Program-made: the position numbers and the translations under genes
Notes under the pieces: generated by a model
Seen by the model: only the letters and a program-made list of their open reading frames with translations
Told to the model about the DNA's origin: nothing
The model's database searches: none
Origin: Polyangiales bacterium
Lineage (GTDB): Bacteria; Myxococcota_A; Polyangia; Polyangiales; Ga0077539
Direction of reading: 5' to 3'
Length of the DNA: 64,000 nucleotides
Assembly (NCBI GenBank): GCA_046351555.1
Contig: JAXLYI010000006.1
Location: forward strand, 58,284 to 122,283
Shown: positions 1-64,000 of the stretch, piece by piece
Position numbering within the stretch: the stretch's first letter is position 1
Layout: each line of letters begins with the position of its first letter

Positions 1-129
1 CAGCGCGTCGACCCGCGCGCCGAACTCGCGCACGAGCCGCGCGACGAAGGCCAGCGCCTCCTCGGTGAGCACCTCTTCGTAGCGGGCGCGCATCGCCCCG
101 CGCAGCTCGACTCCAGGCAGCGTCGTCAT
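1..129 (-). CDS. aceB: malate synthase A, N-terminal fragment (gene continues beyond the window start)
   Basis: The reverse complement of 1..129 reads MTTLPGVELRGAMRARYEEVLTEEALAFVARLVREFGARVDAL. This matches the conserved malate synthase A N-terminus (..ILT.EA..F...L...F..R...LL). GC3 is high. Confidence 0.55.
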   Translation of the reverse strand, partial: MTTLPGVELRGAMRARYEEVLTEEALAFVARLVREFGARVDAL

Positions 130-268
130 CGCCGTCACCGTCTCCGTGGCGCGAACTTCACACCCGATTCACGGCGCGTCAATTGATGCGCCGCGGTGCG
201 GAAAGAAAGCCTGTCAAGCGCTGTCACGACGCGGGTGTGTTGTTGTAAAGTCGTTGACAGGAGAGGCC

Positions 269-1711
269 ATGGCGAAGGCGAAGACGGAGTCCCCGAAGCT
301 CGGCGCGAAGGTGCGGTCGCTTCGGCGGCGCGCGGGGCTGTCGCAGGCGCAGCTCGCGGAGCGCGTCGGGGTGTCGGCGAGCTACCTCAACCTCATCGAG
401 AACGACCACCGCGCGCTGCCCGCGGCGCTTCTCTTCAAGCTGGCGCAGGTCTTCGGGGTCGACGCGCAGGCCTTCGCGGGCGACGACGACGCGACGCTCG
501 GGAGCGACCTGCTCGAGGCCTTCTCCGACCCGCTCTTCGAGACGTCGCACCTGAAGGACGCCGACGTGCGCGAGCTGGTGTCGTCGTCGCCTGCCGTCGC
601 GCGCGAGGTGCTACGGCTCTACCGCGCCTACCAGGGCGCGCGGGAGAGCGCGGAGGTGCTCGCGCAGCAGCTCGCGGAGGCGGGCGACGGGCACTCGAGC
701 CTGCCCGCGGTGCGCGCCCCGTCGGAGGACGTGAGCGACCTCATCCAGCGGCACATGAACCACTTCCCCGCGCTGGAGGAGGCGGCCGAGCGGCTGTGGC
801 GCGACGCGAAGCTGGAGACCGACGACATCCAGCGCGGGCTCGCGCGGCACCTCGAGCGCGCCCACGGCGTCGCCGTCTCGATCGTGCGCTCGAGCGAAGA
901 CCGCGGGACGCTCCGGCGCTACGACCCCGCGCGGCGGACGCTCCACCTCTCGGAGCTGCTGCCGACGCGGAGCCGCACGTTCCAGCTCGCGCACCAGCTC
1001 GGGCTGCTGGAGGCGCGCGCGGCGCTCGACGCGCTCACCGACGCGCCCGAGCTCGGCACGCCCGAGGCGAAGGCCCTCGCCCGCGCGGCCCTCGCCAACT
1101 ACTTCGCGGGCGCCGTGGCGATGCCGTACGAGCCCTTCCTCCAGGCCGCGCAGGGCGAGCGCTACGACATCGACGTGGTGGGGCGGCGCTTCCGCGTGGG
1201 CTTCGAACAGGTGTGCCACCGGTACACCACGCTGCGGCGACGCGGGCGCGAGGGCGTCGGCTTCCACATGATCCGCATCGACGTCGCGGGCAACATCTCG
1301 AAGCGCTTCTCCGCGTCGGGCATCCGCATCGCCCGCTTCGCCGGCGCCTGCCCGCGGTGGAACGTCTTCGCCGCCTTCCTCACCCCCGGGCTGATCCGCC
1401 TCCAGGTCTCGCGGATGCCCGACGGCGGGGTGTTCTTCTGCCTCGCGCGCACCGTGCAGAAGGACAGCCTCGGGTACCACGCGCAGCAGCCCGTCCAGGC
1501 CATCGGCCTCGGGTGCCGCATCGAAGACGCCCCCTCCCTCGTGTACGCCGACGGCATCGACCTCACGACCCCCGCCAGCGCCGTCCCCGTCGGCGTCACG
1601 TGCCGCACCTGCGAGCGCGCCGACTGCGCCGAGCGCGCCTTCCCCTCGCTCCGACAGCCCCTCCACATCGACGAGAACGTCCGCCGCCGCTCGCTCTACG
1701 CGGGCGCCTGA
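269..1711 (+). CDS. XRE-family HTH transcriptional regulator of the ScfR/RamB/PrpR type (short-chain acyl-CoA-responsive, DUF2083-like C-terminus with a Cys cluster)
   Basis: GGAGAGG lies 6 nt before the ATG at 269. The N-terminus has a Cro/C1 HTH (LSQAQLAERVGVSASYLNLIEN). A long C-terminal domain ends in the cluster CRTCERADCAERAF. The gene is divergent from malate synthase, as RamB is at glyoxylate-shunt genes. Confidence 0.75.
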   Translation: MAKAKTESPKLGAKVRSLRRRAGLSQAQLAERVGVSASYLNLIENDHRALPAALLFKLAQVFGVDAQAFAGDDDATLGSDLLEAFSDPLFETSHLKDADVRELVSSSPAVAREVLRLYRAYQGARESAEVLAQQLAEAGDGHSSLPAVRAPSEDVSDLIQRHMNHFPALEEAAERLWRDAKLETDDIQRGLARHLERAHGVAVSIVRSSEDRGTLRRYDPARRTLHLSELLPTRSRTFQLAHQLGLLEARAALDALTDAPELGTPEAKALARAALANYFAGAVAMPYEPFLQAAQGERYDIDVVGRRFRVGFEQVCHRYTTLRRRGREGVGFHMIRIDVAGNISKRFSASGIRIARFAGACPRWNVFAAFLTPGLIRLQVSRMPDGGVFFCLARTVQKDSLGYHAQQPVQAIGLGCRIEDAPSLVYADGIDLTTPASAVPVGVTCRTCERADCAERAFPSLRQPLHIDENVRRRSLYAGA

Positions 1712-1782
1712 AACCGGCCGACCGCGGCTTTCCCGGTTCACCTTGCGGCCGCGGTCGGCCGTTCAACGCCGGGAGCCCCCCG

Positions 1783-4527
1783 ATGACCGCACTCCCCTCG
1801 CAGCGCCCGCGCCGGACGGCCCCCGCGAGCGACCTGCCCCCGTCGCTCCAGAGCGTGCCCGCCCCGCGCATCTCGCTCCGCCCCAAGGCATCGCTGCTCC
1901 CCGACCTGTCGAAGTACTCCCTCCTCGCGCCGTCCGCGGGCCCGCGGCGCAACCGGGGGCACGGCGTGGTGGCCGGCTTCGTCGCGACGTGCATCGCCGC
2001 GGCCGTCGACGTCCTCACGAGCGCCTCCGACCTCCCCCGCGCTGACCTCGCCGCCGCCGCGGCCCACGGCGTGGCGGCGTGCGCACCCTTCGGGCTGGCC
2101 GCCGGCCTGCTGCTCGAAGCCCTCCTCGCCTCGGGCGCGCGCGTGGTCCCGGCCCTCCAGGCGTGGCGCTGGATCGCCCGCGGGCCGCGCGCCTGGTTCG
2201 CGCCCGACCCCGGCCTGTCGAGCCGGATCGCCCTCACCCTCCTCAGCGCCTTCGTGCTCGTCGGCAGCGTCTTCGCCACCAGCGAGGTCGCCGCCGCCAC
2301 CATGCACAACCCGATTCTCATCGGCGCGGTCTGCGCGGGCGCCTGCGTCCTCACCCTCGCCCTGCTCCCGCTCCTCACCATCCTCGCCGCCCCGCCGGTG
2401 CGCCTGGTGTGCGGGCGCTACCCCGCGCTGGCCTCCCCCGGCGCGCTCGCGATGCTCACGCTCGTGGCGCCGATCCCCGCGCTCGAGCGGGCCTCGGAGG
2501 CCGCGCAGACCCCGCCCTCCGAGGCGCAGGTCGCCGCCGTGAGCCTCGCCGCCACGCTCCTCGCGGCGGCGGTCGGCTCGTTGTTCGCGCTGCGCCGGAG
2601 CCGCCTCGGCCGCGCCCACCTCGCCGCGCTCGCCGGCGCCGCGGGCCTGTGCCTCGGCCTGTCCGGGGCGAGCCTCGACGCGCGCGGCGAGGTCGTCCGG
2701 GCCGTCGCGGCGCGCTCGAACCTCCCGCGCCTCGCGACGTACGCGCTGCGGCGAGCGACCGATTTCGACCGCGACGGCGCCAGCGCCTTCTTCGGCGGCG
2801 GTGACTGCGACGACGACGACCCGAACCGACACCCGTCGGCCTTCGACACGCCCGGCAACCGGGTCGACGAGAACTGCTCCGGCGAAGACGCGCGCCCCCT
2901 CGCCGAGCTCCCCCCGCCCGCGCCCCCCACGGACACGGGCCTCCCGGCCGCGGCGAAGCCTTCGTTCATTCTCATCACCGTGGACACGATGCGCGCCGAC
3001 CACCTCGGCGCCTACGGGTACCGCCGCCGCACCAGCCCCAACATCGACGCCTTCGCGCGCGGCGCGGCCCTCTTCGAACGCGCCTACACCGCCGTCCCGC
3101 GCACCATCCCCTCCCTCGGCGCCATCTGGACGGGGCTGCCGGCCGCGCGCACGGCCTGGGCGGGCGAGTACCGCCGCCCGGTGCTGCTCTCGCGCAACAC
3201 GACGCTGGCGGAGTCCCTCCGCGGGGCCGGCTACGAGACCGCCGCCTTCGTCGGCTCCGACTGCTTCAACCTCGTGGAGGGCTTCTTCCAGGGCTTCGCG
3301 ACGGTGCGGCGCGGCGTCGGGCTCAAGGGCGACTCGGCCGCCACGACCCGCGACGCCGCCGCGTGGATCCGCGCGCAGGCGGGGCGCCCGTTCTTCGCCT
3401 GGGTCCACCTGCTCGACCCGCACGCCCCCTACCGCCCGGCCACCTCCGGGCCGCGCTTTGGCCCCTCCGACGTCGACCGCTACGACGAGGAGATCGCCCG
3501 CGTCGACGGCCACCTCGCCGCGGTCTTCGCCGCCGCCGCCGAGCTGGAGCGCCGCCCCGATCGCCCGCTGGTCACCGTCCTCGCCGCCGACCACGGCGAG
3601 GCCTTCAACGAGCACGGGGTCCTCGCCCACGCCGCCGACCTCCACGCGGAGGCGCTGCAGATCCCGCTCATCATCCGCGCGCCGGGGGTGAGACCGGGGC
3701 CGCGCCGCGGCCTCACGTCGTCGATCGACCTGCGCGAGACGCTGCTCGACTACGCCGGCCTTCGCGCGCGCCGCATCACGGAGTCGCGGAGCCTCGTGCC
3801 CGCGCTCCGCGCCCCCGACGCGCCCGACCCGACCCGCCGGGACGTCGTCTTCAGCGAGGCCATCGTGAACGCCGCCGTGCCCTTCGTGCGGCGCGCGGCC
3901 GTGACGGACGAGTGGTCGTTCCTCTGGGACCCGCGCGTCAACGTCGTCGAGCTCTACGACAACGCGCGCGACCCCACGCAGCGGCGCAACCTCGCCGAGG
4001 CCCTCCCCGACGTCGCCGGGCGCCTCCAGGACGACCTCGCCCAGTGGAGCGCGGACGCCCCGAGCCGCCTGCGCGAGACCGCCCTCCGCGCGGCGCGGCT
4101 CCACACGGCACCCTCCCCCGCCAACGCCCTCGACGCGCGATTCGAACGCGCCTTCGACCTCGTCGGCTTCGACCTCCCCAGCCGAACGACGACACCCGGC
4201 GGGGCGATCGAGCTGGCCCTCTACCTCCACGCCGTCGAGCGGACCTGGGCCCCGCTGACCCTCGCCGTCGAGCTCGCGTCCGCGGACGGATCCCTGCTCG
4301 TCGACGCGTCGCACCAGCCCGTGCTCGACCTCCACCCGAGCACCGAGTGGGCGCGCGGCGAGTGGATCCGGGACGCCGTGACCATCCCCGTCCCCCCTCG
4401 CGCCGTCGGGCGCGTGAGGGTCAGGCTCTCCGTTCGAAGCGGCGACGGCGCCGTCGTCCCCCCCGTCGGCGCCGCGAGCCCCGCCCCCCTCGACCTCGGC
4501 GAAATCACCATCGCCCCCGCCCGCTGA
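1783..4527 (+). CDS. membrane-anchored sulfatase-superfamily hydrolase/transferase (alkaline-phosphatase fold, Thr nucleophile), with an N-terminal polytopic domain and a MopE-like Cys/Asp motif
   Basis: There are multiple N-terminal TM helices. The motif DFDRDGASAFFGGGDCDDDDPNRHPSAFDTPGNRVDENCSGED resembles the myxobacterial putative metal-binding motif. The catalytic core reads ILITVDTMRADHLGAYGY...HLLDPHAPY...ADHGE. The long upstream part of ORF 196..4527 is out-of-gene noise. Confidence 0.75.
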   Translation: MTALPSQRPRRTAPASDLPPSLQSVPAPRISLRPKASLLPDLSKYSLLAPSAGPRRNRGHGVVAGFVATCIAAAVDVLTSASDLPRADLAAAAAHGVAACAPFGLAAGLLLEALLASGARVVPALQAWRWIARGPRAWFAPDPGLSSRIALTLLSAFVLVGSVFATSEVAAATMHNPILIGAVCAGACVLTLALLPLLTILAAPPVRLVCGRYPALASPGALAMLTLVAPIPALERASEAAQTPPSEAQVAAVSLAATLLAAAVGSLFALRRSRLGRAHLAALAGAAGLCLGLSGASLDARGEVVRAVAARSNLPRLATYALRRATDFDRDGASAFFGGGDCDDDDPNRHPSAFDTPGNRVDENCSGEDARPLAELPPPAPPTDTGLPAAAKPSFILITVDTMRADHLGAYGYRRRTSPNIDAFARGAALFERAYTAVPRTIPSLGAIWTGLPAARTAWAGEYRRPVLLSRNTTLAESLRGAGYETAAFVGSDCFNLVEGFFQGFATVRRGVGLKGDSAATTRDAAAWIRAQAGRPFFAWVHLLDPHAPYRPATSGPRFGPSDVDRYDEEIARVDGHLAAVFAAAAELERRPDRPLVTVLAADHGEAFNEHGVLAHAADLHAEALQIPLIIRAPGVRPGPRRGLTSSIDLRETLLDYAGLRARRITESRSLVPALRAPDAPDPTRRDVVFSEAIVNAAVPFVRRAAVTDEWSFLWDPRVNVVELYDNARDPTQRRNLAEALPDVAGRLQDDLAQWSADAPSRLRETALRAARLHTAPSPANALDARFERAFDLVGFDLPSRTTTPGGAIELALYLHAVERTWAPLTLAVELASADGSLLVDASHQPVLDLHPSTEWARGEWIRDAVTIPVPPRAVGRVRVRLSVRSGDGAVVPPVGAASPAPLDLGEITIAPAR

Positions 4528-4622
4528 ACCCCCTCGGGCGGGGTGTTGCCCGCGGCCCGGACTTCGCGTAGAGCAGCGCGCGCCAACCTCGGACACACCC
4601 GAAACACCTCAGGGGAACCTCC

Positions 4623-5936
4623 ATGCGACAGCTCGCCTCGCCCTCGTCCGCGCTCGTCCTTTGCGCCCTGCTCGGCGCCGGCTCCGCCGGCTGCGGCGCC
4701 CGCCTCGTGCCGCTGCGCGACCAGGGCGCCGTGCTCCTCGCGACGCCGGCGCAGGAGGCCGACGTCCGCGCCGCCATCGCACGCGCCCTCGCCGCGCGCG
4801 GCTTCACCGCCGAGGCCGAGCAGCCCAACAAGATCGTCGCGCGCCTCGACAGCCGCGGGATGGTGCTGCGCGTCTCGATCGACTACTCGGCGACGCAGTA
4901 CGTGGTCGCGTACATCGACAGCCAGGGGTACAACTTCCAGGTCGGCCCGCAGGGCCCGATGATCTCCGCCCGCTACAACCAGTACACGGAGAACCTCCGG
5001 CGCTCGATCCAGGAAGAGCTCGGGCGCCCGGCGCGCGAGGCGCAGGCGGCCGTGCAGGCCCAGCGCGACCACGAGCTGGCCCTCGCCGAGGCGCAGCGCC
5101 AACAGCAGAACGACGCGCTCGCCGCGCAGGCCGCCGAGCGCGACCGCGACCGCCAGGCCGCGCTCGAGCGCGAGCGGCTCCGCACCGAGCGGGCGCACGC
5201 CGAGGCCGAGGCGCGCCGGCCGATCATCGTCGGGCACGACGCGACCGCGGTGGTGGGGCTCCGCTTCAACGCGGGGCAGGTGCAGGGGGCGCGCGGCACG
5301 ATCCGGCTGAACCCCGGCTTCACGCCCGACCCGCGCACCATCAACGGCCGCGCGGGCGGCGACGTGAGCGCGGCGCAGATGGGGATGCCCAACGGCTGCA
5401 CCGGCTTCTACGCCGGCACCGCCGCGCACACCGTCTTCCTCGCGCGCGACTTCAACTACCTGCGGATGGAGACGAGCGCGCCCACGGACACCACGCTCGC
5501 GGTGGTGGCGCCCGACGGGAGCGTGTGGTGCGACGACGACGGCGCGGGCAACACCAACGCGCGCATCGCGGGGCAGTTCCCCGCCGGGCCGTACCGCATC
5601 TTCGTGGGCAACTACCAGCAGGGCGTCGTCTCGCCCTTCCAGCTCGTGATCACCGAGTACGAGGCGCAGAACCAGGTGCCCGTCGCGGTGCCCGTGCAGC
5701 CCGAACCCCCGCCCGCGCCGGCGCCCGACTGCCGCGGCGCGCTCCTCGCCGCCGGCCACCACGCGAGCAACCTCATCTTCTGCAACGACGTGCCCGACCG
5801 CTGCGCCGTCGCGCTCCTCCAGGCGGGCCACCACCCGTCCAACCTCATCCACTGCCGCGGCGTCGAGCCCAACTGCGCCGAGCAGCTCCTGCGCTCGGGC
5901 CAGCACCCGTCCAACCTCATCCACTGCCCGCACTGA
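4623..5936 (+). CDS. lipoprotein with a central coiled-coil (RE/QA-rich) region and a C-terminal triple His/Cys repeat
   Basis: There is a signal peptide with lipobox LLGAGSAGC. A Glu/Arg/Ala-rich helical stretch follows. Three C-terminal repeats read LL.AGHH(A/P)SNLI(F/H)C. Coding-type GC3 throughout. Confidence 0.7.
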   Translation: MRQLASPSSALVLCALLGAGSAGCGARLVPLRDQGAVLLATPAQEADVRAAIARALAARGFTAEAEQPNKIVARLDSRGMVLRVSIDYSATQYVVAYIDSQGYNFQVGPQGPMISARYNQYTENLRRSIQEELGRPAREAQAAVQAQRDHELALAEAQRQQQNDALAAQAAERDRDRQAALERERLRTERAHAEAEARRPIIVGHDATAVVGLRFNAGQVQGARGTIRLNPGFTPDPRTINGRAGGDVSAAQMGMPNGCTGFYAGTAAHTVFLARDFNYLRMETSAPTDTTLAVVAPDGSVWCDDDGAGNTNARIAGQFPAGPYRIFVGNYQQGVVSPFQLVITEYEAQNQVPVAVPVQPEPPPAPAPDCRGALLAAGHHASNLIFCNDVPDRCAVALLQAGHHPSNLIHCRGVEPNCAEQLLRSGQHPSNLIHCPH

Positions 5937-5953
5937 CGCTCCCCCTCCCCGCG

Positions 5954-5970
5954 CGGGCGCCGTGCGCCCG
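5954..5970 (+). terminator. GC-rich hairpin immediately after the stop of the 4623..5936 lipoprotein gene (stem cgggcgc / loop cgt / stem gcgcccg); no U-tract
   Basis: A perfect 7-bp inverted repeat with a 3-nt loop sits 18 nt after the TGA. It is intrinsic-terminator-like, but function is uncertain in this high-GC genome. Confidence 0.2.
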
Positions 5971-6006
5971 TGTGCCCGCGGCGGTTCCGTGGTAACGGTG
6001 TCCGCC

Positions 6007-6630
6007 GTGGAACCGACTCAGCTCATCCTGGTGCTCGTCGTCATCGCCGCCTTCGGCCTCGCCGCGGCGATGGTGATGCGCTCGATCGACAAGCGCGACC
6101 GCCTCGCCCTCGACGCGCAGGTGCTCGCGCTCTGGGAGGCCCTCGCGCTGGCCCGCCACGACCTCCGCCTCGAGGTCAACGAGCGGGGCGAGCGCTTCCT
6201 CCACGGCACCGCGCGCGGCGTCCGCTACACGCTCTCCGTCCAGTCGCCGGGCCGCGGGTGGTCGGGCACGCTCGGCGCGACCGCGCGCGTCGCCCGCGAG
6301 CCCCCCGCGCGCCTGGTGGTGTGGCCCTCCAACGACCTGCCCGCCTGGGCCCCGCGCCTGCCGCGCGCGGTGAAGACGGGGCACGACGAGTTCGACCAGG
6401 TCTTCACGCTGCACACCGACGACGAGGCGCTCGCGCTCGCGGCCGTCGACGCCTCGGTGCGCGAGGCGCTGCTCGGCATCCCGGGCGCGGCGCTGGTGTG
6501 CGACGAGGGCAAGCTCACGCTGGTCACCGGCCTCGACGAGCGCCAGGTGGACGCCGAGCTCGTCGATCAGGTGCGCGCGGTGGTGGCGGGCGTGTGCGCG
6601 CCCCCTGAGGTCGCCGCGTCGGGCGCGTAG
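6007..6630 (+). CDS. single-pass membrane protein, function unknown
   Basis: The GTG start at 6007 gives VEPTQLILVLVVIAAFGLAAAMVMRS, a TM helix. The ORF track starts earlier at the ATG at 5962 (MRPCARGG..), which lacks an RBS. Coding-type composition. Confidence 0.45.
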   Translation: MEPTQLILVLVVIAAFGLAAAMVMRSIDKRDRLALDAQVLALWEALALARHDLRLEVNERGERFLHGTARGVRYTLSVQSPGRGWSGTLGATARVAREPPARLVVWPSNDLPAWAPRLPRAVKTGHDEFDQVFTLHTDDEALALAAVDASVREALLGIPGAALVCDEGKLTLVTGLDERQVDAELVDQVRAVVAGVCAPPEVAASGA

Positions 6631-6672
6631 CGCGCGGGCCCTGTACCGCCCGCGCGCCGACCGCGATGTCCC

Positions 6673-8271
6673 TCAGATGCGGAAGGTGAACTGGAGCGAG
6701 CCCGCGGTGAACGACGCGCGGTAGACGCCCTGGTTGATGGTGCACGCCTCGGCGCCCTGGCTGGTGCTGGGCTCGGGGCAGCTCGAGAGCGAGATCTGGT
6801 TGCCCATCGCGTCGGCCGGCGTGGTGACGGCGCGGCGGCCGGTGCTCGCGTTGTTGTCCTGGAAGAAGAAGTGCCCGAAGCCCGCGCTGACGGTGAGCCA
6901 GCGCCAGCGGTAGGAGAGCCCGGCGTGGACGCTCGCGCCGGCGTAGGCGGGCAGGTGGATCTGGGCGAGGTTGGGCGAGGCGCCCGCGGTCTCGTACGAC
7001 ATGCCGGCGCGGACGGCGAGGGTGCCGGGGAGGACGTTCCAGTCGCCGCCGAGGCGGAAGCCGACGACGTCGGAGAGGGCCGACTCGATGGTGATGGTGG
7101 GCGGCGCGTTGACCATGGTGCCCGCGGAGTCGATGCGGATGCCGCCGGTGTTGGCCAGCGAGGTGCGCGAGAGCATGCTCGTCGCCTCGTAGGTGAACAT
7201 CGCCTCGACGTCGAAGACGTCGTCGGTCATCGGGTCGTAGGTGCCGGTGCCGTCGTCCTGGGTGGGGCGCCCCGCCCGCGGGAGGTTGTAGCGGACGCCG
7301 GCGCGGAGCGTCCACGGCAGGCTCACCTGCATCGAGTTGATGGTGAAGCTGCTGTTGATGACGTTGGCCGGGTTGGCGGCGTAGAGGTTGGCGCGGTTGC
7401 TGGCCGTGCCCGACGCGTCGATCGGCCCGTTGTAGTGGAACTGCGCGCCGAACGACAGGAAGCGCGTCGGCAGCACCTGCACCGCGGCGCTCCCCGCGAT
7501 GAAGAAGGCCGAGGCGTCGAGGCCGATGAAGACGTCCGACGAGGGCGACTGCGCCTGCGAGCGCACCGCGTTGGCGTTGAGGCCGAACTGGAAGTTGGCG
7601 AACGAGGGCTCGATGCCGATGCCCACGCGCAGCCAGCGCGTCGGCTGGACGCTGACCGCCACCACCGGGTGCAGCACCAGGAGCTGCTTGCGGTAGAGCA
7701 GGTTGCGCGCGGGCGACGGGACCATGAAGCTCCCCATCGCGTCGCTCACGGTGAGCCGGTCGGGGAAGTTCTGCGCGCTGCCCTGGGTCGACGGCGCGAA
7801 CACCCCGAAGCCGATGCCCACGTAGCGGTTGATGCGGTACGTGCCGAGGAGCATCGGCGCGAGGGCGACGCTCGGCTCCTTGCACACCTCGGGGTAGGGC
7901 GTGCGGCCGTTGATGTAGCGCGCGTCGCCGCTGTTCGGCGCGGTCTCGAACACCGTGCCCGTCGGGTCGATCGCGGCGCCCGCCATGCTCCCGGTGCCCT
8001 CGAAGTTGCCGCCGTTGCTCGTGCGCTGGAAGCAGTGGTCGAAGGCGCCCACGTTGGACGAGAGCGTGAGCTGGAGCCCCGGCAGCCCCACGATGGCCGC
8101 GACGTTGTGCATCACCGCCGAGGGGTCGCTCGAGCGCACCATGAACGCCCCGCCGCGCCCGAAGGCCGTCGCGCCGTTCTCCGGGAGCTCGACCCCGTAG
8201 GCCCACGCCCCCGAGGGGGCCGCCGCCACCGCCGCCAGCACCAGCGCCGTTACCGTCTTGGAATTCCGCAT
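6673..8271 (-). CDS. outer-membrane beta-barrel protein, FadL/OmpP1/TodX-like
   Basis: The signal peptide is MRNSKTVTALVLAAVAAAPSGAWA. The sequence is rich in alternating beta-strand patterns and Gly/Asn/Ser loops. The C-terminal ...LQFTFRI ends in aromatic-x-hydrophobic, typical of Bam-dependent OMPs. Size is about 530 aa. Confidence 0.5.
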   Translation of the reverse strand: MRNSKTVTALVLAAVAAAPSGAWAYGVELPENGATAFGRGGAFMVRSSDPSAVMHNVAAIVGLPGLQLTLSSNVGAFDHCFQRTSNGGNFEGTGSMAGAAIDPTGTVFETAPNSGDARYINGRTPYPEVCKEPSVALAPMLLGTYRINRYVGIGFGVFAPSTQGSAQNFPDRLTVSDAMGSFMVPSPARNLLYRKQLLVLHPVVAVSVQPTRWLRVGIGIEPSFANFQFGLNANAVRSQAQSPSSDVFIGLDASAFFIAGSAAVQVLPTRFLSFGAQFHYNGPIDASGTASNRANLYAANPANVINSSFTINSMQVSLPWTLRAGVRYNLPRAGRPTQDDGTGTYDPMTDDVFDVEAMFTYEATSMLSRTSLANTGGIRIDSAGTMVNAPPTITIESALSDVVGFRLGGDWNVLPGTLAVRAGMSYETAGASPNLAQIHLPAYAGASVHAGLSYRWRWLTVSAGFGHFFFQDNNASTGRRAVTTPADAMGNQISLSSCPEPSTSQGAEACTINQGVYRASFTAGSLQFTFRI

Positions 8272-8335
8272 GGGACTCGCTTCGCCTCCGTTGAAACCGC
8301 GGGCCGACCGGTGCACGGTACCGCACCGCACGCCG

Positions 8336-9112
8336 ATGCCGCCGGCCCGTCTCCGCCGTCTCGCCCGTCTGGGCCTCGTCCTCGCGATGCTCGCAACACT
8401 GCGGGCGCTCAGGCAAGAGCCAACTGCACGGCGCCACCTCGACGCCTTCTGGGCGGCCGCCCAGGGCCACGTGGTCGCCCTGGCCGACCGCCTCCGCGAC
8501 GGCGGCGCGGAGGGCGTCGCGCTCTACGCGCTGGTGTACGTGGCGGGCTCGCTCCTCGCCCTGCCCCTGTGGCTCACCTCGGGCATCGCGGGCTACGCCT
8601 GGGGCTTCGGCCGCGGGCTCGCGACGGCGGTGCCCGCCCTCACCCTCGGCGCGACGTGCGCCTTCTGGGCGGGCCGCGCGGTCGCGACGACGCGCCTCGG
8701 CGACGCGCTGCGGGCGCGGCCCCTCTTCCGCCAGGTCGACCTCGTGGTGCGGCGCGACGGGCTCCGCATCACCACGCTCCTCCGCGCGTCGCCCGTGATG
8801 CCACAGAACTTCTTCCCCTTCCTCCTCGGCGCGACGCCGCTGCGCACGCGCGACTTCTCGCTCGCCACCGCGGTGGGGCTCCTGCCGATGACGTGCGTCC
8901 ACGTGTACGCCGGCTCGCTCCTGCACCGCGCGTCCGACCTCTTCGCCGAGGGCCGCGGCCTGCGCGACCCGGCCACGCTGGCGAAGCTCGCCGCGGGCGT
9001 CGCGGTGACGGCGGTCACGATGACGATCGCGGTCCGCCGCTCGCGCGCGCTCATCGCGCAGGCCTACGCCGAGGCCGACGCGGCGGCGAACGCCCCCCCG
9101 CGCGCGCCCTGA
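8336..9112 (+). CDS. DedA/SNARE-associated (TVP38/TMEM64) family membrane protein
   Basis: It has a polytopic membrane profile. The conserved DedA segment reads RASPVMPQNFFPFLLGATPLRTRDFSLATAVGLLP. Start chosen is MPPARLRRLARLGLVLAML. Confidence 0.65.
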   Translation: MPPARLRRLARLGLVLAMLATLRALRQEPTARRHLDAFWAAAQGHVVALADRLRDGGAEGVALYALVYVAGSLLALPLWLTSGIAGYAWGFGRGLATAVPALTLGATCAFWAGRAVATTRLGDALRARPLFRQVDLVVRRDGLRITTLLRASPVMPQNFFPFLLGATPLRTRDFSLATAVGLLPMTCVHVYAGSLLHRASDLFAEGRGLRDPATLAKLAAGVAVTAVTMTIAVRRSRALIAQAYAEADAAANAPPRAP

Positions 9113-9116
9113 CGCG

Positions 9117-10892
9117 TCACGCCTCCAGCGCGTACACGTGGACGAGCCCGCGCCGCGTGCCGACCGCGAGGCGCCCGTCCGGCGCGAACGCGAGCGCCGT
9201 CACCTCGTCGCTCTCGCCGGCGAGCGTGAAGCGCGCGAGCAGGGCGCCGTCCGCGCAGCCGTGGACGAGCACCTGGTCCCGCGACGAGACCGCGCACCGC
9301 GCCCGACCGTCGTCGAGGGCCGACGCGCCGGTCGCGTCGAGGCGCCGGCTCCACCGGACGCTCTCGTGCGCGAGGTCCCAGCAGGCGAGTTCGTTGACGT
9401 AGTCGTAGCCGTTCTCGACCTCGTGCGTGCCGCGGACGATCGCCGCGCCGGCGTCGGGCCACGGCATCCGCGCGGTGAGGTAGGCCCAGTTCATCAGCCG
9501 GTGCTGGCCCGTCGGTGCGCCGTCGGCCAGCGTCAGGAGGCGCAGCTCGTTCTCCACCGCGAAGATCACGTCGCCGCCGCGCACCCAGAGCCCCTCCAGC
9601 CACACGAACGAGCCGCTCACGTGGGTGCGGCGGGTCGCCTCCTGGTGGCGCCACGCGACGGCGCGCCCGAGCGGCCAGCGTGCGACCCACGACGGCGTCG
9701 CGTCGCCGCCGCCGCCGACCACGAGCGAGTCCCCGTCGGGCGCCCAGGCGAGGTGCGTGAGCCGCGCGAAGTCGTGCTCGAAGGCGACCGCCCCGGAGGC
9801 GACCTCCACCACCTGCACGCCGCCGTCACGCAGCACCGCGAGGCGCGCGCCGTCGGGGGAGAGCTCGGTGTGCCGGTGCGCGGCGCCGAGGTCGACGGCG
9901 GTGTGCTCGCCCGCCGCGACGTCCCACACCCGAACGACGGGGTCGCCCTCGGCCTGCACCGCGACGCGCTCCCCCAGCGGCCACCGCACCGCCGCGATCG
10001 GCCCCTCGGCGAGCGAGCCGCCGCACAGCGCCTCACCGCTGCGTCCGTCGAACACCTGGGCCGCGCACGCGCCCACCCGCGCCGCCACCCACCGCGCGCC
10101 CTCGACCAGCGCGACCCCGGCGAGGAAGCGCCCCCGCGCGAGCTCTCGCACGCCTCCCGCGCGGTCGATCACCCACAGCGCGTCGTCGGTGACGGCCGCG
10201 ATGGTGCGCCCGTCACGCGTCGAAGCGAGGGCGATCACGGGCCGCTTGAATCGCCACCGCCGGGCCTCGCGCGCCGCGGCGAGGTCCCACAGCACGAGCG
10301 CCCCGTCGCCCGTCGCGAGGAGCACCGCGCCGTCGTCGAGCGCGTGGGCGACCGACACCTTCGCGACGCCCGGCGCCGGCAGCTCGACGCGCGTCGCGAG
10401 GTCGACCAGCGCCGCGGTCTTCTTGCGCGTGACCCCCGCGGCGACGACGCCCCCGGGCGACACCGTCCAGCGCTTCGCGGGCGACGGCTCGAACAGCTTG
10501 CGCACGCGCCCCTTCTCCCACCACCGCAGGTACGCCTGCCCGTACAGCACGCGCGCGGGGGACCCGAGGGCCGCGTGGGGGCTCCACTGGTTGAGCCCGC
10601 TTTCGATCGCGGGCCCGCGGGCGCCGGTCCGCGCGTCGAGGGTGCCGACGTTCTTCTGGCCCACGAGCAGCAGGGTGTCGCCCTCGGCGGCGATGGCGCG
10701 GCAGTCGAGGGTGGGGTTGGCGCCGCGCGGTGCGCCCGTCGGAACCGCGAAGCCGAAGACGCCCCGCTCGGTGCCGATCCAGAGCGTGTCGGTGCCGTCG
10801 TGGGCGAAGAGGACGCAGCGCGTCCGGGCCAGGGCGAGCGTCGCCTCGCCGAGCGTCGTCGCGCGGCGGGCGCGCAGGGGGAGCCGGTCCAT
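9117..10892 (-). CDS. WD40/PQQ-like beta-propeller repeat protein
   Basis: Repeated ..VxxVAFSPDGxxLAxGxxDGxVxVWD..-like units occur (LAFAPDGRLAVGTRRGLVHVY, LAWAPDGDSLVVGG, ELSPDGARLAVLRDGGVQVVEV). ORF is 591 aa, in frame and well terminated. Confidence 0.6.
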   Translation of the reverse strand: MDRLPLRARRATTLGEATLALARTRCVLFAHDGTDTLWIGTERGVFGFAVPTGAPRGANPTLDCRAIAAEGDTLLLVGQKNVGTLDARTGARGPAIESGLNQWSPHAALGSPARVLYGQAYLRWWEKGRVRKLFEPSPAKRWTVSPGGVVAAGVTRKKTAALVDLATRVELPAPGVAKVSVAHALDDGAVLLATGDGALVLWDLAAAREARRWRFKRPVIALASTRDGRTIAAVTDDALWVIDRAGGVRELARGRFLAGVALVEGARWVAARVGACAAQVFDGRSGEALCGGSLAEGPIAAVRWPLGERVAVQAEGDPVVRVWDVAAGEHTAVDLGAAHRHTELSPDGARLAVLRDGGVQVVEVASGAVAFEHDFARLTHLAWAPDGDSLVVGGGGDATPSWVARWPLGRAVAWRHQEATRRTHVSGSFVWLEGLWVRGGDVIFAVENELRLLTLADGAPTGQHRLMNWAYLTARMPWPDAGAAIVRGTHEVENGYDYVNELACWDLAHESVRWSRRLDATGASALDDGRARCAVSSRDQVLVHGCADGALLARFTLAGESDEVTALAFAPDGRLAVGTRRGLVHVYALEA

Positions 10893-10901
10893 CGCGCGAT
10901 G

Positions 10902-11612
10902 CTACCCCGCATGCACCGACCCCTCGGCGCGCGCTTCGACGACGCGGTCGATGACGCGGTGGTAGAAGCGCGCCACGTGGGCGAGGTAGCCCGCGAAGCC
11001 GAGCGCCTGGAGGGCGCCGAGCGCGACGTGCCAGCCCCCGACGAGGAAGACCCCGGGCGCGGCGAAGACCAGCGCCGTCGCGGCGACCCACGCGGCGACG
11101 GTGGCGGGCATGAACGCGCGGATGTTGAGCTCGTGCTCGCGCTCGAGGGCGTCGAGGAGCGCGGCCCCGGCGGGGCCCGCAACATCGCGGCGGCGCGCCC
11201 GGTACATCCGCCGCTCGCGCACGAACATCCCCCAGAAGAGGAGCACCATCGCGGCGCCGACGGGGTACCAGCGCTCGGGCCGGCCGGCCTGGGAGAAGAG
11301 CGCGGCCTCCAGCATGGCGGCGAGGAAGTAGAGGAAGTTGTGCTCGAGGTCGAGCGGCCACCGGATGACGGTGAAGGCGTGGAGCACCGCGCGCGTCCAG
11401 AGGCCGCACGCGATGAAGATCCCCGCCAGAAGGTAGGGCACCGGCGCGAGCCGCCCCTCCACGAACACCGACCGCGCGCCCTCGACGAGGAACGACAGCG
11501 CCATCCCCTGGACGATGCTGATGACGGTGAGTTCGAAGCTCGCGACGGCGCCGTCGAGCTCGTGGATCGTGCGGGCGCGGCGGGCGCCGAGGTCGGGCGG
11601 CGGGTCGTTCAC
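10902..11612 (-). CDS. polytopic membrane protein, function unknown (co-operonic with the downstream beta-propeller gene)
   Basis: There are four to five hydrophobic helices. Its stop lies 10 nt upstream of the next gene's start on the same strand. Confidence 0.5.
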   Translation of the reverse strand: MNDPPPDLGARRARTIHELDGAVASFELTVISIVQGMALSFLVEGARSVFVEGRLAPVPYLLAGIFIACGLWTRAVLHAFTVIRWPLDLEHNFLYFLAAMLEAALFSQAGRPERWYPVGAAMVLLFWGMFVRERRMYRARRRDVAGPAGAALLDALEREHELNIRAFMPATVAAWVAATALVFAAPGVFLVGGWHVALGALQALGFAGYLAHVARFYHRVIDRVVEARAEGSVHAG

Positions 11613-11668
11613 GGCGCCGTCGGTAGCACCGCCGCCGGGGGCGGGTCTACGGCGGGGCGCGGCGCCCG

Positions 11669-12358
11669 TCAGCCCGGCAGCTTCGCGAGCAGCCCGTCGG
11701 CCCAGTCGCGCAGGGCCTCCAGCTCGCCGCGCACCGCCGCCCGCTCGTCGTCGCTGCCGCCCTTCACCACGGTCACCGCCCGCCGCTGCCAGGCGCCCTT
11801 CGCCACCCGCTCACGGAAGCCGCGCACCTGCGCCGCCACCCGCGCCGGGGTGAGGCGAACCTCGCGCCCGCGCCCCTGCGCCTCGAGCACGCCCGCGACG
11901 TAGGCCCGCGTCGCCCGCTGCGTGAGCTTCATCGCGGTCACGTGCTGCGCGGCCTTGCGCATCGCGGCCTCGTCGCCGAGCGGGAGGAGCAGCTCCTTGC
12001 GCCCGGGCTCCAGGTTGCGCCACGCCTCGTCGGTGATCCGCTTGTCGTGCGCCGCGATGTGGAGCGCCACGTAGAGCAGCCGCTCGCTCAGCCGCAGCGT
12101 GGGCCCGCCCGCGCGGGACAGGAGCTCGCGCCACAGGGGGCTGTCGCGCCGCCCCTCCAGCGCCGCCGACGCGTCGTCGTCGAACACGTGGACCAGCAGC
12201 CAGCGCCCGTAGGAAACGAGCGCGTCCTCCATCACGTCGCGGGTCTCCTCCGCGCGGCGGAGCACCTCGGCGAGCACGCGCCGCTGGGCGGCGTCGAGGC
12301 TGTCGGGGGCGCGGCGGGCGAGCTCGGCGGAGGCGGCGGGGGCCTGCGGCTTCGTCAT
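11669..12358 (-). CDS. hypothetical cytoplasmic protein
   Basis: Clean 230-aa ORF with high GC3. The second Met (MTKPQ..) is preferred as the start. Confidence 0.45.
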   Translation of the reverse strand: MTKPQAPAASAELARRAPDSLDAAQRRVLAEVLRRAEETRDVMEDALVSYGRWLLVHVFDDDASAALEGRRDSPLWRELLSRAGGPTLRLSERLLYVALHIAAHDKRITDEAWRNLEPGRKELLLPLGDEAAMRKAAQHVTAMKLTQRATRAYVAGVLEAQGRGREVRLTPARVAAQVRGFRERVAKGAWQRRAVTVVKGGSDDERAAVRGELEALRDWADGLLAKLPG

Positions 12359-12450
12359 GAAACGCAACGCTACGCCCGCGGCGCGCGGAGGAGCAGAGGG
12401 AGCGCGCGGGGGCGGTGTCGCGGCGCCGGACAGGGCGTCCCGGTGGGGCG

Positions 12451-12475
12451 GAAGGCTATGGCGCCATAGTCTTCG
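12451..12475. repeat. left copy of a perfect 25-bp direct repeat gaaggctatggcgccatagtcttcg (contains the 14-bp palindrome ctatggcgccatag)
   Basis: The sequence is identical to 14364..14388 in the same orientation. It sits 13 bp beyond the abiEii stop. Confidence 0.85.
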
Positions 12476-12487
12476 GGGGGAGCCCCC

Positions 12488-13345
12488 TCACGGGTCGATG
12501 GGGAGCTCATCGACCAGCGCCAGGAGTTCGCTCCAGGCGTCGTCGAAGGCGACGAAGAGCGTCCGCGTGGTGCTCGCGAGCCCGTCGTAGTCCTGGGCCG
12601 CGCGGCGCTTCACCTCGGGGTCGCGAAACGCCGTGCGGGAGACGACGATGCCCCGTGCGGCGGACTTGCGGCGGAGGAAGTCCGCGACCTTGTCCGCGTC
12701 GAGCGGGCGCTGCCGGCGGGTGACCGCGATGTCGAGGAGGTCCTGGCGGCGGTAGCGGTTGCGCACGGGCTGCTGGAGCAACGAGCGCAGCTTCTCCGCG
12801 ACGATGTCCTCGCGCGAGCTCACGCGCAGCTTGTGGACGCCCGCGGTGTCGACCGGCTCGTCCTCGCACACCACCTCGTTGAGGCTCACGTCCAGAGGGA
12901 TCACCAGCGGGCTGGTCTGCCCGCCTTCGAGCCGCTTCCGCAGCGGGGCCTCGTCGGTGAGCGCGTAGCCGACGGAGACCGCGTAGGTGACGAAGGTGGC
13001 GTCGGGCGCGGGCGGCTGTCGCTTCACGCTGTGGACGCGGTAGAGCGTGCCGAGCTTCCGGCCCGTCGCGGCGAGGCTCTCCTGCAGGAGAGTCTTCAGT
13101 TCGTCGCCCTCCAGCGGGTCGGTCGAGGTGAAGTCGAGGTCCTTCGTGCTCCGGTTGGGCGACCACACGAAGTCGAGCGCGTTGCCGCCCTTGAGCACCA
13201 GCGTCGCGCTCAACTGGCGCGAGTCCGACACCGCCCGCAGGATGCCGTACTGCGCGAAGCGCGCCCGCGCCTCCTGCACCGTGACCTTGTTCGCCTTCGC
13301 CCACCCGCCGATGTCGAGGAAGGCGCGCGGGTACTTCTCGTTCAT
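12488..13345 (-). CDS. abiEii: AbiEii/AbiGii-family nucleotidyltransferase toxin (type IV TA / abortive infection, DUF1814)
   Basis: 285 aa. The N-terminal nucleotidyltransferase-like motifs are LVLKGGNALDF....KDLDF. There is a 4-bp overlap with the upstream abiEi-like gene. Size and architecture match AbiEii. Confidence 0.65.
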   Translation of the reverse strand: MNEKYPRAFLDIGGWAKANKVTVQEARARFAQYGILRAVSDSRQLSATLVLKGGNALDFVWSPNRSTKDLDFTSTDPLEGDELKTLLQESLAATGRKLGTLYRVHSVKRQPPAPDATFVTYAVSVGYALTDEAPLRKRLEGGQTSPLVIPLDVSLNEVVCEDEPVDTAGVHKLRVSSREDIVAEKLRSLLQQPVRNRYRRQDLLDIAVTRRQRPLDADKVADFLRRKSAARGIVVSRTAFRDPEVKRRAAQDYDGLASTTRTLFVAFDDAWSELLALVDELPIDP

Positions 13346-14247
13346 GGCTCACCCCTGCGGAGGAAGTCGACGGGGGCGTTGAGGGACAGGCTCCACCGCT
13401 CGTCGTAGGTCGGCGCGTAGGGGGCGCTCGCGCACAGTCGGCTGGACCCGCCGCGCTTCGCGCCCGCGCGCCACCGCTCGAGCGCCTCGTGCGTGAGCCC
13501 GAGGGCCTCCAGCACGAAGCCCGCGCGCTGCCGCAGGACGCCGACGTCGAGCTGGTCGACGACCCGCACGATCGCGGGGAGGTCGAGCAGGTCGCGCGAT
13601 TTCGCCCAGCCGCGCAGCACCGCGCCGATGCCGCCGCAGGCGTCGGGGTCGATGAGGCCGTCCACGAGCGTGCGCTCGGGGGTCGTGACTCGCAGCGACC
13701 ACCCCTCGGGCGCGTACTCCCCGACGCCCCCGAAGCGCTCGGGTTGCACGCGATGCCATCGCACCGGCCGCCCGAGGATCTCCGCAGGGAAGCGGGCCGG
13801 CGCCCGCGGGAGGTCGGCCCAGTCGTCGGGCGACGTCCCGGGCGGTACCCCGAAGTCGCCGCGCCCCGTCGGCACCGTCGCGTGGACCACCTTGGGTTGG
13901 TCGTCCGTGAGGTCGTGGAAGACCATCGCGGTGTGGTGGCTCGCCGCCACGCACGGCTGCGTCTCCATCAGCACCTCGAGTTCGCCGACGCCGCCGACGT
14001 CGGCGTAGGGGACGATCACCTCGTACACGCCGCCGACCCCCTCCAAGGGCCGCAGATCACCGGCGTTCACCATCCGGTCGAGCATCCGCTTCGCGTCGGC
14101 CACCGTCCTGGGGGGCTGCGGGCGTGAGGTCGGCCCCGCCTCGCGCACCGCCCGTTGGAGCAGGATCATGGCGCGCCAGTCGGAGACCACATGGCGCCGC
14201 TCCATCGCCAGTCGGTGCAGCAGGTCTCGGACGACGTTGACTCCCAA
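13342..14247 (-). CDS. abiEi: AbiEi-family antitoxin/transcriptional regulator (type IV TA system)
   Basis: About 300 aa. The N-terminus is winged-helix-like. It lies immediately upstream of, and overlaps (ATGA), the AbiEii-like gene. A palindromic operator sits in its promoter. Confidence 0.6.
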   Translation of the reverse strand: MGVNVVRDLLHRLAMERRHVVSDWRAMILLQRAVREAGPTSRPQPPRTVADAKRMLDRMVNAGDLRPLEGVGGVYEVIVPYADVGGVGELEVLMETQPCVAASHHTAMVFHDLTDDQPKVVHATVPTGRGDFGVPPGTSPDDWADLPRAPARFPAEILGRPVRWHRVQPERFGGVGEYAPEGWSLRVTTPERTLVDGLIDPDACGGIGAVLRGWAKSRDLLDLPAIVRVVDQLDVGVLRQRAGFVLEALGLTHEALERWRAGAKRGGSSRLCASAPYAPTYDERWSLSLNAPVDFLRRGEP

Positions 14248-14272
14248 AGATCTTGCCCCCCGCCCCGCGGCT

Positions 14273-14323
14273 TAGACTGTCGGCCTCAGGACGACAGTCT
14301 ACGCCGCGTCGAGGAAATGTCAA
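14273..14323 (-). promoter_or_regulatory. abiEi promoter (minus strand TTGACA-N16-TAGACT) with an overlapping perfect 10-bp inverted repeat tagactgtcg-N9-cgacagtcta (candidate AbiEi operator)
   Basis: The inverted repeat is at 14273..14282 and 14292..14301. The reverse complement of 14318..14323 is TTGACA, and the reverse complement of 14296..14301 is TAGACT. This leaves about 40 nt of 5' UTR before the abiEi start. Confidence 0.5.
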
Positions 14324-14363
14324 CTTTTGGCTACAACTTCGTCCGAGCGTTCCAGCGGGGCTG

Positions 14364-14388
14364 AAGGCTATGGCGCCATAGTCTTCGC
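14364..14388. repeat. right copy of the perfect 25-bp direct repeat gaaggctatggcgccatagtcttcg
   Basis: Identical to 12451..12475. It lies 11 bp from the stop of the convergent methyltransferase gene and just outside the abiEi promoter. Confidence 0.85.
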
Positions 14389-14398
14389 GCGGCCCCGC

Positions 14399-15232
14399 CT
14401 ACCCCGCGCGGGCGGTGAAGACCCACGCGGCGCTGTCGAGCGTGACGCCGCCGTCGCGCAGGTGAGCCCGCAGCGCCTCGCGCACTGCCTCGCGGACGCG
14501 CGGGACGAGGTGCGGGTTCTCGCGCGCGACCTGCCCGCACGGCCCGACCTGGAGCGACACCTCCAGCGCGTCGTCGGGGTCGCCGCCGCCCACGCGCATC
14601 GGAACATCGATCGCCTCGGCCGCGACGTCGCGGAAGCCCGCGCCCGACAGGATCGCGCGCACGCGGACGTCGTCGGCGAAGCCGAAGGGCCCCGGCGCGC
14701 CGGGCGGCGACGTCGACGGCGGCGCGTCGAGCAGCGGCGCGACGGCGGCGAGGGGGACGGTCATCCACGGGTTGAGCTCGGCGGCGCGCCACGCGACGAA
14801 GGCCACCGGCGCGCCGGGCGCGAGGGCCGCGTGGAGCCGCGCGAACGCCGCCGCCGGGTCGTCGAAGAACATCACCCCGAAGCGCGAGTAGAGCGCGTCG
14901 AAGCGGCCGTCGAACGCGTGCGTCTGCGCGTCGGCCTCGACGAAGGCGACGTCCGCGCGGCCGGCCGAACGCTCGCGGGCGCGGGCGAGCATCGGGGCGG
15001 AGACGTCGACCCCGAGCGCGAGCCCCGCGGGGCCCACGGCGTCGGCGAGACGGAGGGTGGTGTCGCCGCAGCCGCACCCGACGTCGAGAACGCGCATCCC
15101 CGCGGCGAGCGGCAGGCGCGCGAGGGCGGCGTCGCCGAAGGGGGCGAGCTGGGCGTCGAGGAGGCGCTGCATGGCGACCCAGCGGGGGCCTGAGCGCTCG
15201 TTCCAGTTGGCGATCTGGTCGGTGTTGTTCAT
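14399..15232 (-). CDS. class I SAM-dependent methyltransferase
   Basis: Motif I is VLDVGCGCGDTTLRLA. An acidic post-I loop and the downstream motifs are typical of Methyltransf_11/25 proteins. Confidence 0.7.
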   Translation of the reverse strand: MNNTDQIANWNERSGPRWVAMQRLLDAQLAPFGDAALARLPLAAGMRVLDVGCGCGDTTLRLADAVGPAGLALGVDVSAPMLARARERSAGRADVAFVEADAQTHAFDGRFDALYSRFGVMFFDDPAAAFARLHAALAPGAPVAFVAWRAAELNPWMTVPLAAVAPLLDAPPSTSPPGAPGPFGFADDVRVRAILSGAGFRDVAAEAIDVPMRVGGGDPDDALEVSLQVGPCGQVARENPHLVPRVREAVREALRAHLRDGGVTLDSAAWVFTARAG

Positions 15233-15319
15233 CGCGAGGGGCCGCGAGGATACACCCCGCGCGTCACCCGAGGAGGGCGACCCAACGCGCGTCCCCCACG
15301 ATCAACCACGTGACGGGCG

Positions 15320-15781
15320 TCACCGCAGCGCGGGCGTGCCGTCGGCCTCGCCGCACTCCAGCGCGTCGGCGGGCGCCTCGCGCATGGCGCCACGCAGCGA
15401 GACGGGGTCGCGGTTGACGCCCTCGTACGACCCGCGCAGGCGCGCGAGCAGCCCCGCGTCGTCGGCGCACACGCGCGCCGCGTCGCCCTCCTCGTCGACC
15501 GAGAAACGCGCCCCGCCGCGCGTGGCGTAGACGCTGCCGATCCACCCGGGGCCGGGGCTCTGCACCTCCGTGAAGGGCCCCAGGCGGCGCGCCAGCACGA
15601 GCACGATCGCGCCCCACGTCACGCCCCCGCCCTGGCATCGCCGCGACGCGAACAGCGCCCGCGTCGACGCGCTGTTCGCCGTGGCCGTGATGTCGAAGCA
15701 GGCGGGCGCGGCCTTGGGGCACCCCGCCTGTGCGACGGCGAGCAGGGCGACCGAGAGCAGGTGCAGGCGGGGCGTCGTCAC
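15320..15781 (-). CDS. small lipoprotein, function unknown
   Basis: The GTG start gives VTTPRLHLLSVALLAVAQAGC, a lipobox. The ORF track extends 41 codons further upstream without any signal-peptide logic. Confidence 0.4.
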   Translation of the reverse strand: MTTPRLHLLSVALLAVAQAGCPKAAPACFDITATANSASTRALFASRRCQGGGVTWGAIVLVLARRLGPFTEVQSPGPGWIGSVYATRGGARFSVDEEGDAARVCADDAGLLARLRGSYEGVNRDPVSLRGAMREAPADALECGEADGTPALR

Positions 15782-15888
15782 GCGCGCTCCGTACCATCGC
15801 GGTGAGCGGCGGGGCAACGGCGCGCCCCGCGCCGATCTATTCGATTGACGCAGGCGCGGGCGCCGCTTCCAATCGCGCGTGCACTGAC

Positions 15889-16599
15889 ATGCGCGACGTG
15901 ACACGACGCGAGCTCCTCACCGTCGCCGCGGGCACGCTCCTCGGCGCCTGCGCGGACGTGACGGCCGCGGGCCCCGACGCTGGCGACGTGGGCGACGACG
16001 TGGGCCCCGACGCTGGCGACGCGGGTGACGACGCCGGCCCCGACGCCGCGCCCGACGCAGCGCCCCTCGACACGGCGCCCCCCGACGTCGCGCCCGATCG
16101 CCCACGCGATGGAGCCTCTACGCCCGACGCGCCCCTCGACGCGCGCGCGGACCTCGCGCCGGACGCGCCCCCCGACGCCCGCCCCGACGCGGCGCCCGAC
16201 GCACGCCCCGACGCGGCACCCGACGCATCGCTCGACGCGGCCCCGGACGCGCCGCCGCCGTGCGGCCTCACCGACCGCTACCTCGCGTCGCTCCCGGTCG
16301 CTTCCGTGCCCGCGCGCGGCGGCGTGGTCGACCCCGACCTGCGCGTGGTGGTCGCGCGCGACGCCCGCGGCGTCTACGCCTTCTCGGCGGTGTGCCCGCA
16401 CTTCGGCTGCGTCGTCGAGGTGGGAACCGGCGCCTCCACCGTGTGCCCGTGCCACGGCTCCACCTTCGACGACGACGGCACGCGGCTCCGCGGCCCGGCG
16501 ACGCGCTCGCTGATCAACCACCCGATCGCCCTCTGCCTGGGCCGTGTGTACGTCGACCGCTCGCGCTCCGTCCCCGCCGGCACCCGCACGCCGGGCTGA
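15889..16599 (+). CDS. Tat-exported Rieske [2Fe-2S] domain protein with an Asp/Pro/Ala-rich linker
   Basis: The twin-arginine signal is MRDVTRRELLTVAAGTLLGACA. A low-complexity PDA(A/R)PDA linker follows. The Rieske boxes are CPHFGC ... CPCHGS. Confidence 0.75.
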   Translation: MRDVTRRELLTVAAGTLLGACADVTAAGPDAGDVGDDVGPDAGDAGDDAGPDAAPDAAPLDTAPPDVAPDRPRDGASTPDAPLDARADLAPDAPPDARPDAAPDARPDAAPDASLDAAPDAPPPCGLTDRYLASLPVASVPARGGVVDPDLRVVVARDARGVYAFSAVCPHFGCVVEVGTGASTVCPCHGSTFDDDGTRLRGPATRSLINHPIALCLGRVYVDRSRSVPAGTRTPG

Positions 16600-16609
16600 A
16601 AGGTCTCTC

Positions 16610-17833
16610 ATGCGCCCCTCCACCCGTCTCCGCACGAGCCTCCTGACCGCCCTCGCGACGATGGGCCTCCTGCCCGCGTGTGCCAGCACGACCGGCGCCA
16701 GTGACGCGGCCGTCACGCCCGACGTCGCGGCCCTGCCGGACGCGGCCCCGCCGGACGCCGCTGTCCCGGACGCGCCCGCGGACGTGATCACCGCGCCCGA
16801 CGTCCCGCAGACGTGCCCGGTGATGCCCTCGACGCGCTGCCTGAGCCCCGCGGACTCGGTGCGCAATGTGATGTTCCCGCCGGGCAAGGTGACGGTGCCC
16901 GACGGGGGGCTGCCGGTGCCCGACGGGGCCGTGCGCCCGAGCGGGTGCGCGCGGCCCGAGGTCGTGTCGAACGACTGCTGCAACACCGCGTCGGCGCTGC
17001 GCGAGGAGGGCGGGGCGTGCTGTTACACCTTCTGCACCCAGGCGTGCTGCGGGCGCCCGCTGCGCGTCGGCGGGGCGGCGCGGGTCGCGGGGGTGGAGGC
17101 GCGACGCGACTGGGGCGCGGCGTCGCCGGGGACGTCGTCGGTCGACCCGGCCACGCGCGCGGCGCTCGCGGCGGCGTGGCGCGAAGACGCGCGGCTCGAG
17201 CACGCGTCGATCGCGTCGTTCGCGCGCTTCACGCTGGAGCTCGTCGCGCAGGGGGCGCCGCCCGAGCTCGTCGCCGACGCGCAGCGCGCGGGGCTCGACG
17301 AGGTCGACCACGCGCGCCGGTGCTTCGCCCTCGCCGCCCGCCACGGCGCCGGCGACCTCGGCCCCGCCCCGCTGGACCTCTCCGGCTTCGCGCTCGCGGG
17401 CTCGCTGGAGGATCTCCTCGACGCGGTGATCGCCGAGGGGTGCGTGGGCGAGACGCTCTCGGCGTTCCTGGCGGACGCGCAGCGCGAGCGGGCGACCGAC
17501 CCGGCGGCGCGCGAAGCCCTCGCGGTGATCGCCGCGGACGAGTCCCGCCACGCCGCCCTCGCGTGGCGCTTCGCGGCCTGGGCGCTCGGGTCGCGGCCCG
17601 ACCTCCGCCCGGCCGCCGCGCGGGCCTTCGCATCTGCTCTCGGCGGCCCCCTCCCCCGTCCGCGCCGCGAGCCCGCCGACGTCGACCCCGCCGCGTGGAA
17701 CGCCCACGGCCGCCTCACCGCGCCGCAGGTCGACCGCGCGCTCGACGAGGGCGTCCGCGCGGTGATCCGACCCTGCCTCGCGGCGCTGCTCGCTCAGCCC
17801 GCGAGCACGACGCGCAGCGCGGCGTCGGCGTAG
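16610..17833 (+). CDS. lipoprotein with an N-terminal vicinal-Cys cluster and a C-terminal ferritin-like (diiron-type) four-helix domain
   Basis: The lipobox is LLPACAS. CC pairs occur in SNDCCNTAS...GGACCYTFCTQACCGRP. The C-terminal half carries three E-x-x-H-type motifs (LEHAS, DEVDHARR, DESRHAAL). It starts 10 nt after the Rieske stop, with a GAAAGG RBS. Confidence 0.6.
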   Translation: MRPSTRLRTSLLTALATMGLLPACASTTGASDAAVTPDVAALPDAAPPDAAVPDAPADVITAPDVPQTCPVMPSTRCLSPADSVRNVMFPPGKVTVPDGGLPVPDGAVRPSGCARPEVVSNDCCNTASALREEGGACCYTFCTQACCGRPLRVGGAARVAGVEARRDWGAASPGTSSVDPATRAALAAAWREDARLEHASIASFARFTLELVAQGAPPELVADAQRAGLDEVDHARRCFALAARHGAGDLGPAPLDLSGFALAGSLEDLLDAVIAEGCVGETLSAFLADAQRERATDPAAREALAVIAADESRHAALAWRFAAWALGSRPDLRPAAARAFASALGGPLPRPRREPADVDPAAWNAHGRLTAPQVDRALDEGVRAVIRPCLAALLAQPASTTRSAASA

Positions 17834-17840
17834 CGCCCCT

Positions 17841-18488
17841 TCACCCCGCGGAAGCATCGGGCGGCACCGGCACGAACGCCTCCGCGTGCCGCCGCACCCA
17901 CGCCATCAGCAGCGCCGGCAGCTCCATCGTCGCGAACGTCTCCAGCGCCTTCGCGGCCTTCGGGCTGCCCAGCTTCACGCGCCCCGGCGTCCGCGTGGTC
18001 CCCTTCGCGACGGCCTCGAACTGCGCCGCGAGCGCCTCCAGCCCGAGCGCGCGGGCGGCCTCCGGGGTGTGGGCGACGAGGGCCGGGTCGCAGTCCATGA
18101 AGTACATCGCGAGGCCGTTGCGTGAGCACTGCCCGGCGAGCCCGTCGAGCGTGAGCCACGCGCGGACGGCCGGCGGCGCCGCCTCCACCCTCCGCCACTC
18201 CAGCAGGGTCGCCATGAGCCAGCCGTCGAGCACCTCGGCCCACAGCTCGGCGTCGGGGGCGTCCCGCACCCACTCCGGCGTCGGCTCCCACGGCGGCACG
18301 CGCACGAAGCCGCCCGCGAGCTGCGCGGCGATGAGCGCGTCCTGCTCGGCCCGCGGGATCGTCCGCGTGACGGGCTCCGGGTCGTCGTCGAACGCGATCT
18401 CGACGCGGCTCTGCGCCCCCTGCGGGGACACCGCCCACGTCACCCCCTCGGCCTCGTTGCGCAGCGTCGTGCGGAGTCTCCGGCTCAT
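17841..18488 (-). CDS. hypothetical cytoplasmic protein
   Basis: 216-aa ORF from MSRRLRTTL. Coding composition. No recognizable motif. Confidence 0.4.
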   Translation of the reverse strand: MSRRLRTTLRNEAEGVTWAVSPQGAQSRVEIAFDDDPEPVTRTIPRAEQDALIAAQLAGGFVRVPPWEPTPEWVRDAPDAELWAEVLDGWLMATLLEWRRVEAAPPAVRAWLTLDGLAGQCSRNGLAMYFMDCDPALVAHTPEAARALGLEALAAQFEAVAKGTTRTPGRVKLGSPKAAKALETFATMELPALLMAWVRRHAEAFVPVPPDASAG

Positions 18489-18585
18489 CGGCGGCGATTC
18501 TCCACCGCCCGCGCGCGCCCGCCAAAGAAACGCCGCGCCGCGCCCCGTGGACACGCGCGCGAGGGTCGCGGTATCTGTCGTCCGC

Positions 18586-19656
18586 GTGCGCGTCGGTTCG
18601 ATCGTCACGGTGCTCGTCGGCGCGGCCTGCGGGGCGCTCCATGCGGGCCCGTCGTGCGCCCAGTCGACGCGCGTGCGGCTGCGCTACGAGGCCGCCGCGG
18701 ACGCCGCGTGCCCCGACGACGTCGCCCTCCGCCGGGCCGTGACGCGCCGCCTCGGGTACGACCCCTTCGACGAAGGCGCGGCGGCGGCGGTCACGGCCAC
18801 CATCCGGCGCGCCCGCCGCGGGCTGCGCGCGTCGCTCGCGGTCGAGGGGCTGCGCGGCGGACGCCCGCGACAGATCCGCACGACCCACGGCGACTGCGCC
18901 GTGCTCGTCGACGCGCTCGCCGTCTCGCTCTGCGTGCTCATCGACCCGCGGAGCCTCACGCGCGCGGCCCCGCCCGAAGAAACACCCGCACCGCCTCCGC
19001 AAGCGCCGCCACCGCCTCCGCAAGCGCCACCACCAACGGCGGCAACACCGCCGCCTCCGCCCCCTGCCCTGCCGCCGCCACCACCGCCCGCCGCGCCGCC
19101 GCGCACGCGCCGCGGGGCGTTGGACGTTCGGTTCGAAGTCGGCGCGCTGCTCGGCGCCGTCCCCGGCGAGGACGCGGCCGCGCAGGTGCAGGCGCGCCTC
19201 GCGCTGGGGCTCGGCTGGCGCCGCGGGCGCCTCGTGCTCGCGGGGTACCTCTGGGGCTCGTTGAGCGGGAGCCAGGCGCTGGTGGTCCGTTCGGCGGGCG
19301 GCCAGGCGCAGGTGACCGTGCACGGCGTCCCCGTGGGCGTCGCGCTCATGCCGTGCGTCGACCTCCGCCCCGTCGAGCTCTGCGGGTCCGTGCAGGTCGG
19401 GGCTTTCGTCGGGTGGGGCGAGGGGTACCCCGACCCGCAGACCAACGTCGGGGCGCTGCTCGCGCTCGGCGCGCGGGCGGTGTGGACGCTGCCGTTCTCG
19501 CTCGGGCCGGTCGCGCCCTACGTCGCGCTCGACGCGTCGTGGATGGCCGTCCGCCCCGAGCTCCACCTCACGGTCGCGCGCGAAGACCAGAGCGTCTGGA
19601 CGCCCGCGGGGTACCTCCTCCACGGCGGCGCCGGGGTCCGCGTCGCGCTCCCGTGA
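18586..19656 (+). CDS. secreted protein with a proline-rich spacer, immediately upstream of the ECF sigma gene
   Basis: The GTG start gives a signal-like IVTVLVGAACGALHA. The spacer PAPPPQAPPPPPQAPPP is encoded by a 24-bp tandem DNA repeat (about 19000..19050). The C-terminal half is rich in beta-strand-like alternation. It stops 14 nt before the sigma-factor ORF. Confidence 0.45.
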   Translation: MRVGSIVTVLVGAACGALHAGPSCAQSTRVRLRYEAAADAACPDDVALRRAVTRRLGYDPFDEGAAAAVTATIRRARRGLRASLAVEGLRGGRPRQIRTTHGDCAVLVDALAVSLCVLIDPRSLTRAAPPEETPAPPPQAPPPPPQAPPPTAATPPPPPPALPPPPPPAAPPRTRRGALDVRFEVGALLGAVPGEDAAAQVQARLALGLGWRRGRLVLAGYLWGSLSGSQALVVRSAGGQAQVTVHGVPVGVALMPCVDLRPVELCGSVQVGAFVGWGEGYPDPQTNVGALLALGARAVWTLPFSLGPVAPYVALDASWMAVRPELHLTVAREDQSVWTPAGYLLHGGAGVRVALP

Positions 19657-19669
19657 TGCCCTCCGTCGA

Positions 19670-20272
19670 TTGCGTGAGAATCGGGGCCGCGACCCGGCAA
19701 TGGGGTGGGCCGTGTTGACGTCGCTCCTGCGCGCCGAGGACGAAGCCCCCGACCCGACGGTCGACGCGGAGGCGTTCCGCGCGCTCTACCAGCGCGAGTT
19801 CGACTTCGTCTGGAACGTCGTCCGCCGCCTCGGCGTCGCCGAGCGCGACCTGCCCGACGTGGTTCACGACGTGTTCGTGGTGGTGTACCGGCGCTTCTCC
19901 ACCTACGACCCCTCGCGGCCGCTGCGCCCGTGGCTCTTCGGCATCGCCTTCCGGGCGCAGGCCTCGCACCGCCGTCGGCTGCGCGAGGCGGGCCGCGCCG
20001 ACCGTGAGCCCGACACCCTCCAGGGCGACGCCCCCGCGCCCGACGAGCGGATGATCGAGCGCGAGCGGCGCGCGCTGGTCCACACGATCCTGCAGGGCCT
20101 CTCGCCCGAGCACCGCGCGGTGCTGGTCGGGCACGAGCTGGAGGGGCTCCCGATGGCCGCGCTCTCCGAGGCGCTCGACGTCCCGGTGAAGACGCTCTAC
20201 TCCCGGCTGCGCGCCGCGCGCGAGGAGTTCGTCGCCGCGATGCGCCGCCACGCGCTGCGAGGTGCGCGATGA
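19670..20272 (+). CDS. ECF-type RNA polymerase sigma-70 factor
   Basis: Region 2 reads FRALYQREFDFVWNVVRRLGV...DVVHDVFVVVYRRF. Region 4 reads LSPEHRAVLVGHELEGLPMAALSEALDVPVKTLYSRLRAARE. The alternative ATG at 19700 (MGWAV..) may be the true start. Confidence 0.75.
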   Translation: MRENRGRDPAMGWAVLTSLLRAEDEAPDPTVDAEAFRALYQREFDFVWNVVRRLGVAERDLPDVVHDVFVVVYRRFSTYDPSRPLRPWLFGIAFRAQASHRRRLREAGRADREPDTLQGDAPAPDERMIERERRALVHTILQGLSPEHRAVLVGHELEGLPMAALSEALDVPVKTLYSRLRAAREEFVAAMRRHALRGAR

Positions 20273-20961
20273 GCGACGACCTCCCGCCGCTGCCGCCCGA
20301 GGCCCGCGCGCTCTTCGACGCCGCGCGCGAGGCTCCGCCCCCGCCCGACGCGGCGCGGGCGGCCGTGTACGAACGGGTGCTTCGAACGGTCGCCGCGCCC
20401 GGCCCTGGCAACCCGCCCGCAGCCGCGGCGCCCGCGTCGTCGCTCGCGGTCAAGTCCGTCGCCGCGGTCGGCGCCGCGCTCGCGGTCGCCGCCGGCGTCA
20501 CGGTCGCGCTCTGGTCGGGCACGCGCGTCCCCGCGCCGCGCACCGTCCCCGCAGCGGCACCGCGCGTGGCGCCCGCATCGCCCGCGCCACCCGTCGCTCC
20601 CGCGGCGCCGCGCGAGGCGTTGCACGACACCGATGCCTCCGCCGCGCCCGCCGACGCGGCGTCCCCACGCCCCCACGCCCGCGCGCCGGAGGACGACCTC
20701 GCCGCGGAGGTCGCGCTCGTCGACGAAGCCCGCGCGACCCTCGCACGCGGCGACGCGGCCGGCGCGCAGCGCGTGGTGCGGCGGTACCGACACCTGTCGC
20801 ACCGACGGCTCGACGCGGAGATGGACGTGCTGGAGGTCCGCGCGGCGGTGCTCGGCCACGACCCCGCGGGCGCCGGGCGACTGGCCGAGCGGTTCCACCG
20901 TCGCCACCCCGGGAGCGTGCTCGCCGCGCAGGTCGACGACGCGGTGCGCGGCGCCCGATGA
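20269..20961 (+). CDS. single-pass anti-sigma factor (putative)
   Basis: It overlaps the sigma stop by 4 bp (ATGA). Architecture is a short cytoplasmic N-terminus, one TM helix (LAVKSVAAVGAALAVAAGVTVALW) and a helical periplasmic domain. Confidence 0.5.
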   Translation: MSDDLPPLPPEARALFDAAREAPPPPDAARAAVYERVLRTVAAPGPGNPPAAAAPASSLAVKSVAAVGAALAVAAGVTVALWSGTRVPAPRTVPAAAPRVAPASPAPPVAPAAPREALHDTDASAAPADAASPRPHARAPEDDLAAEVALVDEARATLARGDAAGAQRVVRRYRHLSHRRLDAEMDVLEVRAAVLGHDPAGAGRLAERFHRRHPGSVLAAQVDDAVRGAR

Positions 20962-21602
20962 CCCAACGCGTGCGCCACGGACTCCTGACGGCGGTTCTCT
21001 TCGGCGCGGCCTGCGTGCGGATCGACCTGGGCGCGATCGAGTTCGCGCGCGGCGACGCGTCCGACGGGGGCGACGCGCCCACGCTCGACGCGGCCGACGT
21101 TGCCGACGCGTCGCCCGACGAGGGCGTCGACGCGCCCGACGTCGCCGTGGACGCGTTCTCGGAGGACGTCGCGACGCCGCGCGACCTCGCACCCGACGCC
21201 ACGGACGTGGGCGACGCGCCCGACGTCGTCGACGCCGCGCTCGATGCCATGGACGCGGTGACTGACGGGGCAAGCGACGTCGCGGACGCCGCGCTCGACG
21301 CCGTAGATGCCGTGGCCGACGCATCCGATGCAGCGATGCCCGGGTGTCCGGCCGGATGGACGCGCTGCGGGGCCGTGTGCGTCGACCTCAACGCCGACGA
21401 CGCCCACTGCGGCGCGTGCGGGCTCGCCTGCCCCGCCGGCTCCCCCTGCACGTCGGGCGCGTGCGGCGTGCGCTGCAGCACCCCGATGGTCATGTGCGGC
21501 GTGACCTGCGTCGACCTCGCCACCGACCCTTCGCACTGCGGGTTCTGCGGCGCCGCCTGCCCCGCCGGCCGCCGCTGCGTGGGCGGCGTGTGCGTGCCGT
21601 AG
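20958..21602 (+). CDS. Cys-rich repeat lipoprotein (paralogue A)
   Basis: The ATG overlaps the anti-sigma stop (ATGA). The lipobox is LFGAAC. An Asp/Ala/Pro/Val-rich tether precedes C-terminal modules of the form CG.VCVDL..D..HCG.CG..CP.G..C..G.CG. The protein ends ..HCGFCGAACPAGRRCVGGVCVP. Confidence 0.65.
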   Translation: MTQRVRHGLLTAVLFGAACVRIDLGAIEFARGDASDGGDAPTLDAADVADASPDEGVDAPDVAVDAFSEDVATPRDLAPDATDVGDAPDVVDAALDAMDAVTDGASDVADAALDAVDAVADASDAAMPGCPAGWTRCGAVCVDLNADDAHCGACGLACPAGSPCTSGACGVRCSTPMVMCGVTCVDLATDPSHCGFCGAACPAGRRCVGGVCVP

Positions 21603-21736
21603 CGGGCGACGTCGATTCGGTGAGAAGTCGCCGCGCGGTCGCGCAATCGGGGTCACCGAGGACGCGCCGAGTCGTCCCTGGCCTGCCGCCGGGGACGTGG
21701 GGGCGACGTCTGCGCTCGGGTCACAAGGAGCGAACC

Positions 21737-22837
21737 ATGAGGAGTCCCCAGAGCGTCTGTCGTGCCGCGACGATCATCATGCTGACCGCGGCGGCCTGCG
21801 CCGACGACCCGCCGGTCGCGCCCGCGCCGACGGACGGCGTCGCCACGATCGGCCGCGCCGGAGGCCGCGTGTCCCTCTCGAACGGCGCGTCGGTGGAGGT
21901 GCCCGCGGGGGCCCTCGCCGCCGACGTCCGCATCAGCCTCCGCGCGGGCGACGCCGCGGCCGCGCTGCCCGACGGAGCCACGAGCGCGGGGGCGGTGGTG
22001 GACTTTGCGCCGAGCGGGCAGCGCTTCGCGGCGGCCGTGACGATCACGCTGCCGACGACCGCCCTCGCGTCGGCGGTGTACACCCGGCCAACGACGGCGG
22101 ACGCCTGGGCGCGGGTCGAGGGCGCGAGCTTCGACGCCGCGCGGCGCGTGATCACCGTGCGGACGACGCACTTCTCGGAGTACGTCCCCGCGGCCGAGCC
22201 CGCGCCGCCCGACGCGGCTGTGCCCGACGCGGCTGTGCCCGACGCGGCGGCCCCTGACGCGGCTGCGCCCGACGCGGCTGCCCCTGACGTGACTGCGCCT
22301 GACGTGACTGCGCCCGACACGAACCCGCTCGACGCACGCACCCCCGACGCGACCGCACCGGATGCCTCCGCGCCCGACGCGAGCCCGCCTGATGCGACTG
22401 CGCCCGACGCGACCGCGCCCGACGCGAGCGCGCCCGACGCGCCCGACGTCTGCGCGCCGCCGCGGACCCGCTGCGGCGCTGCCTGCGTCGACCTCAACAC
22501 CGACGGCCTCAACTGCGGCTCGTGCGGGACCGCCTGCGTCGCGGACGTCCCCTGCATGGCGGGGGCGTGCATCCGGCCCTGCGCGCGCCCGTTCGTCCTG
22601 TGCTCGGGCCGGTGCGTCGACGCCAACACCGACGCCACGAACTGCGGCGCCTGCGGGGTCTCGTGCGCGCCCGGGATGGCTTGCACGGCTGGCGTGTGCG
22701 GCTCGCCGTGCGCTGCGCCCCGGATCCTCTGCGGGTCGGTCTGCGCCGACCTCAACACCGACACGTCGCACTGCGGGTTCTGCGGCGCCGCGTGCCCCGC
22801 CGGCCGCCGCTGCGTCGGCGGGGTTTGCATGCCCTGA
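21737..22837 (+). CDS. Cys-rich repeat lipoprotein (paralogue B) with a long PDA(A/V/T)xPDA tether
   Basis: An AAGGAG RBS precedes it. The lipobox is LTAAAC. About 17 tandem PDAxA pentapeptides occur. There are four C-terminal Cys modules. The last 25 aa are nearly identical to paralogue A (..HCGFCGAACPAGRRCVGGVCMP). Confidence 0.7.
   Translation: MRSPQSVCRAATIIMLTAAACADDPPVAPAPTDGVATIGRAGGRVSLSNGASVEVPAGALAADVRISLRAGDAAAALPDGATSAGAVVDFAPSGQRFAAAVTITLPTTALASAVYTRPTTADAWARVEGASFDAARRVITVRTTHFSEYVPAAEPAPPDAAVPDAAVPDAAAPDAAAPDAAAPDVTAPDVTAPDTNPLDARTPDATAPDASAPDASPPDATAPDATAPDASAPDAPDVCAPPRTRCGAACVDLNTDGLNCGSCGTACVADVPCMAGACIRPCARPFVLCSGRCVDANTDATNCGACGVSCAPGMACTAGVCGSPCAAPRILCGSVCADLNTDTSHCGFCGAACPAGRRCVGGVCMP
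22187..22442 (+). repeat. tandem 15-bp coding repeats (gcNcccgacgcggcN...) encoding (A/V)PDAA pentapeptides within paralogue B
   Basis: The units ccgacgcggctgtgcccgacgcggctgtgcccgacgcggcggcccctgacgcggctgcgccc... are visible directly in the sequence. Confidence 0.7.
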
Positions 22838-22853
22838 GGGGGCGCGGCGCGCG

Positions 22854-24263
22854 TCAGAGCTGCACGCGCACGGGTGCGAAGCGGGCGACGTTGGTGCCGT
22901 CGCCGAGCTGGCCGTACTCGTTGCGCCCCCAACACCACACCGTCCCATCGGCCTTGAGGGCGCAGGTGTGATAGGCCCCCGCGGCGACCTGGACGACGTC
23001 CGAGAGGGGCACCGTCGCGGGGGTGGCCACCGTGGCGCCGTACACGTCGGCGCCGACCTGGCCGCCGTGGTTCATCCCCCAGCAGGAGACGGTGCGGTCG
23101 CGGCGCAAGGCGCAGAAGTGAAACGCGCCCGCGGTGATCGCGGTGACCTGCGTGATCGCGGCGCGGGTCGGCGCGTTGAGCGGCGTCACGCCGCTGCTCC
23201 CGTTGCCGGCCTCGCCCATGAGGGCCGACCCGGCGCAGTACACGTTGCCCCCCGCGACGACGGCGCAGTAGCTCTCTTGAGCCGCCGCCACCGCGGTGCA
23301 CTGCCCGAGCGGCACCGACCAGAGGCCGTCGCCCAGGGTCGCGTAGACCTTGAGGTACGCGTTCGGGTCCAGCACGAGCGCGTCGTTGGCGGCGCGGTCG
23401 CTGGGGAAGGACGTGGACGTCAGCACGACGCCCTGCGCTTCGAAGGTCACGCTGGTGTTGATGTTGGCGACGGTCGTCCAGCAGTGCCAATCCGAGCCGA
23501 AGTTGCCGCACATCGTCTGCCTCCCCGTCGCGATGGCGATCGGCTCGACGTCGAAGTTGGTGCGCGGCACGAGGGAGGTGCCCGAGCCGTCGTCCGCGAG
23601 GAGCCCGCCGAAGTTGCCCCAGCAGGCCAGTCCGTTGGCGGTCGTGGCGCAGGCGTAGCGCTGCCCCGCGGCCACCTGCGTGGCGTTGACGAGGCCAGCG
23701 ATCGTGCGGGGGGCGCGCGCGTTGGCGGTGGTCCCGTCGCCGAGCTGCCCTTGATCGTTGAGGCCCCACGCGCGGACGGAGCCGTCCTGCATGAGCGCGT
23801 ACGTGGCGTAGCTCTCTGGCCCTGAGAAGATGGCGCGCACCGGCTGGACGAAATCCACCGTGCCGGGCGTGGTGACGTTGGGGCGCAGCGTGAGCGCCAG
23901 GCGCGTGAGCACCCCCGGGGTGATGGTCGCGCTCACGGCCTCGCCCACCCACGTCGCGACGGTGCCCGCGGCGACGCTCCCGCAGGCGACGTTGAAGGCG
24001 CTCGAGCGGAAGGCGTACGCGCCCGCGGCGAGGTAGCCGAGGTCGAAGCTCGCCGCCGCGCCGGGGGCCACGGCGAAGTTGCGCGTGGTGTCGGCGGTCG
24101 CGTTGGGCGCGCGGTAGACGACGCGGAGGCAGCCGACGCCCGCGGGGACGGACTGCACCTCGGCGAGGGCGCTGCCGACGTCGTCGGCGGGCGGCTCGCC
24201 GAAGCAGCCGGCGGCGGTGAGCGCGGTGACGAAGGGGAGGGCAGCGGAGGGGCGGGTACGCAC
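22854..24263 (-). CDS. RCC1-repeat (regulator of chromosome condensation-like) beta-propeller lipoprotein
   Basis: The GTG start gives VRTRPSAALPFVTALTAAGC, a lipobox. Repeats with the ..WGxNxxGQLGDG.. signature occur (VRAWGLNDQGQLGDG, VWCWGRNEYGQLGDG, VSCWGMNHGGQVG). Confidence 0.65.
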   Translation of the reverse strand: MRTRPSAALPFVTALTAAGCFGEPPADDVGSALAEVQSVPAGVGCLRVVYRAPNATADTTRNFAVAPGAAASFDLGYLAAGAYAFRSSAFNVACGSVAAGTVATWVGEAVSATITPGVLTRLALTLRPNVTTPGTVDFVQPVRAIFSGPESYATYALMQDGSVRAWGLNDQGQLGDGTTANARAPRTIAGLVNATQVAAGQRYACATTANGLACWGNFGGLLADDGSGTSLVPRTNFDVEPIAIATGRQTMCGNFGSDWHCWTTVANINTSVTFEAQGVVLTSTSFPSDRAANDALVLDPNAYLKVYATLGDGLWSVPLGQCTAVAAAQESYCAVVAGGNVYCAGSALMGEAGNGSSGVTPLNAPTRAAITQVTAITAGAFHFCALRRDRTVSCWGMNHGGQVGADVYGATVATPATVPLSDVVQVAAGAYHTCALKADGTVWCWGRNEYGQLGDGTNVARFAPVRVQL

Positions 24264-24435
24264 GGCGGGTCGATCCTGGGAGCGCGTCGGCGCGACGTGC
24301 GCCGAGGACGCGCGAGCCGTGAGCAGGGCCCGTGCCGCCACGAAACAGCCTTCTTTTTGTGGCTTTTGCGTGTCTTCGGGGCGAGACACCGCTGCAACGC
24401 CCCGTGGCGCGGTCGTCACGCGTCGGGCGCGGGCT

Positions 24436-25251
24436 TCACCCCGCGAGGGCGGCGCGCAGTGCGGCGTCGAGCGGCGGGGCGGCGACGACGATGCCCCGGT
24501 CGAGCGGCAGGTGCGCGGTGTCGTAGCGGATCGCGGCGCCGGACTCGTCGGTCACCGCCGCCCCCGCGGCGCGCGCGATCGCCTCGGGCGCGCAGCCGTC
24601 CCAGAGCTTCGGGCCCGCGCCGAGGTGGACGTACGCGTCGGCCTCGCCCGCGGCGACGGAGGCCACCTTGAGCCCGACGCTCCCGCAGACCCGCGGGCGC
24701 AGCGCGAGGCGCTCGGCGACGGCCGTGACGCGCGGGTGCGGGTGCGAGCGCGAGGTCATCAGTGTCGCGCCCGCGGCCTCGTGGCGGACGGGCGCGCAGA
24801 GGGGGCGGCGCGTGCCGTCGGCGGTGAGCTCCCAGGCCCCGTCACCCACCACGCCGACGAAGGTGCGGCCCCACGCGGGGGCGACGAGCACGCCGAGCGC
24901 GGCGCGGCCCTCCACCGCGAGCCCCACCATCACGCAGAACTCCCCGTTGCGGCTCACGAACTCCCTGGTGCCGTCGAGCGGGTCGACGAACCAGCAGCGC
25001 CCGCCCCGCGCCGCGGCGCGCGCGGAGTCTTCGAGCGACGACTCCTCGGCGCACACGGGGTCGTCGGGGAAGGCGGCCGCGAGGCGCTCGAGGATGCGGT
25101 CGTTGGCGCGACGGTCGGCCTCGGTGACGGGGTCGCCGACGCCCTTCCAGTCGACGGCGAAGTCCGTGGCGTACACCGCGGCGATGAGGGACGCGGCCTC
25201 GCGGGCGGCGGCGAGGGCGACGCCGAGCTCGCGCTCGTAGGGGGGGCTCAT
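24436..25251 (-). CDS. inositol monophosphatase family protein (CysQ/SuhB-like 3'(2'),5'-bisphosphate nucleotidase or IMPase)
   Basis: The metal-binding motif is WFVDPLDGTREFV, with the upstream ..EES.. acidic site. Length is 271 aa. Confidence 0.75.
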   Translation of the reverse strand: MSPPYERELGVALAAAREAASLIAAVYATDFAVDWKGVGDPVTEADRRANDRILERLAAAFPDDPVCAEESSLEDSARAAARGGRCWFVDPLDGTREFVSRNGEFCVMVGLAVEGRAALGVLVAPAWGRTFVGVVGDGAWELTADGTRRPLCAPVRHEAAGATLMTSRSHPHPRVTAVAERLALRPRVCGSVGLKVASVAAGEADAYVHLGAGPKLWDGCAPEAIARAAGAAVTDESGAAIRYDTAHLPLDRGIVVAAPPLDAALRAALAG

Positions 25252-25344
25252 GGCGTGGGCGTAGGCCGTCGCGCCGCGGATTTCAAGCGCGGTCTGCGCG
25301 GGCGGGGTTTGCCACCGGGGGGCGACTTGACCTACAACCTGACC

Positions 25345-25593
25345 ATGATCCGCGTGAACGTCGCCGAGGCGAAGGCCCACCTGTCGGAGTACCTCGACAA
25401 GCTCGAGGGCGGGCAGACGGACGTCGTGGTGCTGTGCCGCCGCAACGAGCCGATCGCGGAGATCCGCCCCCTCCCTCGCGCGGAGGAGAAGCCCCGCCCG
25501 GTGGGGCGCGCGAAGGGGACGTTCAGCGTGCCGAAGACGTTCTTCGAGCCGCTGCCGGACGAGTTCGTCGCGGCGTTCGCGGGCGAGACGTGA
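25345..25593 (+). CDS. Phd/YefM-family type II antitoxin
   Basis: 82 aa. The N-terminal signature is MIRVNVAEAKAHLSEYLDKLEGGQTDVVVL. It overlaps the downstream PIN toxin start (GTGA). Confidence 0.7.
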   Translation: MIRVNVAEAKAHLSEYLDKLEGGQTDVVVLCRRNEPIAEIRPLPRAEEKPRPVGRAKGTFSVPKTFFEPLPDEFVAAFAGET

Positions 25594-25976
25594 AGGTCCT
25601 CCTCGACACCTGCGCGTTCCTCTGGATCATCGCGGACGCGCCCGAGCTCTCGGAGGCGGCGAGGCGGTGCTTCCGCGACCCGGCCAACGAGGTCTTCCTG
25701 AGCGCGGCGTCCGCGTGGGAGATCTCCGTCAAGCACGCGCTCGGCCGCCTGCCGCTGCCCGAAGCCCCGGCGCGCTTCGTCCCCGCGCAGCGCCGCGCCC
25801 ACCGCATCGAGGCCCTCCCGCTCGACGAGGAGGCCGCGCTGCGCGTCAGCGGTCTGCCCGACTGGCACAAGGACCCGTTCGACCGGATCCTCATCTGCCA
25901 GGCGCTCGCGCAAGGCATGACGCTGCTCACGCCCGACCCCCTCATCCAGCGGTACCCCGTCACCACGCTCTGGTGA
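25590..25976 (+). CDS. vapC: VapC-family PIN-domain toxin (type II TA)
   Basis: The GTG start gives VKVLLDTCAFLWII with the first PIN acidic residue. Later acidic residues are at ..SAASAWEISVKHA.. and ..PFDRILICQA.. Length is 128 aa. Confidence 0.75.
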   Translation: MKVLLDTCAFLWIIADAPELSEAARRCFRDPANEVFLSAASAWEISVKHALGRLPLPEAPARFVPAQRRAHRIEALPLDEEAALRVSGLPDWHKDPFDRILICQALAQGMTLLTPDPLIQRYPVTTLW

Positions 25977-25986
25977 CGGCGGCACC

Positions 25987-26901
25987 TCACGCGCCCTTCG
26001 CGGCCTCCGCCACCTGCGCGCGGAACCACCGCTGCGCCGGGTCGCGGTGCTGCCGCTCGTGCCACGCGAGGCTCATGCGGAAGCCCGGCAGCGCGACAGG
26101 CGCCTCCACCACGCGCAGCGGGAGCACCTTCGCGAAGGCCTCAGCCACCCGCGCCCCCACCGTGAGCACCAGGTCGGAGCTCGCCACCACGTGCGGCGCC
26201 AGGAGGAAGTGCGGCACCGCGCAGGCCACCCGGCGCTGCTTCCCGTGCTGCGCGAGCACATCGTCGACGACGCCGCCGGGCTTGCCCCCGGGCGCGACGA
26301 AGGCGTGCGGGAGCGACGCCCAGGTGTCGAGGTCGAGGCGCTTCTTCACTTTGGGGTGCCCCTCGCGCACCACGCAGACGAAGCGCTCCTCGTAGAGCAC
26401 GCGCGAATGGATCACGGTGCCGCCGCCGCGCAGCGTGGGGACGGCGAGGGTGGCGTCGGCCTCGCCCGCGGCGAGCTGCGCGACGGCGTCGTCGGCGATG
26501 GTGCGGGTCCAGAGGTCGACGCCGGGCGCGAGGCGGCCGAGGCGCTCGAGCAGGCGCGGCAGGAGCACGAAGGCGCCGTAGTCGGCCGTCGCGAGCGAGA
26601 ACGTGCGCCGCGCGGTGGCCGGGTCGAAGGTGTCGCCCGCGAGCGCCCGCTCGATGGAGGCCAGCGCGTCGCGGAGCGGTGGGCCCAGGCGGGCGGCGCG
26701 GTCGGTGGGCTCGAGGCCCTGGCGCGTGCGGACGAAGAGGGGGTCGCCGAGGTGCTTCCGCAGGCGCGCGAGGCCGTGGCTCATGGCGGGCTGCGAGAGG
26801 CCCACGCGCTTCGCGGCGCGCGTGAGGTGGCGCTCGGCCAGCAGCGCGTCGAGCAGGCGGAGGAGGTTGAGGTCGAGCCCCTGGAGATTCACTCCGTGCA
26901 T
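25987..26901 (-). CDS. LysR-family transcriptional regulator
   Basis: The N-terminal HTH reads LDLNLLRLLDALLAERHLTRAAKRVGLSQPAMSHGLARLR. It is followed by a periplasmic-binding-like effector domain. It is divergent from the NmrA-like gene. Confidence 0.8.
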   Translation of the reverse strand: MHGVNLQGLDLNLLRLLDALLAERHLTRAAKRVGLSQPAMSHGLARLRKHLGDPLFVRTRQGLEPTDRAARLGPPLRDALASIERALAGDTFDPATARRTFSLATADYGAFVLLPRLLERLGRLAPGVDLWTRTIADDAVAQLAAGEADATLAVPTLRGGGTVIHSRVLYEERFVCVVREGHPKVKKRLDLDTWASLPHAFVAPGGKPGGVVDDVLAQHGKQRRVACAVPHFLLAPHVVASSDLVLTVGARVAEAFAKVLPLRVVEAPVALPGFRMSLAWHERQHRDPAQRWFRAQVAEAAKGA

Positions 26902-27001
26902 GATGCACATGACAACCATGCATTGTACAGATGACCGGCGGGCCCTTAGCTTCTCCCTCGACGGCGCGATGGACACGCGCCGCAAGACCAGGAGAACGAC
27001 G

Positions 27002-27871
27002 ATGGACTACGTGATCGCAGGCGTCTCGGGGAACACGGGCTCGGTGGCCGCCAACGCGCTGCTCGACGCGGGGGCGAAGGTGCGGGTGGTGGTCCGTGAC
27101 GCGGCGAAGGGGGCGCCGTGGAGGGCGCGCGGCGCGGAGGTGGCGGTGGCCGACCTCGGCGACGCGAACGCGCTCACCGAGGCGCTGCGCGGCGCGAAGG
27201 GCGCCTACCTGCTCGTCCCGCCGAACATGGCCGCGCCCGACTTCCGCGCGTACCAGAGGGCCACGGGCGAGGCGATCGTCGAGGCGGTGCGGCGCTCGGC
27301 CGTCCCGCACGTGGTCCTCCTGTCGTCGGTGGGCGCGCAGCACCCGTCGGGGACGGGGCCGATCGCGGGGCTGCACCCGGTGGAGAAGGGCCTCGCGGCG
27401 CTCCCGAACACCGCGAGCACCTTCCTCCGCGCGGCGTACTTCATGGAGAACCTCGGGGGCTCGCTCGGGATGCTCGCGCAGGGGGTCCTCCCGACCTTCG
27501 CGCCGGCGGACGTCGCCTTCCCGATGATCGCCACGCAGGACATCGGCCGCACCGCCGCGCAGCTCCTCCGCGAGGGCGCGTCGAAGACCACCGTCGTCGA
27601 GCTCTCGGCCGCGAAGAACTACTCGATGGACGACGCCGCGGCGACGCTCTCGACGCTGACCGGGCGGCCCGTGAAGGCGCAGACCTTCCCGCTCGACGCG
27701 ATGGTGCCGACGCTCACCGGGATGGGGATGCCCGCGCAGTTCGCCGAGCTCTACCGCGAGATGACGGGCGCGATGATGACGGGCCACGTCGCCTTCGAGG
27801 GGACGCACCGCACGGTGCACGGGCCCACGACGCTCGAAGCCGTGCTCCGCGCGCTCGTCGCGCCGAAGTGA
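27002..27871 (+). CDS. NmrA-like / atypical SDR NAD(P)-binding oxidoreductase
   Basis: An AGGAG RBS precedes it. The Rossmann motif is VIAGVSGNTGSVAANALLDAGAKVRVVVRD. It is divergent from the LysR regulator, a classic regulator-target pair. Confidence 0.7.
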   Translation: MDYVIAGVSGNTGSVAANALLDAGAKVRVVVRDAAKGAPWRARGAEVAVADLGDANALTEALRGAKGAYLLVPPNMAAPDFRAYQRATGEAIVEAVRRSAVPHVVLLSSVGAQHPSGTGPIAGLHPVEKGLAALPNTASTFLRAAYFMENLGGSLGMLAQGVLPTFAPADVAFPMIATQDIGRTAAQLLREGASKTTVVELSAAKNYSMDDAAATLSTLTGRPVKAQTFPLDAMVPTLTGMGMPAQFAELYREMTGAMMTGHVAFEGTHRTVHGPTTLEAVLRALVAPK

Positions 27872-27872
27872 G

Positions 27873-29918
27873 CTACCGCCGGAAGCGCGCGCTGCCGACG
27901 CCGACGTTGCCGGCCTCGTCGTAGGCCCGCACCGTCACCGCGTGCTCGCCCGGGGCAATGCCCGCCGGCAGCGGCGCGGTGAAGCCCTCCTCGCGCTCGT
28001 CGAAGAGGCCGTCGGCGCCGCGCGCCGGGCGCCACTCGCCGCCGTCGAAGGCCACCTCCACCCGCACCACCGCGCTCGCGTTGTCGCGCGCGTCGCCGAG
28101 GGCCCGGCCGTTCTCGACGCGCACGGTGACCGCGGGCGCGGTGTTGTCGACCAGCACGGGCTCGCTCGCGCGGCGGTCGGTGGTGGCGCCGTCGGCGGGG
28201 TTGGCGGCCTCGTCGGTGGCCTCGACCTCGACGCGGTACCAGCCCTCCGGCAGCCCGTCGACCGACCACGTGTACGAGCTCTCGGTGAGCCACTCCTGGT
28301 TGCGCAGGATCGGGCGCCAGGTGGCCTCCGTGTCGCCGCGGAAGCGCAGGCGGTAGCGGAGCGCGTCGCCGTCGGGGTTGTCGACCTTCCAGCCGACCTT
28401 CACCGTCGCGGCGCGCGCGTCGCCCACCTTGGTCTCCGGCGCGGAGGCGGTCACGTCGGTGACGACGGCGCGCTGGTTTTCGGGGAGGTAGTAGACGGTG
28501 ACGGCGCGGAGGGCGGTGTCGGCGGCGCGGCCGAAGCGCGCGCGCACCTGGACGTAGCGCGACGCGGGCGACTGGATCACGCCGTCGGCGTCGAGCGCGC
28601 GCCACGCGCTCCAGGTGTTGTCGGGCGTGTCGGTGTTGCCGCTGCGCGACTCCCAGTCGAGCGCGCCGGCGCCGCGCCAGCGCACGGCGCCCCAGCGGGC
28701 GGGGGACGTCGCGTCGAGGACCTTGCTGTTCCACGTGGCGCCGGCGGGGGCGGAGGCGGTGACGCGGTAGAGCGCGCCGGCGTCGCCGGTGCCGAAGAGG
28801 GCGCTGCGGCCGGTGAGCGCGAGGGCGAGCACCTGGGCCTCGTCGACGTCGAGGGCGACGCGGGCGGTGCGGTCTTCCGCGATGGCGACGACGCGCCCGC
28901 CGGCGCCGAGGGCGGCCCAGACCTCGCGGCGGGGGTCGTTCCACTCGAGGGCGGTGACGTGGGCGTCGGGGTTGTTGTAGAGGCGCTCGGCGAGGCCGGT
29001 GGGGCGGATGCGGTAGACGCTGCCCTTGCCGGGCCGCGGGCGCGACGCGCTCACGCCGCCGGGCGACGGGAGGCGGCCCTGGATCGCGCTGCGCCCCGGC
29101 GGGGAAGGCGGCTCGGAGAACTCGTTGGCCGCGGCGATGACGTCGTCGCCGACCACCGCGAGGGCCTTCACCTCGTCGCCCTGGAGCCGCGCCACCACGC
29201 GCGCCTGCGCGCCGCCGCGGACGGCGAACACCACCGCGTGCCCGCCGCCGGAGCCCACGTACGCCTCGCCGCGCCCGAGCGCGAGCGAGTAGAGGTGCGG
29301 CTCGTCGCTGTCGAACACCACCGTCGCGTTGGAGCCCGCGGGCAGGCGCGGGTCGACGGCGAAGAGCTTGCCCTCGGGGCCCGTCGCGCAGAGCAGGGCG
29401 TTGCGCGCGGCGTCCCACGCGACGGCCCAGATGTACTGGGTGTCGGGCAGCTCGGCGACGAGGCGCGGGGGCTGCGGGCGGCCGTTGGCGGGGGCGACGA
29501 GCTTGTAGAGCTTCCCGTCGGGGAGCGTGGCGGCGTACACCGACCCGTCGCCGCCGCGGGCGAGCGAGGTGACCACGAGCGCGTCGGTCTGCGCGTAGAG
29601 CGTGGCGGCGCCGTTCTGCACGCGGTAGACGCGGCCGTCGACGCCGGTGCCGACGAGCGCGGCGCCGTCGCCGAGGTCGAGGATCGACCACACGGAGCCC
29701 ACCGCGTCGGGCAGGCCCACCCGCGCGATGTCGGAGCCGGGCACCACCTGGCCGTCGGCGGTGACCGCGACGCGGTCGAGCGCGCCGGCGGAGAGCTCGG
29801 ACTGCGAGTCGAGGGTGAAGGTGCGGGTCACCACGGCCTCGCCGGGGCGCGCCACCAGCGCGACGCCCGCCAGCACGCTCACCCCCGCCAACGCGAACAG
29901 CTTCCGACGAACGCTCAC
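27873..29918 (-). CDS. secreted beta-rich protein (beta-propeller-like N-terminal region, Ig/FN3-like C-terminal region), function unknown
   Basis: The signal peptide is MSVRRKLFALAGVSVLAGVALVARPGEA. The 681-aa ORF has a 4-bp overlap with the upstream S55 peptidase gene. The C-terminus is rich in beta-sandwich-type patterns (W..Y...V.A.D.AGN). Confidence 0.55.
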   Translation of the reverse strand: MSVRRKLFALAGVSVLAGVALVARPGEAVVTRTFTLDSQSELSAGALDRVAVTADGQVVPGSDIARVGLPDAVGSVWSILDLGDGAALVGTGVDGRVYRVQNGAATLYAQTDALVVTSLARGGDGSVYAATLPDGKLYKLVAPANGRPQPPRLVAELPDTQYIWAVAWDAARNALLCATGPEGKLFAVDPRLPAGSNATVVFDSDEPHLYSLALGRGEAYVGSGGGHAVVFAVRGGAQARVVARLQGDEVKALAVVGDDVIAAANEFSEPPSPPGRSAIQGRLPSPGGVSASRPRPGKGSVYRIRPTGLAERLYNNPDAHVTALEWNDPRREVWAALGAGGRVVAIAEDRTARVALDVDEAQVLALALTGRSALFGTGDAGALYRVTASAPAGATWNSKVLDATSPARWGAVRWRGAGALDWESRSGNTDTPDNTWSAWRALDADGVIQSPASRYVQVRARFGRAADTALRAVTVYYLPENQRAVVTDVTASAPETKVGDARAATVKVGWKVDNPDGDALRYRLRFRGDTEATWRPILRNQEWLTESSYTWSVDGLPEGWYRVEVEATDEAANPADGATTDRRASEPVLVDNTAPAVTVRVENGRALGDARDNASAVVRVEVAFDGGEWRPARGADGLFDEREEGFTAPLPAGIAPGEHAVTVRAYDEAGNVGVGSARFRR

Positions 29919-31732
29919 AGACGAACCTCACGCACACGGAGGCGGACGCGGTCGCGCCCCAGGATGATCCGCCCCACGGGAACGACCGTGCGCTGCACGT
30001 TCCACAGGGGGTCTGCGCCGTCGGTGCTCACGCCGGGGCGGAGCGCGTCGAAGGCCGAGTTCGGGAGGTCGTGGAGCACGCGGCCGCGCAGGGTCGCGCC
30101 CGTCCCCGGCAGCCGCACCGTCACCACGAGGGCGTCGTCGGGGTACCGCGCGGTGAGGTTGCGCACGAGGTCGTCGAGGCTCTCGGGCTCGGCGACGTCG
30201 GGGGAGGTCTCGGCGCCGCTCGCGACGTCGATCTCCATGTCGCGCCCGGCGAGCGCGCGCGGCACGGGCAGCCGGACGGTGCGCGTCTCGGGGGCCTCGC
30301 CGTAGCGCGCGAGCTGGACGCGCAGCTCGACGGTGTCGCCCGGGTCGGCCTCGGCCTGCGAGAGCGTGACGTGCCGGATGTACGAGAAATCCCGGGCCCA
30401 GCGCAGGTCGACGGCGTAGTCGACCGCGTCGATGGGGATGGGCCCGAAGGCGTTGTCCGACACGCGCGACATGAAGTCGTTGGAGGCGACCAGCCCGAGC
30501 TGCACGCCCGCCCCGTTGGCCCCGTGCTCGACGAACTCGAAGGGCGCGCGGCCCCGCAGCGTGACGCGCGTCCGCACCGTCCACGCGACGTCGCCCACGT
30601 CGCCCGCGGTCTCCTCCAGCGCGGTCTCGAGCACCGAGCCCGCGAGGCGCGCGGCGAACATCCGGTGGCCCGCGACCCGCACGTTCCACTCGGTGTGGGG
30701 GGCGCCGTCGACGCCGCGGACGGCGACGTGGACGGGCACGGTGGGCGCGGCCGTTCGGTTGTCGACCACGATGGTGGAGGGCCGGTCCTGCACGAGCGCG
30801 CCGAGGTCGCGGACGGGCTCGCTGATCTTCATCGAGCGCCGCTCGCTCGCGAGGATCCACATCACCCGCGCGATGCCCGCGGGCATGGCCGTCTCGCCCA
30901 TCCCCATCATCGGGTGGCCGAAGGCGACGAGCTCGTCGCCCTGCACGTGCGTGACGGTGCCCGTGGCGTTGCCCGACACGTCGCCCTGGAGCAATCGGAT
31001 GGCCACCGCGCCGCCGTCCTCGTAGCGCGTCGGCGCGTCGGCCGGGGGCGTGCGCGACCCGCCGCCTCCCGCCTGGACGGGCACGACGCCGAAGGGCTCG
31101 AGCGCCTCGGCGAGGTGGCGCAGCGCGCGGTCGCCCATGCCGCCGACGGTGAGCGGCGTCGCCACGGGAACCAGCGCGCCGTACTGCGTGGGGAGCGGCG
31201 CGCGCTGCGCGGCGGCGCGGCGGGCGAGTCCGTCCCACGGGGCGGGCGCGGCCTCGGCGCGGGCGCCGCCCTGGAGGATCTCGATGGGGATCTGCGAGCC
31301 TGGGAGCAGCCCCGCGGGCGTGCGGCGCGGGCGCCGGAGCTCGGCGAGCATCGCGTCGATGGGCGTCACCCCCGCCACCGGGTCGCGGCCGAACTCCCAG
31401 CCGTAGGCGTAGGCCCCCGCGAGGCGGCCGTCGAGGTAGATGGGGCTGCCGCTCATGCCCGCGACGGTGCCCGCGTGCTCGAGCGTCGGGTGCGTCGGGC
31501 GGATGAGGATCGCGTTCATCCGCGGGCGGAAGTTGTGGACGACGTCGATGACCTCGACTTCGAAGCGCTCGGGGCGCGTCCCGCGGAACACCGTGAGCCC
31601 GTAGCCCCGCATGCCGGGTCGCACCTCGTCGAAGGGGATCAGCGCCGCGGCGGGCCGCGACTGCGCGAGGAGCGCGCCGGAGCCCGCGAGCACGGCGGCG
31701 ACGGAGACGAGCGAGAGGGTGGAGGGGCGCAC
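29915..31732 (-). CDS. peptidase S55 (SpoIVB-like serine peptidase) family protein
   Basis: A signal peptide is present. The catalytic-serine signature GTVAGMSGSPIY is characteristic of SpoIVB/S55. Length is 605 aa. Confidence 0.6.
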   Translation of the reverse strand: MRPSTLSLVSVAAVLAGSGALLAQSRPAAALIPFDEVRPGMRGYGLTVFRGTRPERFEVEVIDVVHNFRPRMNAILIRPTHPTLEHAGTVAGMSGSPIYLDGRLAGAYAYGWEFGRDPVAGVTPIDAMLAELRRPRRTPAGLLPGSQIPIEILQGGARAEAAPAPWDGLARRAAAQRAPLPTQYGALVPVATPLTVGGMGDRALRHLAEALEPFGVVPVQAGGGGSRTPPADAPTRYEDGGAVAIRLLQGDVSGNATGTVTHVQGDELVAFGHPMMGMGETAMPAGIARVMWILASERRSMKISEPVRDLGALVQDRPSTIVVDNRTAAPTVPVHVAVRGVDGAPHTEWNVRVAGHRMFAARLAGSVLETALEETAGDVGDVAWTVRTRVTLRGRAPFEFVEHGANGAGVQLGLVASNDFMSRVSDNAFGPIPIDAVDYAVDLRWARDFSYIRHVTLSQAEADPGDTVELRVQLARYGEAPETRTVRLPVPRALAGRDMEIDVASGAETSPDVAEPESLDDLVRNLTARYPDDALVVTVRLPGTGATLRGRVLHDLPNSAFDALRPGVSTDGADPLWNVQRTVVPVGRIILGRDRVRLRVREVRL

Positions 31733-31823
31733 CGGGGGCGCGGAGTGTCAGACGCCGGGTCGCCGGGTGTCAACGCCGGTGAGCGGGGCGCGGCGGAGGG
31801 CGGCGGGGGCGCGGACGGCGGCT

Positions 31824-32981
31824 TCAGCGCGCCCGGGCGGGCGTCAGCGGCGCGACGTGCACGTCGCCGGCGGCCGCCCACGCGACGTGGCGCAGCCCCG
31901 GGCTGACGGCGAGCGCGGTCGCGGGGGCGCGGGCGGGCGCGACGTCCCACGTGCGTGCGGGCGTCGCGGCGGCGCCCGGGCGGACGCGCGTGAGCCGCAC
32001 CTCGCCGCGCGCCGGCGCGAGCTCGTCCTCGCCCCAGAACGCCGCGTCGCGCGCCTCCATCCGGGCGAACACGCACGTGCCGCGCGGCGTGACGGCGACG
32101 GGGTAGAGCCCGTCGCCCGCGAGCTCGGTGACGTGCGCGACGGCCGCCGCGTGCGCGTCGACCACGGCGAGCCGCGCGGGGGCGCGGGCGAAGTCCCGGC
32201 CGCTTCGCAGCAGCGACGGCGCCGGCGAGGGCGTCGCGACGAACAGACGGCCGCCGTCGGGCGAGAAGCGCATGCGCGTCCGCCGGGAGCGCGTCGAGAG
32301 CGCCACGCGTCGTCGCGCGCCCGTCGCCGGCTCGAAGAGCGTGAGGGCGTCGCCGCCGGCGAGCGCCACGCGCGTACCGTCGGGCGAGAGGGCGACCGCG
32401 CACGCGCCCTCGGGGGGGAACCACTCGAGCTCCTGCCCCGTGCGGCCGTCGAGCATCACGAGCCGCGTCTCCGCCCCGGGGTCGCCGCCGCCGAACCCGA
32501 CGAACTCGATCGCCGCGGCGCGCGGCGCACCGGGCGCGACCGCGAGCGCCTGCAGGTCGGGGAGCCGTTCGGGGTCGGGCGTGCATCGCAGCGCGGTCGC
32601 GTGGTCGCGTGAGCGCGCGAGCCACACCGCGAACTCGGTCCGCATCGTCCCGGGCGGCGGGTCGCCGATCGCGTGGACGGCGAGGGCGCCGGCGCGCGGG
32701 ACCTCCAGCACGTCGCGGACGCGGACCGTGCCCGGCGCGACGTCCTCGTCGTACTGCCCGAGCCAGCGCCGGGTGCGGCGCCAGCGCCCGGTCGCGAGGC
32801 CGGCCTCGAGCAGCGCCCCGCCGACGGCGACGTAGAGCCGGCGCCCGTCGCGCGAGAACGCGAGCGCGTCGACCGCCGCGTCGCCTCCCTCGGGGGCTTC
32901 GCCGAGCCGCTCGCGCACGTCGAAGCGCGTCGCGCCCGTGGGGTCGAACACCGGGTCGATCGGGTCTTCGTCGGAAGGCAT
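31824..32981 (-). CDS. WD40-like beta-propeller repeat protein
   Basis: Start chosen is MPSDEDPIDPVFDP. Repeated ..SPDG.R.A.. units occur (LAFSRDGRRLYVAVGG, ALSPDGTRVALAGGD, MRFSPDGGRLFVATPS). Confidence 0.5.
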   Translation of the reverse strand: MPSDEDPIDPVFDPTGATRFDVRERLGEAPEGGDAAVDALAFSRDGRRLYVAVGGALLEAGLATGRWRRTRRWLGQYDEDVAPGTVRVRDVLEVPRAGALAVHAIGDPPPGTMRTEFAVWLARSRDHATALRCTPDPERLPDLQALAVAPGAPRAAAIEFVGFGGGDPGAETRLVMLDGRTGQELEWFPPEGACAVALSPDGTRVALAGGDALTLFEPATGARRRVALSTRSRRTRMRFSPDGGRLFVATPSPAPSLLRSGRDFARAPARLAVVDAHAAAVAHVTELAGDGLYPVAVTPRGTCVFARMEARDAAFWGEDELAPARGEVRLTRVRPGAAATPARTWDVAPARAPATALAVSPGLRHVAWAAAGDVHVAPLTPARAR

Positions 32982-33199
32982 CGGGTCACCCTGCCACCGA
33001 CGGCGTGACCGCGGCGGCGCGAAGGCATGTACTACGCGCCCGCCGGGGTGCGCCACCGCCCGCCTTGCGTGCGCTGCCGGCGCCCGGTCCGCGCAACGTG
33101 CGAACCCCGCCGCGCTTACGGCCCGCGCCGTGTGCGGACGAACTTCCAAGCGCGCGGGGCGCGGGCGGTCTCACCGCGCACCGGAAGCGAGGTGACGCG

Positions 33200-33664
33200 A
33201 TGACGATGGAGCGGAAGGCGTGGGCGATGGCGGCGGGGGCGTGGCTGGCGGCGTGCGCCTCGACGGGGCCGAACACCGCGGCGACGGCCGCGACCGTGGC
33301 GGCGGCCGAGCGCACGACGGCGGAGCGTTCGGTGACGTCGGCGGAGTGGGAGGCGATGCGCGAGCGCGGGGACTTCGCGCCCGCCGAGCTGGAGCAGGTG
33401 GGCGAGCGCGAGGAGGTGTCGGTGACGGAGGCGCGCCCGCCGCCCCTGGCGGGGACAACGCGGCTGACGGAGTGCCTGCCAGGCGGCAGCTCCGAGGCGG
33501 TGGTCCGCGAGCGCGCGACGGGCGCGCTGTGGCGGCTCGTCGCGGTGGGCAGGGTCCACGCCCCCGCGGGCGTGTCGATCTCCGCGACGCGGTGCTTCGC
33601 GCGCGTCGTCCGCCTGCCGCCGGGCGCGTCGCTCGCGGGCCGGCTCCGGGTGTCGTACCCGTAG
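33200..33664 (+). CDS. small lipoprotein, function unknown
   Basis: The N-terminus MTMERKAWAMAAGAWLAACAS is a lipobox. Length is 154 aa. An RBS-like GGAAGCGAGG lies upstream. Confidence 0.45.
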   Translation: MTMERKAWAMAAGAWLAACASTGPNTAATAATVAAAERTTAERSVTSAEWEAMRERGDFAPAELEQVGEREEVSVTEARPPPLAGTTRLTECLPGGSSEAVVRERATGALWRLVAVGRVHAPAGVSISATRCFARVVRLPPGASLAGRLRVSYP

Positions 33665-33702
33665 CCCGGCAGCGTAGGCCGCGCGCCCGCAACATCGCGG
33701 CG

Positions 33703-35355
33703 CTACCACGCCCGCGGCAGCACGCCGATCGCGAGGGCGTAGCGCACCGCGCGGCCCGCGGGCTCCCGCACGCAGAGCACGTAGTCGCCCGCCGCAAGGC
33801 CGCGCAGCACGCCGACCGCGCCCGGGTCGAGCCGCGCGCTCCCGGCCAGCGGGCCGTCCCAGGTCGAGGTGCGCAGCGTCCAGCGCCCGACCTCGACGCC
33901 CGACGCGCGGAAGAGGCTCGCCTCGAGCAGCGCGGTGGCCTCCACGTAGAGCGCCCCGCCCTCCGCCACGCGGACCGCGTGGCAGTCCTCCGGGTCGTCG
34001 GCCGAGAGCGACGCGTCGTAGAGCGCCGAGCGCGTCAGCACCGCGCGCGGCGCCGCGGCGCGGTCGTTGGGCTCGGCCTCGGGGGCGGGCGTGGCGCAGG
34101 CCGCGACCGCCCGGCCCTCGGCGGTGACCGTCGTCGGCACGCAGCGCGTCGGCGCGGGGCAGAGCGTGCGGACGGCGCCGAGGTCGCACGGGTCGCCGGC
34201 GCGGGCGGGCTCGAAGCAGGTGCGCCGGTAGCGCGAGAAGGAGGAGCACTGGAGCGCGCCGTCGCAGGGCGCGCCAGAACCGCGGCAGTCGGCGCCGGGC
34301 GCAGTGCCCGGGGCGACGCAGCGGGCGCCGTCCGCGGGGTGCGCGGCGTCGCAGGTGTCGCCGTCGGCGCACACGGAGGTGGCGCGCGTCGGGTCGCAGG
34401 CGGCGCCCCGCGCGACGCGCCGCACGCAGCGCCAGCCGTCGCACGCGGCGCCCTCGTCGCACTCCTGCGCCTCCCCGCGGCACCGGCCCCCGGGGGCCCC
34501 GTCGGGCGCGGCCGCGCAGGTCGGCGCGCCCCGGCTCGTCAGGCAGCGCGTCCCGGCGGGGCAGACGTCGCCCGCGGGGTCGCAGGGCTCGCCGGGCTGG
34601 AGCCCCGACACGCAGTGGAAGTACGCGCGGTTGCAGCCGACCGCGGCCCCGCTGTTGACGCCCGAGCAGCGGAGCCCCGCGCCGCACGATCGGTCGTCGT
34701 GGCAGTAGCCGCCCGCCGCGCCGTCCGTGACGCAGCGGCGGGTGCCGTTGACGTCCTGGCACGAGGCGCCTTCGTTGCAGAACTCGTCGACGCCGCCGCA
34801 GAGCTCGCCCACCGCGAGCCCGGCCGTGCAGTGGGTGGTCGTATCGCAGCCGAGGCCCGGGTCGCACCGCCCCGAGCAGTCGGTGTTGCGGCACATGCCG
34901 AAGCGCGTGCCGTACGCCGCGCAGCGCCGCCCGTCCGCGGCGGGTTCGCACGACGCGCCGGGGGCGCAGTAGACGGGGTTGAGCCCGTCGCGGCACGGCT
35001 CGCCCACGGCGGCGGTTCGAACGCAGCGCACGGTCGACGGGCCCACGCAGCGGTAGCCCGCGGGGCAGTCGTACGCGGGGGGGCCGCAGGCGGGGGCGTC
35101 GTCGGAGACGTCGACCGCAACGTCGTCGGGCGCGTCCGCGGCGGGGGCGTCGGTGACGTCGAGCGGCGCGTCCGGGGAGGTGGCGTCGGCGCTCGTGTCG
35201 GCGCTCGCGTCGCCAGGTGTGACGCGGGCGTCGGCGACGTTGACGTCGTCGGGGGCCGCGGGGCGGTCGGGCGTCGGCGGGGCCTCCGCGACGGGGCCGC
35301 AGGCCGAGAGCGCGAGGAGACCGAACAGGGCCACGAGGAGCGAACGCTTCGACAT
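33703..35355 (-). CDS. Cys-rich secreted lipoprotein (about 60 Cys) with an acidic tether
   Basis: The N-terminus MSKRSLLVALFGLLALSAC is a lipobox. A PDxxAxDA tether follows. Many C..G..C / CxxGxxC modules occur (AGYRCVGPSTVRCV, CAPGASCEPAADGRRC, etc.). Confidence 0.6.
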   Translation of the reverse strand: MSKRSLLVALFGLLALSACGPVAEAPPTPDRPAAPDDVNVADARVTPGDASADTSADATSPDAPLDVTDAPAADAPDDVAVDVSDDAPACGPPAYDCPAGYRCVGPSTVRCVRTAAVGEPCRDGLNPVYCAPGASCEPAADGRRCAAYGTRFGMCRNTDCSGRCDPGLGCDTTTHCTAGLAVGELCGGVDEFCNEGASCQDVNGTRRCVTDGAAGGYCHDDRSCGAGLRCSGVNSGAAVGCNRAYFHCVSGLQPGEPCDPAGDVCPAGTRCLTSRGAPTCAAAPDGAPGGRCRGEAQECDEGAACDGWRCVRRVARGAACDPTRATSVCADGDTCDAAHPADGARCVAPGTAPGADCRGSGAPCDGALQCSSFSRYRRTCFEPARAGDPCDLGAVRTLCPAPTRCVPTTVTAEGRAVAACATPAPEAEPNDRAAAPRAVLTRSALYDASLSADDPEDCHAVRVAEGGALYVEATALLEASLFRASGVEVGRWTLRTSTWDGPLAGSARLDPGAVGVLRGLAAGDYVLCVREPAGRAVRYALAIGVLPRAW

Positions 35356-35462
35356 CGCGGCGGAGTGGCCGGCGTTCGCTGGAGCCGTCACGAAATCTGG
35401 CGGCGCGTGCGGGCCGTATCTGCGCACGTCCACCTCAACCCAACCACGAAGGAGAACACACC

Positions 35463-35525
35463 ATGAAGATCCGCACCCGCGTCAAGGCCGGCGAGTGGTA
35501 CCCCATCCAGAAGCCCGGCCACTGA
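35463..35525 (+). CDS. 20-codon small ORF (MKIRTRVKAGEWYPIQKPGH) with a consensus Shine-Dalgarno; function unknown
   Basis: An AAGGAG lies 7 nt upstream of the ATG. All 19 sense codons end in G or C, the host preference. It lies in a divergent intergenic region upstream of the 35626 lipoprotein gene. Confidence 0.35.
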   Translation: MKIRTRVKAGEWYPIQKPGH

Positions 35526-35625
35526 TCGAGCGCCCGCCGCGCGCCCCTCCCTCCCGCGACGCATCGGCCGGCGTCGCGCCGTAGACGCCGACGCGCGCCC
35601 CGTGGTGCAATCGGCGCCCCCCTCA

Positions 35626-36639
35626 ATGAACCGCGCCGCGCTCGCGCTCCTCCTGACCTCGCTGCTCGCCGCCTGCTCGGGTGAGTTCACCGAGGAGGTC
35701 GACCTCTCGCACCCGACCGTCCCCGAGGACACCGACGCCGACGCCGAGCCGCTCCTCCCCGAGAACGACGGGGCCGACGGCGCGCTCCCCGACGACGCCG
35801 AGGACGCCGACGCGCCCGCCCAGGACGCTGCGGACGCTGCCGACGCTGCCCCCAACGTCACCGCGCTCGCCGACGCCGTGGTTCGTGACGTCGCCGCGAC
35901 CGACGCGCCCGCGCGAACGGACGCCGCCCGCCCCGCAGCCGACGCGCCCGCACCTCCGCCGCCGCCCCCACCGCCGCCTCCCCCTCCACCTCCGCCGCGC
36001 TGCACGGGCTCGGCCTCCGGGCAGTCGTCGATCTGGACGTGCACCGCCGACCGCCGCGCGCGGCAGCGCTGCGTGTCGGGCGCCGTGCAGACCGAGGCGT
36101 GCGCGAACGGCTGCGTCCCCCAGCCCTCCGGCACCAACGACTACTGCGCGACGTCGGGGCTCCCCGCCTGCGCGCACCAGTCGCTGCTCGCGTGGGGCCT
36201 GCACCCGACGGCGTCCGACCACCTGCGCTGCGTGGGCGTCACGGCCTCGCGCATCACCCAGACCATCGGCAACGCCGCGGCCTCCGCGGGGACGCACGCA
36301 CGCGACGGCTACGCCAACGGCCAGCCCTACTCCGCGGCCACCGACATCAGCGTGCGGGGGCTCACGCAGGCGCAGATCCGCTCGCTGATCTCGCGGCTCG
36401 CCGACCACGGCTTCGCCGCGTGGTACCGCTGGCCGGGTCACGACGGCTGGCCGTCGAGCGAGGCGCCCCACATCCACGCGATCTTCGTCGGGTGCGCGAT
36501 GAAGGCGTCGCTCCGCGCGCAGGTGGGCGACTGGCTTGTCGGCCGCAACGGGCTCACCAGCCACACGACGTACACCTTCTTCACGTGGAGCGCGGCGCAG
36601 CGGGCGACGGTGCGCGCGCTCTTCAACCGCTACAACTGA
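35626..36639 (+). CDS. lipoprotein with a 17-residue polyproline tract and a Cys-rich globular C-terminal domain
   Basis: The lipobox is LLTSLLAACSG. An acidic tether precedes APAPPPPPPPPPPPPPPPPR. The C-terminal domain has conserved Cys, His and Trp residues (..PHIHAIFVGC..). Confidence 0.6.
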   Translation: MNRAALALLLTSLLAACSGEFTEEVDLSHPTVPEDTDADAEPLLPENDGADGALPDDAEDADAPAQDAADAADAAPNVTALADAVVRDVAATDAPARTDAARPAADAPAPPPPPPPPPPPPPPPRCTGSASGQSSIWTCTADRRARQRCVSGAVQTEACANGCVPQPSGTNDYCATSGLPACAHQSLLAWGLHPTASDHLRCVGVTASRITQTIGNAAASAGTHARDGYANGQPYSAATDISVRGLTQAQIRSLISRLADHGFAAWYRWPGHDGWPSSEAPHIHAIFVGCAMKASLRAQVGDWLVGRNGLTSHTTYTFFTWSAAQRATVRALFNRYN

Positions 36640-37505
36640 GGGGCCCGCGGCGGCGGGGGCGACGAGGGGCGCACCACCTGGCCCGCGGGCGCGCCGTCGA
36701 TCACCAGCGCCGCGAGCGCGCTCTCGGCCTCGACCACGTGCCGCACGTCGTCGAGGGGCGCGCCGAAGAAGCGCGGGCCGTGCGCGCGGAAGGCCGCGAC
36801 GTCGCCCGTGCAGTGCGCGGTGACGCGGCCCGCCCCGCCGTCGTCGAAGCCCGGGTGCCGCGCGAGCCAGTCGGCGAGGCGCGCGGCCACTTCGGGCCCC
36901 GGGTCGAGCAGCCGCGCGTCGGTGGCGGCCTCGAGCGCCTCGCGCAGGAGCGGGTAGTGCGTGCAGCCGAGGATGATCGCGTCGCAATCGCGGAGGTCGG
37001 CGAGGTAGCGGGCGCAGGCCGCGCGGGCGATGTCGGTCGCCTCCCAGCCCTCCTCGACGATGGGGGCGAGCAGCGGCGCGGCGCGCTGGACGACGTCGCG
37101 GCGCCCGAGCTTGGCGAGCTCGGCGACGAGGGTTCCGCTGGCGACGGTTCGCTGCGTGGCGAGCACGCCGACGCGGCCGCGGGTGGCGCGCGCGGCGGCC
37201 TCGGCGGCGGGGATGGTGACCCCGAGCACGCGGCGGTCGGAGCCGGGGCCGCAGTAGCGCTGCTGGAGGTGCCGCAGGGCGACGCACGACACCGTGTGGC
37301 AGGCAACGACCACGAGCCGGCAGCCCGCGCCGAAGAGGTGCTCGACGCACTGCTCGGCGAAATCGAGAAGCGTGTGGGCGTCGCGCCCGCCGTAGGGCGC
37401 GCGGCCGCTGTCGCCGAGGTAGAGATAGTCGCGCGCGGGGAGCGCGTCGACGAGGTGGCGGAGCACCGTCAGCCCGCCGAAGCCCGAGTCGTAGACGCCG
37501 ATCAT
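36630..37505 (-). CDS. murI: glutamate racemase
   Basis: The N-terminal motif is MIGVYDSGFGGLTVLRHL. The two catalytic Cys contexts are VVACHT and ILGCTHYPLL. Length is 291 aa. Confidence 0.85.
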   Translation of the reverse strand: MIGVYDSGFGGLTVLRHLVDALPARDYLYLGDSGRAPYGGRDAHTLLDFAEQCVEHLFGAGCRLVVVACHTVSCVALRHLQQRYCGPGSDRRVLGVTIPAAEAAARATRGRVGVLATQRTVASGTLVAELAKLGRRDVVQRAAPLLAPIVEEGWEATDIARAACARYLADLRDCDAIILGCTHYPLLREALEAATDARLLDPGPEVAARLADWLARHPGFDDGGAGRVTAHCTGDVAAFRAHGPRFFGAPLDDVRHVVEAESALAALVIDGAPAGQVVRPSSPPPPRAPQL

Positions 37506-37556
37506 GGCGGCGCGGACGCTACCGCCGCCGAGGGAGAGGCGCGAGGGATTCGCGTG

Positions 37557-39488
37557 TCAGAGCTCGATCTGGGTGCCGAGCTCGACCACGCGGTTGGGGG
37601 GGATCTGGAAGAACATGTTGGCCGGCCGCGCGTTGCGCGAGAGGAAGGCGAAGAGGCCCTTGCGCCAGCGGGCCATGCCGGCGCGGCCGGTGGTGAGCAG
37701 GGTCTCGCGGCCGAGGTAGAAGCTCGCGCCCTCGACGTCGACGTCGAGCCCGCGGGCGCGGGCCTCGCGCAGGGCCTCGGGCACGTCGGGGGTCTGCATG
37801 AAGCCGTAGCTGGCCGTCACCTGCCAGAAGCCCTCGCCGAGCTCGCGCAGCGTCACCCGCTCGTCGCGCGACACCTCGGGCACGTGGAGCGTCTGGACGG
37901 AGAGCATCACGACGCGCGCGTGGAGCACCTTGTTGTGCTTGAAGTGGTGCAGGAGCACGGGCGGGGCGCCGTCGGGGTTGGAGGTCATGAAGACGGCGGC
38001 GCCCGGGACGCGGTGGGGCCTCGTCGCGCGCACGTCGTCGAGGAAGAGCTCCATCGGGAGCGTGCTGGCGATGATGTGGCGGCCGAGGGAGGCGCGGCCG
38101 CGCTTCCAGGTGGTCATCACCGCGAACACGCCCGCGGCCACCGCGACGGGGAACCAGCCCCCCTCGCGGAGCTTCACCAGGTTGGCCGCGAGGAAGCCGA
38201 GGTCGAACACCAGGAAGAGCCCGACGAGCGCGGCCCCCTTCCACGCCGGCCACCCCCACTGGCGCGTGAGCTGGAAGAAGAGGATCGACGTGATGCTCAT
38301 CGTGCCGGTGACCGCGATGCCGTAGGCCGCGGCGAGGGCGGTCGACTCGCGGAAGGCGATCACCAGCGCGACGCAGGCCACCATGAGCAGGCTGTTGACC
38401 TCGGGGACGTAGATCTGCCCCTCGGCCTCGCCGGAGGTGTGGACGATGGTGACGCGCGGGCAGTACCCGAGCTGGACGGCCTGCTGGGTGAGCGAGTAGG
38501 CGCCCGAGATGAGCGCCTGCGAGGCGACCACCGTCGCGAAGGTGGCGAGCGCGACCATCGGGAAGACCAGCCAGCCGGAGAGGAGCCCGAAGAAGGGGTT
38601 GGCCCGCACGGCCTCGTCGCCGCCGCGGTCGAGCAGCAGCGCGCCCTGGCCGAGGTAGTTGCAGAGCAGCGACGGCAGCACCACCGCGTACCAGGCGCGG
38701 CGGATGGGGCGCGCGCCGAAGTGGCCCATGTCGGCGTAGAGCGCCTCGCCGCCCGTGATGCAGAGCACCACCGAGCCGAGGAGGAGGAAGCCGTGCTTGC
38801 CGTGCTGCGAGAAGAAGGAGACGGCGTGGGCGGGGTTGACGGCGCCGAGCACCTCGGGGTGGCGCGCGATCCAGGGCAGGCCGGCGGCGGCGATGGCGGC
38901 GAACCACGCGAGCATCGCCGGGCCGAACACGGCGCCGACGCCCGCGGTGCCGCGCTTCTGCACGAGGAAGAGCCCGACGAGGATCGCGACGGTGATCGGC
39001 ACGACGTAGGGGTGGACGCGCGTGGTGGCGACCTCGAGCCCCTCCACCGCGGACAGGACGGAGATCGCGGGCGTGATGACGCCGTCGCCGTAAAGCAGCG
39101 CCGCGCCGAAGAGCCCGAGCGCCACCATCGCGCCGCGCGCGACGCCGCGGGACCCGGGCGCGCCGGGGTCGGCCTTGGGCGTCACCAGCGCGAGGAGCGC
39201 GAGGATGCCGCCCTCGCCGCGGTTGTCCGCGCGCATGATGAAGGTGATGTACTTCACGACGATCACCAGCACGAGCGACCAGACGATGAGGGAGAGGACG
39301 CCGAGGACGTTGGCGGGCGTGGGGTCGACGCCGTGGCCGCGCGCGAAGCACTCCTTGACGGCGTAGAGCGGCGAGGTCCCGATGTCGCCGTACACGACGC
39401 CGAGGGCGCCGAGCGCGAGCCGCGCCACGCCCTCGCCGGCTTGCCCCTGGGGGGCGGCGCCCGTGGCGGGCGCGGTGTGGGTGGACAT
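37557..39488 (-). CDS. kup: KUP/HAK/KT-family potassium uptake transporter
   Basis: The N-terminal signature LALGALGVVYGDIGTSPLYA is followed by 12 TM helices and a cytoplasmic C-terminal domain. Length is 643 aa. Confidence 0.9.
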   Translation of the reverse strand: MSTHTAPATGAAPQGQAGEGVARLALGALGVVYGDIGTSPLYAVKECFARGHGVDPTPANVLGVLSLIVWSLVLVIVVKYITFIMRADNRGEGGILALLALVTPKADPGAPGSRGVARGAMVALGLFGAALLYGDGVITPAISVLSAVEGLEVATTRVHPYVVPITVAILVGLFLVQKRGTAGVGAVFGPAMLAWFAAIAAAGLPWIARHPEVLGAVNPAHAVSFFSQHGKHGFLLLGSVVLCITGGEALYADMGHFGARPIRRAWYAVVLPSLLCNYLGQGALLLDRGGDEAVRANPFFGLLSGWLVFPMVALATFATVVASQALISGAYSLTQQAVQLGYCPRVTIVHTSGEAEGQIYVPEVNSLLMVACVALVIAFRESTALAAAYGIAVTGTMSITSILFFQLTRQWGWPAWKGAALVGLFLVFDLGFLAANLVKLREGGWFPVAVAAGVFAVMTTWKRGRASLGRHIIASTLPMELFLDDVRATRPHRVPGAAVFMTSNPDGAPPVLLHHFKHNKVLHARVVMLSVQTLHVPEVSRDERVTLRELGEGFWQVTASYGFMQTPDVPEALREARARGLDVDVEGASFYLGRETLLTTGRAGMARWRKGLFAFLSRNARPANMFFQIPPNRVVELGTQIEL

Positions 39489-39559
39489 GACGGGCGGTGG
39501 TGTACCCGCGGCCGCATCAAGGGGCCGTCAAGGTTGCGCCCGGGCGCATCAAGAATGCG

Positions 39560-40257
<698 letters not shown>

Positions 40258-40261
<4 letters not shown>

Positions 40262-41400
40262 GGCGCGTCTCCTTCGGGGGGCAGCGAGGGCCCGGGGCCG
40301 CTCGGCGGGAGGGTGAGCGCGAAGGTGGCGCCGCCGCCCTCGCGACGTCGCGCGGCGAGCGCGCCGCCGTGGGCCTGGGCGATGCCGCGCGCGATGGCGA
40401 GGCCGAGCCCGACGCCGCCGCCGCCCGTGTGGAAGAAGCGTTCGAAGACGCGGGCCTCGGCGCCCTCGGGGAGCCCGGGGCCGCGGTCGGAGACCTCCAC
40501 CTCGACGCCGCCGTCGGGCAGCGCGCGGGCGGCGAGGTCGAGCGGGCTGGTGTGTGGTGTGTGGCGCGTGGCGTTGTCGAGGAGGTTGAAGAAGAGCTGC
40601 TCGAGGAGCACCGGGTCGACCGAGACGAGCGGGAGGTCGTCGGGGATCGCGACGCGCACGAACCGCCCGGCGAGCTTCGCGTCGAGGCGGGTGAGGGCCG
40701 AGCCCACGACCTCTTCGAGCGGGACCCACTCGCGGCGCACGGTGACGGCGCCCGACTCGAGGCGGGTCATGTCGAGGAGGTTGGCGATGAGGCGCTCCAT
40801 GCGCTCGGCCTCCTCGCAGATGGTAACGACCATCTCGTCGCGCTGGGCGGGGGCGAGGCCCGCGGCGTCGTCGCGGAGGGTGGTGGCGGCGCCGGTGATG
40901 GCGGCGAGGGGCGTGCGGAGGTCGTGCGAGACGGCGCTGAGGAGCGTGCTGCGGAGCTTCTCGGCCTGGGCCTCGACGGCGGCGGCGCGGGCCTCTTCGG
41001 CGAGGCGGGCGCGCTCGGCGGAGAGGGCGGCGGTGCGGGCCTCGCGGGCGTGGGCTTCGGCCTCGCTTCGGCGGAGGCGCAGGGTGAGCGCGGCGATGAC
41101 CTGGCCGATGACGAACATCGCGGCGAAGGTGACGAGGTGGCGCGGGTCGTCGACGGCGAAGGTGAAGCGGGGCGTGATGAAGAAGAAGTCGTAGGTGGCG
41201 ACGGAGAGGGCCGCGGCGAGCACCGAGGCGCCGCGGCCGAAGCGCGCGGCGGCGGCGACGATCACGAGGAGGTAGACCATCGCGGTGTCGGGCAGCGCGA
41301 GCCACGGGTGGGCGAGCCACGAGACGGCCGTGGCGAGCGCGACGAGGGCGGCGGCCTGCGGGTAGACGCTCCAGTGCGCGCGGGCGGGGGCGTCGCTCAT
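40258..41400 (-). CDS. sensor histidine kinase with a KdpD-type C-terminal module only (DUF4118-like membrane domain + HisKA + HATPase); the N-terminal KdpD/Usp sensing domains are absent
   Basis: Four N-terminal TM helices end with the conserved KdpD segment ...ATYDFFFI.PR.TF. The H-box is LLSAVSHDLRTPLAAI. The G-boxes are DRGPGLP...GGGVGLGLAIARGI. Only 380 aa, against about 890 for full KdpD. Confidence 0.75.
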
Positions 41401-41672
41401 CGCGGGGGATCATCGCGGCGGCGGAGCCCGCGCTCAACCGTGAAGAGCCGCCGGATGGAGAAGAAGGCGAGCAGCCCGAGGGTGCAGGTCTCCGCGTCCC
41501 ACGGCCCGCGCGCGAGGGCCACCGCGCCCACCCGCAGCGCCCCCACCAGCGCGAGGAACCACAGCAGCGCCCGCTCGTCGAGCGCGTCGTCCGGCGGCGG
41601 CGGTGGCGGAGGCGCGGGCGGCGGCGGGGCGTCGCGGTAGGGGGCGGTGGGTCGGTCGGGCGGCGCGTCCAT
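41397..41672 (-). CDS. small Pro-rich membrane protein (two predicted TM helices), overlapping the kinase start
   Basis: 91-aa ORF with a 4-bp overlap with the kinase start. The hydrophobic segments are LLWFLALVGALRVGAVALA and LGLLAFFSI. Confidence 0.3.
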   Translation of the reverse strand: MDAPPDRPTAPYRDAPPPPAPPPPPPPDDALDERALLWFLALVGALRVGAVALARGPWDAETCTLGLLAFFSIRRLFTVERGLRRRDDPPR

Positions 41673-41785
41673 GGCGCGGTGAGGGGTACGGCGCGGGGCA
41701 TCAAGAGGGGCTCAATTCGGCCCGCCGCCACGTCAAAAAGGCGTATAGGCGGCCGAGCGCGCAGTGGGGGTAGGATGCGCTCGCC

Positions 41786-42937
41786 ATGAGCCATCCGCTG
41801 CGTGTTCAGTTCATCCACGGCCTGGAGAGCAACCCCCAGGGGGCGAAGGCCCGCTTCCTCGCGGCCCGCTTCGAAGCGCTCACGCCGGCGATGGACACCC
41901 GCGACCTCGAGGGCTCGATCGCGACGCAGGCCGCCGCGCTCGCCGCCTTCCGCCCCGACGTGCTGGTGGGCTCGTCGTACGGGGGCGCGGTGGCCGTCGC
42001 GCTGCTCGCGCGCGGCGCGTGGCGCGGGCCCACGGTGCTCCTCGCGCCCGCGGCGGCGCGGCTCGGCATCCACGACCCGCTCCCGGGCGACGTCACCGTC
42101 ACGGTGGCGCACGGCGTCGACGACGACATCGTGCCCCCTGCGCACAGCCGCGCGCTGGTCGAGGGGACGTCGCCCGCGCGCGTGAAGCTCGTCGAGGTGG
42201 CCGACGGGCACCGGCTCCAGTCGCTGGTCGACACCGGCGCGCTGGCCGCGCTCGTCGAGGAGACGTATGCGCGCTCCCACGCACCGCTCCCGCACGGGGC
42301 GCGGCTGCGCATCGACGACGCGCCGCTGGCCGAGCCCTTCTGCTACCTGTCGCGCCGGCAGGCGGCGTGGTGCGAGGGCGCGTCGCTCGGCGAGCTCGCG
42401 CCGAACCTGCCGTGCTGGGCGCCGCAGGGCCTGGTGTCGGCGGCGGCGTTCGGCGCCGAGGCCGCGCGCACGGTCGACGCGGTGACGGCGCGGCACGGGC
42501 CGTGGGCGTGGGCGACGGAGTTCTCCAACGTGCACGCGACCTTCGCGTTCGACGAGCCGGGATTCGAAGTGGACGGCGCGCGCTACGCCAGCGTGGAGCA
42601 CTACTTCCAGGGCGCCAAATCGCTCGGGACGCCAGACCACGCCGCCGCCCTTCGCGCGCTCGCGGCCGACCCGTCGCCCGCGTCGGCCTTCCGCGTGGGC
42701 CGGACGCACGCGGTCCGCGCCGACTGGGAGGCGGCGAAGCGCGGGGTGATGCGGGCGGCGGTGGGGGCGAAGTTCGCGCAGGACCCGGGGCTCCGCGCGC
42801 TGCTGTTGTCGACGGGGGAGGTGCCACTGGTGCAGCTCAAGCCGGGCGACGCGTACTGGGGGACGGGGCCCGACGGCCGCGGCGCCAACGCGCTCGGCGA
42901 GGTGGTGATGGAGGTGCGGTCGGCGTTGCGGCGGTGA
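41786..42937 (+). CDS. fusion protein: N-terminal YqiA-like alpha/beta-hydrolase (esterase) + C-terminal NADAR (YbiA-like, DUF1768) domain
   Basis: The N-terminal triad is GSSYGG (GxSxG), DDDIV and DGHRL. The C-terminus has the NADAR signatures ..YASVEHYFQGAKS.. and ..GDAYWGTG... Length is 383 aa. Confidence 0.65.
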   Translation: MSHPLRVQFIHGLESNPQGAKARFLAARFEALTPAMDTRDLEGSIATQAAALAAFRPDVLVGSSYGGAVAVALLARGAWRGPTVLLAPAAARLGIHDPLPGDVTVTVAHGVDDDIVPPAHSRALVEGTSPARVKLVEVADGHRLQSLVDTGALAALVEETYARSHAPLPHGARLRIDDAPLAEPFCYLSRRQAAWCEGASLGELAPNLPCWAPQGLVSAAAFGAEAARTVDAVTARHGPWAWATEFSNVHATFAFDEPGFEVDGARYASVEHYFQGAKSLGTPDHAAALRALAADPSPASAFRVGRTHAVRADWEAAKRGVMRAAVGAKFAQDPGLRALLLSTGEVPLVQLKPGDAYWGTGPDGRGANALGEVVMEVRSALRR

Positions 42938-42947
42938 GCGCGGGCGC

Positions 42948-44075
42948 CTACTCGAAGAAGCTCGCGAGCCCGCGGGCGCCGTCGGAGGCGCGTTGGGCCT
43001 GCCGCAACCCCGCGCGGATCGACGGGTCGACCGTCTGGCCCTGCACGGTCGCGTGGTAGCGGATGAGCAGCATCGCGAGCGAGACGGGCTCGAGGAAGGC
43101 CGAGCGCACGAACCACGTCGCGAGCCATGCGATGGGCCCGCCGACGAGCACCGCGGCGAAGGCGCCGGCGATGAGCCCCGCGGCCTGCGCGCCCTCGGCC
43201 GGAACGCCCGAGGAGGACGCCGCCGAGGTGGCCGCGGCGGCGACGGCCGCGAAGGCGACCGCGCCGAAGAGCGCGAGCGTCACGCCGCCCACGAGCGACC
43301 CGAGCGCGCGCTCGAAGAGCCAGCCCTTGACGGCCGCGCCAAGCAGGGGGCGGGGGTTCTGCGCGACGAGGGTGACGGCGTCGTCGGAGGCCGCGGTGGG
43401 GTCGGGGGCGTTGACCGCGAGCGCGTGGGAGAGCGCGACGTCGGCGACGTGGGGCGCGACGCGGTCGACGAGCCAGCCGAGCGCCGAGCGCGCGGGGCCG
43501 ACGTCGAGGGGGAGCACGTCGCCGAGGCGGTCGAAGGTGCGGAAGAACGAGCTCACCGTGCGGCGCACCTCCATGTGGGCGTCGTAGGCGGGGCCGGCGA
43601 GGTCGCCGAAGCGCCCCGCGAGGAAGCGCTGCGCGGCCTCGGCGGTGCCGGTCTGCGGGATCGCGCTCCGCCGCAGGAGCGCCTCGGTCACGAGGAAGGT
43701 GAACGCGCAGCGCATCGCGAAGAAGCGCCGCTCGACGTACGGAACGAGCCCGAGCGCGACGCCGAGGCACAGCGCGAGGAAGGCCACGCCGCCGACGGCC
43801 TTGTGCACGAGCGCCGAGAGCGCCGCGCTGACGACGACGCCGCCGAGCAGCGCGCCGCCGAGCAGCGCGCTCAGGCCCGCCACGGCCACCGCGCGGTCGC
43901 GGGGGTAGCTCCCGGTCTGCCGGACGAGCCGCGCGGCCGCGGAGAACGACGCCTCCGTCTCCGCGAGCGGCATGCGCGGCACGGTCGTCGTCGGCTGCGG
44001 GGCGTAGGCGGGCTGCTGCTGGAGATACGCGGGCTGCTGGGGATACGCGGGCGGCTGCGGGGGGTAGGCGTACAT
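42948..44075 (-). CDS. membrane protein with a Pro/Gln/Tyr-rich N-terminus, function unknown
   Basis: The N-terminus MYAYPPQPPAYPQQPAYLQQQPAYAPQP is low-complexity. Several TM helices follow. Confidence 0.45.
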   Translation of the reverse strand: MYAYPPQPPAYPQQPAYLQQQPAYAPQPTTTVPRMPLAETEASFSAAARLVRQTGSYPRDRAVAVAGLSALLGGALLGGVVVSAALSALVHKAVGGVAFLALCLGVALGLVPYVERRFFAMRCAFTFLVTEALLRRSAIPQTGTAEAAQRFLAGRFGDLAGPAYDAHMEVRRTVSSFFRTFDRLGDVLPLDVGPARSALGWLVDRVAPHVADVALSHALAVNAPDPTAASDDAVTLVAQNPRPLLGAAVKGWLFERALGSLVGGVTLALFGAVAFAAVAAAATSAASSSGVPAEGAQAAGLIAGAFAAVLVGGPIAWLATWFVRSAFLEPVSLAMLLIRYHATVQGQTVDPSIRAGLRQAQRASDGARGLASFFE

Positions 44076-44226
44076 CGTTGTTGACCTCCGGCGGGTACGC
44101 TCCGCACGCGCCATGCCGCACGGCGAAACGCGCGACGCGGCGAGGTGCGTTCGCGCGGCGATGTCCCGTTCGCGCGAAGGCTCGCGCGGGTTGCGCGGCG
44201 CGCTTCACAACGCAGCTTCGGGCGCG

Positions 44227-45171
44227 CTACAGCGTGCCGAAGGCGCCGAAGCCGACGGTGGTGGCGGCGCCGTTGCGTTCGAAGGTGGGCGCGAAGGAGA
44301 CGCCGCCGCCACCGTCCTCGGCGGGCGCGGTGTCGCGCGACGAGCGGCTGAGCGCGTAGCCGAAGGCCGCACCGCCGAGCACGCCCGCGAGGCCCACCGC
44401 GGAGACGCGGACCCACGCATCCTGGGTGGTGACGCCGTCGCGGAGCTGATACGCGAGGAGGAGGCCCGCCGCGGGGAGCACGCCCGCGATGCCGCCGGCC
44501 GCCATCGCGCGCATCTCGCGCTGCGGGGGGTTGGCCCACCACGCGGTGGCGAGCGTGGCGACGGTGCCGACCCCGAGGCCGGTGAGCGCCCACGCGCCCA
44601 CGTCGGTGCTGCAGCGCGCGAGGCCGCAGGAGAAGAGCCCGACGAGCGCGCCGCCGACGCCGCCGATGCCGACGTACACGGCCTGGCCGGGCTTCACGTC
44701 GAGGAGGTGCCCGAGCGCGACGCCCGCGGCGAGCCCCACGGTGGCCCCGACCCACGAGATCGGCGCGGTGAACGTCTCGGGCGACGGGAACGACTCGCCG
44801 CGTCGGTAGAGTTCGAACGCGAATGTGCCCACCTGGCCGAGGAGCATCGCGGTGCCAGCGGAGAGCCCGCGCCCGCGGCGCATGGGGAAGCGGCGCTCGA
44901 TGAGGACGGCGCCCACCAGGCTCGCGGCGCCGAGGAGGCTCGGGGCGACCCAGTAGGCCCACGAGTCGTCGGCGCGCAGGTCGAGCGCGTAGTTGAGCAT
45001 CGTGCCCGAGCGGAAGCCGTAGGTGCCCGCCGTGAGCATCAGCGCGCCGAGCTCGTCGTTGCCGCGGCGGTCGGGGACGCGGCGGCCCGAGGCGTCGTAG
45101 CGCGCCTGCGCCCCGGCCCACGACGGCGCCGCGGCGGCGAGCGCGCAAGCGAGCGCGACGGCCCCCTTCAC
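44227..45171 (-). CDS. Gly/Ala-rich membrane or secreted protein, function unknown
   Basis: The GTG start overlaps the uppP stop (GTGA). A signal-like VKGAVALACALAAAAPSWAGA is followed by hydrophobic Gly-rich segments. Confidence 0.4.
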   Translation of the reverse strand: MKGAVALACALAAAAPSWAGAQARYDASGRRVPDRRGNDELGALMLTAGTYGFRSGTMLNYALDLRADDSWAYWVAPSLLGAASLVGAVLIERRFPMRRGRGLSAGTAMLLGQVGTFAFELYRRGESFPSPETFTAPISWVGATVGLAAGVALGHLLDVKPGQAVYVGIGGVGGALVGLFSCGLARCSTDVGAWALTGLGVGTVATLATAWWANPPQREMRAMAAGGIAGVLPAAGLLLAYQLRDGVTTQDAWVRVSAVGLAGVLGGAAFGYALSRSSRDTAPAEDGGGGVSFAPTFERNGAATTVGFGAFGTL

Positions 45172-45989
45172 GGCGCGATCACCCGCGCGGCGAGGAGCGC
45201 CATCACGACGCCGGCGAGGGCGACGCGGTACCAGCCGAACACGGCCATCCCGCGGCGCTGGAGGTGCGACACCATCCAGCGGACCGACGCCGCCGCGGCG
45301 ATCGCTGCGAGGGCGAGGCCGAGGGCGAGGTCGCGCGGGCCGATGGCGGCCATCATCGCGGGGCCGCTCTTGAGGGTTTTGTAGCCCGCGGCCGCGGCGA
45401 GCGTGAGGAGCCCGAGCAGGAAGCTGAACTCCACCGCGGCGGTGAGTTCGAGGCCCACGAGGAGCCCGCCGACGATGGCGGCGAGGCTGCGCGAGGTGCC
45501 GGGCCAGAGGGCCGCGCACTGGGCGAGCCCGACGAGCGCGGCCTGCCCCGGGGTGAGCGCGTCGAGGCCCTTCGCGCCGGCCGCGCGGTCGCGGAGGAGG
45601 CGCGGGAGCGCGAGGAGCGCGACGCCCCCGACGAGCCACGCGGCTGCCACGGGCCACAGGCCGAAGAGCACGCGCTCGATCGGGTCGTTGAAGAGCTTGC
45701 CGAGGACGGCCGCGGGGACGAAGGCGACGGCGAGGTTGATGAGCAGACGGCGGCCGGCTTCGTCGCGCCCGGCGAGGCCGCGGAGCATCCGCGCGATGTG
45801 CCCGCGGTAGAGCCCGAGCACCGCGGCGATGGCGCCGACCTGGATGACGATCGCGTAGGCGCGCGTGGCCTCGGTGGAGGGCATCCCGAGCAGGCGCTGC
45901 GTCAAGAGCAGGTGCCCCGTCGAGCTCACGGGGAGGAACTCCGTCAGCCCCTCGACGACGCCCAGGATGATTGCCTGCCACCACTCCAT
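45168..45989 (-). CDS. uppP: undecaprenyl-diphosphate phosphatase
   Basis: The BacA/UppP signatures are MEWWQAIILGVVEGLTEFLPVSSTGHL and PGTSRS. Eight TM helices. Length is 273 aa. Confidence 0.9.
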   Translation of the reverse strand: MEWWQAIILGVVEGLTEFLPVSSTGHLLLTQRLLGMPSTEATRAYAIVIQVGAIAAVLGLYRGHIARMLRGLAGRDEAGRRLLINLAVAFVPAAVLGKLFNDPIERVLFGLWPVAAAWLVGGVALLALPRLLRDRAAGAKGLDALTPGQAALVGLAQCAALWPGTSRSLAAIVGGLLVGLELTAAVEFSFLLGLLTLAAAAGYKTLKSGPAMMAAIGPRDLALGLALAAIAAAASVRWMVSHLQRRGMAVFGWYRVALAGVVMALLAARVIAP

Positions 45990-46073
45990 GTTCGCCGCCG
46001 GGAGGTTCTACCCGAAGGCGCCGGGGAAGTGTCTCGCAATCCGAGGGGCGTTCGAACTACGCTCGCGGGCGCC

Positions 46074-47705
46074 ATGCTGTCCGCGCGAGTCGAGGTCCCG
46101 CCGCCCGTCAACGAGCCCGTCCTCTCCTACGCGCCGGGGTCGCCCGAGCGGGCGAAGCTCCAGGCCGCCCTGCGCGACCTCGCCGCGCGCGAGGTCGACG
46201 TGCCGATGTTCATCGACGGGCGCGAGGTTCGAACGGGGAAGACGCACGCCATCCGCGCGCCCCACCGGCACGCGCAGACGCTCGGCGCGTGGCACGCGGG
46301 CGACGCGTCGCACGTGGGCGCGGCGATCGACGCTTCCCTCGCGGCGCGGCCGGCGTGGGCGTCGATGCCGTGGGAGGCGCGGGCGGCGGTGTTCCTGAAG
46401 GCGGCGGAGCTGCTGGCGGGCAAGCACCGGCAGGCGCTCAACGCCGCGACGATGCACGGGCAGTCGAAGACGGCGCACCAGGCCGAGATCGACGCCGCGT
46501 GCGAGCTCATCGACTTCTGGCGCTACAACGCCCACTTCGCCCAGCGGCTCTACAGCGACCAGCCCGTCAGCTCGCCGGGCGTGTGGAACCTCTCCGACCT
46601 CCGCCCCCTGGAGGGCTTCGTCCTCGCCGTCACGCCCTTCAACTTCACCTCCATCGCCGGCAACCTCCCGACCGCGCCCGCCCTCATGGGCAACACCGTC
46701 GTGTGGAAGCCCAGCGCCACCGCGATGTACTCCGCGTGGTTCGTGATGGAGATCCTCCGCGAGGCGGGCCTGCCCGACGGCGTGATCAACCTCGTCGCGG
46801 GCGACCCCGGCGAGACCGTCGGCGCGGCCCTCGCCCACCCTGCCCTCGCGGGGCTCCACTTCACGGGCTCGACCGAGGTGTTCCGTTCGCTGTGGGGGAC
46901 GATCGGGGCCAACGTCGCGGCGGGGAAGTACCGCTCGTACCCGCGCGTGGTGGGCGAGACGGGCGGCAAGGACTTCATCTTCGCGCACCCGAGCGCCGAC
47001 CTCGACGCGCTCGCCGTCGCCGTCGTGCGCGGCGGCTACGAGTACCAGGGCCAGAAGTGCTCCGCGGCCTCCCGCCTGTACGTGCCGAGGAGCCTCTGGC
47101 CCACGCTGCGCGACCGCGTGCTCGGGATGCTCTCCGAGGTTCGAGTCGGCGACCCGACGGACTTCCAGCACTTCCTCGGCGCCGTCATCGACCGCCGCGC
47201 GTGGGCGCGCCTCTCCGGGCGCATCGCCGCCGCGCGCGCCGACGCCGGCTGCGAGGTGCTCGCCGGCGCCGCCGACGACCGCGAGGGCTTCTTCGTCGAG
47301 CCCGCGCTCGTCCGCGTCGACGACCCGAAGCACGCCCTGATGCGCGACGAGCTCTTCGGCCCGCTGGTGAGCGCCTTCGTCTACGACGACGCCCGCTACG
47401 ACGAGGCCCTGCGCCTCTGCGACGAGGGCTCGCCCTACGCGCTGACGGGCGCCTTCTTCGCGCGCGACCGCGGCGCCATCGTGCGCGCCGCCGACGCGCT
47501 GCGCGACGCCGCGGGCAACTTCTACGTCAACGACAAGCCCACGGGCGCGGTGGTGGGCCAGCAGCCCTTCGGCGGCGGGCGCGCGTCGGGCACCAACGAC
47601 AAGGCCGGCGCCGCGGGCAACCTCCTGCGCTGGGTCTCGGCGCGCTCGATCAAGGAGACCTTCGCGCCCCCCACCGACTGGCGCTACCCCTTCCTCGGGA
47701 AGTAA
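46074..47705 (+). CDS. pruA: L-glutamate gamma-semialdehyde (1-pyrroline-5-carboxylate) dehydrogenase, ALDH superfamily
   Basis: ALDH motifs are present (VTPFNFT, ..ETGGKDF.., catalytic Cys in EYQGQKCSAASR, C-terminal ..PFGGGRASGTN..). Length is 543 aa. The RocA/PruA type is inferred from overall similarity. Confidence 0.8.
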   Translation: MLSARVEVPPPVNEPVLSYAPGSPERAKLQAALRDLAAREVDVPMFIDGREVRTGKTHAIRAPHRHAQTLGAWHAGDASHVGAAIDASLAARPAWASMPWEARAAVFLKAAELLAGKHRQALNAATMHGQSKTAHQAEIDAACELIDFWRYNAHFAQRLYSDQPVSSPGVWNLSDLRPLEGFVLAVTPFNFTSIAGNLPTAPALMGNTVVWKPSATAMYSAWFVMEILREAGLPDGVINLVAGDPGETVGAALAHPALAGLHFTGSTEVFRSLWGTIGANVAAGKYRSYPRVVGETGGKDFIFAHPSADLDALAVAVVRGGYEYQGQKCSAASRLYVPRSLWPTLRDRVLGMLSEVRVGDPTDFQHFLGAVIDRRAWARLSGRIAAARADAGCEVLAGAADDREGFFVEPALVRVDDPKHALMRDELFGPLVSAFVYDDARYDEALRLCDEGSPYALTGAFFARDRGAIVRAADALRDAAGNFYVNDKPTGAVVGQQPFGGGRASGTNDKAGAAGNLLRWVSARSIKETFAPPTDWRYPFLGK

Positions 47706-47776
47706 CGAAACGCCGCGCGCATTGCGCCCGGCGGTTGCTTGACGCGGGGGCCGCGGGGCGGTTCTCCTCGCGCGCG

Positions 47777-49387
47777 ATGTCGAACCCGAAGTGGCCGCAG
47801 CAGCCCCCCTTCCCGCAGGACCCCAACGCACCCCCGTCGCCCTTCGGCGCGACGCAGCCGCAGCCGCCGGGCGGTGGCTTCGCCGCGACGCAGGCGATGG
47901 AGATCCCGCAGGGGGGCTTCCCGGGGATGCCGGGCGTCCCCGCGCCGGGCACGCCGCCGCCGGGCGGGTTCGGCGCGCCGCAGCAACAGCAGGGCGCGTT
48001 CGGTCCGCCGGGTGGCTTCGGGCAACCGCCGCAAGGTGGGTTCGGCGCGCCGTCGCAGCAGGGCGGGTTCGGGCAACCGCAGCAGGGTGGGTTCGGGCAA
48101 CCGCCGCAAGGCGGGTTCGGGCAGCCGTCGCAGCAGGGCGGCGCGTTCGGTCCGCCGCAAGGCGGGTTCGGGCAGCCGTCGCAGCAGGGTGGTTTCGGGC
48201 AGCCGCAGGGCGGGGCCTTCACGCCGACCGCGACGCCGTGGGGGGCCGCGCCGCAAGGGGGCAACTTCGGCCTGCCGCCGGCCAACATGCCGGCGCCGTC
48301 GTCAGGCGGGAAGGGCATCCTCGGCGTCGTCGGCATGGGCCTCGTCGTCGCGCTCGGCGTGTGCGTGAAGGTCGGCCTCCGCAGCGCCGTGCGCAGCGGC
48401 GTCCGCTCGCTCACGTCCAACTCCTCCACCCCGTCGCGCGTCCTCGGGGGCACCACCGCCACCACCCCGCGCACCAACCGCGCGCTGCTGCCCGACGAGC
48501 AGATCCAGGCGAAGCTCGACCCCTACGTCGACCACTGCCTCAACCGCTTCGCGCGCCAGGTGTTCGACGCCGAGGGGCGGTACCTCCAGTGGGTCGACCG
48601 CGCGCGCGGCCCCAGCGGGCGCGAGCGGATCGTCTACGGCATCTACACCGTCAGCGGCGAAACGAGCGAGTGCGCGACGGCCGTGACACGCGCGGCCGGG
48701 ATGCAGCCCTCGATGCCCGCGATCGAGGGCGCCGCGGTGCGCTTCTCCGCCGCGCTCAACGCGGTGGTGCCCCTCGTGCGGCAGGCCAACGCGTACTACA
48801 GCAACCGGCTCACCTACCAGGGCGACGGGATGGCGCAGGGGCGCCTCCTGCACCCGCAGCTCATCACGGCCTTCGACAACTTCACCGCGGCGCACCGGGC
48901 CTTCAGCGACGAGCTCGGCCGCCAGCAGGACGCCGCCACCGAGGCCTTCCTCGCCCGCGCCCGCAACGACCCGAACCAGGCGGTCGAGTACCACCTCAAG
49001 AACGACCAGCTCATGTCGCGCCGGATCATCCGACTCACGCGCGACTGGCGCGTGTCGAACCGCGGCGAGCTCTCGGGCATCGACCTCAACGAGCTCGCCC
49101 CGCAGGTGGCGCAGTACGAGCAGGGCCTCAACGCCCTCCAGCGCGAGGCGATCATGAACCCCCGGCAGGCGACGCGCATCGTCGGCCTCCCGGGCTACCA
49201 GGCGAGCTGCCGGTCGTACCTCATGCAGCTCCAGCGCCTCGTCGGGCGCCTGCAGAACGCCGAGCGCTTCAACCGCAACGAGCTGCGGATGATGTCGATG
49301 CGCTTCGGGTACACCGTGCTCGGCTCGCCCGAGGCGGTGAGCCGCGCCTACAACGAAGCCGTCAACGCCTACAACCGCCTGCGGTAG
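47777..49387 (+). CDS. membrane protein with an N-terminal prion-like Gly/Gln/Pro/Phe-rich repeat region (GGFGQPxQQ units), one TM helix, and a conserved C-terminal globular domain
   Basis: Start is MSNPKWPQQPPF. About 8 to 10 GGFG(Q/A)P repeats occur. The TM helix is ILGVVGMGLVVALGVCV. The C-terminal 330 aa are non-repetitive. Confidence 0.6.
   Translation: MSNPKWPQQPPFPQDPNAPPSPFGATQPQPPGGGFAATQAMEIPQGGFPGMPGVPAPGTPPPGGFGAPQQQQGAFGPPGGFGQPPQGGFGAPSQQGGFGQPQQGGFGQPPQGGFGQPSQQGGAFGPPQGGFGQPSQQGGFGQPQGGAFTPTATPWGAAPQGGNFGLPPANMPAPSSGGKGILGVVGMGLVVALGVCVKVGLRSAVRSGVRSLTSNSSTPSRVLGGTTATTPRTNRALLPDEQIQAKLDPYVDHCLNRFARQVFDAEGRYLQWVDRARGPSGRERIVYGIYTVSGETSECATAVTRAAGMQPSMPAIEGAAVRFSAALNAVVPLVRQANAYYSNRLTYQGDGMAQGRLLHPQLITAFDNFTAAHRAFSDELGRQQDAATEAFLARARNDPNQAVEYHLKNDQLMSRRIIRLTRDWRVSNRGELSGIDLNELAPQVAQYEQGLNALQREAIMNPRQATRIVGLPGYQASCRSYLMQLQRLVGRLQNAERFNRNELRMMSMRFGYTVLGSPEAVSRAYNEAVNAYNRLR
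47867..48257 (+). repeat. tandem ~30-bp coding repeats (cagcagggcgggttcgggcaaccg...) encoding GGFGQP(P/S)QQ
   Basis: Visible directly in the DNA and the translation. Confidence 0.7.
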
Positions 49388-49481
49388 CAGCGGTCGCGCC
49401 ACGGTTGACGTCCCGGCGAAACCGGGGCATGGGACCCCGTAGCGCCCGCGCGCGTCCGCGCGGATCACTCGGGGTCCTTCG

Positions 49482-52400
49482 ATGAACACCTTCCGCCTCC
49501 CGGGCGCCCTCGGCGCCGCAATCCTCGCCCTCCTCGCGCTCGCGCCCGGCTGCACGTCCGACCGGATCTCCCCCGGCCAGTGCGAGTTTGACCGCGACTG
49601 CTCGGGGGCGCAGCTCTGCGTCGACCACTACTGTCGCAACCCGTGCGCGACCGACGCCGACTGCCCCAACGGGCGCTGCGTCGCCACCGACACCCCGAAC
49701 GGCCGCGCCTGCCGGCCCAACGCCACCGGCGCGACGTCCTGCGCGCGCGACAGCGACTGCGAGCGCGGCCTCGCCTGCTTCGACGGCCGCTGCCTCGCCC
49801 AGTGCCGCCAGGACTACGACTGCCGCGTCACCAACCCCGACTCCTCGTGCGTGAGCGGCCGCTGCGTCGCCGCCTGCCCCGCCCAGCGCGGCGACTGCGA
49901 CGGCGACGCGTCCAACGGCTGCGAGACCGACCTGCGCACGGCCGTGCCCCACTGCGGCGCCTGCAACCGCGCGTGCCCGGCGACGAGCAACGGCTCGCCC
50001 CGCTGCGACAACGGCGCCTGCGCGGTCGCCTGCAACGCGGCCTTCGGCAACTGCGACCAGGCGCCCGCCAACGGCTGCGAGGCCCCGCTGATGACCGACC
50101 GGGGCAACTGCGGCGCCTGCGGGCGCGCCTGCCCCGAGGGGATGGTGTGCTCGGGCGGCGCGTGCGGGGTGGGCTGCACGGCGCCCGGCGAGCTGCGCTG
50201 CGGCGACCGCTGCGTCGCCGCGCAGACCGACGCGATGAACTGCGGCGCCTGCGGCAACGTCTGCCCCGCCGGCGCCCACGCAGCCCCCGCCTGCGCCGCC
50301 GGCCGCTGCGGCCTCACGTGCGACCGGGGCTTCGCCGACTGCGACATGAACCCCGCCAACGGCTGCGAGGCCGACCTCTCCACCGCCGAGAGCTGCGGCA
50401 TGTGCGGCCGCCGCTGCGCCGCCCCGACGCCGCGCTGCGTCGCGTCCGACGGGAGCTTCACCTGCTCGGCCGAGGCGTGCCCCTTCATGACGTGCGCCGG
50501 CGCCTGCGTCGACGCGCAGACCGACGTCGCCAACTGCGGCGCGTGCGGCAACCGCTGCCCCGCCGGCCCCGGGAGCGAGGCCCGCTGCGAGGGCGGCCGC
50601 TGCCTCCTCCGCTGCACCGACCCCATGCGCACCGCCGACTGCGACGGGCTCGCGCCCACCGGCTGCGAGTCGGTGCTCCCGACCGACCCGGCCAACTGCG
50701 GCGCCTGCGGCACGCGCTGCGCGGGCGGCGCCAACGCGTCGGCGTCGTGCGCGGCCGGCGCCTGCGGCCTCACCTGCAACGCGAGCTTCGGCAACTGCGA
50801 CGGGATGGCGGCCAACGGCTGCGAGACCGACACCCGCGCGGACGTCACGCACTGCGGACGCTGCGGCAACGCCTGCTCGGCGCCGTCCAACGCGACGGCC
50901 ACCTGCGCGGCGGGCGCGTGCGGCTTCGCCTGCGCCGCGGGCTACGCCGACTGCGACCGCGACGCCGCCGACGGCTGCGAGGTCAACACCGCCGCCGACC
51001 GCGCCAACTGCGGGGCGTGCGGCAACGCCTGCCCCGCCGGCCAGGTGTGCTCCGCCGGGCGCTGCACGACCGTGTGCGGCGCCGGCGAGATGAACTGCGG
51101 CGGCTCCTGCGCCAACCTCGCCTCGAGCACCTCGCACTGCGGCATGTGCAACCGCGCCTGCGCCTCGCCGCCCAACGCGACCCCGCGCTGCGTCGAGGGG
51201 GGCTGCTCGTTCACCTGCGCGGCCAACTTCGGCGACTGCGACCGCAACGCCGCCAACGGCTGCGAGACCAGCCTGCTCACCTCCGCCACCAGCTGCGGGT
51301 CGTGCGGCACGGCCTGCTCGCTGGCCAACGCGACCGCCGCCTGCAACGCCGGCGCGTGCGTCATCGCCTCGTGCAACGCGGGCTTCTTCGATTGCGACGG
51401 GGCGGCGGCCAACGGCTGCGAGGTCGACGGCCGGAGCGACCGGGCCAACTGCGGCGCCTGCCGCCGCGCCTGCGCGCTCGCCAACGCGACCGCGGCGTGC
51501 ACCGCCGGGGCCTGCGCCGTGGCCTCGTGCAACGCCGGCTACGCCGACTGCGACCGCGCCGCAGCCAACGGCTGCGAGGTCGACACCCGCACCAGCACTG
51601 CCCACTGCGGCGGCTGCGGCAACGCCTGCAGCGCCGTCGGCGGCGCCCCCTCGTGCGCGGCGGGCGCGTGCGGCATCGCCTGCGCCGCCGGCCGCGGCAA
51701 CTGCGACATGAACGTCGCCAATGGCTGCGAGGTCGCCACCGACGCCGACCCGCGCAACTGCGGCGCCTGCGGGCGCGCGTGCGCCCCGGCCAACGCGACG
51801 CCCGCCTGCGCGATGAGCGCGTGCGGCTACGGCTCGTGCAACGCGGGCTTCGCCGACTGCGACGGGGCGGCGGCCAACGGCTGCGAGGTCGACGCCCGGA
51901 CGAGCGTGGCCCACTGCGGGGCGTGCGGGCGCGCGTGCAGCCCGGCCAACGCGACGGCGTCATGCGCGGCCGGCGTCTGCGGCTACACCGCCTGCAACGC
52001 GGGCTTCGCCGACTGCGACGGCAACCGCGCCAACGGCTGCGAGGTCAACCTCAACGCCGACCCGCGCAACTGCGGCCGCTGCGGCAACGCATGCAACGCC
52101 ACCGGCGGCGCCGCCACCTGCGCCGCGGGCGTTTGTGGCATCACCTGCGCGGCCGGGCGCGGCGACTGCAACGCGAGCGCGGCCGACGGCTGCGAGGTCG
52201 ACACGACCGCCTCCGCGTCCAACTGCGGCCGCTGCGGCAACGCCTGCGCGCCGGCCAACGCGACGCCCGCCTGCGCGATGAGCACCTGCGGCTACGGCGC
52301 CTGCAACGCGGGCTTCGCCGACTGCGACGCCAACCGCGCCAACGGCTGCGAGGTGAACACCCAGACCTCCTCGTCCAACTGCGGCGCCTGCGGCCGCGCC

Positions 52401-54533
52401 TGCCCCTCGGGCCAGGTGTGCTCGGCCGGCGCCTGCACGCTGGTCTGCGGGACGGGCCTCACCAACTGCGCGGGCGTCTGCGTCAACACCCAGACCGACC
52501 CCGCCAACTGCGGCCGCTGCGCCAACGCCTGCGCCACGCCGGCCAACGCGTCGCGCACCTGCGCGGCGGGCGCCTGCGGGTTCGCCTGCAGCGCGGGCTT
52601 CGCTGACTGCAACGCGAGCGCGGCCGACGGCTGCGAGGCCAACACCCAGACCTCCACCGCCCACTGCGGGGGCTGCGGGCGCGCGTGCACCCCGGCCAAC
52701 GCGACGGCCTCGTGCGCGGCCGGCGCCTGCGGCTACACCGCCTGCAACGCGGGCTTCGCCGACTGCGACGGCGACCGCGCCAACGGCTGCGAGGTCGACG
52801 TGCGGACGAGCGTGCCCAACTGCGGCGCGTGCGGGCGCGCGTGCAGCCCGGCCAACGCGACCGCGGCGTGCAGCGCGGGCGCCTGCGGCTACACGGCCTG
52901 CAACGCGGGCTTCGCCGACTGCGACGGCAACCGCGCCAACGGCTGCGAGGTCAACCTCAACGCCGACCCCTCCAACTGCGGCCGCTGCGGCAACGCCTGC
53001 GCGCCGGCCAACGCGACCGCGGCGTGCAGCGCGGGCGCCTGCGGCTACACGGCCTGCAACGCGGGCTTCGGCGACTGCGACGGCGTCCGCGCCAACGGCT
53101 GCGAGGTCGACACGCAAAGCACCGTCGCCCACTGCGGCGGCTGCGGCCGCGCGTGCAGCGCCACCAACGGCACGCCGGCGTGCGCGGGGGGCAACTGCTC
53201 GATCACCTGCTCGTTCACCGGGACGGCCACGGTCGACCCGCCGGGCTTCCTCTACCGCACGCGCTGGGGCGATTGCGACGGCGACGCGCGGACCAACGGC
53301 TGCGAGACGAGCCTGCTCACCACCTCGGCCTGCCACGCCTGCGGGCGCGCCTGCTCCTTCCCCAACGCGGCCCCGACGTGCAGCCCGCAGTCGGCCACCC
53401 AGTGCGCCATCGCCTCGTGCAACGCGGGCTTCGCCGACTGCAACGCGGTGCAATCCGACGGCTGCGAGGTCGACACCGCCAACGACAACCTCAACTGCGG
53501 CGCCTGCGGCGCGCGGTGCCTCCGCTCCACCTGCCGCCAGTCGGCCTGCCGCCCCACCAACGACGCCTGCTCGGGGGCGACGCCGATCAACCTCGCGGGC
53601 GGGCGGCAGCTCTGGCTGTCGGGCAACACCACCAACGCGCTCCACGACATCGACCCGTCGTGCCGCGCGACCACCTCGCCCGACCTCTTCTACTCCTTCA
53701 CGCTGACGCAGCGCGAGCTCGTGTACGCCGACACCTTCGGCAACACCTCGGTCCCCGTGCCCGCGCCCTCCTACGACACCGTCCTCTTCTTCGCCAACTC
53801 CTGCACGACCTCGCTGCCGGCGGCCGCGCCGACGGGGATGTCGTACTGCAACGACGACGCGTCGAGCTACGGCGGCGAGTGCGCCGGCGAGGGCAACCGC
53901 TCGCAGGTGATGGCCGTGCTCGACCCGGGGACGTACTACCTCGTGCTCTCGGGCTACGGGGGGCAGTCGGGGACGGCGTCGATCAACTTCCAGCACCTGC
54001 CGGTGGGCAACCTCCCGGCCGTCTACGCGGGCGAGATGGGCATCGGGTCGTCGTACACCTTCCGCGGCGCCACCTCGGGCACGGGCGTGGTCGCGCCGTC
54101 GGTGTGCACGGCCAACGGGCCCGAGGTCACCTTCTGGTGGCGCCACTGCTCGTCGTTCACCCGCTACAACCTGGCGGCGAGCACCTGCAACGCGGGGTCG
54201 AACTACGACACCGTCGTCTACTACCGCAACGCCACCGGCTCGGCCGACCTCTGCAGCGACGACCTCCCCGCCTCCTCCTGCCCCACGTCGACCCTGCTGT
54301 CGTCGGTCTACACCCTCGTCACGTCGGGCGGCGGCCCTGGCATCCACGCCGTCACGGTCGACGGGTACGGCGCGGGCTCCGTCGGCAACTACGTGCTCAC
54401 GCTCTACGGCTCGGCGGTGATCGCCGGCCTCGACTTCGAGCGCGGCGTCTGCCGCCCGCGCGGCCCCCGCCTCCCGCCGCCCCCGCGCCGCCTCCGCGCG
54501 GCCCGCGATCCCCGCGGCGCCGCGGCGCTGTAG
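49482..54533 (+). CDS. giant (1683 aa) lipoprotein built of about two dozen tandem ~40-aa Cys-rich modules, followed by two PPC-like (pre-peptidase C-terminal-like) beta-sandwich domains
   Basis: The lipobox is LALAPGC. The module consensus is CG.CGNAC..ANAT..C.AG.CG..C.AGFADCD....NGCEV.. The C-terminal regions have DxD..Y.F.L....Y.L.LSGYGG..G patterns. The continuous ORF has high GC3. Confidence 0.8.
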   Translation: MNTFRLPGALGAAILALLALAPGCTSDRISPGQCEFDRDCSGAQLCVDHYCRNPCATDADCPNGRCVATDTPNGRACRPNATGATSCARDSDCERGLACFDGRCLAQCRQDYDCRVTNPDSSCVSGRCVAACPAQRGDCDGDASNGCETDLRTAVPHCGACNRACPATSNGSPRCDNGACAVACNAAFGNCDQAPANGCEAPLMTDRGNCGACGRACPEGMVCSGGACGVGCTAPGELRCGDRCVAAQTDAMNCGACGNVCPAGAHAAPACAAGRCGLTCDRGFADCDMNPANGCEADLSTAESCGMCGRRCAAPTPRCVASDGSFTCSAEACPFMTCAGACVDAQTDVANCGACGNRCPAGPGSEARCEGGRCLLRCTDPMRTADCDGLAPTGCESVLPTDPANCGACGTRCAGGANASASCAAGACGLTCNASFGNCDGMAANGCETDTRADVTHCGRCGNACSAPSNATATCAAGACGFACAAGYADCDRDAADGCEVNTAADRANCGACGNACPAGQVCSAGRCTTVCGAGEMNCGGSCANLASSTSHCGMCNRACASPPNATPRCVEGGCSFTCAANFGDCDRNAANGCETSLLTSATSCGSCGTACSLANATAACNAGACVIASCNAGFFDCDGAAANGCEVDGRSDRANCGACRRACALANATAACTAGACAVASCNAGYADCDRAAANGCEVDTRTSTAHCGGCGNACSAVGGAPSCAAGACGIACAAGRGNCDMNVANGCEVATDADPRNCGACGRACAPANATPACAMSACGYGSCNAGFADCDGAAANGCEVDARTSVAHCGACGRACSPANATASCAAGVCGYTACNAGFADCDGNRANGCEVNLNADPRNCGRCGNACNATGGAATCAAGVCGITCAAGRGDCNASAADGCEVDTTASASNCGRCGNACAPANATPACAMSTCGYGACNAGFADCDANRANGCEVNTQTSSSNCGACGRACPSGQVCSAGACTLVCGTGLTNCAGVCVNTQTDPANCGRCANACATPANASRTCAAGACGFACSAGFADCNASAADGCEANTQTSTAHCGGCGRACTPANATASCAAGACGYTACNAGFADCDGDRANGCEVDVRTSVPNCGACGRACSPANATAACSAGACGYTACNAGFADCDGNRANGCEVNLNADPSNCGRCGNACAPANATAACSAGACGYTACNAGFGDCDGVRANGCEVDTQSTVAHCGGCGRACSATNGTPACAGGNCSITCSFTGTATVDPPGFLYRTRWGDCDGDARTNGCETSLLTTSACHACGRACSFPNAAPTCSPQSATQCAIASCNAGFADCNAVQSDGCEVDTANDNLNCGACGARCLRSTCRQSACRPTNDACSGATPINLAGGRQLWLSGNTTNALHDIDPSCRATTSPDLFYSFTLTQRELVYADTFGNTSVPVPAPSYDTVLFFANSCTTSLPAAAPTGMSYCNDDASSYGGECAGEGNRSQVMAVLDPGTYYLVLSGYGGQSGTASINFQHLPVGNLPAVYAGEMGIGSSYTFRGATSGTGVVAPSVCTANGPEVTFWWRHCSSFTRYNLAASTCNAGSNYDTVVYYRNATGSADLCSDDLPASSCPTSTLLSSVYTLVTSGGGPGIHAVTVDGYGAGSVGNYVLTLYGSAVIAGLDFERGVCRPRGPRLPPPPRRLRAARDPRGAAAL
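49900..53350 (+). repeat. array of ~120-bp coding tandem repeats (Cys-rich modules) inside the giant lipoprotein gene
   Basis: The nucleotide motifs aactgcggcgcctgcgg and gccaacggctgcgaggtc recur. Protein periodicity is about 40 aa. Confidence 0.75.
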
Positions 54534-54550
54534 GGCGTTTGCGCGCTCGC

Positions 54551-54580
54551 TTGACCCCCGCGCGCGATCCCGCGTAGGTT
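54551..54580 (+). promoter_or_regulatory. candidate sigma-70-type promoter for hisS (TTGACC-N18-TAGGTT)
   Basis: Hexamers are at 54551..54556 and 54575..54580, about 14 nt upstream of the hisS ATG region. This is inference only. Confidence 0.3.
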
Positions 54581-54593
54581 CCGCGCCCGACCG

Positions 54594-55927
<1,334 letters not shown>

Positions 55928-55928
<1 letters not shown>

Positions 55929-57628
55929 TGCGTACCCACGCCACGGTGCTCGCGCTCCTCGGGGCGCTCGGGTTCGCCGCGCCCGCGTTCGCGCAGCAGG
56001 CCGACGCGCAGGTCGCCGCCGACGCGAGCGCCGCGGACGGGGGCGCCGCCCCGGAGGAAGCCCCGCAGGAGGCCGCACCGCAAGAGGCCGCACCGCAAGA
56101 AGGCACGCCGCCGGAAGCAGCGCCGACGCCGCAGGAGGCCGCCGCGCAGGAGGGGGCCGCGCAGGAGGCCGCGTCGCAGGGCGCGTCGACGCAGCGCCGG
56201 CCGCAGTCGCAGGCGCCGGCCCTCACCGCGGAGGCACGCGCCGAGCTCGGGAGCGCGCCGGGCGAGGTGGCGCCGCCCGCGGACGACGTGCGGCGGGTGC
56301 TGGTGCCGCCGCTGTTCCTGATGGAGCGCGGGCGCGACCGGGCGACGACCGCGGTGTTCCCGTTCTTCTTCCGCGACCGGCGCGGGGCCGCGGAGGGGAT
56401 CCTCGTCCCGCCGTACTACCGCTACCGCTCGCCGACGATGCAGGCCGACGCGGTGTTCCCGTTCTTCTTCCACTGGCGCGGCGCGCGCGAGGAGGGCGGC
56501 GACTGGAGCACGCTGGTGATCCCGCCGGTGTACTCGCACCGCTGGCAGGGCCGCGGGCAGTTGAACGGCCGCGCCTTCGGCGTCGCGCCGCTCTTCTTCT
56601 ACGGCGAGTCCTTCGGGGAGAACGGCGACCTCCTCAAGGAGCACCTGATCATCCCGCCGCTGCTCACGGTGCACACCTGGCGGCCCGAGCACGCCTTCAC
56701 CCTCGCGGGCCCGTTCTTCTACGACCGGCTGCGCGCCGACACCGACTGGGGCCTCGCGCCGATCGTGTTCGGCGGGTCGAGCCTCCACAGCAGCTACCTC
56801 TACATCCCGCCGCTGCTCACCTTCCACCGCGTCAACCGCGACGAGAACCGCTCGCTCACGGTGGTGGGGCCCTTCTGGCACACGCGCTCGCCCGACGCGG
56901 TGTCGTTCAACCTCGCGCCGATCTTCTTCCACCGCCACGACCGCACGTCGAGCCGCACGACCATCGCGCCGCTGCTCCACATCGACTCGGCGCCCGACCG
57001 CCGCACCGTCGTCACGCCGCTCTTCTACTGGGGCCGCCGCGGCGAGCAGTCGACCTTCGTGAGCTGGCTCTACCAGAACCACCGCGGCCCCACCGACTGG
57101 GACGCCGTCGCGCCCATCTTCTTCTCGTCGCGCGAGCGCGCCACCGGCGCCCACACCGAGGCCGTCCTCCCGCTCTTCTACCATCGCGCCACGCAGAACT
57201 CGCGGACGCTCTTCGTCCTCCCGCCGCTCTTCCACTACGAGCGCGAGGGGCGCGACTGGTTCTTCAACGCCTACCCCCTGCTCACCTTCGTCGGCAGCTC
57301 CGAGCAGCGCTCCCACACCGTCATCGGCCCGCTCTACGCGCGCTTCCAGAACCACCGCGAGCGCACCGACTTCATGATGGTGACCCCCATGTTCTGGCGC
57401 TACCAGACGCCCGAATCGAACACCATCGTCATCCCCCCGGTGCTCTGGATGGAGTCGCAGCGCCAGGGCGTCCGCTCGTACGAGTGGCACCTCCTCCCGC
57501 TCTTCTCCTACGCCCGCCCCCGCCCCGAAGACGTCTCGTGGAACGTCCTCTTCGGCTTCGTCGGCTACCGCCGCAGCGGCACCCACCGCCAGCTCCGACT
57601 CTTCTGGGCGCCCATCGACCTCGACTGA
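55928..57628 (+). CDS. secreted protein composed of about 20 degenerate ~20-aa repeats centred on (A/V/I)P(L/I/F)(F/L)(F/Y) motifs, with a Glu/Ala/Pro/Gln-rich N-terminal tether
   Basis: The ATG overlaps the hisS stop (TGATG). The signal peptide is MRTHATVLALLGALGFAAPAFAQ. Recurrent motifs are FPFFF, APLFF, IPPLL, GPFFY, APIFF, LPLFY and PPLFH. Confidence 0.65.
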
Positions 57629-57779
57629 AACCTTCGAGGCACACGCGACGCAAAGCAGCGCTGCCGCCCCGGATTCCAGATTGTCCACGTAGACAAGTGG
57701 TTCCGCTCGTGGCTACATTCGTCGACGCAGCAGCCAGAGGTTCGAGCTTCGAGAGACGAGTCAACACGGAGGAGATGCC

Positions 57780-57971
57780 ATGCCGCCCGGTTCCCGCGAG
57801 CCCGTCGTGTTGATTCCCAGCCATCCCCACGATCGCCCCGACCCCGAAGTGGGGCAACGCGTGCGCGACGCGGTCAAGCGAAGCAACACCGGCGCGCACC
57901 CGCCGGCGGGCCGCAAGCCCCCCGCCAACGACGCCGCCTCGCCCCGCTACGACGACCTCCGCATCGGCTGA
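57780..57971 (+). CDS. small Pro/Arg-rich ORF (63 aa) with a good Shine-Dalgarno, in a long intergenic region
   Basis: GGAGGAG lies 5 nt before the ATG. GC3 is mostly high. No homology can be assessed by eye. Confidence 0.25.
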   Translation: MPPGSREPVVLIPSHPHDRPDPEVGQRVRDAVKRSNTGAHPPAGRKPPANDAASPRYDDLRIG

Positions 57972-58042
57972 CCGGGCCAACGGGTGCCGCGCGAAGTCCG
58001 CGGTTGACGGGGGAGGGCGTTCCGGGCGAAACGTGCCCGAAC

Positions 58043-59359
58043 ATGGCCAGCACTTCCCTGGAGTTCTCGTCCCTCGAAGCCCACCGCGCCTGGCTGAAGT
58101 CCCAGTCGCCCCTGCCGCGCGGCTTCCGCGTGGGCTCGACGCGCTTCGGGTTCGTCCCCGCCGAGGTCCACAAGCCCGCGGCGATGACGCTCACGCTCGT
58201 CGCCCTCGACCGCCCCACCGACGCCTTCGCGGCGATGTTCACCCGCAACGCCTTCCCCGGCGCGCCGGTGGTCATCGGCCGGCGCCGCCTCGACGCGCCC
58301 GCCGTCGCCGCGGTCGTCGTCAACAACAAGGTCTCCAACGTGTGCGCGCCCGGCGGCATCGAGGCCTCCGAGCGCCTCTGCGCCGGCGTCGCGTCGCTCC
58401 TCGGCGTCCGCCCCGACGAGGTGATCCCGAGCTCCACCGGCGTCATCGGCTGGCGCCTCCCCATCGAGGCCATGATCGGCGCGCTCCCCGGCGCCGTCGA
58501 GGCGCTCCAGGGCGAGTCCGTCCTCCCGGCGGCCGAGGGCATCGTCACCACCGACCTCTACCCGAAGGTGCGCCGCGCGGTCGTCGGCGACGGCTCCATC
58601 GTCGGCATCGCGAAGGGCGCCGGCATGATCGAGCCCAACCTCGCGACGATGCTCGTCTACCTCTTCACCGACTGCGACGTCCCCCGCGACGAGCTCCGCA
58701 GCGCCCTGCGCGCCGCGGTGGACGGGTCGTTCAACCGCATGTCGATCGACAGCGACACGAGCACCTCCGACACCGTCGCGCTCCTCTCGTCGCGCCGCGT
58801 CCCGTGCGACCTCGACGCCTTCCGCGCCGCGCTCGCCCGCGTGTGCGCCGACCTCACCGAGGACGTCGTGCGCAACGGCGAAGGGGTCCACCACGTCGTC
58901 CGCGTCGCCGTCCGCGGCGCGCCCGACGAGGCCCTCGCGCTCGGCGTCGGCAAGGCCGTCGTCAACTCGCCGCTGCTCCAGTGCGCCATCTGCGGCAACG
59001 ACCCCAACGTCGGCCGCCTCGTCATGGCCATCGGCAAGCACGTCGGCGCCGCGGCGCCCGGCGTCGACCTCGCGCGCTGCACGCTCTCCATGGCGGGCCG
59101 GGTGATCTTCGCCGACGGCGCCTTCCGCCTCGACCACGGCACCGAAGAAGCCCTCGTCGCCCACATGAAGGCGGCAGAGCTCTACGCCTCCGTCGCGCCC
59201 GCCGACGGCCTCACCTTCCGCCCGCCGGTGCGCTACCCCCCCCACGAGCGCGCCGTCGAGATCGCCGTCGACCTCGGGCTCGGCAAGGCCGCGTGCACCG
59301 TGCTCGGCGCCGACCGCTCGCACGAGTACGTCTCCGAGAACGCCGACTACCGCACCTGA
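58043..59359 (+). CDS. argJ: bifunctional glutamate N-acetyltransferase / amino-acid acetyltransferase (ornithine acetyltransferase), ArgJ family
   Basis: The autoproteolytic site context is GMIEPNLATMLVYLFTD (ATML). Length is about 440 aa, with the typical ArgJ fold pattern. Confidence 0.85.
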   Translation: MASTSLEFSSLEAHRAWLKSQSPLPRGFRVGSTRFGFVPAEVHKPAAMTLTLVALDRPTDAFAAMFTRNAFPGAPVVIGRRRLDAPAVAAVVVNNKVSNVCAPGGIEASERLCAGVASLLGVRPDEVIPSSTGVIGWRLPIEAMIGALPGAVEALQGESVLPAAEGIVTTDLYPKVRRAVVGDGSIVGIAKGAGMIEPNLATMLVYLFTDCDVPRDELRSALRAAVDGSFNRMSIDSDTSTSDTVALLSSRRVPCDLDAFRAALARVCADLTEDVVRNGEGVHHVVRVAVRGAPDEALALGVGKAVVNSPLLQCAICGNDPNVGRLVMAIGKHVGAAAPGVDLARCTLSMAGRVIFADGAFRLDHGTEEALVAHMKAAELYASVAPADGLTFRPPVRYPPHERAVEIAVDLGLGKAACTVLGADRSHEYVSENADYRT

Positions 59360-60006
59360 GGCGACGGCGACGGTTCGAGCGCCGCGCCGACGCCCTCGAT
59401 GCGCCCCATGAGCTCGCCGAGGAGCTCGCCGAGGCCGTCGCCCTGCGGCGTCTCGGCGAAGCGGAGCACCGTCACCTGCATCCGCAGCCGCGCGCACAGC
59501 CCGAGGAGCTCGTCGCGCTCGCGCGCCGCCCGCTCGCGCATCGCCTGGAGCCGCCGCGCGCCCTCCATCGCCGCCGCCGCGGCCTCCGCCGCGCCCCGGT
59601 CGCCGCGCGCCAGGCGCTCCGCCCGCGCCGGGTCGAACTCCTCCCCCGCGAGCACCTGGTCGAGCTCGTGGACGCGCGCGTCGAGCCCCGCCACGTGCTC
59701 GGTGAGCCGACGGAGCTGCGCGTCGGTGGGAAGCAGCGGCGCGAGCGTCGGGTGCGCGAGGCGACGTCGCGTCGCGGCGAGCGCCTCGGCGAGCAGCTCG
59801 CACTCGCGGACCACGCGCGCGCTGGCGGCGCGGGGCGCGGCGGAGGGCTCGCGCTCGCCCGGGGCCGCGAGGAGCAGCGGCACGTAGAGCGGCCAGAGCG
59901 TGAAGGTGAGCAGCGCGTCGGCGAGCGAGGGCCGGCGCGCGTGGAGGGCCCAGGCGCACCCGACGCCCACGACGAGGTACGCCACGGCGAGGTCGAGGAG
60001 CCTCAC
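59347..60006 (-). CDS. membrane-anchored coiled-coil protein, function unknown (third gene of a three-gene overlapping operon)
   Basis: The GTG start overlaps the upstream stop (GTGA). One N-terminal TM helix is followed by a helical domain. Confidence 0.4.
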   Translation of the reverse strand: MRLLDLAVAYLVVGVGCAWALHARRPSLADALLTFTLWPLYVPLLLAAPGEREPSAAPRAASARVVRECELLAEALAATRRRLAHPTLAPLLPTDAQLRRLTEHVAGLDARVHELDQVLAGEEFDPARAERLARGDRGAAEAAAAAMEGARRLQAMRERAARERDELLGLCARLRMQVTVLRFAETPQGDGLGELLGELMGRIEGVGAALEPSPSPQVR

Positions 60007-60839
60007 GGCTCGCCCCCCTCGTCGCCCTCGTTGCCGTTCCGAACGTCGGCCGCGCGACGCCCCGAGTACAGCACCGCCGAGCGCGCGGTGGTGGCGACGG
60101 CGGCGAGGAAGTCTCCCTCCAGCGCGCGGACGAAGGGGACGTGCTCGGTGCGCGGGCGCACGACGTAGGGCCGGAGGATCCACGACGTCTGCGCGCCCAC
60201 CAGCGCGAAGAGGGCGACGACGGCGAGGCCGACGCGCGCGCCGCCTTCGCCCGCGCGGGCGAGGCCGCGGAAGGTGAGGCGGGCCGCGGCGACGCCGGCC
60301 ACCGCGCACACCGCGACGACGGCGAGGATCACCCGGTGGTAGCCCATCGACCACCCCTGCGAGAGCCACACGACCGGCGCGAGCCCGAGGAGCACCAGCG
60401 CGAAGCGCGCGCACGAGGCGAGCGAGAGGGCGACGACGCGGCGGGCGCCGAGCGAGAGGTCCGCGGCGCGCGCGAGGGCGACGAAGGCCGGCGTGCACAC
60501 CACCAGCGTGACGCCGAGCAGGAGCGGCACCTTGAGGGCGCACCAGACCACCTGGAGGCCGCCGCGGTGCGCGCCCACCACGGCCCCGAACGCGCCCGCG
60601 CCGACCGCGACGGCGGCGAGGAGCACGCGCGCGAGGCCCGCGGCGGAGGCCGGGTCGGCGAGGGCCTCGTCGGAGGCCGCGAGGAAGCCCGCCGGGTCGC
60701 GCATGAGGAGCTCGAGGCGGCCGATGGGGCCGTCACCCACGGGCGCCACATCGGCGGCCTCCGCGGGGGCGGCGGGGGGCTGGGAGGCCGCGGGCGCAGC
60801 GGCGGGGAGCGAGGGGAACAGGGAGGCTTCCGTGGTCAT
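60003..60839 (-). CDS. polytopic membrane protein, function unknown (second gene of the operon)
   Basis: 278 aa from MTTEASLFPSLPAA with 5 to 6 TM helices. It overlaps the upstream gene by 4 bp. Confidence 0.45.
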   Translation of the reverse strand: MTTEASLFPSLPAAAPAASQPPAAPAEAADVAPVGDGPIGRLELLMRDPAGFLAASDEALADPASAAGLARVLLAAVAVGAGAFGAVVGAHRGGLQVVWCALKVPLLLGVTLVVCTPAFVALARAADLSLGARRVVALSLASCARFALVLLGLAPVVWLSQGWSMGYHRVILAVVAVCAVAGVAAARLTFRGLARAGEGGARVGLAVVALFALVGAQTSWILRPYVVRPRTEHVPFVRALEGDFLAAVATTARSAVLYSGRRAADVRNGNEGDEGGEP

Positions 60840-61339
60840 CGGGTCACCGTGTGGGCGAGGGCGAGGAGGGTGCGGGCGCCGAGCGCGAGGGCGAGGAGCG
60901 TCCAGCCGACGGCGGCGGGGCTGGGCCGCGGGAAGGCGTTGCGGGCCACCGCGCGCACCGCCGCGACGCCGACCAGCACCACCGCGCCGGCCAGCAGGAA
61001 CCACGCGGACCCCGTGCGCAGCGTGGCGGAGAAGTAGGCCGCGGGCGCGGCGAGGCCGAGGAGCACGGTGCCGACGCCGCCGAGGGAGTCGGCGACGTGG
61101 CGGGCGACGCGCTCGGCGGGCAGGCGCTGCCCCGACCAGACGCCGACGAGGTAGAGCGGCGGCGTGGCGAGCAGGGCGCTCCCGACGAAGAGGGCGGGGG
61201 CCATCCAGAGGCCGTGGAGCATGGCGCGGGCGCCGTGGCCGACGGCGGCGGCGAGCCCGAAGGCGGCCGAGCCGGCGAGGCCGAGGGCGAGGCTCCGCGG
61301 GATGGACGCCGCGGCAAAAGGGGTGGACAGGGCGGTCAT
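60836..61339 (-). CDS. polytopic membrane protein, function unknown (first gene of the operon)
   Basis: 167 aa from MTALSTPFAAASIPRSLALGLAGSAAFGLAAAV with 4 TM helices. Confidence 0.4.
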   Translation of the reverse strand: MTALSTPFAAASIPRSLALGLAGSAAFGLAAAVGHGARAMLHGLWMAPALFVGSALLATPPLYLVGVWSGQRLPAERVARHVADSLGGVGTVLLGLAAPAAYFSATLRTGSAWFLLAGAVVLVGVAAVRAVARNAFPRPSPAAVGWTLLALALGARTLLALAHTVTR

Positions 61340-61526
61340 GGGTGGGCGACTCCTCCGCGCAGGCGAGAGCCGTCTCGCCCGCTGCACCCGGAGGTATGAA
61401 GGAGCGATGTGGACGTCCCGCGGTACGCCCGGAGGAGCTTCCCGGGAGGAAATGTGGCGGTCCCGTGGCGGTCCCCGCGTCGCCGACAATTCGCGCCCGG
61501 CCTCGCTCTATGATACCCGCCGTCCC

Positions 61527-62543
61527 ATGCGACGCACGGTGTGGACCACCCTCGGCATGACGGCGCTCCTCGGCACGGCCTGGGCGCAGAACCAACCGCT
61601 CCCGCGCGACGGGGTGCTCCAGGCCAACGTCGGGCGCGTCCGCCTCCAGGCGCCCGCCCCCACGGCCGGCGCGCAGGGGACGGCGCAGGCCCCGACCGCG
61701 CGCCCCTCCGGGCGGATGTTCGGCGGCGTGAGCGAAGACCGTATTCTCGAGGCGATCCGCACGGCCCACATTGACGGTCGCCACAACGTCGGGAGCACGA
61801 GCGTCAACTTCCACCTGGTGCTCTCTGGCGGCATCGACGCGGCGTGGAAGCCCTGCTACGTCGACCACTGCGAGCGCTACCGGGCGGAGATCGCGGCCTA
61901 CCGGCTCAACCGCCTGCTCGGGCTCACGCGCGTGCCGCCGGCCGTCTCGCGCGTGGTGTCGCGGGGCTCACTGCGCCTCGCGCGCCCGACCACCATCCCG
62001 ATCGTGTTCGACCGAGCCGACGAGGCGCGCGGCGCGGCGATCTACTGGGTGCCCGTGATGCGCGACTCCGGGATCGACCGCGAGCGCGACATCGAGCGCT
62101 GGACGCGCTGGCTGCACCAGGGCGGCGACATCCCGGCCGACCAGTCGACGCGCGCGGAGGAGGTGTCGACGCTGCTCGCGTTCGATTTCCTCACCGGCAA
62201 CTGGGATCGCTGGAGCGGCTCGAACGTCCCGATGGACCCGGGCGGCCACCTCGTCTACCGCGACAACAACGGCGGCTTCGAGGAGCCCTTCGTCGAGGGC
62301 CTCATGCGCCGCTCGATGCAGTGGCTGCGGCACACGGAGAAGTTCAAGCGCTCGGTGATCGACCGGGCCCGCGGGCTCACCGAGGCGTCCGTCCGCGCGG
62401 AGATGGCGCTCGACCCCGACCGCGCCCACCCCCCGCTCACCGACCCGCAGATCCGCTCGCTCCTGCGCCGCCGCGACGCGCTGGTTCAGTACGTGGATGG
62501 GCTCGTCGCCCGCCACGGCGCGCGCAACGTCTACGTGTGGTGA
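61527..62543 (+). CDS. secreted Fam20C-like (Golgi casein kinase-like) atypical kinase-fold protein
   Basis: The signal peptide is MRRTVWTTLGMTALLGTAWAQ. Fam20-type signatures are LLAFDFLTGNWDRW (cf. LIGNMDRHHYE) and HLVYRDNNGGF (cf. DNGRGFG). Confidence 0.5.
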   Translation: MRRTVWTTLGMTALLGTAWAQNQPLPRDGVLQANVGRVRLQAPAPTAGAQGTAQAPTARPSGRMFGGVSEDRILEAIRTAHIDGRHNVGSTSVNFHLVLSGGIDAAWKPCYVDHCERYRAEIAAYRLNRLLGLTRVPPAVSRVVSRGSLRLARPTTIPIVFDRADEARGAAIYWVPVMRDSGIDRERDIERWTRWLHQGGDIPADQSTRAEEVSTLLAFDFLTGNWDRWSGSNVPMDPGGHLVYRDNNGGFEEPFVEGLMRRSMQWLRHTEKFKRSVIDRARGLTEASVRAEMALDPDRAHPPLTDPQIRSLLRRRDALVQYVDGLVARHGARNVYVW

Positions 62544-62556
62544 TACTGTCGAGCGC

Positions 62557-63465
62557 GTGAGCCCCGCGCGCCCGCTCGCCCTCGCCCTCGCCCTCGCCGC
62601 CTGCAGCGACCCGCCGGGGCGCCCCCGCCCCAACCCCACGGCCGACGTCCCGCGCGCCGACGTCGCGGCCGACGCAGCACCCGACGACGTCACGGCAGAC
62701 GCAGCGCCCGACGACGTCACCGCCGACGCTGTCACGGCCGACGCCGCCAATGACGCGCCCTCCGATGCGGCGCCCGACGTCGCCACGGCGCGGCTCCGCG
62801 TGCTCTTCGTGGGCAACAGCTACACGTACTACAACGACCTCCCGATGATCGTGTCGCGCATCGGCGACGCGGCGGCGCGGGCAGGCCGCGGCCCGTCGAT
62901 CGAGAGCGCGTCGGTGGCGGTGGGCGGCGCGACGATCCGCAACCACTGGGACACCGGCGACGCCCCGCGGCGCATCATGAGCGAGTCGTGGGACGCGGTG
63001 GTGCTCCAGGGGCAGAGCGTCGAGCCCGCGCTCAACTTCACGGAGTTCCGCACCTACGGCGTCCGCTTCGGGATGCTGGCCAACACGTACCGCGCGCGGC
63101 CGGTGTACTACGCGACGTGGCCGCGGCGCGCGGGCGACGCGGTGTACATGGAGTCGTGGTCGGGCGGGACGCCGGAGGCGTTCAACGGGCGGCTCCACAC
63201 GGCCTACAGCCAGGTGGCGGCGCAGGTGATGGGCGCGGTGGCGCCGGTGGGAAACGTGTGGATGGCGGCCCTCGCCGCGCGCCCGTCGGTGACGCTCTAC
63301 GACGCCGACGGGAGCCACCCCTCGCCGTCGGGCTCGTGGCTCGCGGCCTGCGTGCTCTACCGCGCGCTGGCGGGCGTCGCCGCGCCGCCGGAGAGCGACG
63401 GGGCGGCGACGGGCGTGGCACCCGCGGACGCGCGCGCGCTGCGCGAGCTCGCGTCGGCGCCGTGA
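62557..63465 (+). CDS. lipoprotein with SGNH/GDSL-hydrolase-like fold (putative)
   Basis: The GTG start gives a lipobox LALALALAACS. The tether is ADAAPDDVT x2, encoded by a 27-bp tandem repeat. A GDSL-like block reads LRVLFVGNSYTYYNDLP. Confidence 0.45.
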   Translation: MSPARPLALALALAACSDPPGRPRPNPTADVPRADVAADAAPDDVTADAAPDDVTADAVTADAANDAPSDAAPDVATARLRVLFVGNSYTYYNDLPMIVSRIGDAAARAGRGPSIESASVAVGGATIRNHWDTGDAPRRIMSESWDAVVLQGQSVEPALNFTEFRTYGVRFGMLANTYRARPVYYATWPRRAGDAVYMESWSGGTPEAFNGRLHTAYSQVAAQVMGAVAPVGNVWMAALAARPSVTLYDADGSHPSPSGSWLAACVLYRALAGVAAPPESDGAATGVAPADARALRELASAP

Positions 63466-63517
63466 TCGCGCGTGTGACTTGACGAAGCGTGCGGGGCGCG
63501 CGAGGCATCGTAGCGGC

Positions 63518-64000
63518 ATGCGAGTCGGCGTCACGGGAGCGACAGGGATGATCGGGCGGCGGCTCGTGGCGGCGCTGCGCGCGCGGGGCGACGAGGTGAC
63601 GGTGTTCTCGCGCGACCCGGCGCGGGCGCGGACTTCGTTCGTGGGGGCGAAGGCGCTGGCGCTCACGTCGATCGACGGCCCGACGCTCTCCTCGCTCGAC
63701 GCGGTGGTGAACCTCGCGGGCGAGCCCGTGGGTTCGAAGCGCTGGACGCCCGAACACAAGGACGCGGTGATGCGCAGCCGCGTCGAGGTGACGCGCGCGG
63801 TGGCCGACGCGATCGGCGCCGCCTCCCCGCGCCCCGCGGTGCTGGTGAACGCGAGCGCGGTGGGCTTCTACGGCCCGCGCGGCGACGAGGAGCTCGGCGA
63901 GGACGAACCGCCGGGCGACGACTTCCTGGCGCGGGTGTGCGTCGCGTGGGAGCGCGAGGCCGAGCGCGCGGAGGCCCACGGCGCGCGGGTGGTCCGGCTG
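63518..64000 (+). CDS. NAD-dependent epimerase/dehydratase family protein (YfcH/TIGR01777-like), 5' portion; runs off the window end
   Basis: The N-terminus is MRVGVTGATGMIGRRLVAALRARGDEVTVFSRD, a Rossmann GxxGxxG. ..NLAGEPV..RW and ..AVLVNASAVGFYGP.. are typical of the YfcH subgroup. Confidence 0.6.
   Translation, partial: MRVGVTGATGMIGRRLVAALRARGDEVTVFSRDPARARTSFVGAKALALTSIDGPTLSSLDAVVNLAGEPVGSKRWTPEHKDAVMRSRVEVTRAVADAIGAASPRPAVLVNASAVGFYGPRGDEELGEDEPPGDDFLARVCVAWEREAERAEAHGARVVRL

Follow-up and report, generated by a model that had tools for sequence, protein, structure and literature searches.

The abiE abortive-infection operon found in a 64-kb window (the whole stretch of Polyangiales DNA that was analysed) is, in our overall assessment, a known defence system whose non-autonomous cassette is bordered by unusually long duplications and sits inside an undescribed family of palindromic elements. 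The operon is bracketed by two direct copies of a palindrome, here called PAL, and its left neighbour is a conserved gene, here called geneX. We propose, with a probability only slightly above one half (about 0.55), that the cassette was inserted into the leader between PAL and geneX with duplication of its target, and that it later moved together with one PAL copy to a second site. Comparison of related loci supports the movement of the operon plus one repeat copy as a small cassette.

The abiE operon

AbiEi, the antitoxin and regulator (13342..14247, minus strand; 301 aa from a TTG start, called in relatives from an ATG at 14205 to give 287 aa), matches the PADLOC AbiEi model (1.9e-35) at full length, over residues 6-291, and the Pfam AbiEi_1 family weakly, below the cut-off (1.4e-3, 19.3 bits). 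AbiEii, a DUF1814 nucleotidyltransferase toxin of 285 aa (12488..13345, minus strand), matches PF08843 (4.4e-22; 79.6 bits versus a cut-off of 22.5) and PADLOC AbiEii (1.5e-64), and has 385 homologues at E<=1e-20. abiEi lies upstream of abiEii in one operon, stop and start overlapping by 4 nt (13342-13345), and the GC3 of the genes (0.93-0.97) is host-like. Exact-sequence look-ups of AbiEii and of the neighbouring methyltransferase of the window retrieved no record, and the sole match in an E-value-mode Rfam scan of 11500-15500 was a chance miRNA inside abiEi.

The promoter of the operon, TTGACA-16 nt-TAGACT (14296..14323, minus strand), is the sole sigma-70-like site in 12250-14500, where 0.0 were expected; its TTGACA is kept in six related loci (L030, L046, L032, L049, L052 and L054) and reads TTGACT in L044. 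An operator-like palindrome with 13-nt arms, TAGACTGTCGGCC-TCA-GGACGACAGTCTA (14273..14301), read from the sequence, overlaps the -10 element and is presumed to be the site of AbiEi autoregulation. It is conserved with perfect arms of 15-21 nt in L030, L032, L044 and L049, and its two arms co-vary in L054 (CTGCCGTCC/GGACGGCAG). The pair is thus a known defence system, and the genes themselves show nothing unusual when compared with the type IV toxin-antitoxin/abortive-infection paradigm AbiE (Streptococcus agalactiae, Lactococcus): the proteins match both family models, the operon is likewise bicistronic with a 4-nt overlap, and its promoter overlaps an inverted repeat resembling those to which AbiEi binds. 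The operator of S. agalactiae is described as two 23-bp repeats, unlike that of the window, which is a single long palindrome with arms of 13-21 nt around a 3-nt centre.

The direct repeats and the flanking genes

The exact 25-mer GAAGGCTATGGCGCCATAGTCTTCG occurs twice in direct orientation around abiE, at 12451-12475 (PAL_L) and 14363-14387 (PAL_R), with 0 matches expected from 100 dinucleotide-preserving shuffles. The original prediction of such a pair is therefore borne out, albeit with amended dimensions: the left copy lies where it was placed, the right copy one base to the left of 14364..14388, and the extension beyond 25 bp, put at about 32 bp, reaches 54 nt at 83% identity (12435-12488 versus 14347-14400). 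The 14-nt core CTATGGCGCCATAG, which has only these two sites in the window even with 2 mismatches allowed (about 0.05 expected), was correctly recognised as palindromic in each copy and proves to be part of a longer, 24-nt palindrome, GAAGGCTATGGCGCCATAGTCTTC, with a self-complementarity of 92%. The extended right repeat is composed of PAL, GC-rich outer bases and, on one side only, an extension (gttccagcggggctg), whose motif CCTWCAGYNNCAYTGGAA recurs with PAL copies of other genomes. In L030 the direct repeats at the junctions are perfect over 36 nt, compared with 25 nt in the window.

Solely abiEi, abiEii and their own promoter and operator lie between the copies, as had been claimed. PAL_L follows the abiEii stop at 12 nt (not 13) and precedes the start codon of geneX by about 93 nt. 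PAL_R, the promoter-proximal end of the cassette, is separated by the predicted 11 nt from the stop of a class I SAM methyltransferase gene (14399..15232, minus strand; Pfam Methyltransf_25, 2.3e-18), which is outside the cassette. This gene, previously taken as convergent, points toward abiE on their common minus strand, i.e. it is co-directional. Its match to PADLOC mad2 (5.5e-19) reflects generic methyltransferase-domain similarity and is no evidence of a defence system.

A variable segment, delimited by blastn against relatives (14388..24439), begins at PAL_R and contains the methyltransferase, a Rieske-domain ORF, an ECF sigma factor, a ZU5/Stig1 protein and an RCC1-repeat protein. The methyltransferase is retained in L046, and unrelated genes take its place in L030 and L032. 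The segment is missing in L032, where 1 kb of other DNA links PAL_R to the conserved block (L032 1334-8667 corresponds to window 31788-24439 at 85%); by blastn neither L032 nor L030 has a match to window 14392-24439. Between relatives of 85-97% identity, synteny ends precisely at the outer boundary of PAL_R, beyond which there are three different right flanks. The resemblance just outside PAL_R between gcgcgggg (window) and gtgcgggg (L044) was discarded as GC-rich chance; the unrelated flank of L030 looks similar.

The cassette at other sites and in gene-less relatives

Three loci (L044, L045 and L049) carry the abiE module, with 83% nucleotide and 87-88% amino acid identity, at another site, where an FG-GAP/ASPIC gene adjoins it on one side and an adenosine deaminase gene on the other. 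The homology of this second site to the window covers 14387..12480, that is, one PAL copy and everything between the repeats, and the homology of both L030 (96.7%) and L044 begins at 14388/14387. Together with their promoter and operator, the two abiE genes form a discrete, horizontally mobile unit, whose edges are where the original prediction put them. PAL, extension, -35 element and operator are collinear in six loci, PAL being degenerate at the second site (8/14 core bases kept in L044, 11/14 in L049).

In L049 a direct repeat other than PAL (61 nt perfect, 72 nt at 94%) borders the module on both sides and takes in the initial 17 nt of the FG-GAP gene's coding sequence. In two relatives (L050 and L051) the second site is empty, with a single copy of the flanking repeat and no PAL, which implies that PAL was not required in the target. 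Empty sites with one repeat copy, anticipated for an insertion, were found at the second site, with a repeat unrelated to PAL; for the insertion site in the window, none of the loci obtained is an orthologous empty site (methyltransferase-PAL-geneX lacking abiE). In L052, a third context, the repeats on either side measure about 120-250 nt and are about 83% identical. Two abiE loci are more distant; the apparent 40-nt flanking repeat of L054 is not significant (score 26 versus 20.4 +/- 3.2) and L055 has none.

The sole gene-less relative (L026, L032-34; geneX 90% identical) keeps both PALs, the promoter and the operator, hence the abiE genes were lost by internal deletion and not by excision from repeat to repeat. 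In L032 the 54 nt between the abiEi 5' remnant and PAL_L show no significant match to the abiEii 3' end.

These loci bear on the proposition that PAL is an att-like recombinase core and that an abiE circle with one PAL was integrated upstream of geneX, from where it can re-excise. PAL is indeed built like a tyrosine-recombinase core site, GGCGCC lying between inverted arms of 9-11 bp, the unit that moved to the second site (a PAL and the insert) is what a circle formed PAL by PAL would contain, and both the end of synteny at the outer edge of PAL_R, before three right flanks, and the start of a PAL-geneX duplication in L032 coincide exactly with a PAL edge. However, neither excision, considered possible beforehand, nor a cognate integrase is in evidence: the gene-less relative did not lose its genes PAL by PAL, and the cassette and the 29 window ORFs that were scanned with Pfam contain no integrase, transposase or recombinase domain. 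Furthermore, the second target had no PAL when empty and acquired unrelated local sequence as its flanking repeat, PALs elsewhere stand singly, and a symmetric spacer would give no directionality. We consider integration of this kind unlikely. A MITE, an insertion sequence or a DDE transposon was also rejected, as the cassette ends of the window, L044 and L049 score no better for terminal inverted repeats than shuffles do.

PAL, a dispersed intergenic palindrome family

PAL is a conserved intergenic palindrome family of Polyangiales, hitherto undescribed. The 24-nt palindrome was found at 38 further loci beside unrelated genes in roughly a dozen MAGs and metagenomes of Polyangiales: genome_contigs contributed 29 of them, belonging to 8 Polyangiales/Myxococcota MAGs, and metagenomes the other 9. 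The repeat had been read as an att-like or target-duplication sequence of the cassette; the search of other genomes returned instead a dispersed intergenic family, the outcome named beforehand as refuting a cassette-specific role. Each copy consists of an invariant 24-nt core, GAAGRCTATGGCGCCATAGYCTTC, and a one-sided, genome-specific extension. The sequence is identical in 8 species-level MAGs and invariant in genomes of 62-76% GC, in which the flanks differ, and a position-weight-matrix scan yielded strong copies only, none scoring between 14 and 32 bits. The neighbours of PAL are ordinary metabolism and signalling genes, copies sitting singly beside housekeeping genes in convergent (9), tandem (12) or divergent (4) arrangements. 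PAL is absent from Rfam, and the literature that could be searched has no mention of its 14-mer core and nothing connecting abiE with flanking repeats like PAL. Viral contigs contain neither PAL nor a relative of geneX, so that an origin as a phage att or cos site was dropped. Reading TGGCGC-N5 as a sigma-54 promoter was rejected by eye, the GG-N10-GC spacing being different.

PAL could also be a REP-like mobile palindrome, or a hairpin terminator placed after the stops of the methyltransferase and abiEii genes. Its position would suit either role: 39 of 40 cores are outside called genes, 11 of 27 lie 17-45 nt past a stop codon, nine are in convergent pairs, both window copies are 11-12 nt beyond a stop, and the RNA hairpin folds at -18 to -30 kcal/mol. 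As a terminator, however, PAL has no U-tract, 12250-14500 contains 0 terminator-like sites, and on the transcribed (minus) strand the hairpins either match shuffles (left copy, z -0.55) or beat them weakly (right copy, z -2.1; the right copy on the plus strand, z -3.8). As a REP, PAL would be unusually uniform, being identical across genera, unlike species-specific REPs, and it appears rare in the MAGs, amounting to 2 copies in 64 kb and at most 8 per MAG (exact 20-mer pattern), with no RAYT gene seen in its flanks. PAL_R, moreover, stays with abiE where unrelated divergent genes replace the methyltransferase (L030, L032), and travels with the cassette to the L044 site. We judge both roles very unlikely.

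geneX, the neighbour of PAL

The left neighbour of the cassette, geneX (11669..12358, minus strand), encodes a conserved, all-helical Polyangiales protein of 229 aa whose family matches no Pfam, NCBIfam or PADLOC model; judging by a TAGCGT 7 nt before its ATG, the gene is probably leaderless. The best structural neighbours of its predicted fold are the DNA-binding domains of ParB, Noc and KorB, with weak scores, and no ParB N-terminal (CTPase) domain was detected by Pfam. geneX is a candidate ParB/Noc/KorB-like DNA-binding protein, and we infer from its adjacency to PAL and its modelled fold that it may bind PAL. It adjoins PAL in the window and in L026, L030, L032 (two copies), L021, L005, L006 and L004, which represent five or more lineages, most of these loci having been fetched through PAL itself. 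PAL is upstream of geneX in L026, L030, L032 (twice) and L021. In L032 the whole PAL-geneX unit is duplicated from the PAL edge, and L032:14685 is a single-PAL site where a gene stop is followed by 18 nt, PAL, the extension and geneX-2.

Under a different interpretation the PALs are unrelated to insertion and are protein-binding sites, most plausibly for geneX, one serving the geneX leader and the other acting as a regulatory or insulating element of the abiE promoter region, so that the bracketing would be a matter of operon layout. This would be consistent with the invariance of the palindrome amid differing flanks and with the lack of decaying copies in the matrix scan, with the proximity of geneX in every lineage seen (with the bias of retrieval noted above), with the fold matches, and with the position of PAL_R, which precedes the -35 element by a constant distance of about 40 nt in every abiE copy of the clade, the second site included. 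The decay of PAL at that second site nevertheless implies that abiE does not need it; many PALs stand within 45 nt of stops and between convergent genes, which is unusual for operators, and the placement of PAL relative to geneX is inconstant (about -48, about -104, or downstream). A purely regulatory role is, in our opinion, improbable.

A proposed history of the cassette

We propose that a PAL copy normally stands just upstream of geneX in this lineage and that abiEi and abiEii, along with the sigma-70 promoter and the AbiEi operator of their operon, make up a 1.9-kb non-autonomous cassette lodged inside the PAL-geneX leader, which would account for a PAL-plus-extension unit at each end. The insertion would have duplicated several tens of target bases, in the window the PAL unit itself. 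We infer that the repeat of the window arose by such a duplication from the demonstrable 61-72-nt duplication and the single-copy empty sites at the second site and, since no orthologous empty site is at hand, from paralogous single-PAL sites. The two PAL copies would then have stayed identical while their flanks drifted to 83%, as would be explained if PAL itself is under selection. Later the cassette may have taken one of the PAL copies along to the second site, at which this copy is now in decay. PAL and its extension are common to all copies in a genome, therefore two members of the family resemble a duplication however they arrived. We know of no bacterial mechanism that routinely produces 54-72-nt duplications in the absence of terminal inverted repeats, and the breakpoints at the edge of PAL_R between close relatives fit recombination at PAL at least as well.

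It is conceivable, although we think it rather unlikely, that PAL and geneX form an undescribed protein-site pair serving as a preferred DNA breakpoint or capture point, and that the abiE cassette moves separately by an unusual mechanism. geneX would in that case be a ParB/Noc/KorB-like protein without the CTPase domain, roughly ten or more intergenic sites in each genome would be marked by PAL, and the movement of abiE would be transposase-free and inverted-repeat-free and would duplicate 50-250 nt of target. Such a pair, if real, would account for the abiE cassette sitting in PAL, for close relatives differing exactly at the PAL edge, and for the PAL-geneX unit being found duplicated, inverted and pseudogenised.

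Comparison with known systems

Insertion sequences of the IS1634/IS1549 type make long target duplications of variable length, tens to hundreds of bp. The abiE cassette resembles them in its direct flanking duplications of 54, 61-72 and >100 nt, and differs in having neither a transposase gene nor terminal inverted repeats. The pdif/Xer modules of Acinetobacter plasmids and the attC cassettes of integrons are likewise small, often carry toxin-antitoxin genes, are bounded by short palindromic sites, and have a site family that is repeated elsewhere in the genome, as PAL is. PAL copies, in contrast, reside in the chromosome, for the most part one at a time next to housekeeping genes, PAL is missing from the target of the second insertion, and no evidence of Xer was found. 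The dif/Xer interpretation was rejected, as the arms of PAL are unlike the dif consensus. Integron attC was also rejected: PAL measures 24-30 nt (attC, 57-141 nt) and has no R''/R' GTTRRRY (AAC/GTT) cores, and the window has no intI.

In the ParB-parS, Noc-NBS and KorB-OB systems a helix-turn-helix protein recognises a palindromic site of 13-16 bp whose copies, from a few to tens, cluster near the gene. PAL is similar in its perfect 14-bp core, its approximately eight or more copies per genome and the copy beside geneX; unlike those sites it is intergenic and bears an asymmetric extension, and geneX has no detected CTPase domain and weak fold scores. PAL shares with REP/BIME elements its shortness, its extragenic position and its frequent occurrence at gene 3' ends and between convergent genes, and departs from them and their RAYT partners in appearing to be low-copy and in being invariant across genera, without decayed copies, without a RAYT seen and without a GTAG-type head.

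Implications

Perfect repeats around a defence operon are not, on their own, evidence of att sites, and the genome should first be checked for further copies. AbiE is well known, while the movement of small defence or toxin-antitoxin modules between chromosomal sites without a recombinase of their own is poorly documented; here the filled site, the empty site and the second site together fix the boundaries of one such cassette within about 10-20 nt. Newly exposed in Polyangiales are, besides the cassette, a strictly conserved family of intergenic palindromes and a conserved ParB/Noc-like gene family.

The abiE operon and its flanking repeats

The 25-mer GAAGGCTATGGCGCCATAGTCTTCG occurs twice in the window, at 12451-12475 (PAL_L) and 14363-14387 (PAL_R), with 0 matches expected by chance (100 dinucleotide-preserving shuffles); the left copy lies where the original prediction had placed it, and the right copy one base further left. 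The palindrome that it contains (PAL) is 24 nt long, and its core CTATGGCGCCATAG is found at no third place in the 64-kb window with two mismatches permitted. The two copies are alike over 54 nt, with 83% identity (12435-12488 versus 14347-14400), mostly because both carry the extension typical of this genome, on the abiE/geneX side.

The repeats enclose a promoter, a presumed operator palindrome, abiEi and abiEii, and nothing more. AbiE itself is an already known system, here encoded by abiEi (13342-14247; PADLOC AbiEi, 1.9e-35) and abiEii (12488-13345; PF08843, 4.4e-22; PADLOC AbiEii, 1.5e-64), with a host-like third-position GC of 0.93-0.97 (window GC: 75.7%). The region has a single sigma-70-like promoter, TTGACA-16 nt-TAGACT (14323..14296, minus strand), whose -10 element is overlapped by the operator palindrome, recognised from sequence (13-nt arms, 14273-14301). 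The arms are perfect and up to 21 nt long in the relative L030 (L030:760-805), and both co-vary in the more distant abiE locus L054 (L054:1010-1045; CTGCCGTCC/GGACGGCAG versus CTGTCGTCC/GGACGACAG), as would be expected of a protein-recognised site. Every gene of this region is encoded on the minus strand, thus the class I SAM methyltransferase gene beyond PAL_R (14399-15232, gene call and domain match), earlier described as convergent, is co-directional with abiE. Its product matches PADLOC mad2 (mads_2) at 5.5e-19 in the methyltransferase domain only, probably a generic domain similarity.

PAL is a dispersed intergenic family

A scan for the pattern AGRCTATGGCGCCATAGYCT in one genome per species returned 29 loci; they belong to 8 MAGs, each from Polyangiales or Myxococcota and each with at most 8 loci. 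A metagenome collection yielded 9 further loci, and PAL was not found in the viral collection. The dispersal of the repeat over these 29 + 9 other loci, which the original prediction had named as the outcome speaking against a cassette-specific repeat, refutes that role. One pattern match on a low-GC contig (L043:1393, JAEEGL016216219.1, 56% GC), with AT-rich flanks unlike those of the family, is probably due to chance or unrelated and was omitted from the tallies.

The family has the consensus GCCRAAGRCTATGGCGCCATAGYCTTYGGC. When all fetched DNA was scanned with a weight matrix, only strong copies came up, none scoring between 14 and 32 bits; a series of decaying copies is absent. Almost all cores (39 of 40) lie outside called genes. 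Convergent gaps hold 9, tandem gaps 12 and divergent gaps 4, and 11 of 27 are situated 17-45 nt past a stop codon. The adjoining genes are ordinary, among them those for a histidine kinase, a glycoside hydrolase, a photolyase-related protein, a T2SS ATPase and a metallophosphoesterase. The element is asymmetric, with a one-sided extension that is the same throughout a genome and differs across genomes: CCTWCAGYNNCAYTGGAAT is shared by the window, JBILLV01 and CAISKJ01 lineages, and the unit is ~75 nt in CAMFHP01. The element has no Rfam entry and its 14-mer core no match in the searchable literature. On CAMFHP010000165.1, two units (L016:5383 and L028:400) have a common 45-nt extension that is ~90% identical; provided that the two 8-kb blocks are contiguous, ~3 kb separate the units, with a single large AAA-domain gene between them, which may be a second case of a PAL-bracketed gene.

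geneX beside PAL in the lineages seen

The gene to the left of the cassette, geneX (gene call, 229 aa, 11669-12358, minus strand), has no match in Pfam, NCBIfam, PADLOC or PDB sequences. It has at least 349 homologues, nearly all unnamed or "hypothetical", and the taxon-labelled ones are almost all from Polyangiales or other Myxococcota. The AlphaFold2 model (52 sequences) is confident and all helical (pLDDT 92), and the solved structures closest to it in fold are DNA-binding domains: Noc and ParB account for all of the top twelve Foldseek hits, of which the best has a probability of 0.97 with a weak E-value of 0.42.

geneX adjoins PAL in every lineage seen, in a sample biased by most loci having been fetched through PAL. 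PAL is upstream of geneX in the window, L026/L032, L030 and L021 and downstream in L004, L005 and L006, always with the extension in between; the change of side looks as if geneX had been inverted relative to the PAL-extension unit. L032 carries three copies within 7 kb, one frameshifted and one partial (10001-10705, 14809-15503 and 16326-16724); the second is a single-PAL site, in which the stop of a 1107-aa gene is followed by 18 nt, PAL, the extension and geneX. Further copies are in L021 (1679-2302 and 4125-4379), and a decayed one is in L038 (3200-3330). In such multi-copy genomes the frameshifted, truncated or decayed copies every one begin at a PAL. The PAL-leader-geneX unit is repeated, and the ends of the repeat are exactly the outer PAL edge and the geneX stop. 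PAL is a candidate binding site for the geneX protein. The flanking repeat of the cassette is a copy of this lineage-wide element belonging to the geneX leader.

The locus in relatives

The gene order of the window (PAL, abiEi, abiEii, PAL, geneX, a 236-aa gene and a WD40 gene) recurs in L030 and L031 (geneX 97% identical), which are 96.7% identical to it between 14388 and 10200. Beyond PAL_R on the right, they carry a divergent, unrelated gene for a membrane protein in place of the methyltransferase gene, which L046 (94.7% identical) shares with the window. In L026 and L032-34 (geneX 90% identical) the two PALs are just 211 nt apart and abiE genes are absent between them; a conserved TTGACA, a perfect operator palindrome with 15-nt arms and ~20 nt of the abiEi 5' leader remain at collinear offset. 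The abiE genes can therefore go while the repeats stay. The right flank is here a third unrelated gene, and the differing flanks imply that DNA beyond PAL_R turns over fast, with a breakpoint at the PAL edge. PAL being merely a geneX operator, a REP element or a terminator, unconnected with the insertion, is less likely, since it is abiE and not the methyltransferase gene that PAL_R travels with.

The next conserved block in L026/L032-34 corresponds to window 24439-31788, which makes 14388-24439 a variable segment. These ~10 kb encode the methyltransferase, a Rieske-domain ORF, an ECF sigma factor (19316-20272), a ZU5/Stig1-domain protein (21266-22837) and an RCC1-repeat protein (22854-24551); they are absent from L032, where 1 kb of other DNA joins PAL_R to an inositol-monophosphatase block, and unmatched in the short L030 stretch beyond PAL_R. 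Dense CGACGC-rich tandem repeats of 12, 33 and 36 nt (15966-16255; families D1-D5 and D12), within the overlapping high-GC ORFs 15691-16599(+) and 15778-16986(-), resemble a region coding for repetitive Pro/Asp/Ala-rich sequence. L032 has, at 7116-7765, an annotated second toxin-antitoxin pair (PIN-domain toxin and 88-aa partner), which corresponds by homology to window ~25360-26006 (+), in a syntenic block of 85% identity.

Filled and empty second sites

In L044, L045 and L049, AbiEii homologues of 83-87% identity are encoded away from any geneX, with an FG-GAP/ASPIC gene on one side and an adenosine deaminase gene on the other. DNA homology runs from window 14387 to 12480, comprising one PAL, the extension, promoter, operator, abiEi and abiEii and ~8 nt beyond the stop. 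The cassette edges originally drawn are correct. PAL is collinear there yet degenerate (CGAAGACgCTGGtGCCctcaCCT in L044, GAAACgCTGGCGCCATgGCCT in L049). A different direct repeat flanks the module. In L049 it is perfect over 61 nt, or 94% identical over 72 nt; in L044/L045 it has decayed to 34 nt at 91%. The right copy in L049 reaches into the FG-GAP gene and covers its first 17 coding nt, which identifies the repeat as a true duplication. In L050 (deaminase 95% identical) and L051 (88%) the flanking genes are adjacent, the segment is present once and abiE is absent. The L049 abiEii is frameshifted (10001-10856; two tblastn pieces in different frames, called as 241 aa), thus the toxin is decaying at a site that keeps a perfect flanking repeat.

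A third context, L052 (AbiEii 63% identical), lies beside phage-integrase fragments and PLD/MZB genes, flanked by imperfect direct repeats of ~120-250 nt (~83%, with indels; 3785-3903 and 5986-6153). Flanking repeats were not significant at the abiE loci L054 and L055, no inverted repeats were found at the cassette ends, and a Pfam scan of 29 window ORFs detected no integrase or transposase domain.

A mobile abiE cassette

The abiE operon forms a small mobile cassette that is non-autonomous. Most likely, it inserted into a PAL-geneX leader, with a duplication of tens of target bases such as demonstrably happened at the second site; selection on PAL would then have held the 25-mer identical in both copies, and a later onward move would have taken one PAL copy along. 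Site-specific recombination at PAL is possible, favoured by the breakpoints coinciding with PAL edges and by the recombinase-like 11-6-11 anatomy of the palindrome; however, it leaves the PAL-free second site unexplained, and no recombinase was found among the window ORFs scanned. A toxin-antitoxin cassette that is documented at a filled, an empty and a second site, has 54 to >100 nt of flanking duplication and lacks a transposase and inverted repeats is unusual and, as far as searchable, undescribed. The same holds for the PAL/geneX family.

Follow-up and report, generated by a model that had tools for sequence, protein, structure and literature searches.

A long palindrome over the abiE promoter of a Polyangiales bacterium as a candidate operator of AbiEi-family antitoxins

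We describe a promoter region in a Polyangiales bacterium, at 14226-14347 of a 64,000-nucleotide stretch of DNA (the window, by which we mean the whole stretch that was analyzed), which, judging from its sequence and by analogy with characterized systems, is likely to be the promoter-operator of a bicistronic abiEi-abiEii type IV toxin-antitoxin/abortive-infection operon that is autoregulated by AbiEi. What stands above chance at this locus is an extended palindrome, with arms of 21 nt around a single central base, together with its conservation in related loci. A preliminary description had read the locus as an operator plus promoter, and every part of that reading that is open to computation (the gene pair, the conservation, the linkage to AbiEi and the precedent) holds, with binding and repression by AbiEi being the parts that we infer.

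Results

The preliminary description had drawn attention to a perfect 10-bp inverted repeat with 9 nt between its halves (tagactgtcg, 14273-14282, and cgacagtcta, 14292-14301). This repeat is present and its arms are perfect as described, but they are merely the middle of the 21-nt arms, and the 9 nt that had been taken for a spacer hold the invariant core of the family, GTCCT-N-AGGAC, which had been missed. The larger element, delimited by the repeat finder with arms at 14266-14286 and 14288-14308, has 19 of 21 pairs (90% complementary) over a total of 43 bp and reads, in gene orientation, CGCGGCGTAGACTGTCGTCCT g AGGCCGACAGTCTAAGCCGCG. By itself the perfect 10-bp repeat is not above chance in this GC-rich window, in which six perfect 10-bp inverted repeats with loops of at most 20 nt occur versus 13.8 ± 3.8 expected from first-order Markov shuffles. 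The 21-N1-21 quasi-palindrome, by comparison, is the sole one in the window and occurred in none of 30 shuffles. TAGACTGTCG is not over-represented in the window, and neither a second core nor a second TAGACTGTCG site was found elsewhere in it. As single-stranded DNA the window's palindrome folds at -20.4 kcal/mol (z = -6.6). Also missing from the preliminary description were an outer, concentric pair of repeats (~±56) as well as two recent-looking one-arm mutations in the window's copy, to both of which we return below. The features of the locus are collected in Table 1.

Table 1. Coordinates of the features of the abiE locus in the window.
Feature	Position	Strand	Remarks
abiEii, 285 aa, DUF1814 nucleotidyltransferase toxin	12488..13345	-	Pfam PF08843, PADLOC
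abiEi, 301 aa, TTG start; winged-helix N-terminal domain and AbiEi C-terminal domain	13342..14247	-	
Outer downstream arm	14226..14249		Gene orientation CTTTGGGAGTCAACGTCGTCCGAG; TCGTCC at 14234-14229, ~56 nt downstream of dyad
G-rich Shine-Dalgarno-like run	14256..14261	-	8 nt ahead of TTG start; sequence reading only
Central 21-N1-21 quasi-palindrome, candidate AbiEi operator	14266..14308		Dyad at 14287
Perfect 10-N9-10 repeat	14273..14301		Arm offsets 5-14 of the larger palindrome
Family-invariant core (C/T)GTCCT-N-AGGAC(G/A)	14281..14293		Window + strand reads CGGCCTCAGGACG, with one core mismatch at 14283
One-arm substitution	14283		+ strand G, relatives T; breaks invariant core, downstream arm
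Predicted transcription start	14286..14289	-	7-10 nt past the -10, at most 2 nt from dyad; from promoter geometry
-10 hexamer TAGACT, within upstream arm of palindrome	14296..14301	-	Sequence reading and consensus scan
One-arm substitution	14302		+ strand C, L188 A; offset 15, upstream arm, just 5' of the -10
-35 hexamer TTGACA	14318..14323	-	Sequence reading and consensus scan
Outer upstream arm	14324..14347		Gene orientation CTCGGACGAAGTTGTAGCCAAAAG; GGACGA at 14344-14339, ~56 nt upstream of dyad

The gene pair behind the promoter is AbiEi/AbiEii, as identified by PADLOC profiles and by the fold of AbiEi; the earlier placing of abiEi downstream of the promoter was thus correct, and abiEii follows it. 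The AbiEi profile of PADLOC matched the protein end to end (E=1.9e-35), and AbiEii was recognized both by its PADLOC profile (E=1.5e-64) and by Pfam PF08843 (E=4.4e-22). Both marks of an AbiE operon are present, namely a COG5340-type AbiEi gene upstream and a DUF1814 AbiEii gene downstream, and the arrangement is bicistronic, the ATG of abiEii overlapping the stop codon of abiEi (ATGA, 13342-13345). Pfam AbiEi_1 scored 19.3 bits with AbiEi, under its cut-off of 22.2, and NCBIfam gave no match for AbiEi, AbiEii or the 232-aa ORF downstream, from which it follows that the AbiEi encoded here represents a divergent subfamily. The AlphaFold (AF2) model of AbiEi (pLDDT 88.7) begins with a winged helix of the order H-S-H-H-S-S, and its top Foldseek matches were the Streptococcus agalactiae AbiEi 6Y8Q (E=1e-7) and Mycobacterium tuberculosis Rv2827c, 1ZEL (E=2e-6, TM 0.53-0.55), the latter having the best full-length overlap among the top structural matches; a sequence-based profile search of the PDB with AbiEi returned 6Y8Q only, and marginally (E=0.009). 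There are more than 160 AbiEi homologs of ~300 aa, some of them named in their source as "type IV toxin-antitoxin system AbiEi family antitoxin". Because homologs begin at the same position, and because a relative, L002, has ATG where the window has TTG, we regard the abiEi start at 14247 as sound. No second AbiEi gene was found in the window.

The abiE cassette of the window is bracketed by 54-nt direct repeats, and it encodes no recombinase gene. An exact search of the 67 genome loci introduced below for CTATGGCGCCATAG, the 14-bp center of the 24-nt core of these flanking repeats, returned no copies; near-identical copies of that core were noticed by eye in L002 and L188.

How widely is the palindrome shared? 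A genome scan with a family alignment gave 67 loci, 58 of them with usable upstream sequence, in which we sought the best palindrome with a single central base within 260 nt of the abiEi start. At least 18 of the 21 pairs were complementary in ~53 of the 58 loci, most of the palindromes being perfect, and the palindrome ended 15-25 nt ahead of the abiEi start, again in ~53 of 58. With a further 21-23 metagenome loci (see below), these make up the homologous abiE loci at which comparable repeats were found upstream. The phyla represented are Myxococcota, Chloroflexota, Acidobacteriota, Planctomycetota and Actinomycetota (the last through one Microbacteriaceae bin). Some loci of Planctomycetota carry two tandem palindromes, and the spacers between these show no sequence conservation. 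No description of this palindrome family was found in the literature that we searched.

The internal structure of the palindrome was derived from a gapless alignment of 60 copies chosen by their core pattern. Offsets 1-5 from the dyad are invariant (TCCTG/AGGAC) and offset 6 is C/T paired with G/A in the 60 copies, an invariance at offsets 1-6 that is partly circular given the selection by core pattern, although the unbiased scan for the best palindrome gave the same core. Offsets 7-19, by comparison, hold only 0-0.6 bit of information each, and complementarity nevertheless runs at 96-100% of copies at every one of offsets 6-19, falling to 0.62 at offsets 20-21 and to background beyond 21. All four Watson-Crick pair types occur at offsets 6-19, essentially without one-sided changes. 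The covariation score was 0.84, versus 0.19 in shuffles and 0.10-0.18 when the partner was slid, and between nearest neighbors we counted 154 compensated pairs versus 22 single-arm differences. Cells with a G-T mismatch number six in ~1140. A or T stands at the dyad in 41 of 52 copies, the length of the arms is sharply bounded at 19-21 nt across phyla, and folding of the copies as DNA hairpins gave energies of -20 to -27 kcal/mol (z = -6.6 to -10.7).

The promoter reported in the preliminary description, a minus-strand TTGACA-N16-TAGACT, was recovered with its spacer of 16 nt, and the right half of the 10-bp repeat does cover the -10 hexamer. It was the sole sigma-70-like match in a consensus scan of 12000-15500 (1 found versus 0.1 expected), and it agrees with the consensus at 10 of 12 positions. 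The dip in GC content noted earlier is likewise real, 14250-14347 having 60% GC, the window as a whole 75.7% and the coding sequence of abiE 72%. The locus has the features of sigma-70-type promoters, that is, a spacer within 16-18 nt and hexamers that are conserved in orthologous regions: in 45 of the 60 copies a -35 (at least 5/6 to TTGACA) is found 16-17 nt upstream of a TAnnnT in the upstream arm, directed towards abiEi. A promoter in the reverse direction, using the mirrored -10, was rejected, a matching -35 being found in only 1 of 60 copies. Between the end of the -10 TAnnnT and the dyad there are 3-8 nt in 39 copies and 14 nt in another 11, and from the position of this hexamer in the upstream arm the start of transcription is predicted to fall within ~2 nt of the dyad in most loci, the window included. 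The palindrome would therefore span roughly -20 to +20, where repressors that prevent formation of the open complex classically sit, and, like an abiE operator of the known kind (a repeat of ~2 x 20-23 bp over the core promoter), 14266-14308 covers the -10 and the predicted start.

Is the long palindrome specific for AbiEi genes? An exact scan of a metagenome collection for GTCGTCCTNAGGACGAC returned 120 stretches, in which arm length was bimodal: 94 copies had arms of 8-11 nt, which is just the query, and 26 had arms of 18-36 nt. An AbiEi-family ORF was found at none of the 94 short-arm copies, whereas among the 26 long-arm copies 21 are immediately followed by a correctly oriented AbiEi-family ORF, and another two are truncated where the contig stops. 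Long palindromes that have the core and lack an AbiEi gene were two or three of the 26 (L091, L116, L179). That long-arm copies nearly always sit at AbiEi genes and short-arm copies never do makes the long palindrome a marker of the gene family and not a generic repeat.

The outer inverted repeat (14226-14249/14324-14347) has arms of 24 nt that are 79% complementary, and it is centered within 1 nt of the central dyad. Its elements GGACGA and TCGTCC are repeats of the core half-site, one in each outer arm. The downstream arm covers the abiEi start codon and codons 1-7, its TCGTCC element lying in codons 4-8. Among 54 loci, GAC(G/A) peaks at -56 (11 loci) and (C/T)GTC at +55/+56 (18 loci), each over a background of ~0.65 per position, and this enrichment is found in Myxococcota and Planctomycetota clades only. 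The downstream element is kept as DNA across differing reading frames (NVVRD in the window's clade, TFASK in Singulisphaera), and the persistence of the same DNA with different frames and amino acids argues for a constraint at the level of the nucleic acid. By analogy with the four repeats of Prv2827c (PMC7319586), the outer pair probably represents auxiliary half-sites. We also considered pairing of the 5' end of the transcript with the downstream TCGTCC and rejected it, the predicted RNA fold of the 5' UTR being unstructured (z = +0.85).

In L188, the closest relative found (its protein is 98% identical), the palindrome is perfect over arms of 21 nt, GGCGGCTTAGACTGTCGTCCT C AGGACGACAGTCTAAGCCGCC, and the window differs from it by two single-arm substitutions (Table 1). 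Over offsets 1-19, 51 of the 60 copies are perfect, and two mismatches are found only in the window and in one other copy; the window's pair 14283/14291 is the sole unpaired cell in its column, the other 59 copies all being T:A. From this comparison of sequences the two mismatches look like recent, uncorrected mutations. Both abiEi and abiEii are intact despite the imperfect palindrome, and the window's operator may be slightly weakened in one half-site.

A last set of comparisons concerned the protein. Base-by-base reading by a winged helix that co-evolves with the arms would be expected to make arm changes follow those of the recognition helix, and they do not: L004/L050 and L012/L014 have identical or nearly identical helix-3 segments, yet different, compensated arms. 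The Spearman correlation of arm identity with AbiEi domain identity was 0.26 for the N-terminal and 0.23 for the C-terminal domain, weak values that phylogeny confounds and that give the DNA-binding domain no signal of its own. From the unchanged recognition helices and these correlations, individual bases are probably not recognized over most of the arm, and a role based on structure could have its place. The opposite extreme, that arm positions are wholly unread, was rejected as well, because the symmetry would then decay, yet it persists. Taken together, the strict symmetry, the unchanged recognition helices and the near absence of G-T pairs are not explained by protein recognition alone.

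Discussion

We propose that a sigma-70-type promoter on the minus strand would start transcription at ~14286-14289 and that two copies of AbiEi, each using its N-terminal winged helix, would most likely bind the two arms, anchored on the core GTCCT-N-AGGAC, so that the -10 and the start site would be occluded and negative autoregulation would result. Within AbiEi, the conserved RRVVSDWR motif is a candidate for contact with the core. The outer pair at ±56 would probably provide auxiliary sites. It is by analogy that AbiEi would be the binder, that its binding would repress and that transcription would start where it is predicted to, and AbiEi is favored as the binder because in five phyla the palindrome stands in a fixed register to the -35/-10 and to the start of abiEi, whose product is the one protein that is always found with it. 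Some observations count against this operator model. The half-sites abut the dyad, at ~6-7 bp from center to center, which is unusually close for two helix-turn-helix domains; their sequence is unrelated to that of the S. agalactiae repeat; and the outer sites are limited to certain clades, one of them lying within coding sequence.

There are precedents for such an operator. That AbiEi antitoxins repress their own operon through inverted repeats in the promoter, as the preliminary description had stated, agrees with the characterized AbiEi proteins, which act at repeats of ~23 bp (PMC3985639, PMC7319586). S. agalactiae AbiEi binds TGTTGCTTTTATACCACAAATAT-N3-AAAATTGTAGTGTAAAAGCAACA (23-N3-23) over its own promoter and represses without the toxin (Dy et al., 2014, PMC3985639), and according to the summary of Hampton et al. 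(2018) in PMC7319586, two monomers bind cooperatively and the DNA is bent. The window resembles S. agalactiae PabiE, with its IR1 and IR2, in that a long inverted repeat of ~20 bp per arm lies over the core promoter of a bicistronic abiEi-abiEii operon, similar repeats having been reported upstream of related loci, and in the two-domain fold of the protein; negative autoregulation by two bound AbiEi, as in S. agalactiae, is what we propose by analogy here. The sequences of the repeats, in contrast, are unrelated, with no resemblance to TGTTGCTTTTATACCACAAATAT and with GTCCT-N-AGGAC flanked by variable arms instead, so that the repeat sequence is a property of the clade and not a defining feature of the autoregulatory mechanism. 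Conservation is also distributed differently, in that the best-conserved 11 bp of S. agalactiae are at the outer ends and its arms have four mismatches, whereas in the present family the invariant sequence adjoins the dyad and mismatches in the arms are the exception. The dyad of S. agalactiae lies between the -35 and the -10, with IR1 holding the -35, whereas here the dyad lies on the predicted start and the upstream arm holds the -10. Finally, the spacer is 3 nt there versus 1 nt here, and the protein has 195 aa there versus ~300 aa here.

M. tuberculosis Prv2827c (MenA4/MenT4) resembles the window in that its AbiEi-family antitoxin of ~295 aa is a top structural match and in that its promoter region has several repeat units distributed over ~130 bp, with which the central pair and the outer ±56 pair here may be compared. 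The sites of Rv2827c are four repeats of 23 bp, arranged as two tandem pairs with gaps of 13 bp, to which it binds with negative cooperativity or without cooperativity (Beck et al., 2020, PMC7319586). The window, unlike Prv2827c, has one tight central palindrome inside a weaker, concentric outer pair of which one arm is in coding sequence.

The element also resembles the operators of type II toxin-antitoxin systems, palindromes over the -10/+1 that are bound by an antitoxin dimer. The position over the promoter of the binder's own operon is the same, and so, by analogy, would be the logic of negative feedback. Type II operators, however, are usually shorter, imperfect and conserved in sequence among orthologs, unlike the palindromes described here, and the toxin acts as co-repressor. 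A co-repressor role of the toxin was not seen for AbiE (PMC3985639). The element is a variant within a known regulatory kind and differs in sequence, in the location of the conserved part, in its register with the promoter, in near-perfect symmetry and in its concentric outer pair, and the single feature that a specialist might find surprising is a strict symmetry that is free of sequence.

A question arising from these observations is "What keeps the arms symmetric while their sequence drifts?" Within the operator model, the symmetry of the arms would be a case of concerted evolution, likely through hairpin-templated correction of quasi-palindromes during replication, on top of selection for a two-fold symmetric site. 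Template switching turns quasi-palindromes into perfect ones (Klaric et al., 2020, PMC7202029), and for Proteobacteria it has been suggested that perfect repeats are preserved in this way (Lavi et al., 2018, PMC5941160). As in the repeats of those studies, the arms here stay complementary while their sequence drifts and single-arm mismatches are rare and recent-looking (window versus L188). The repeats studied there were short and generic, whereas the palindrome here, at 39-51 bp, has a fixed length, one gene family and one promoter position.

The main rival to this explanation of the symmetry is selection for intrastrand pairing of the DNA, that is, a cruciform or hairpin that would bury the -10 and work as a switch sensitive to supercoiling, replication or nucleases, perhaps recognized by AbiEi, either instead of a duplex operator or beside it. 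Much of what we observed could be read in its favor: the strict Watson-Crick pairing at 14 positions of each arm almost without conservation of sequence, the compensated changes in close relatives whose predicted recognition helix is unchanged, the scarcity of G-T pairs, the bounded arm length, the preference for A or T at the dyad, and the hairpin energies. Reportedly, Horwitz and Loeb engineered in 1988 an E. coli promoter controlled by a cruciform; that was an artificial system, and like it the -10-containing palindrome here could leave the duplex on extrusion. The center, TCCTNAGGA, is however not rich in AT, and a palindrome of 43 bp is on the short side for a cruciform to extrude efficiently in vivo. 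Moreover, imperfect copies with intact genes persist (window, L034, L050), ~20 bp per arm fits the footprint of known AbiEi proteins, and template-switch correction can keep arms identical without any selection on structure (PMC5941160, PMC7202029). We consider intrastrand pairing unlikely, and hold equally in doubt its most specific form, in which the functional state would be an extruded hairpin or cruciform at the abiE start whose apex GTCCT-N-AGGAC is recognized by AbiEi, a natural structure-controlled promoter. If true, supercoiling, replication or the junction-cutting nucleases of phages would set the state of the promoter, and phage-induced changes in DNA topology or integrity could be coupled to a loss of antitoxin synthesis. 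For the maintenance of the arms we favor concerted evolution by template switching over selection for intrastrand pairing.

Could the hairpin instead be one of RNA, belonging to the abiE leader, to an antisense RNA or to a read-through transcript, and serving as a terminator, a processing site or a translational element? Structured RNAs are usually recognized by a conserved apex on a covarying stem; in the 11 of 60 copies whose -10 is 14 nt away from the dyad, a 5'-terminal hairpin of 7 bp would be transcribed; and at loci with tandem palindromes transcripts from the first promoter would cross the second palindrome. In most copies, however, the conserved -35/-10 places the start no more than 2 nt from the dyad, and the transcript would then contain a single arm; RNA stems put up with G-U pairs, of which there are hardly any here, and the symmetry continues up to a single central base. 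There is no U-tract, the scan found no terminator-like site, and the window's predicted 5' UTR is unstructured, as noted above. Nor is there an Rfam match: a search of 12300-14500 at E<=1 returned only a chance miRNA match inside the abiEi coding sequence (26.5 bits versus a gathering score of 96). The marks by which a structured RNA is known, namely both arms transcribed, G-U pairs tolerated, and a known family or a U-tract, were thus not found, and an RNA element strikes us as very improbable. We give scarcely more credence to the idea that the palindrome is bound by a host regulator or some protein other than AbiEi, or is a recombination or mobility site of the cassette. The core CCTNAGG resembles the dimer site of a type II restriction-like protein, the direct repeats that bracket the cassette suggest mobility, and two or three long core palindromes have no AbiEi gene nearby (L091, L179, L116). 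Set against this are the constant register of the palindrome relative to the promoter hexamers and the start of abiEi across five phyla of very different genomic background, the location of the flanking repeats outside the promoter and their different sequence, and a cassette without a recombinase gene. There is finally the simplest alternative, that an inverted repeat adjoins a promoter-like match by chance. Perfect 10-bp repeats are indeed no commoner in the window than in shuffles and TAGACTGTCG is not over-represented, but the window has no second quasi-palindrome of the 21-N1-21 type, and conservation and covariation of the element extend over at least 80 independent loci. Its conservation, its covariation and its linkage to AbiEi refute a chance juxtaposition, to which we assign next to no probability.

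We conclude that the comparison of loci supports, for a large and uncharacterized clade of AbiEi proteins from soil and aquatic phyla, an operator-promoter model made up of an invariant core, arms of fixed length, a dyad on the start site and auxiliary half-sites. The palindrome is also an unusually clean natural example, of ~40 bp, in which sequence drifts freely while symmetry is kept, and it is consequently a good system in which to separate protein recognition, DNA structure and concerted evolution by template switching as causes of palindrome maintenance. A long palindrome around GTCCT-N-AGGAC can also serve annotation, since it specifically marks both this AbiE clade and the true start codon of abiEi.

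Flanks and gene content of the abiE cassette

The abiE cassette is bracketed by two copies of a 54-nt direct repeat (Table), the only copies of this sequence in the 64-kb window, which share a perfect 24-nt core, GAAGGCTATGGCGCCATAGTCTTC, that is itself a near-palindrome. Where each copy begins, the minus-strand gene preceding it (abiEii in one case, the methyltransferase gene in the other) has its stop codon, and the abiEii stop codon is also the exact point at which DNA homology between the window and the related locus L001 ends. A near-identical copy of the repeat lies upstream of abiEi in L188, the closest relative found, and a related copy lies downstream of abiEii in another relative, L002. 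The GC content of the cassette is 72%, versus 75.7% for the window, and no recombinase is encoded within the cassette. The repeats are possibly the scar of an insertion or, alternatively, an element associated with the cassette.

Immediately downstream of the cassette is a 232-aa ORF with no match in Pfam, NCBIfam or PADLOC. In an 81%-identical relative (L190, 1070-1925) abiEii was called as two pieces of 39 and 238 aa, which suggests that the toxin gene there is frameshifted or decaying, and beside it abiEi is intact and the operator perfect.

Coordinates of repeats, palindromes and genes in the window and at related loci
Feature	Position	Strand	Remarks
54-nt direct repeat	12435-12488 and 14347-14400		copies 83% identical
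Methyltransferase gene	14399-15232	minus	stop codon is the start of one repeat copy
232-aa ORF	11669-12367	minus	
Remaining perfect inverted repeats of the window	1715-1761; 15648-15679; 2491-2525; 6630-6657; 41209-41238		arms 10-14 nt, loops 8-19 nt
Palindromes, L012	2689/2951		Terracidiphilus
Palindromes, L014	2709/2952		Terracidiphilus
Tandem palindromes, L033	1705/1847		Planctomycetota
Tandem palindromes, L034	391/528		Planctomycetota
Tandem palindromes, L039	663/803		Planctomycetota
Tandem palindromes, L045	2814/2955		Planctomycetota
Tandem palindromes, L046	2802/2940		Planctomycetota
Tandem palindromes, L062	2777/2940		Planctomycetota

Palindromes in the window and at related loci

The five other perfect inverted repeats of the window are all GC-rich, and perfect repeats with arms of this length are fewer there than shuffling predicts. 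In an alignment of palindrome copies, 41 of 52 had A or T as the single unpaired base at the dyad (14287 in the window), and this base showed no strand preference, as would be expected of a property of the duplex and not of a purine preference at a start site.

Long palindromes with the GTCGTCCTNAGGACGAC core also occur with no AbiEi gene nearby, at L091 (2817), L179 (479) and L116 (1535). That of L179 lies within a locally repetitive region, and that of L116, which has 36-nt arms and stops at the contig end, may be an assembly artefact.

Two Terracidiphilus loci carry a second palindrome 243-262 nt upstream. Behind it comes a degenerate abiEi 5′ end with in-frame stops, so that palindrome and degenerate stretch together are the remnant of a tandem duplication of the promoter and 5′ region. 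In several Planctomycetota loci two palindrome-promoter modules stand in tandem at a distance of approximately 140 nt and differ in arm type (GATAATGTCCT... in the upstream module, CGTCGTCCT... in the proximal one). Since the spacers between these modules hold no ORF, show no sequence conservation and often include a terminator-like hairpin (with a T-run in L033), a short non-coding transcript may be expressed from the upstream module.

Follow-up and report, generated by a model that had tools for sequence, protein, structure and literature searches.

A minimal, disulfide-free homologue of the Fam20 secretory-pathway kinases with a predicted signal peptide in a Polyangiales bacterium

The FAM20 kinases have been called metazoan (PMC3696010) or "eukaryotic- or Metazoa-specific" (PMC9758233), and the study dedicated to the evolution of Fam20 searched animal genomes only (PMC5865150). 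A reading frame found in the DNA of a Polyangiales bacterium raises the question whether a genuine relative of these enzymes occurs in bacteria, and what such a protein may do outside the cytoplasm. In a preliminary description of the locus the product was viewed as a signal-peptide-bearing, Fam20-like atypical kinase homologue, on the basis of two sequence blocks, LLAFDFLTGNWDRW (residues 216-229, nt 62172-62213) and HLVYRDNNGGF (residues 241-251, nt 62247-62279). The coordinates of the features discussed below are collected in Table 1. The window is the whole stretch of DNA analysed, 64 kb in length.

Table 1. Features of the Fam20-like kinase locus, in positions of the 64-kb window
Feature	Positions	Strand	Basis
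Two similar-looking multi-pass membrane-protein ORFs, divergent from the kinase gene	60836-61339; about 60003-60960	-	ORFs
Upstream element GTGGCG-N5-GTGGC, 58 nt before the ATG	61454..61469	+	Invariant in six orthologous upstream regions
Fam20-like kinase CDS, complete, 338 aa plus TGA stop (62541-62543)	61527..62543	+	ORF/translation, GC3, dN/dS, 241 homologues
Predicted Sec-type signal peptide, residues 1-21: MRR / TVWTTLGMTALLGT / AWA, then Q22	61527..61589	+	Sequence
Low-complexity Pro/Ala/Gln-rich linker, residues 22-65	61590..61721	+	pLDDT 49-64 (AlphaFold)
Fam20-like kinase domain, residues 66-338	61722..62540	+	
Asn94, at the position of Fam20C Lys271 (Gly-rich-loop lysine), not conserved	61806..61808	+	hhalign and hmmsearch alignments
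Lys108 (WKP), equivalent to Fam20C Lys285, beta3 lysine	61848..61850	+	Alignments; conserved in at least 90% of A1
Glu116-Glu121 (CERYRAE), equivalent to Fam20C Glu306 and Glu311, ceFam20 Glu213 and Glu218	61872..61889	+	Alignments
Catalytic loop D227-R-W-S-G-S-N233; Asp227 equivalent to Fam20C Asp458, catalytic base	62205..62225	+	Invariant A1 columns, alignments
Asp246 (RDNNGGF), equivalent to Fam20C Asp478, DFG-like metal-binding Asp	62262..62264	+	Invariant in A1, alignments
Lipoprotein gene, GTG start 13 nt past the kinase stop	62557-63465	+	Lipobox LAAC

The G+C content of the window is about 75% and uniform (72-79%), and neither tRNA genes (ARAGORN) nor Rfam matches at gathering score were found throughout the 64 kb. 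GC3 is 0.96 within the kinase coding sequence (61527-62540), and 0.71 in the same frame over 61341-61526. A longer reading frame of 459 aa, opening at a GTG at 61164, was considered and discarded. GC3 falls upstream of 61527, the extension runs into a divergent minus-strand gene, and the orthologues share the M-R-R start; the longer frame is therefore not the gene. The dN/dS ratios calculated against four orthologues (0.17-0.37) show that the kinase gene is under purifying selection.

Sequence searches, profiles and a structure model establish that the protein is a true homologue of Fam20 kinases. The single sequence, compared by phmmer to PDB sequences, matches FAM20A (E 3e-11), a hydra Fam20B-like xylosylkinase (6e-9) and FAM20C (1e-7). 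An alignment of 42 diverse bacterial members of the family (hereafter A1) provided both a family profile and the input of an AlphaFold2 model. Searched against PDB sequences, the profile finds FAM20C (E 4e-19), FAM20A (3e-18), C. elegans Fam20 (7e-11) and hydra Fam20, the latter in one continuous stretch spanning profile positions 93-310 (E 2e-17), and no other kinase falls below E = 1. Residues 70-336 are paired by hhalign with residues 246-570 of vertebrate FAM20C over 263 columns, with 97.1% probability and an E-value of 6e-11. The model (pLDDT 88, pTM 0.82) was compared by Foldseek to the PDB; the best 28 matches are all Fam20 structures (E 2e-13), and the fold is that of a Fam20-type atypical kinase, no other solved fold being as near to it as the Fam20 structures. 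Identity is 21-25% to Fam20 proteins, 15% to PI4KII (12-15% when PI4KII and CtkA are taken together), and 10% to CotH. On the homology itself, phmmer, family profile, hhalign and Foldseek thus agree with the preliminary description. The significant profile hits that it had anticipated were obtained, and the Pfam search that it had proposed gave a negative result on the single sequence: PF06702 is not matched even at E <= 10, its gathering score is not reached, and a sub-threshold match to FAM198/GASK1 (PF15051, E 0.005, residues 115-161) is the only one returned. The single sequence stays below the Pfam threshold, and the homology becomes clear only when PDB sequences, profiles and structure are used. 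At E < 0.01, PF06702 is matched by 16 of the 42 members of A1 (best 2.4e-7), and FAM198 by 24. A few homologues already carry precomputed PF06702 or PF15051 matches, the PF06702 match being marked as weak in the case of P0117. NCBIfam and PADLOC gave no match to the kinase protein, and no curated family covers it. The resemblance to Fam20 is therefore latent in databases, in the form of automated Pfam matches, but undescribed, and no paper on a bacterial or myxobacterial Fam20 homologue was found in the searchable literature.

For the comparison of active sites, FAM20C residues are numbered on a 584-aa database sequence, identical over residues 223-570 to what we take to be the kinase region of human FAM20C. 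Five of the six key active-site residues of Fam20C are kept in hhalign and profile alignments (K108, E116, E121, D227 and D246). The two blocks singled out at the outset align exactly with the catalytic loop (GNMD458RHHYE) and the metal-binding DNG block (LD478NGRGF) of Fam20C, and the catalytic and metal-binding aspartates, the presence of which was to be checked, are both in place; the role of Asp478 as metal-binding residue has been described (PMC5413348). Within A1, E121 is invariant, and position 116 is occupied by E or D in the close subfamily. At the equivalent position, Glu306 in Fam20C, an Asp is functional in hydra Fam20 (PMC5865150), and the pseudokinase Fam20A has a Gln, a substitution contributing to its pseudokinase state (PMC5413348, PMC5865150). 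The motif NxDRxxGxN is found in 254 of 273 long family members, and its last residue, Asn233 (DRWSGxN), is invariant in A1 and specific to the bacterial family. The sixth residue is the exception. The position of Lys271, filled by Asn94 in the protein under study, is N, V or S in the bacterial family, and lysine in no member of A1. In Fam20C, K271 binds the ATP phosphates, and a K271A mutant fails to bind ATP and loses much of its kinase activity (PMC5413348). Apart from this one missing lysine, the catalytic machinery looks live. Fam20C-type protein kinases act on Ser in S-x-E/pS motifs in a Mn2+-dependent manner. The residues contacting the substrate in Fam20B and Fam20C are altered, DRH being changed to DRW and DNxK/R to DNNG, and His301 and Lys321, which contact the substrate in Fam20B, correspond to Trp229 and Gly249. 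Specificity can thus not be transferred from the animal enzymes.

As read from the sequence, the N-terminus is laid out like a Sec signal peptide: the MRR start is followed by a hydrophobic stretch of 14 residues and by AWA|Q. AlphaFold renders residues 4-20 as a low-confidence helix. Of 161 full-length homologues, 147 carry a comparable hydrophobic segment in front of the kinase core, commonly with small residues at its end and Q-P after them, and the linker is gap-rich in A1 and varies in length between homologues. Members of the bacterial family typically combine a signal-peptide-like N-terminus with a low-complexity linker after it. The signal peptide noted in the preliminary description would plausibly be cleaved, and the protein exported across the inner membrane. 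Among the 161 homologues, 18 have lipoprotein-like and 15 Tat-like N-termini; twin-arginine-like N-termini are carried in A1 by P0079, P0085, P0090, P0092, P0105 and P0109 (e.g. LSRRALLSF, VSRRHMLAL). Subfamilies may thus use different export routes.

Animal Fam20 proteins (PF06702), among them the Golgi casein kinase Fam20C, the xylosylkinase Fam20B and the pseudokinase Fam20A, have several elements in common with the bacterial protein: the beta3 lysine, the two glutamates of ERxxxAEIAAF, the VPPxxxR motif, the catalytic loop GNxDR and the metal-binding block DN(x)GF. The animal proteins reach the non-cytoplasmic side of a membrane through an N-terminal signal, and the predicted signal peptide of the bacterial protein would play a similar part. 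There are also differences. The bacterial kinase domain is about 58 residues shorter, and lacks the Fam20 insertions, including the Cys-rich one, as well as all the eight cysteines engaged in the four disulfides of the Fam20 pattern (PMC5865150). The only two cysteines of the bacterial protein, C110 and C115, are not conserved in the family, and none aligns with FAM20C C362, C367, C371, C378, C426, C500, C501 or C560. Asn in place of Lys271, DRW in place of DRH, DNNG in place of DNGR/DNAK, and an invariant Asn233 of its own further set the bacterial protein apart, as do the score below the Pfam threshold and the occurrence in Myxococcota. With GASK1/FAM198 (PF15051), Fam20-related Golgi-associated kinase-like proteins, the match is short and sub-threshold, and spans the shared AEIAAF...RVPP segment. 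The spore-coat kinase CotH of Bacillus (PF08757) acts on spore-coat proteins in the mother-cell cytoplasm, and is not known to have a signal peptide. It is the bacterial Fam20C relative discussed in the literature (PMC7821199), but is far more distant, since it neither matches the kinase protein at the sequence level nor provides its best structural match. No sequence matches link the protein to type II phosphatidylinositol 4-kinases, which are cytosolic lipid kinases, or to Helicobacter pylori CtkA. In comparison with the HipA-family toxin kinases, HipA_2 (PF20613) included, the protein has a predicted signal peptide and is much nearer to Fam20. It has no Pfam match to HipA and no antitoxin-like neighbour; weak HipA_2 matches are found in only five of 42 relatives.

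The homologues were expected to be rare and poorly characterised. The second part of the statement is correct. The single-sequence search retrieved 241 relatives, all unnamed or "hypothetical"; a source is named for few of them, and is then a Polyangiales, Myxococcales or Deltaproteobacteria MAG. Rare they are not: an exhaustive HMM search of 1.84 billion cluster representatives (50% identity) identified 403 clusters at E <= 1e-30, and 1267 when the cutoff is relaxed to E <= 1e-10, the distant ones labelled "hypothetical protein", plus one "Deltaproteobacteria bacterium". When one genome per GTDB species is considered, a relative is encoded at 125 loci. Of these 125, the 80 listed are all from Myxococcota (Polyangiales, Polyangiaceae, Sandaracinaceae, Labilithrix), a few being labelled only "Proteobacteria bacterium"; they include one cultured strain, Labilithrix luteola DSM 27648, and many MAGs with two paralogues. 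The closest locus among the matches listed, 93% identical, comes from a Polyangiales MAG of a lake metagenome. In a second paralogue group (loci L027-L046) the proteins share about 45% identity with the query, and their Pro-rich linker is long. As judged by reading the ORF sequences, their genes adjoin a set of ABC-transporter genes that includes a GldG-like auxiliary component; a small convergent gene of about 150 aa lies directly downstream, and is followed by large sensor/regulator-looking genes.

In the window, the kinase gene resides among housekeeping genes, including those for ArgJ and histidyl-tRNA synthetase, and two distant members of the family are likewise found among housekeeping genes. 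Clustering of the ORFs of the 80 loci and of the window revealed no neighbour conserved across the bacterial family, synteny being limited to close orthologues, and genomic context therefore gives no pointer to the substrate. The nearer of the divergent membrane-protein genes is kept upstream of the kinase gene at five loci (L001, L002, L004, L005 and L006), and its product, a small protein, has a single, weak family match, to YbhQ (E 0.02). The downstream lipoprotein adjoins the kinase in three of the 80 loci (L001, L004 and L005) besides the window. Its linker is an acidic Ala/Asp/Pro repeat (DDVTADAAP, twice). The lipoprotein also shows SGNH-hydrolase-like motifs (GNSYT ... DGSHP), has no Pfam match, and matches the uncharacterised PDB chain 4s1p (E 2e-16). 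It was considered as a substrate of the kinase and set aside: the acidic linker is kept in orthologues, but has no conserved S-x-E-like motif.

The element upstream of the kinase gene is invariant in regions that are otherwise 67% identical among the six orthologues, and resembles the -24/-12 spacing of sigma-54 promoters. We would guess that it might be a sigma-54-like promoter or the site of a regulator; the window shows no enrichment of the pattern (3 occurrences against 1.9 expected). No Shine-Dalgarno sequence precedes the kinase ATG, a T(A/G)TG(A/G)TA box (61508-61515) lies about 11 nt before it, and scans detected neither a sigma-70 promoter nor an intrinsic terminator.

On balance, the protein is probably an exported, catalytically active phosphotransferase. 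In the model proposed, the pre-protein opens with a predicted Sec signal peptide (residues 1-21) and continues with a disordered linker (22-65) and a kinase domain of about 270 residues, which is compact and poor in cysteine. The protein would be exported, and its kinase domain would then use Lys108, Glu116/Glu121 and Asp246, probably with the help of the family-specific Asn233, to bind ATP and a divalent metal. Asp227 would serve as catalytic base in the transfer of the gamma-phosphate to a hydroxyl group of an extracytoplasmic substrate. Preferred targets might be Ser/Thr residues of proteins in the envelope, in the secreted matrix, or in lysed or invaded prey; envelope, prey or host proteins, suggested as targets from the start, may be involved. 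That the substrate class is protein is an open possibility, which we rate somewhat short of an even chance, and which is favoured because the nearer bacterial structural relatives, CtkA, CotH and HipA, are all protein kinases. The periplasm is generally held to be devoid of ATP. An exported kinase would therefore need an unusual source of it, such as extracellular ATP released by prey on lysis, or the interior of a different cell.

The same problem of ATP supply is faced by an exported, Fam20B-like kinase acting on glycans or small molecules, the targets of which might be sugars of exopolysaccharide, lipopolysaccharide, glycoproteins or prey glycans. The hypothesis is plausible because basal animal Fam20s are sugar kinases (PMC5865150), but residues of the Gal-Xyl pocket of Fam20B are replaced, His301 by Trp229 and Lys321 by Gly249, and no conserved glycan-synthesis genes lie beside the kinase gene in the 80 loci, in the window or in the two distant members, and we regard a kinase of this sort as rather unlikely. 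Evidence against an active kinase is the substitution of Lys271, family-wide, by residues such as Asn94, as the lysine is needed for ATP binding in Fam20C. The protein might thus be a pseudokinase, involved in binding or scaffolding in the ATP-poor surroundings outside the cytoplasm, with Fam20A as a precedent inside the Fam20 family, or might catalyze other reactions, such as AMPylation or glutamylation. Precedents for the latter are SelO, which has an atypical kinase fold and AMPylates (bioRxiv 10.1101/2020.02.18.954925), and SidJ, a bacterial pseudokinase which polyglutamylates, according to work cited in PMC7948968. Yet residues lost in Fam20A are kept, the equivalent of Glu306 being E116, and a very diverse family shows little or no variation at the catalytic Asp, the metal-binding Asp and the beta3 Lys, a pattern typical of active phosphotransferases which makes a pseudokinase, or a different chemistry, improbable.

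Membrane lipids of the producer or of the prey would be the substrates if the protein were a lipid kinase like PI4K-II or MavQ, but identity to PI4KII is well below that to Fam20, sequence searches match Fam20 proteins and no PI kinase, and no membrane-binding segment is evident besides the signal peptide; such an activity seems very improbable. Alternatively, the N-terminal segment may remain uncleaved, and the protein be a HipA-type intracellular kinase, either cytoplasmic or anchored to the inner membrane. A hydrophobic stretch of just about 14-17 residues, followed by A-x-A, Gln and a Pro-rich linker, a layout found in 147 of the 161 homologues, argues against retention, and a HipA-type role is at odds with both the lack of a HipB-like neighbour and the clearly closer kinship with Fam20. 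Of the explanations considered, we find this one scarcely credible.

How the bacterial and the animal families are related is a separate matter. A recent transfer would be indicated by a bacterial subgroup standing markedly closer than the others to animal FAM20C, but none was found (best score 46 bits, median 26 bits). This result, along with the finding that the kinase protein is equidistant from the Fam20B-like and the Fam20C-like branches, favours a deep divergence over a recent transfer. It is conceivable, though we regard it as doubtful, that Polyangiales hold a true bacterial counterpart of the secretory-pathway kinases, Sec-exported and phosphorylating extracytoplasmic proteins or glycans, and that this large and old family, free of insertions and disulfides, is the prokaryotic sister, or the gene-transfer source, of metazoan Fam20, Four-jointed and GASK1.

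What is new here is a bacterial, minimal, disulfide-free form of the Fam20 kinase. If the protein turned out to be inactive or cytoplasmic, it would still represent a useful evolutionary link, of modest interest. A minimal Fam20 domain should be expressible in bacteria, and hence amenable to structural and mechanistic work, and the origin of secretory-pathway kinases becomes testable by phylogeny. For the organisms that host the family, the protein may provide a bacterial system for phosphorylation outside the cytoplasm, and raises the question of whether proteins or glycans do become phosphorylated there in Gram-negative bacteria, from where the ATP would come, and whether the process may be linked to predation.
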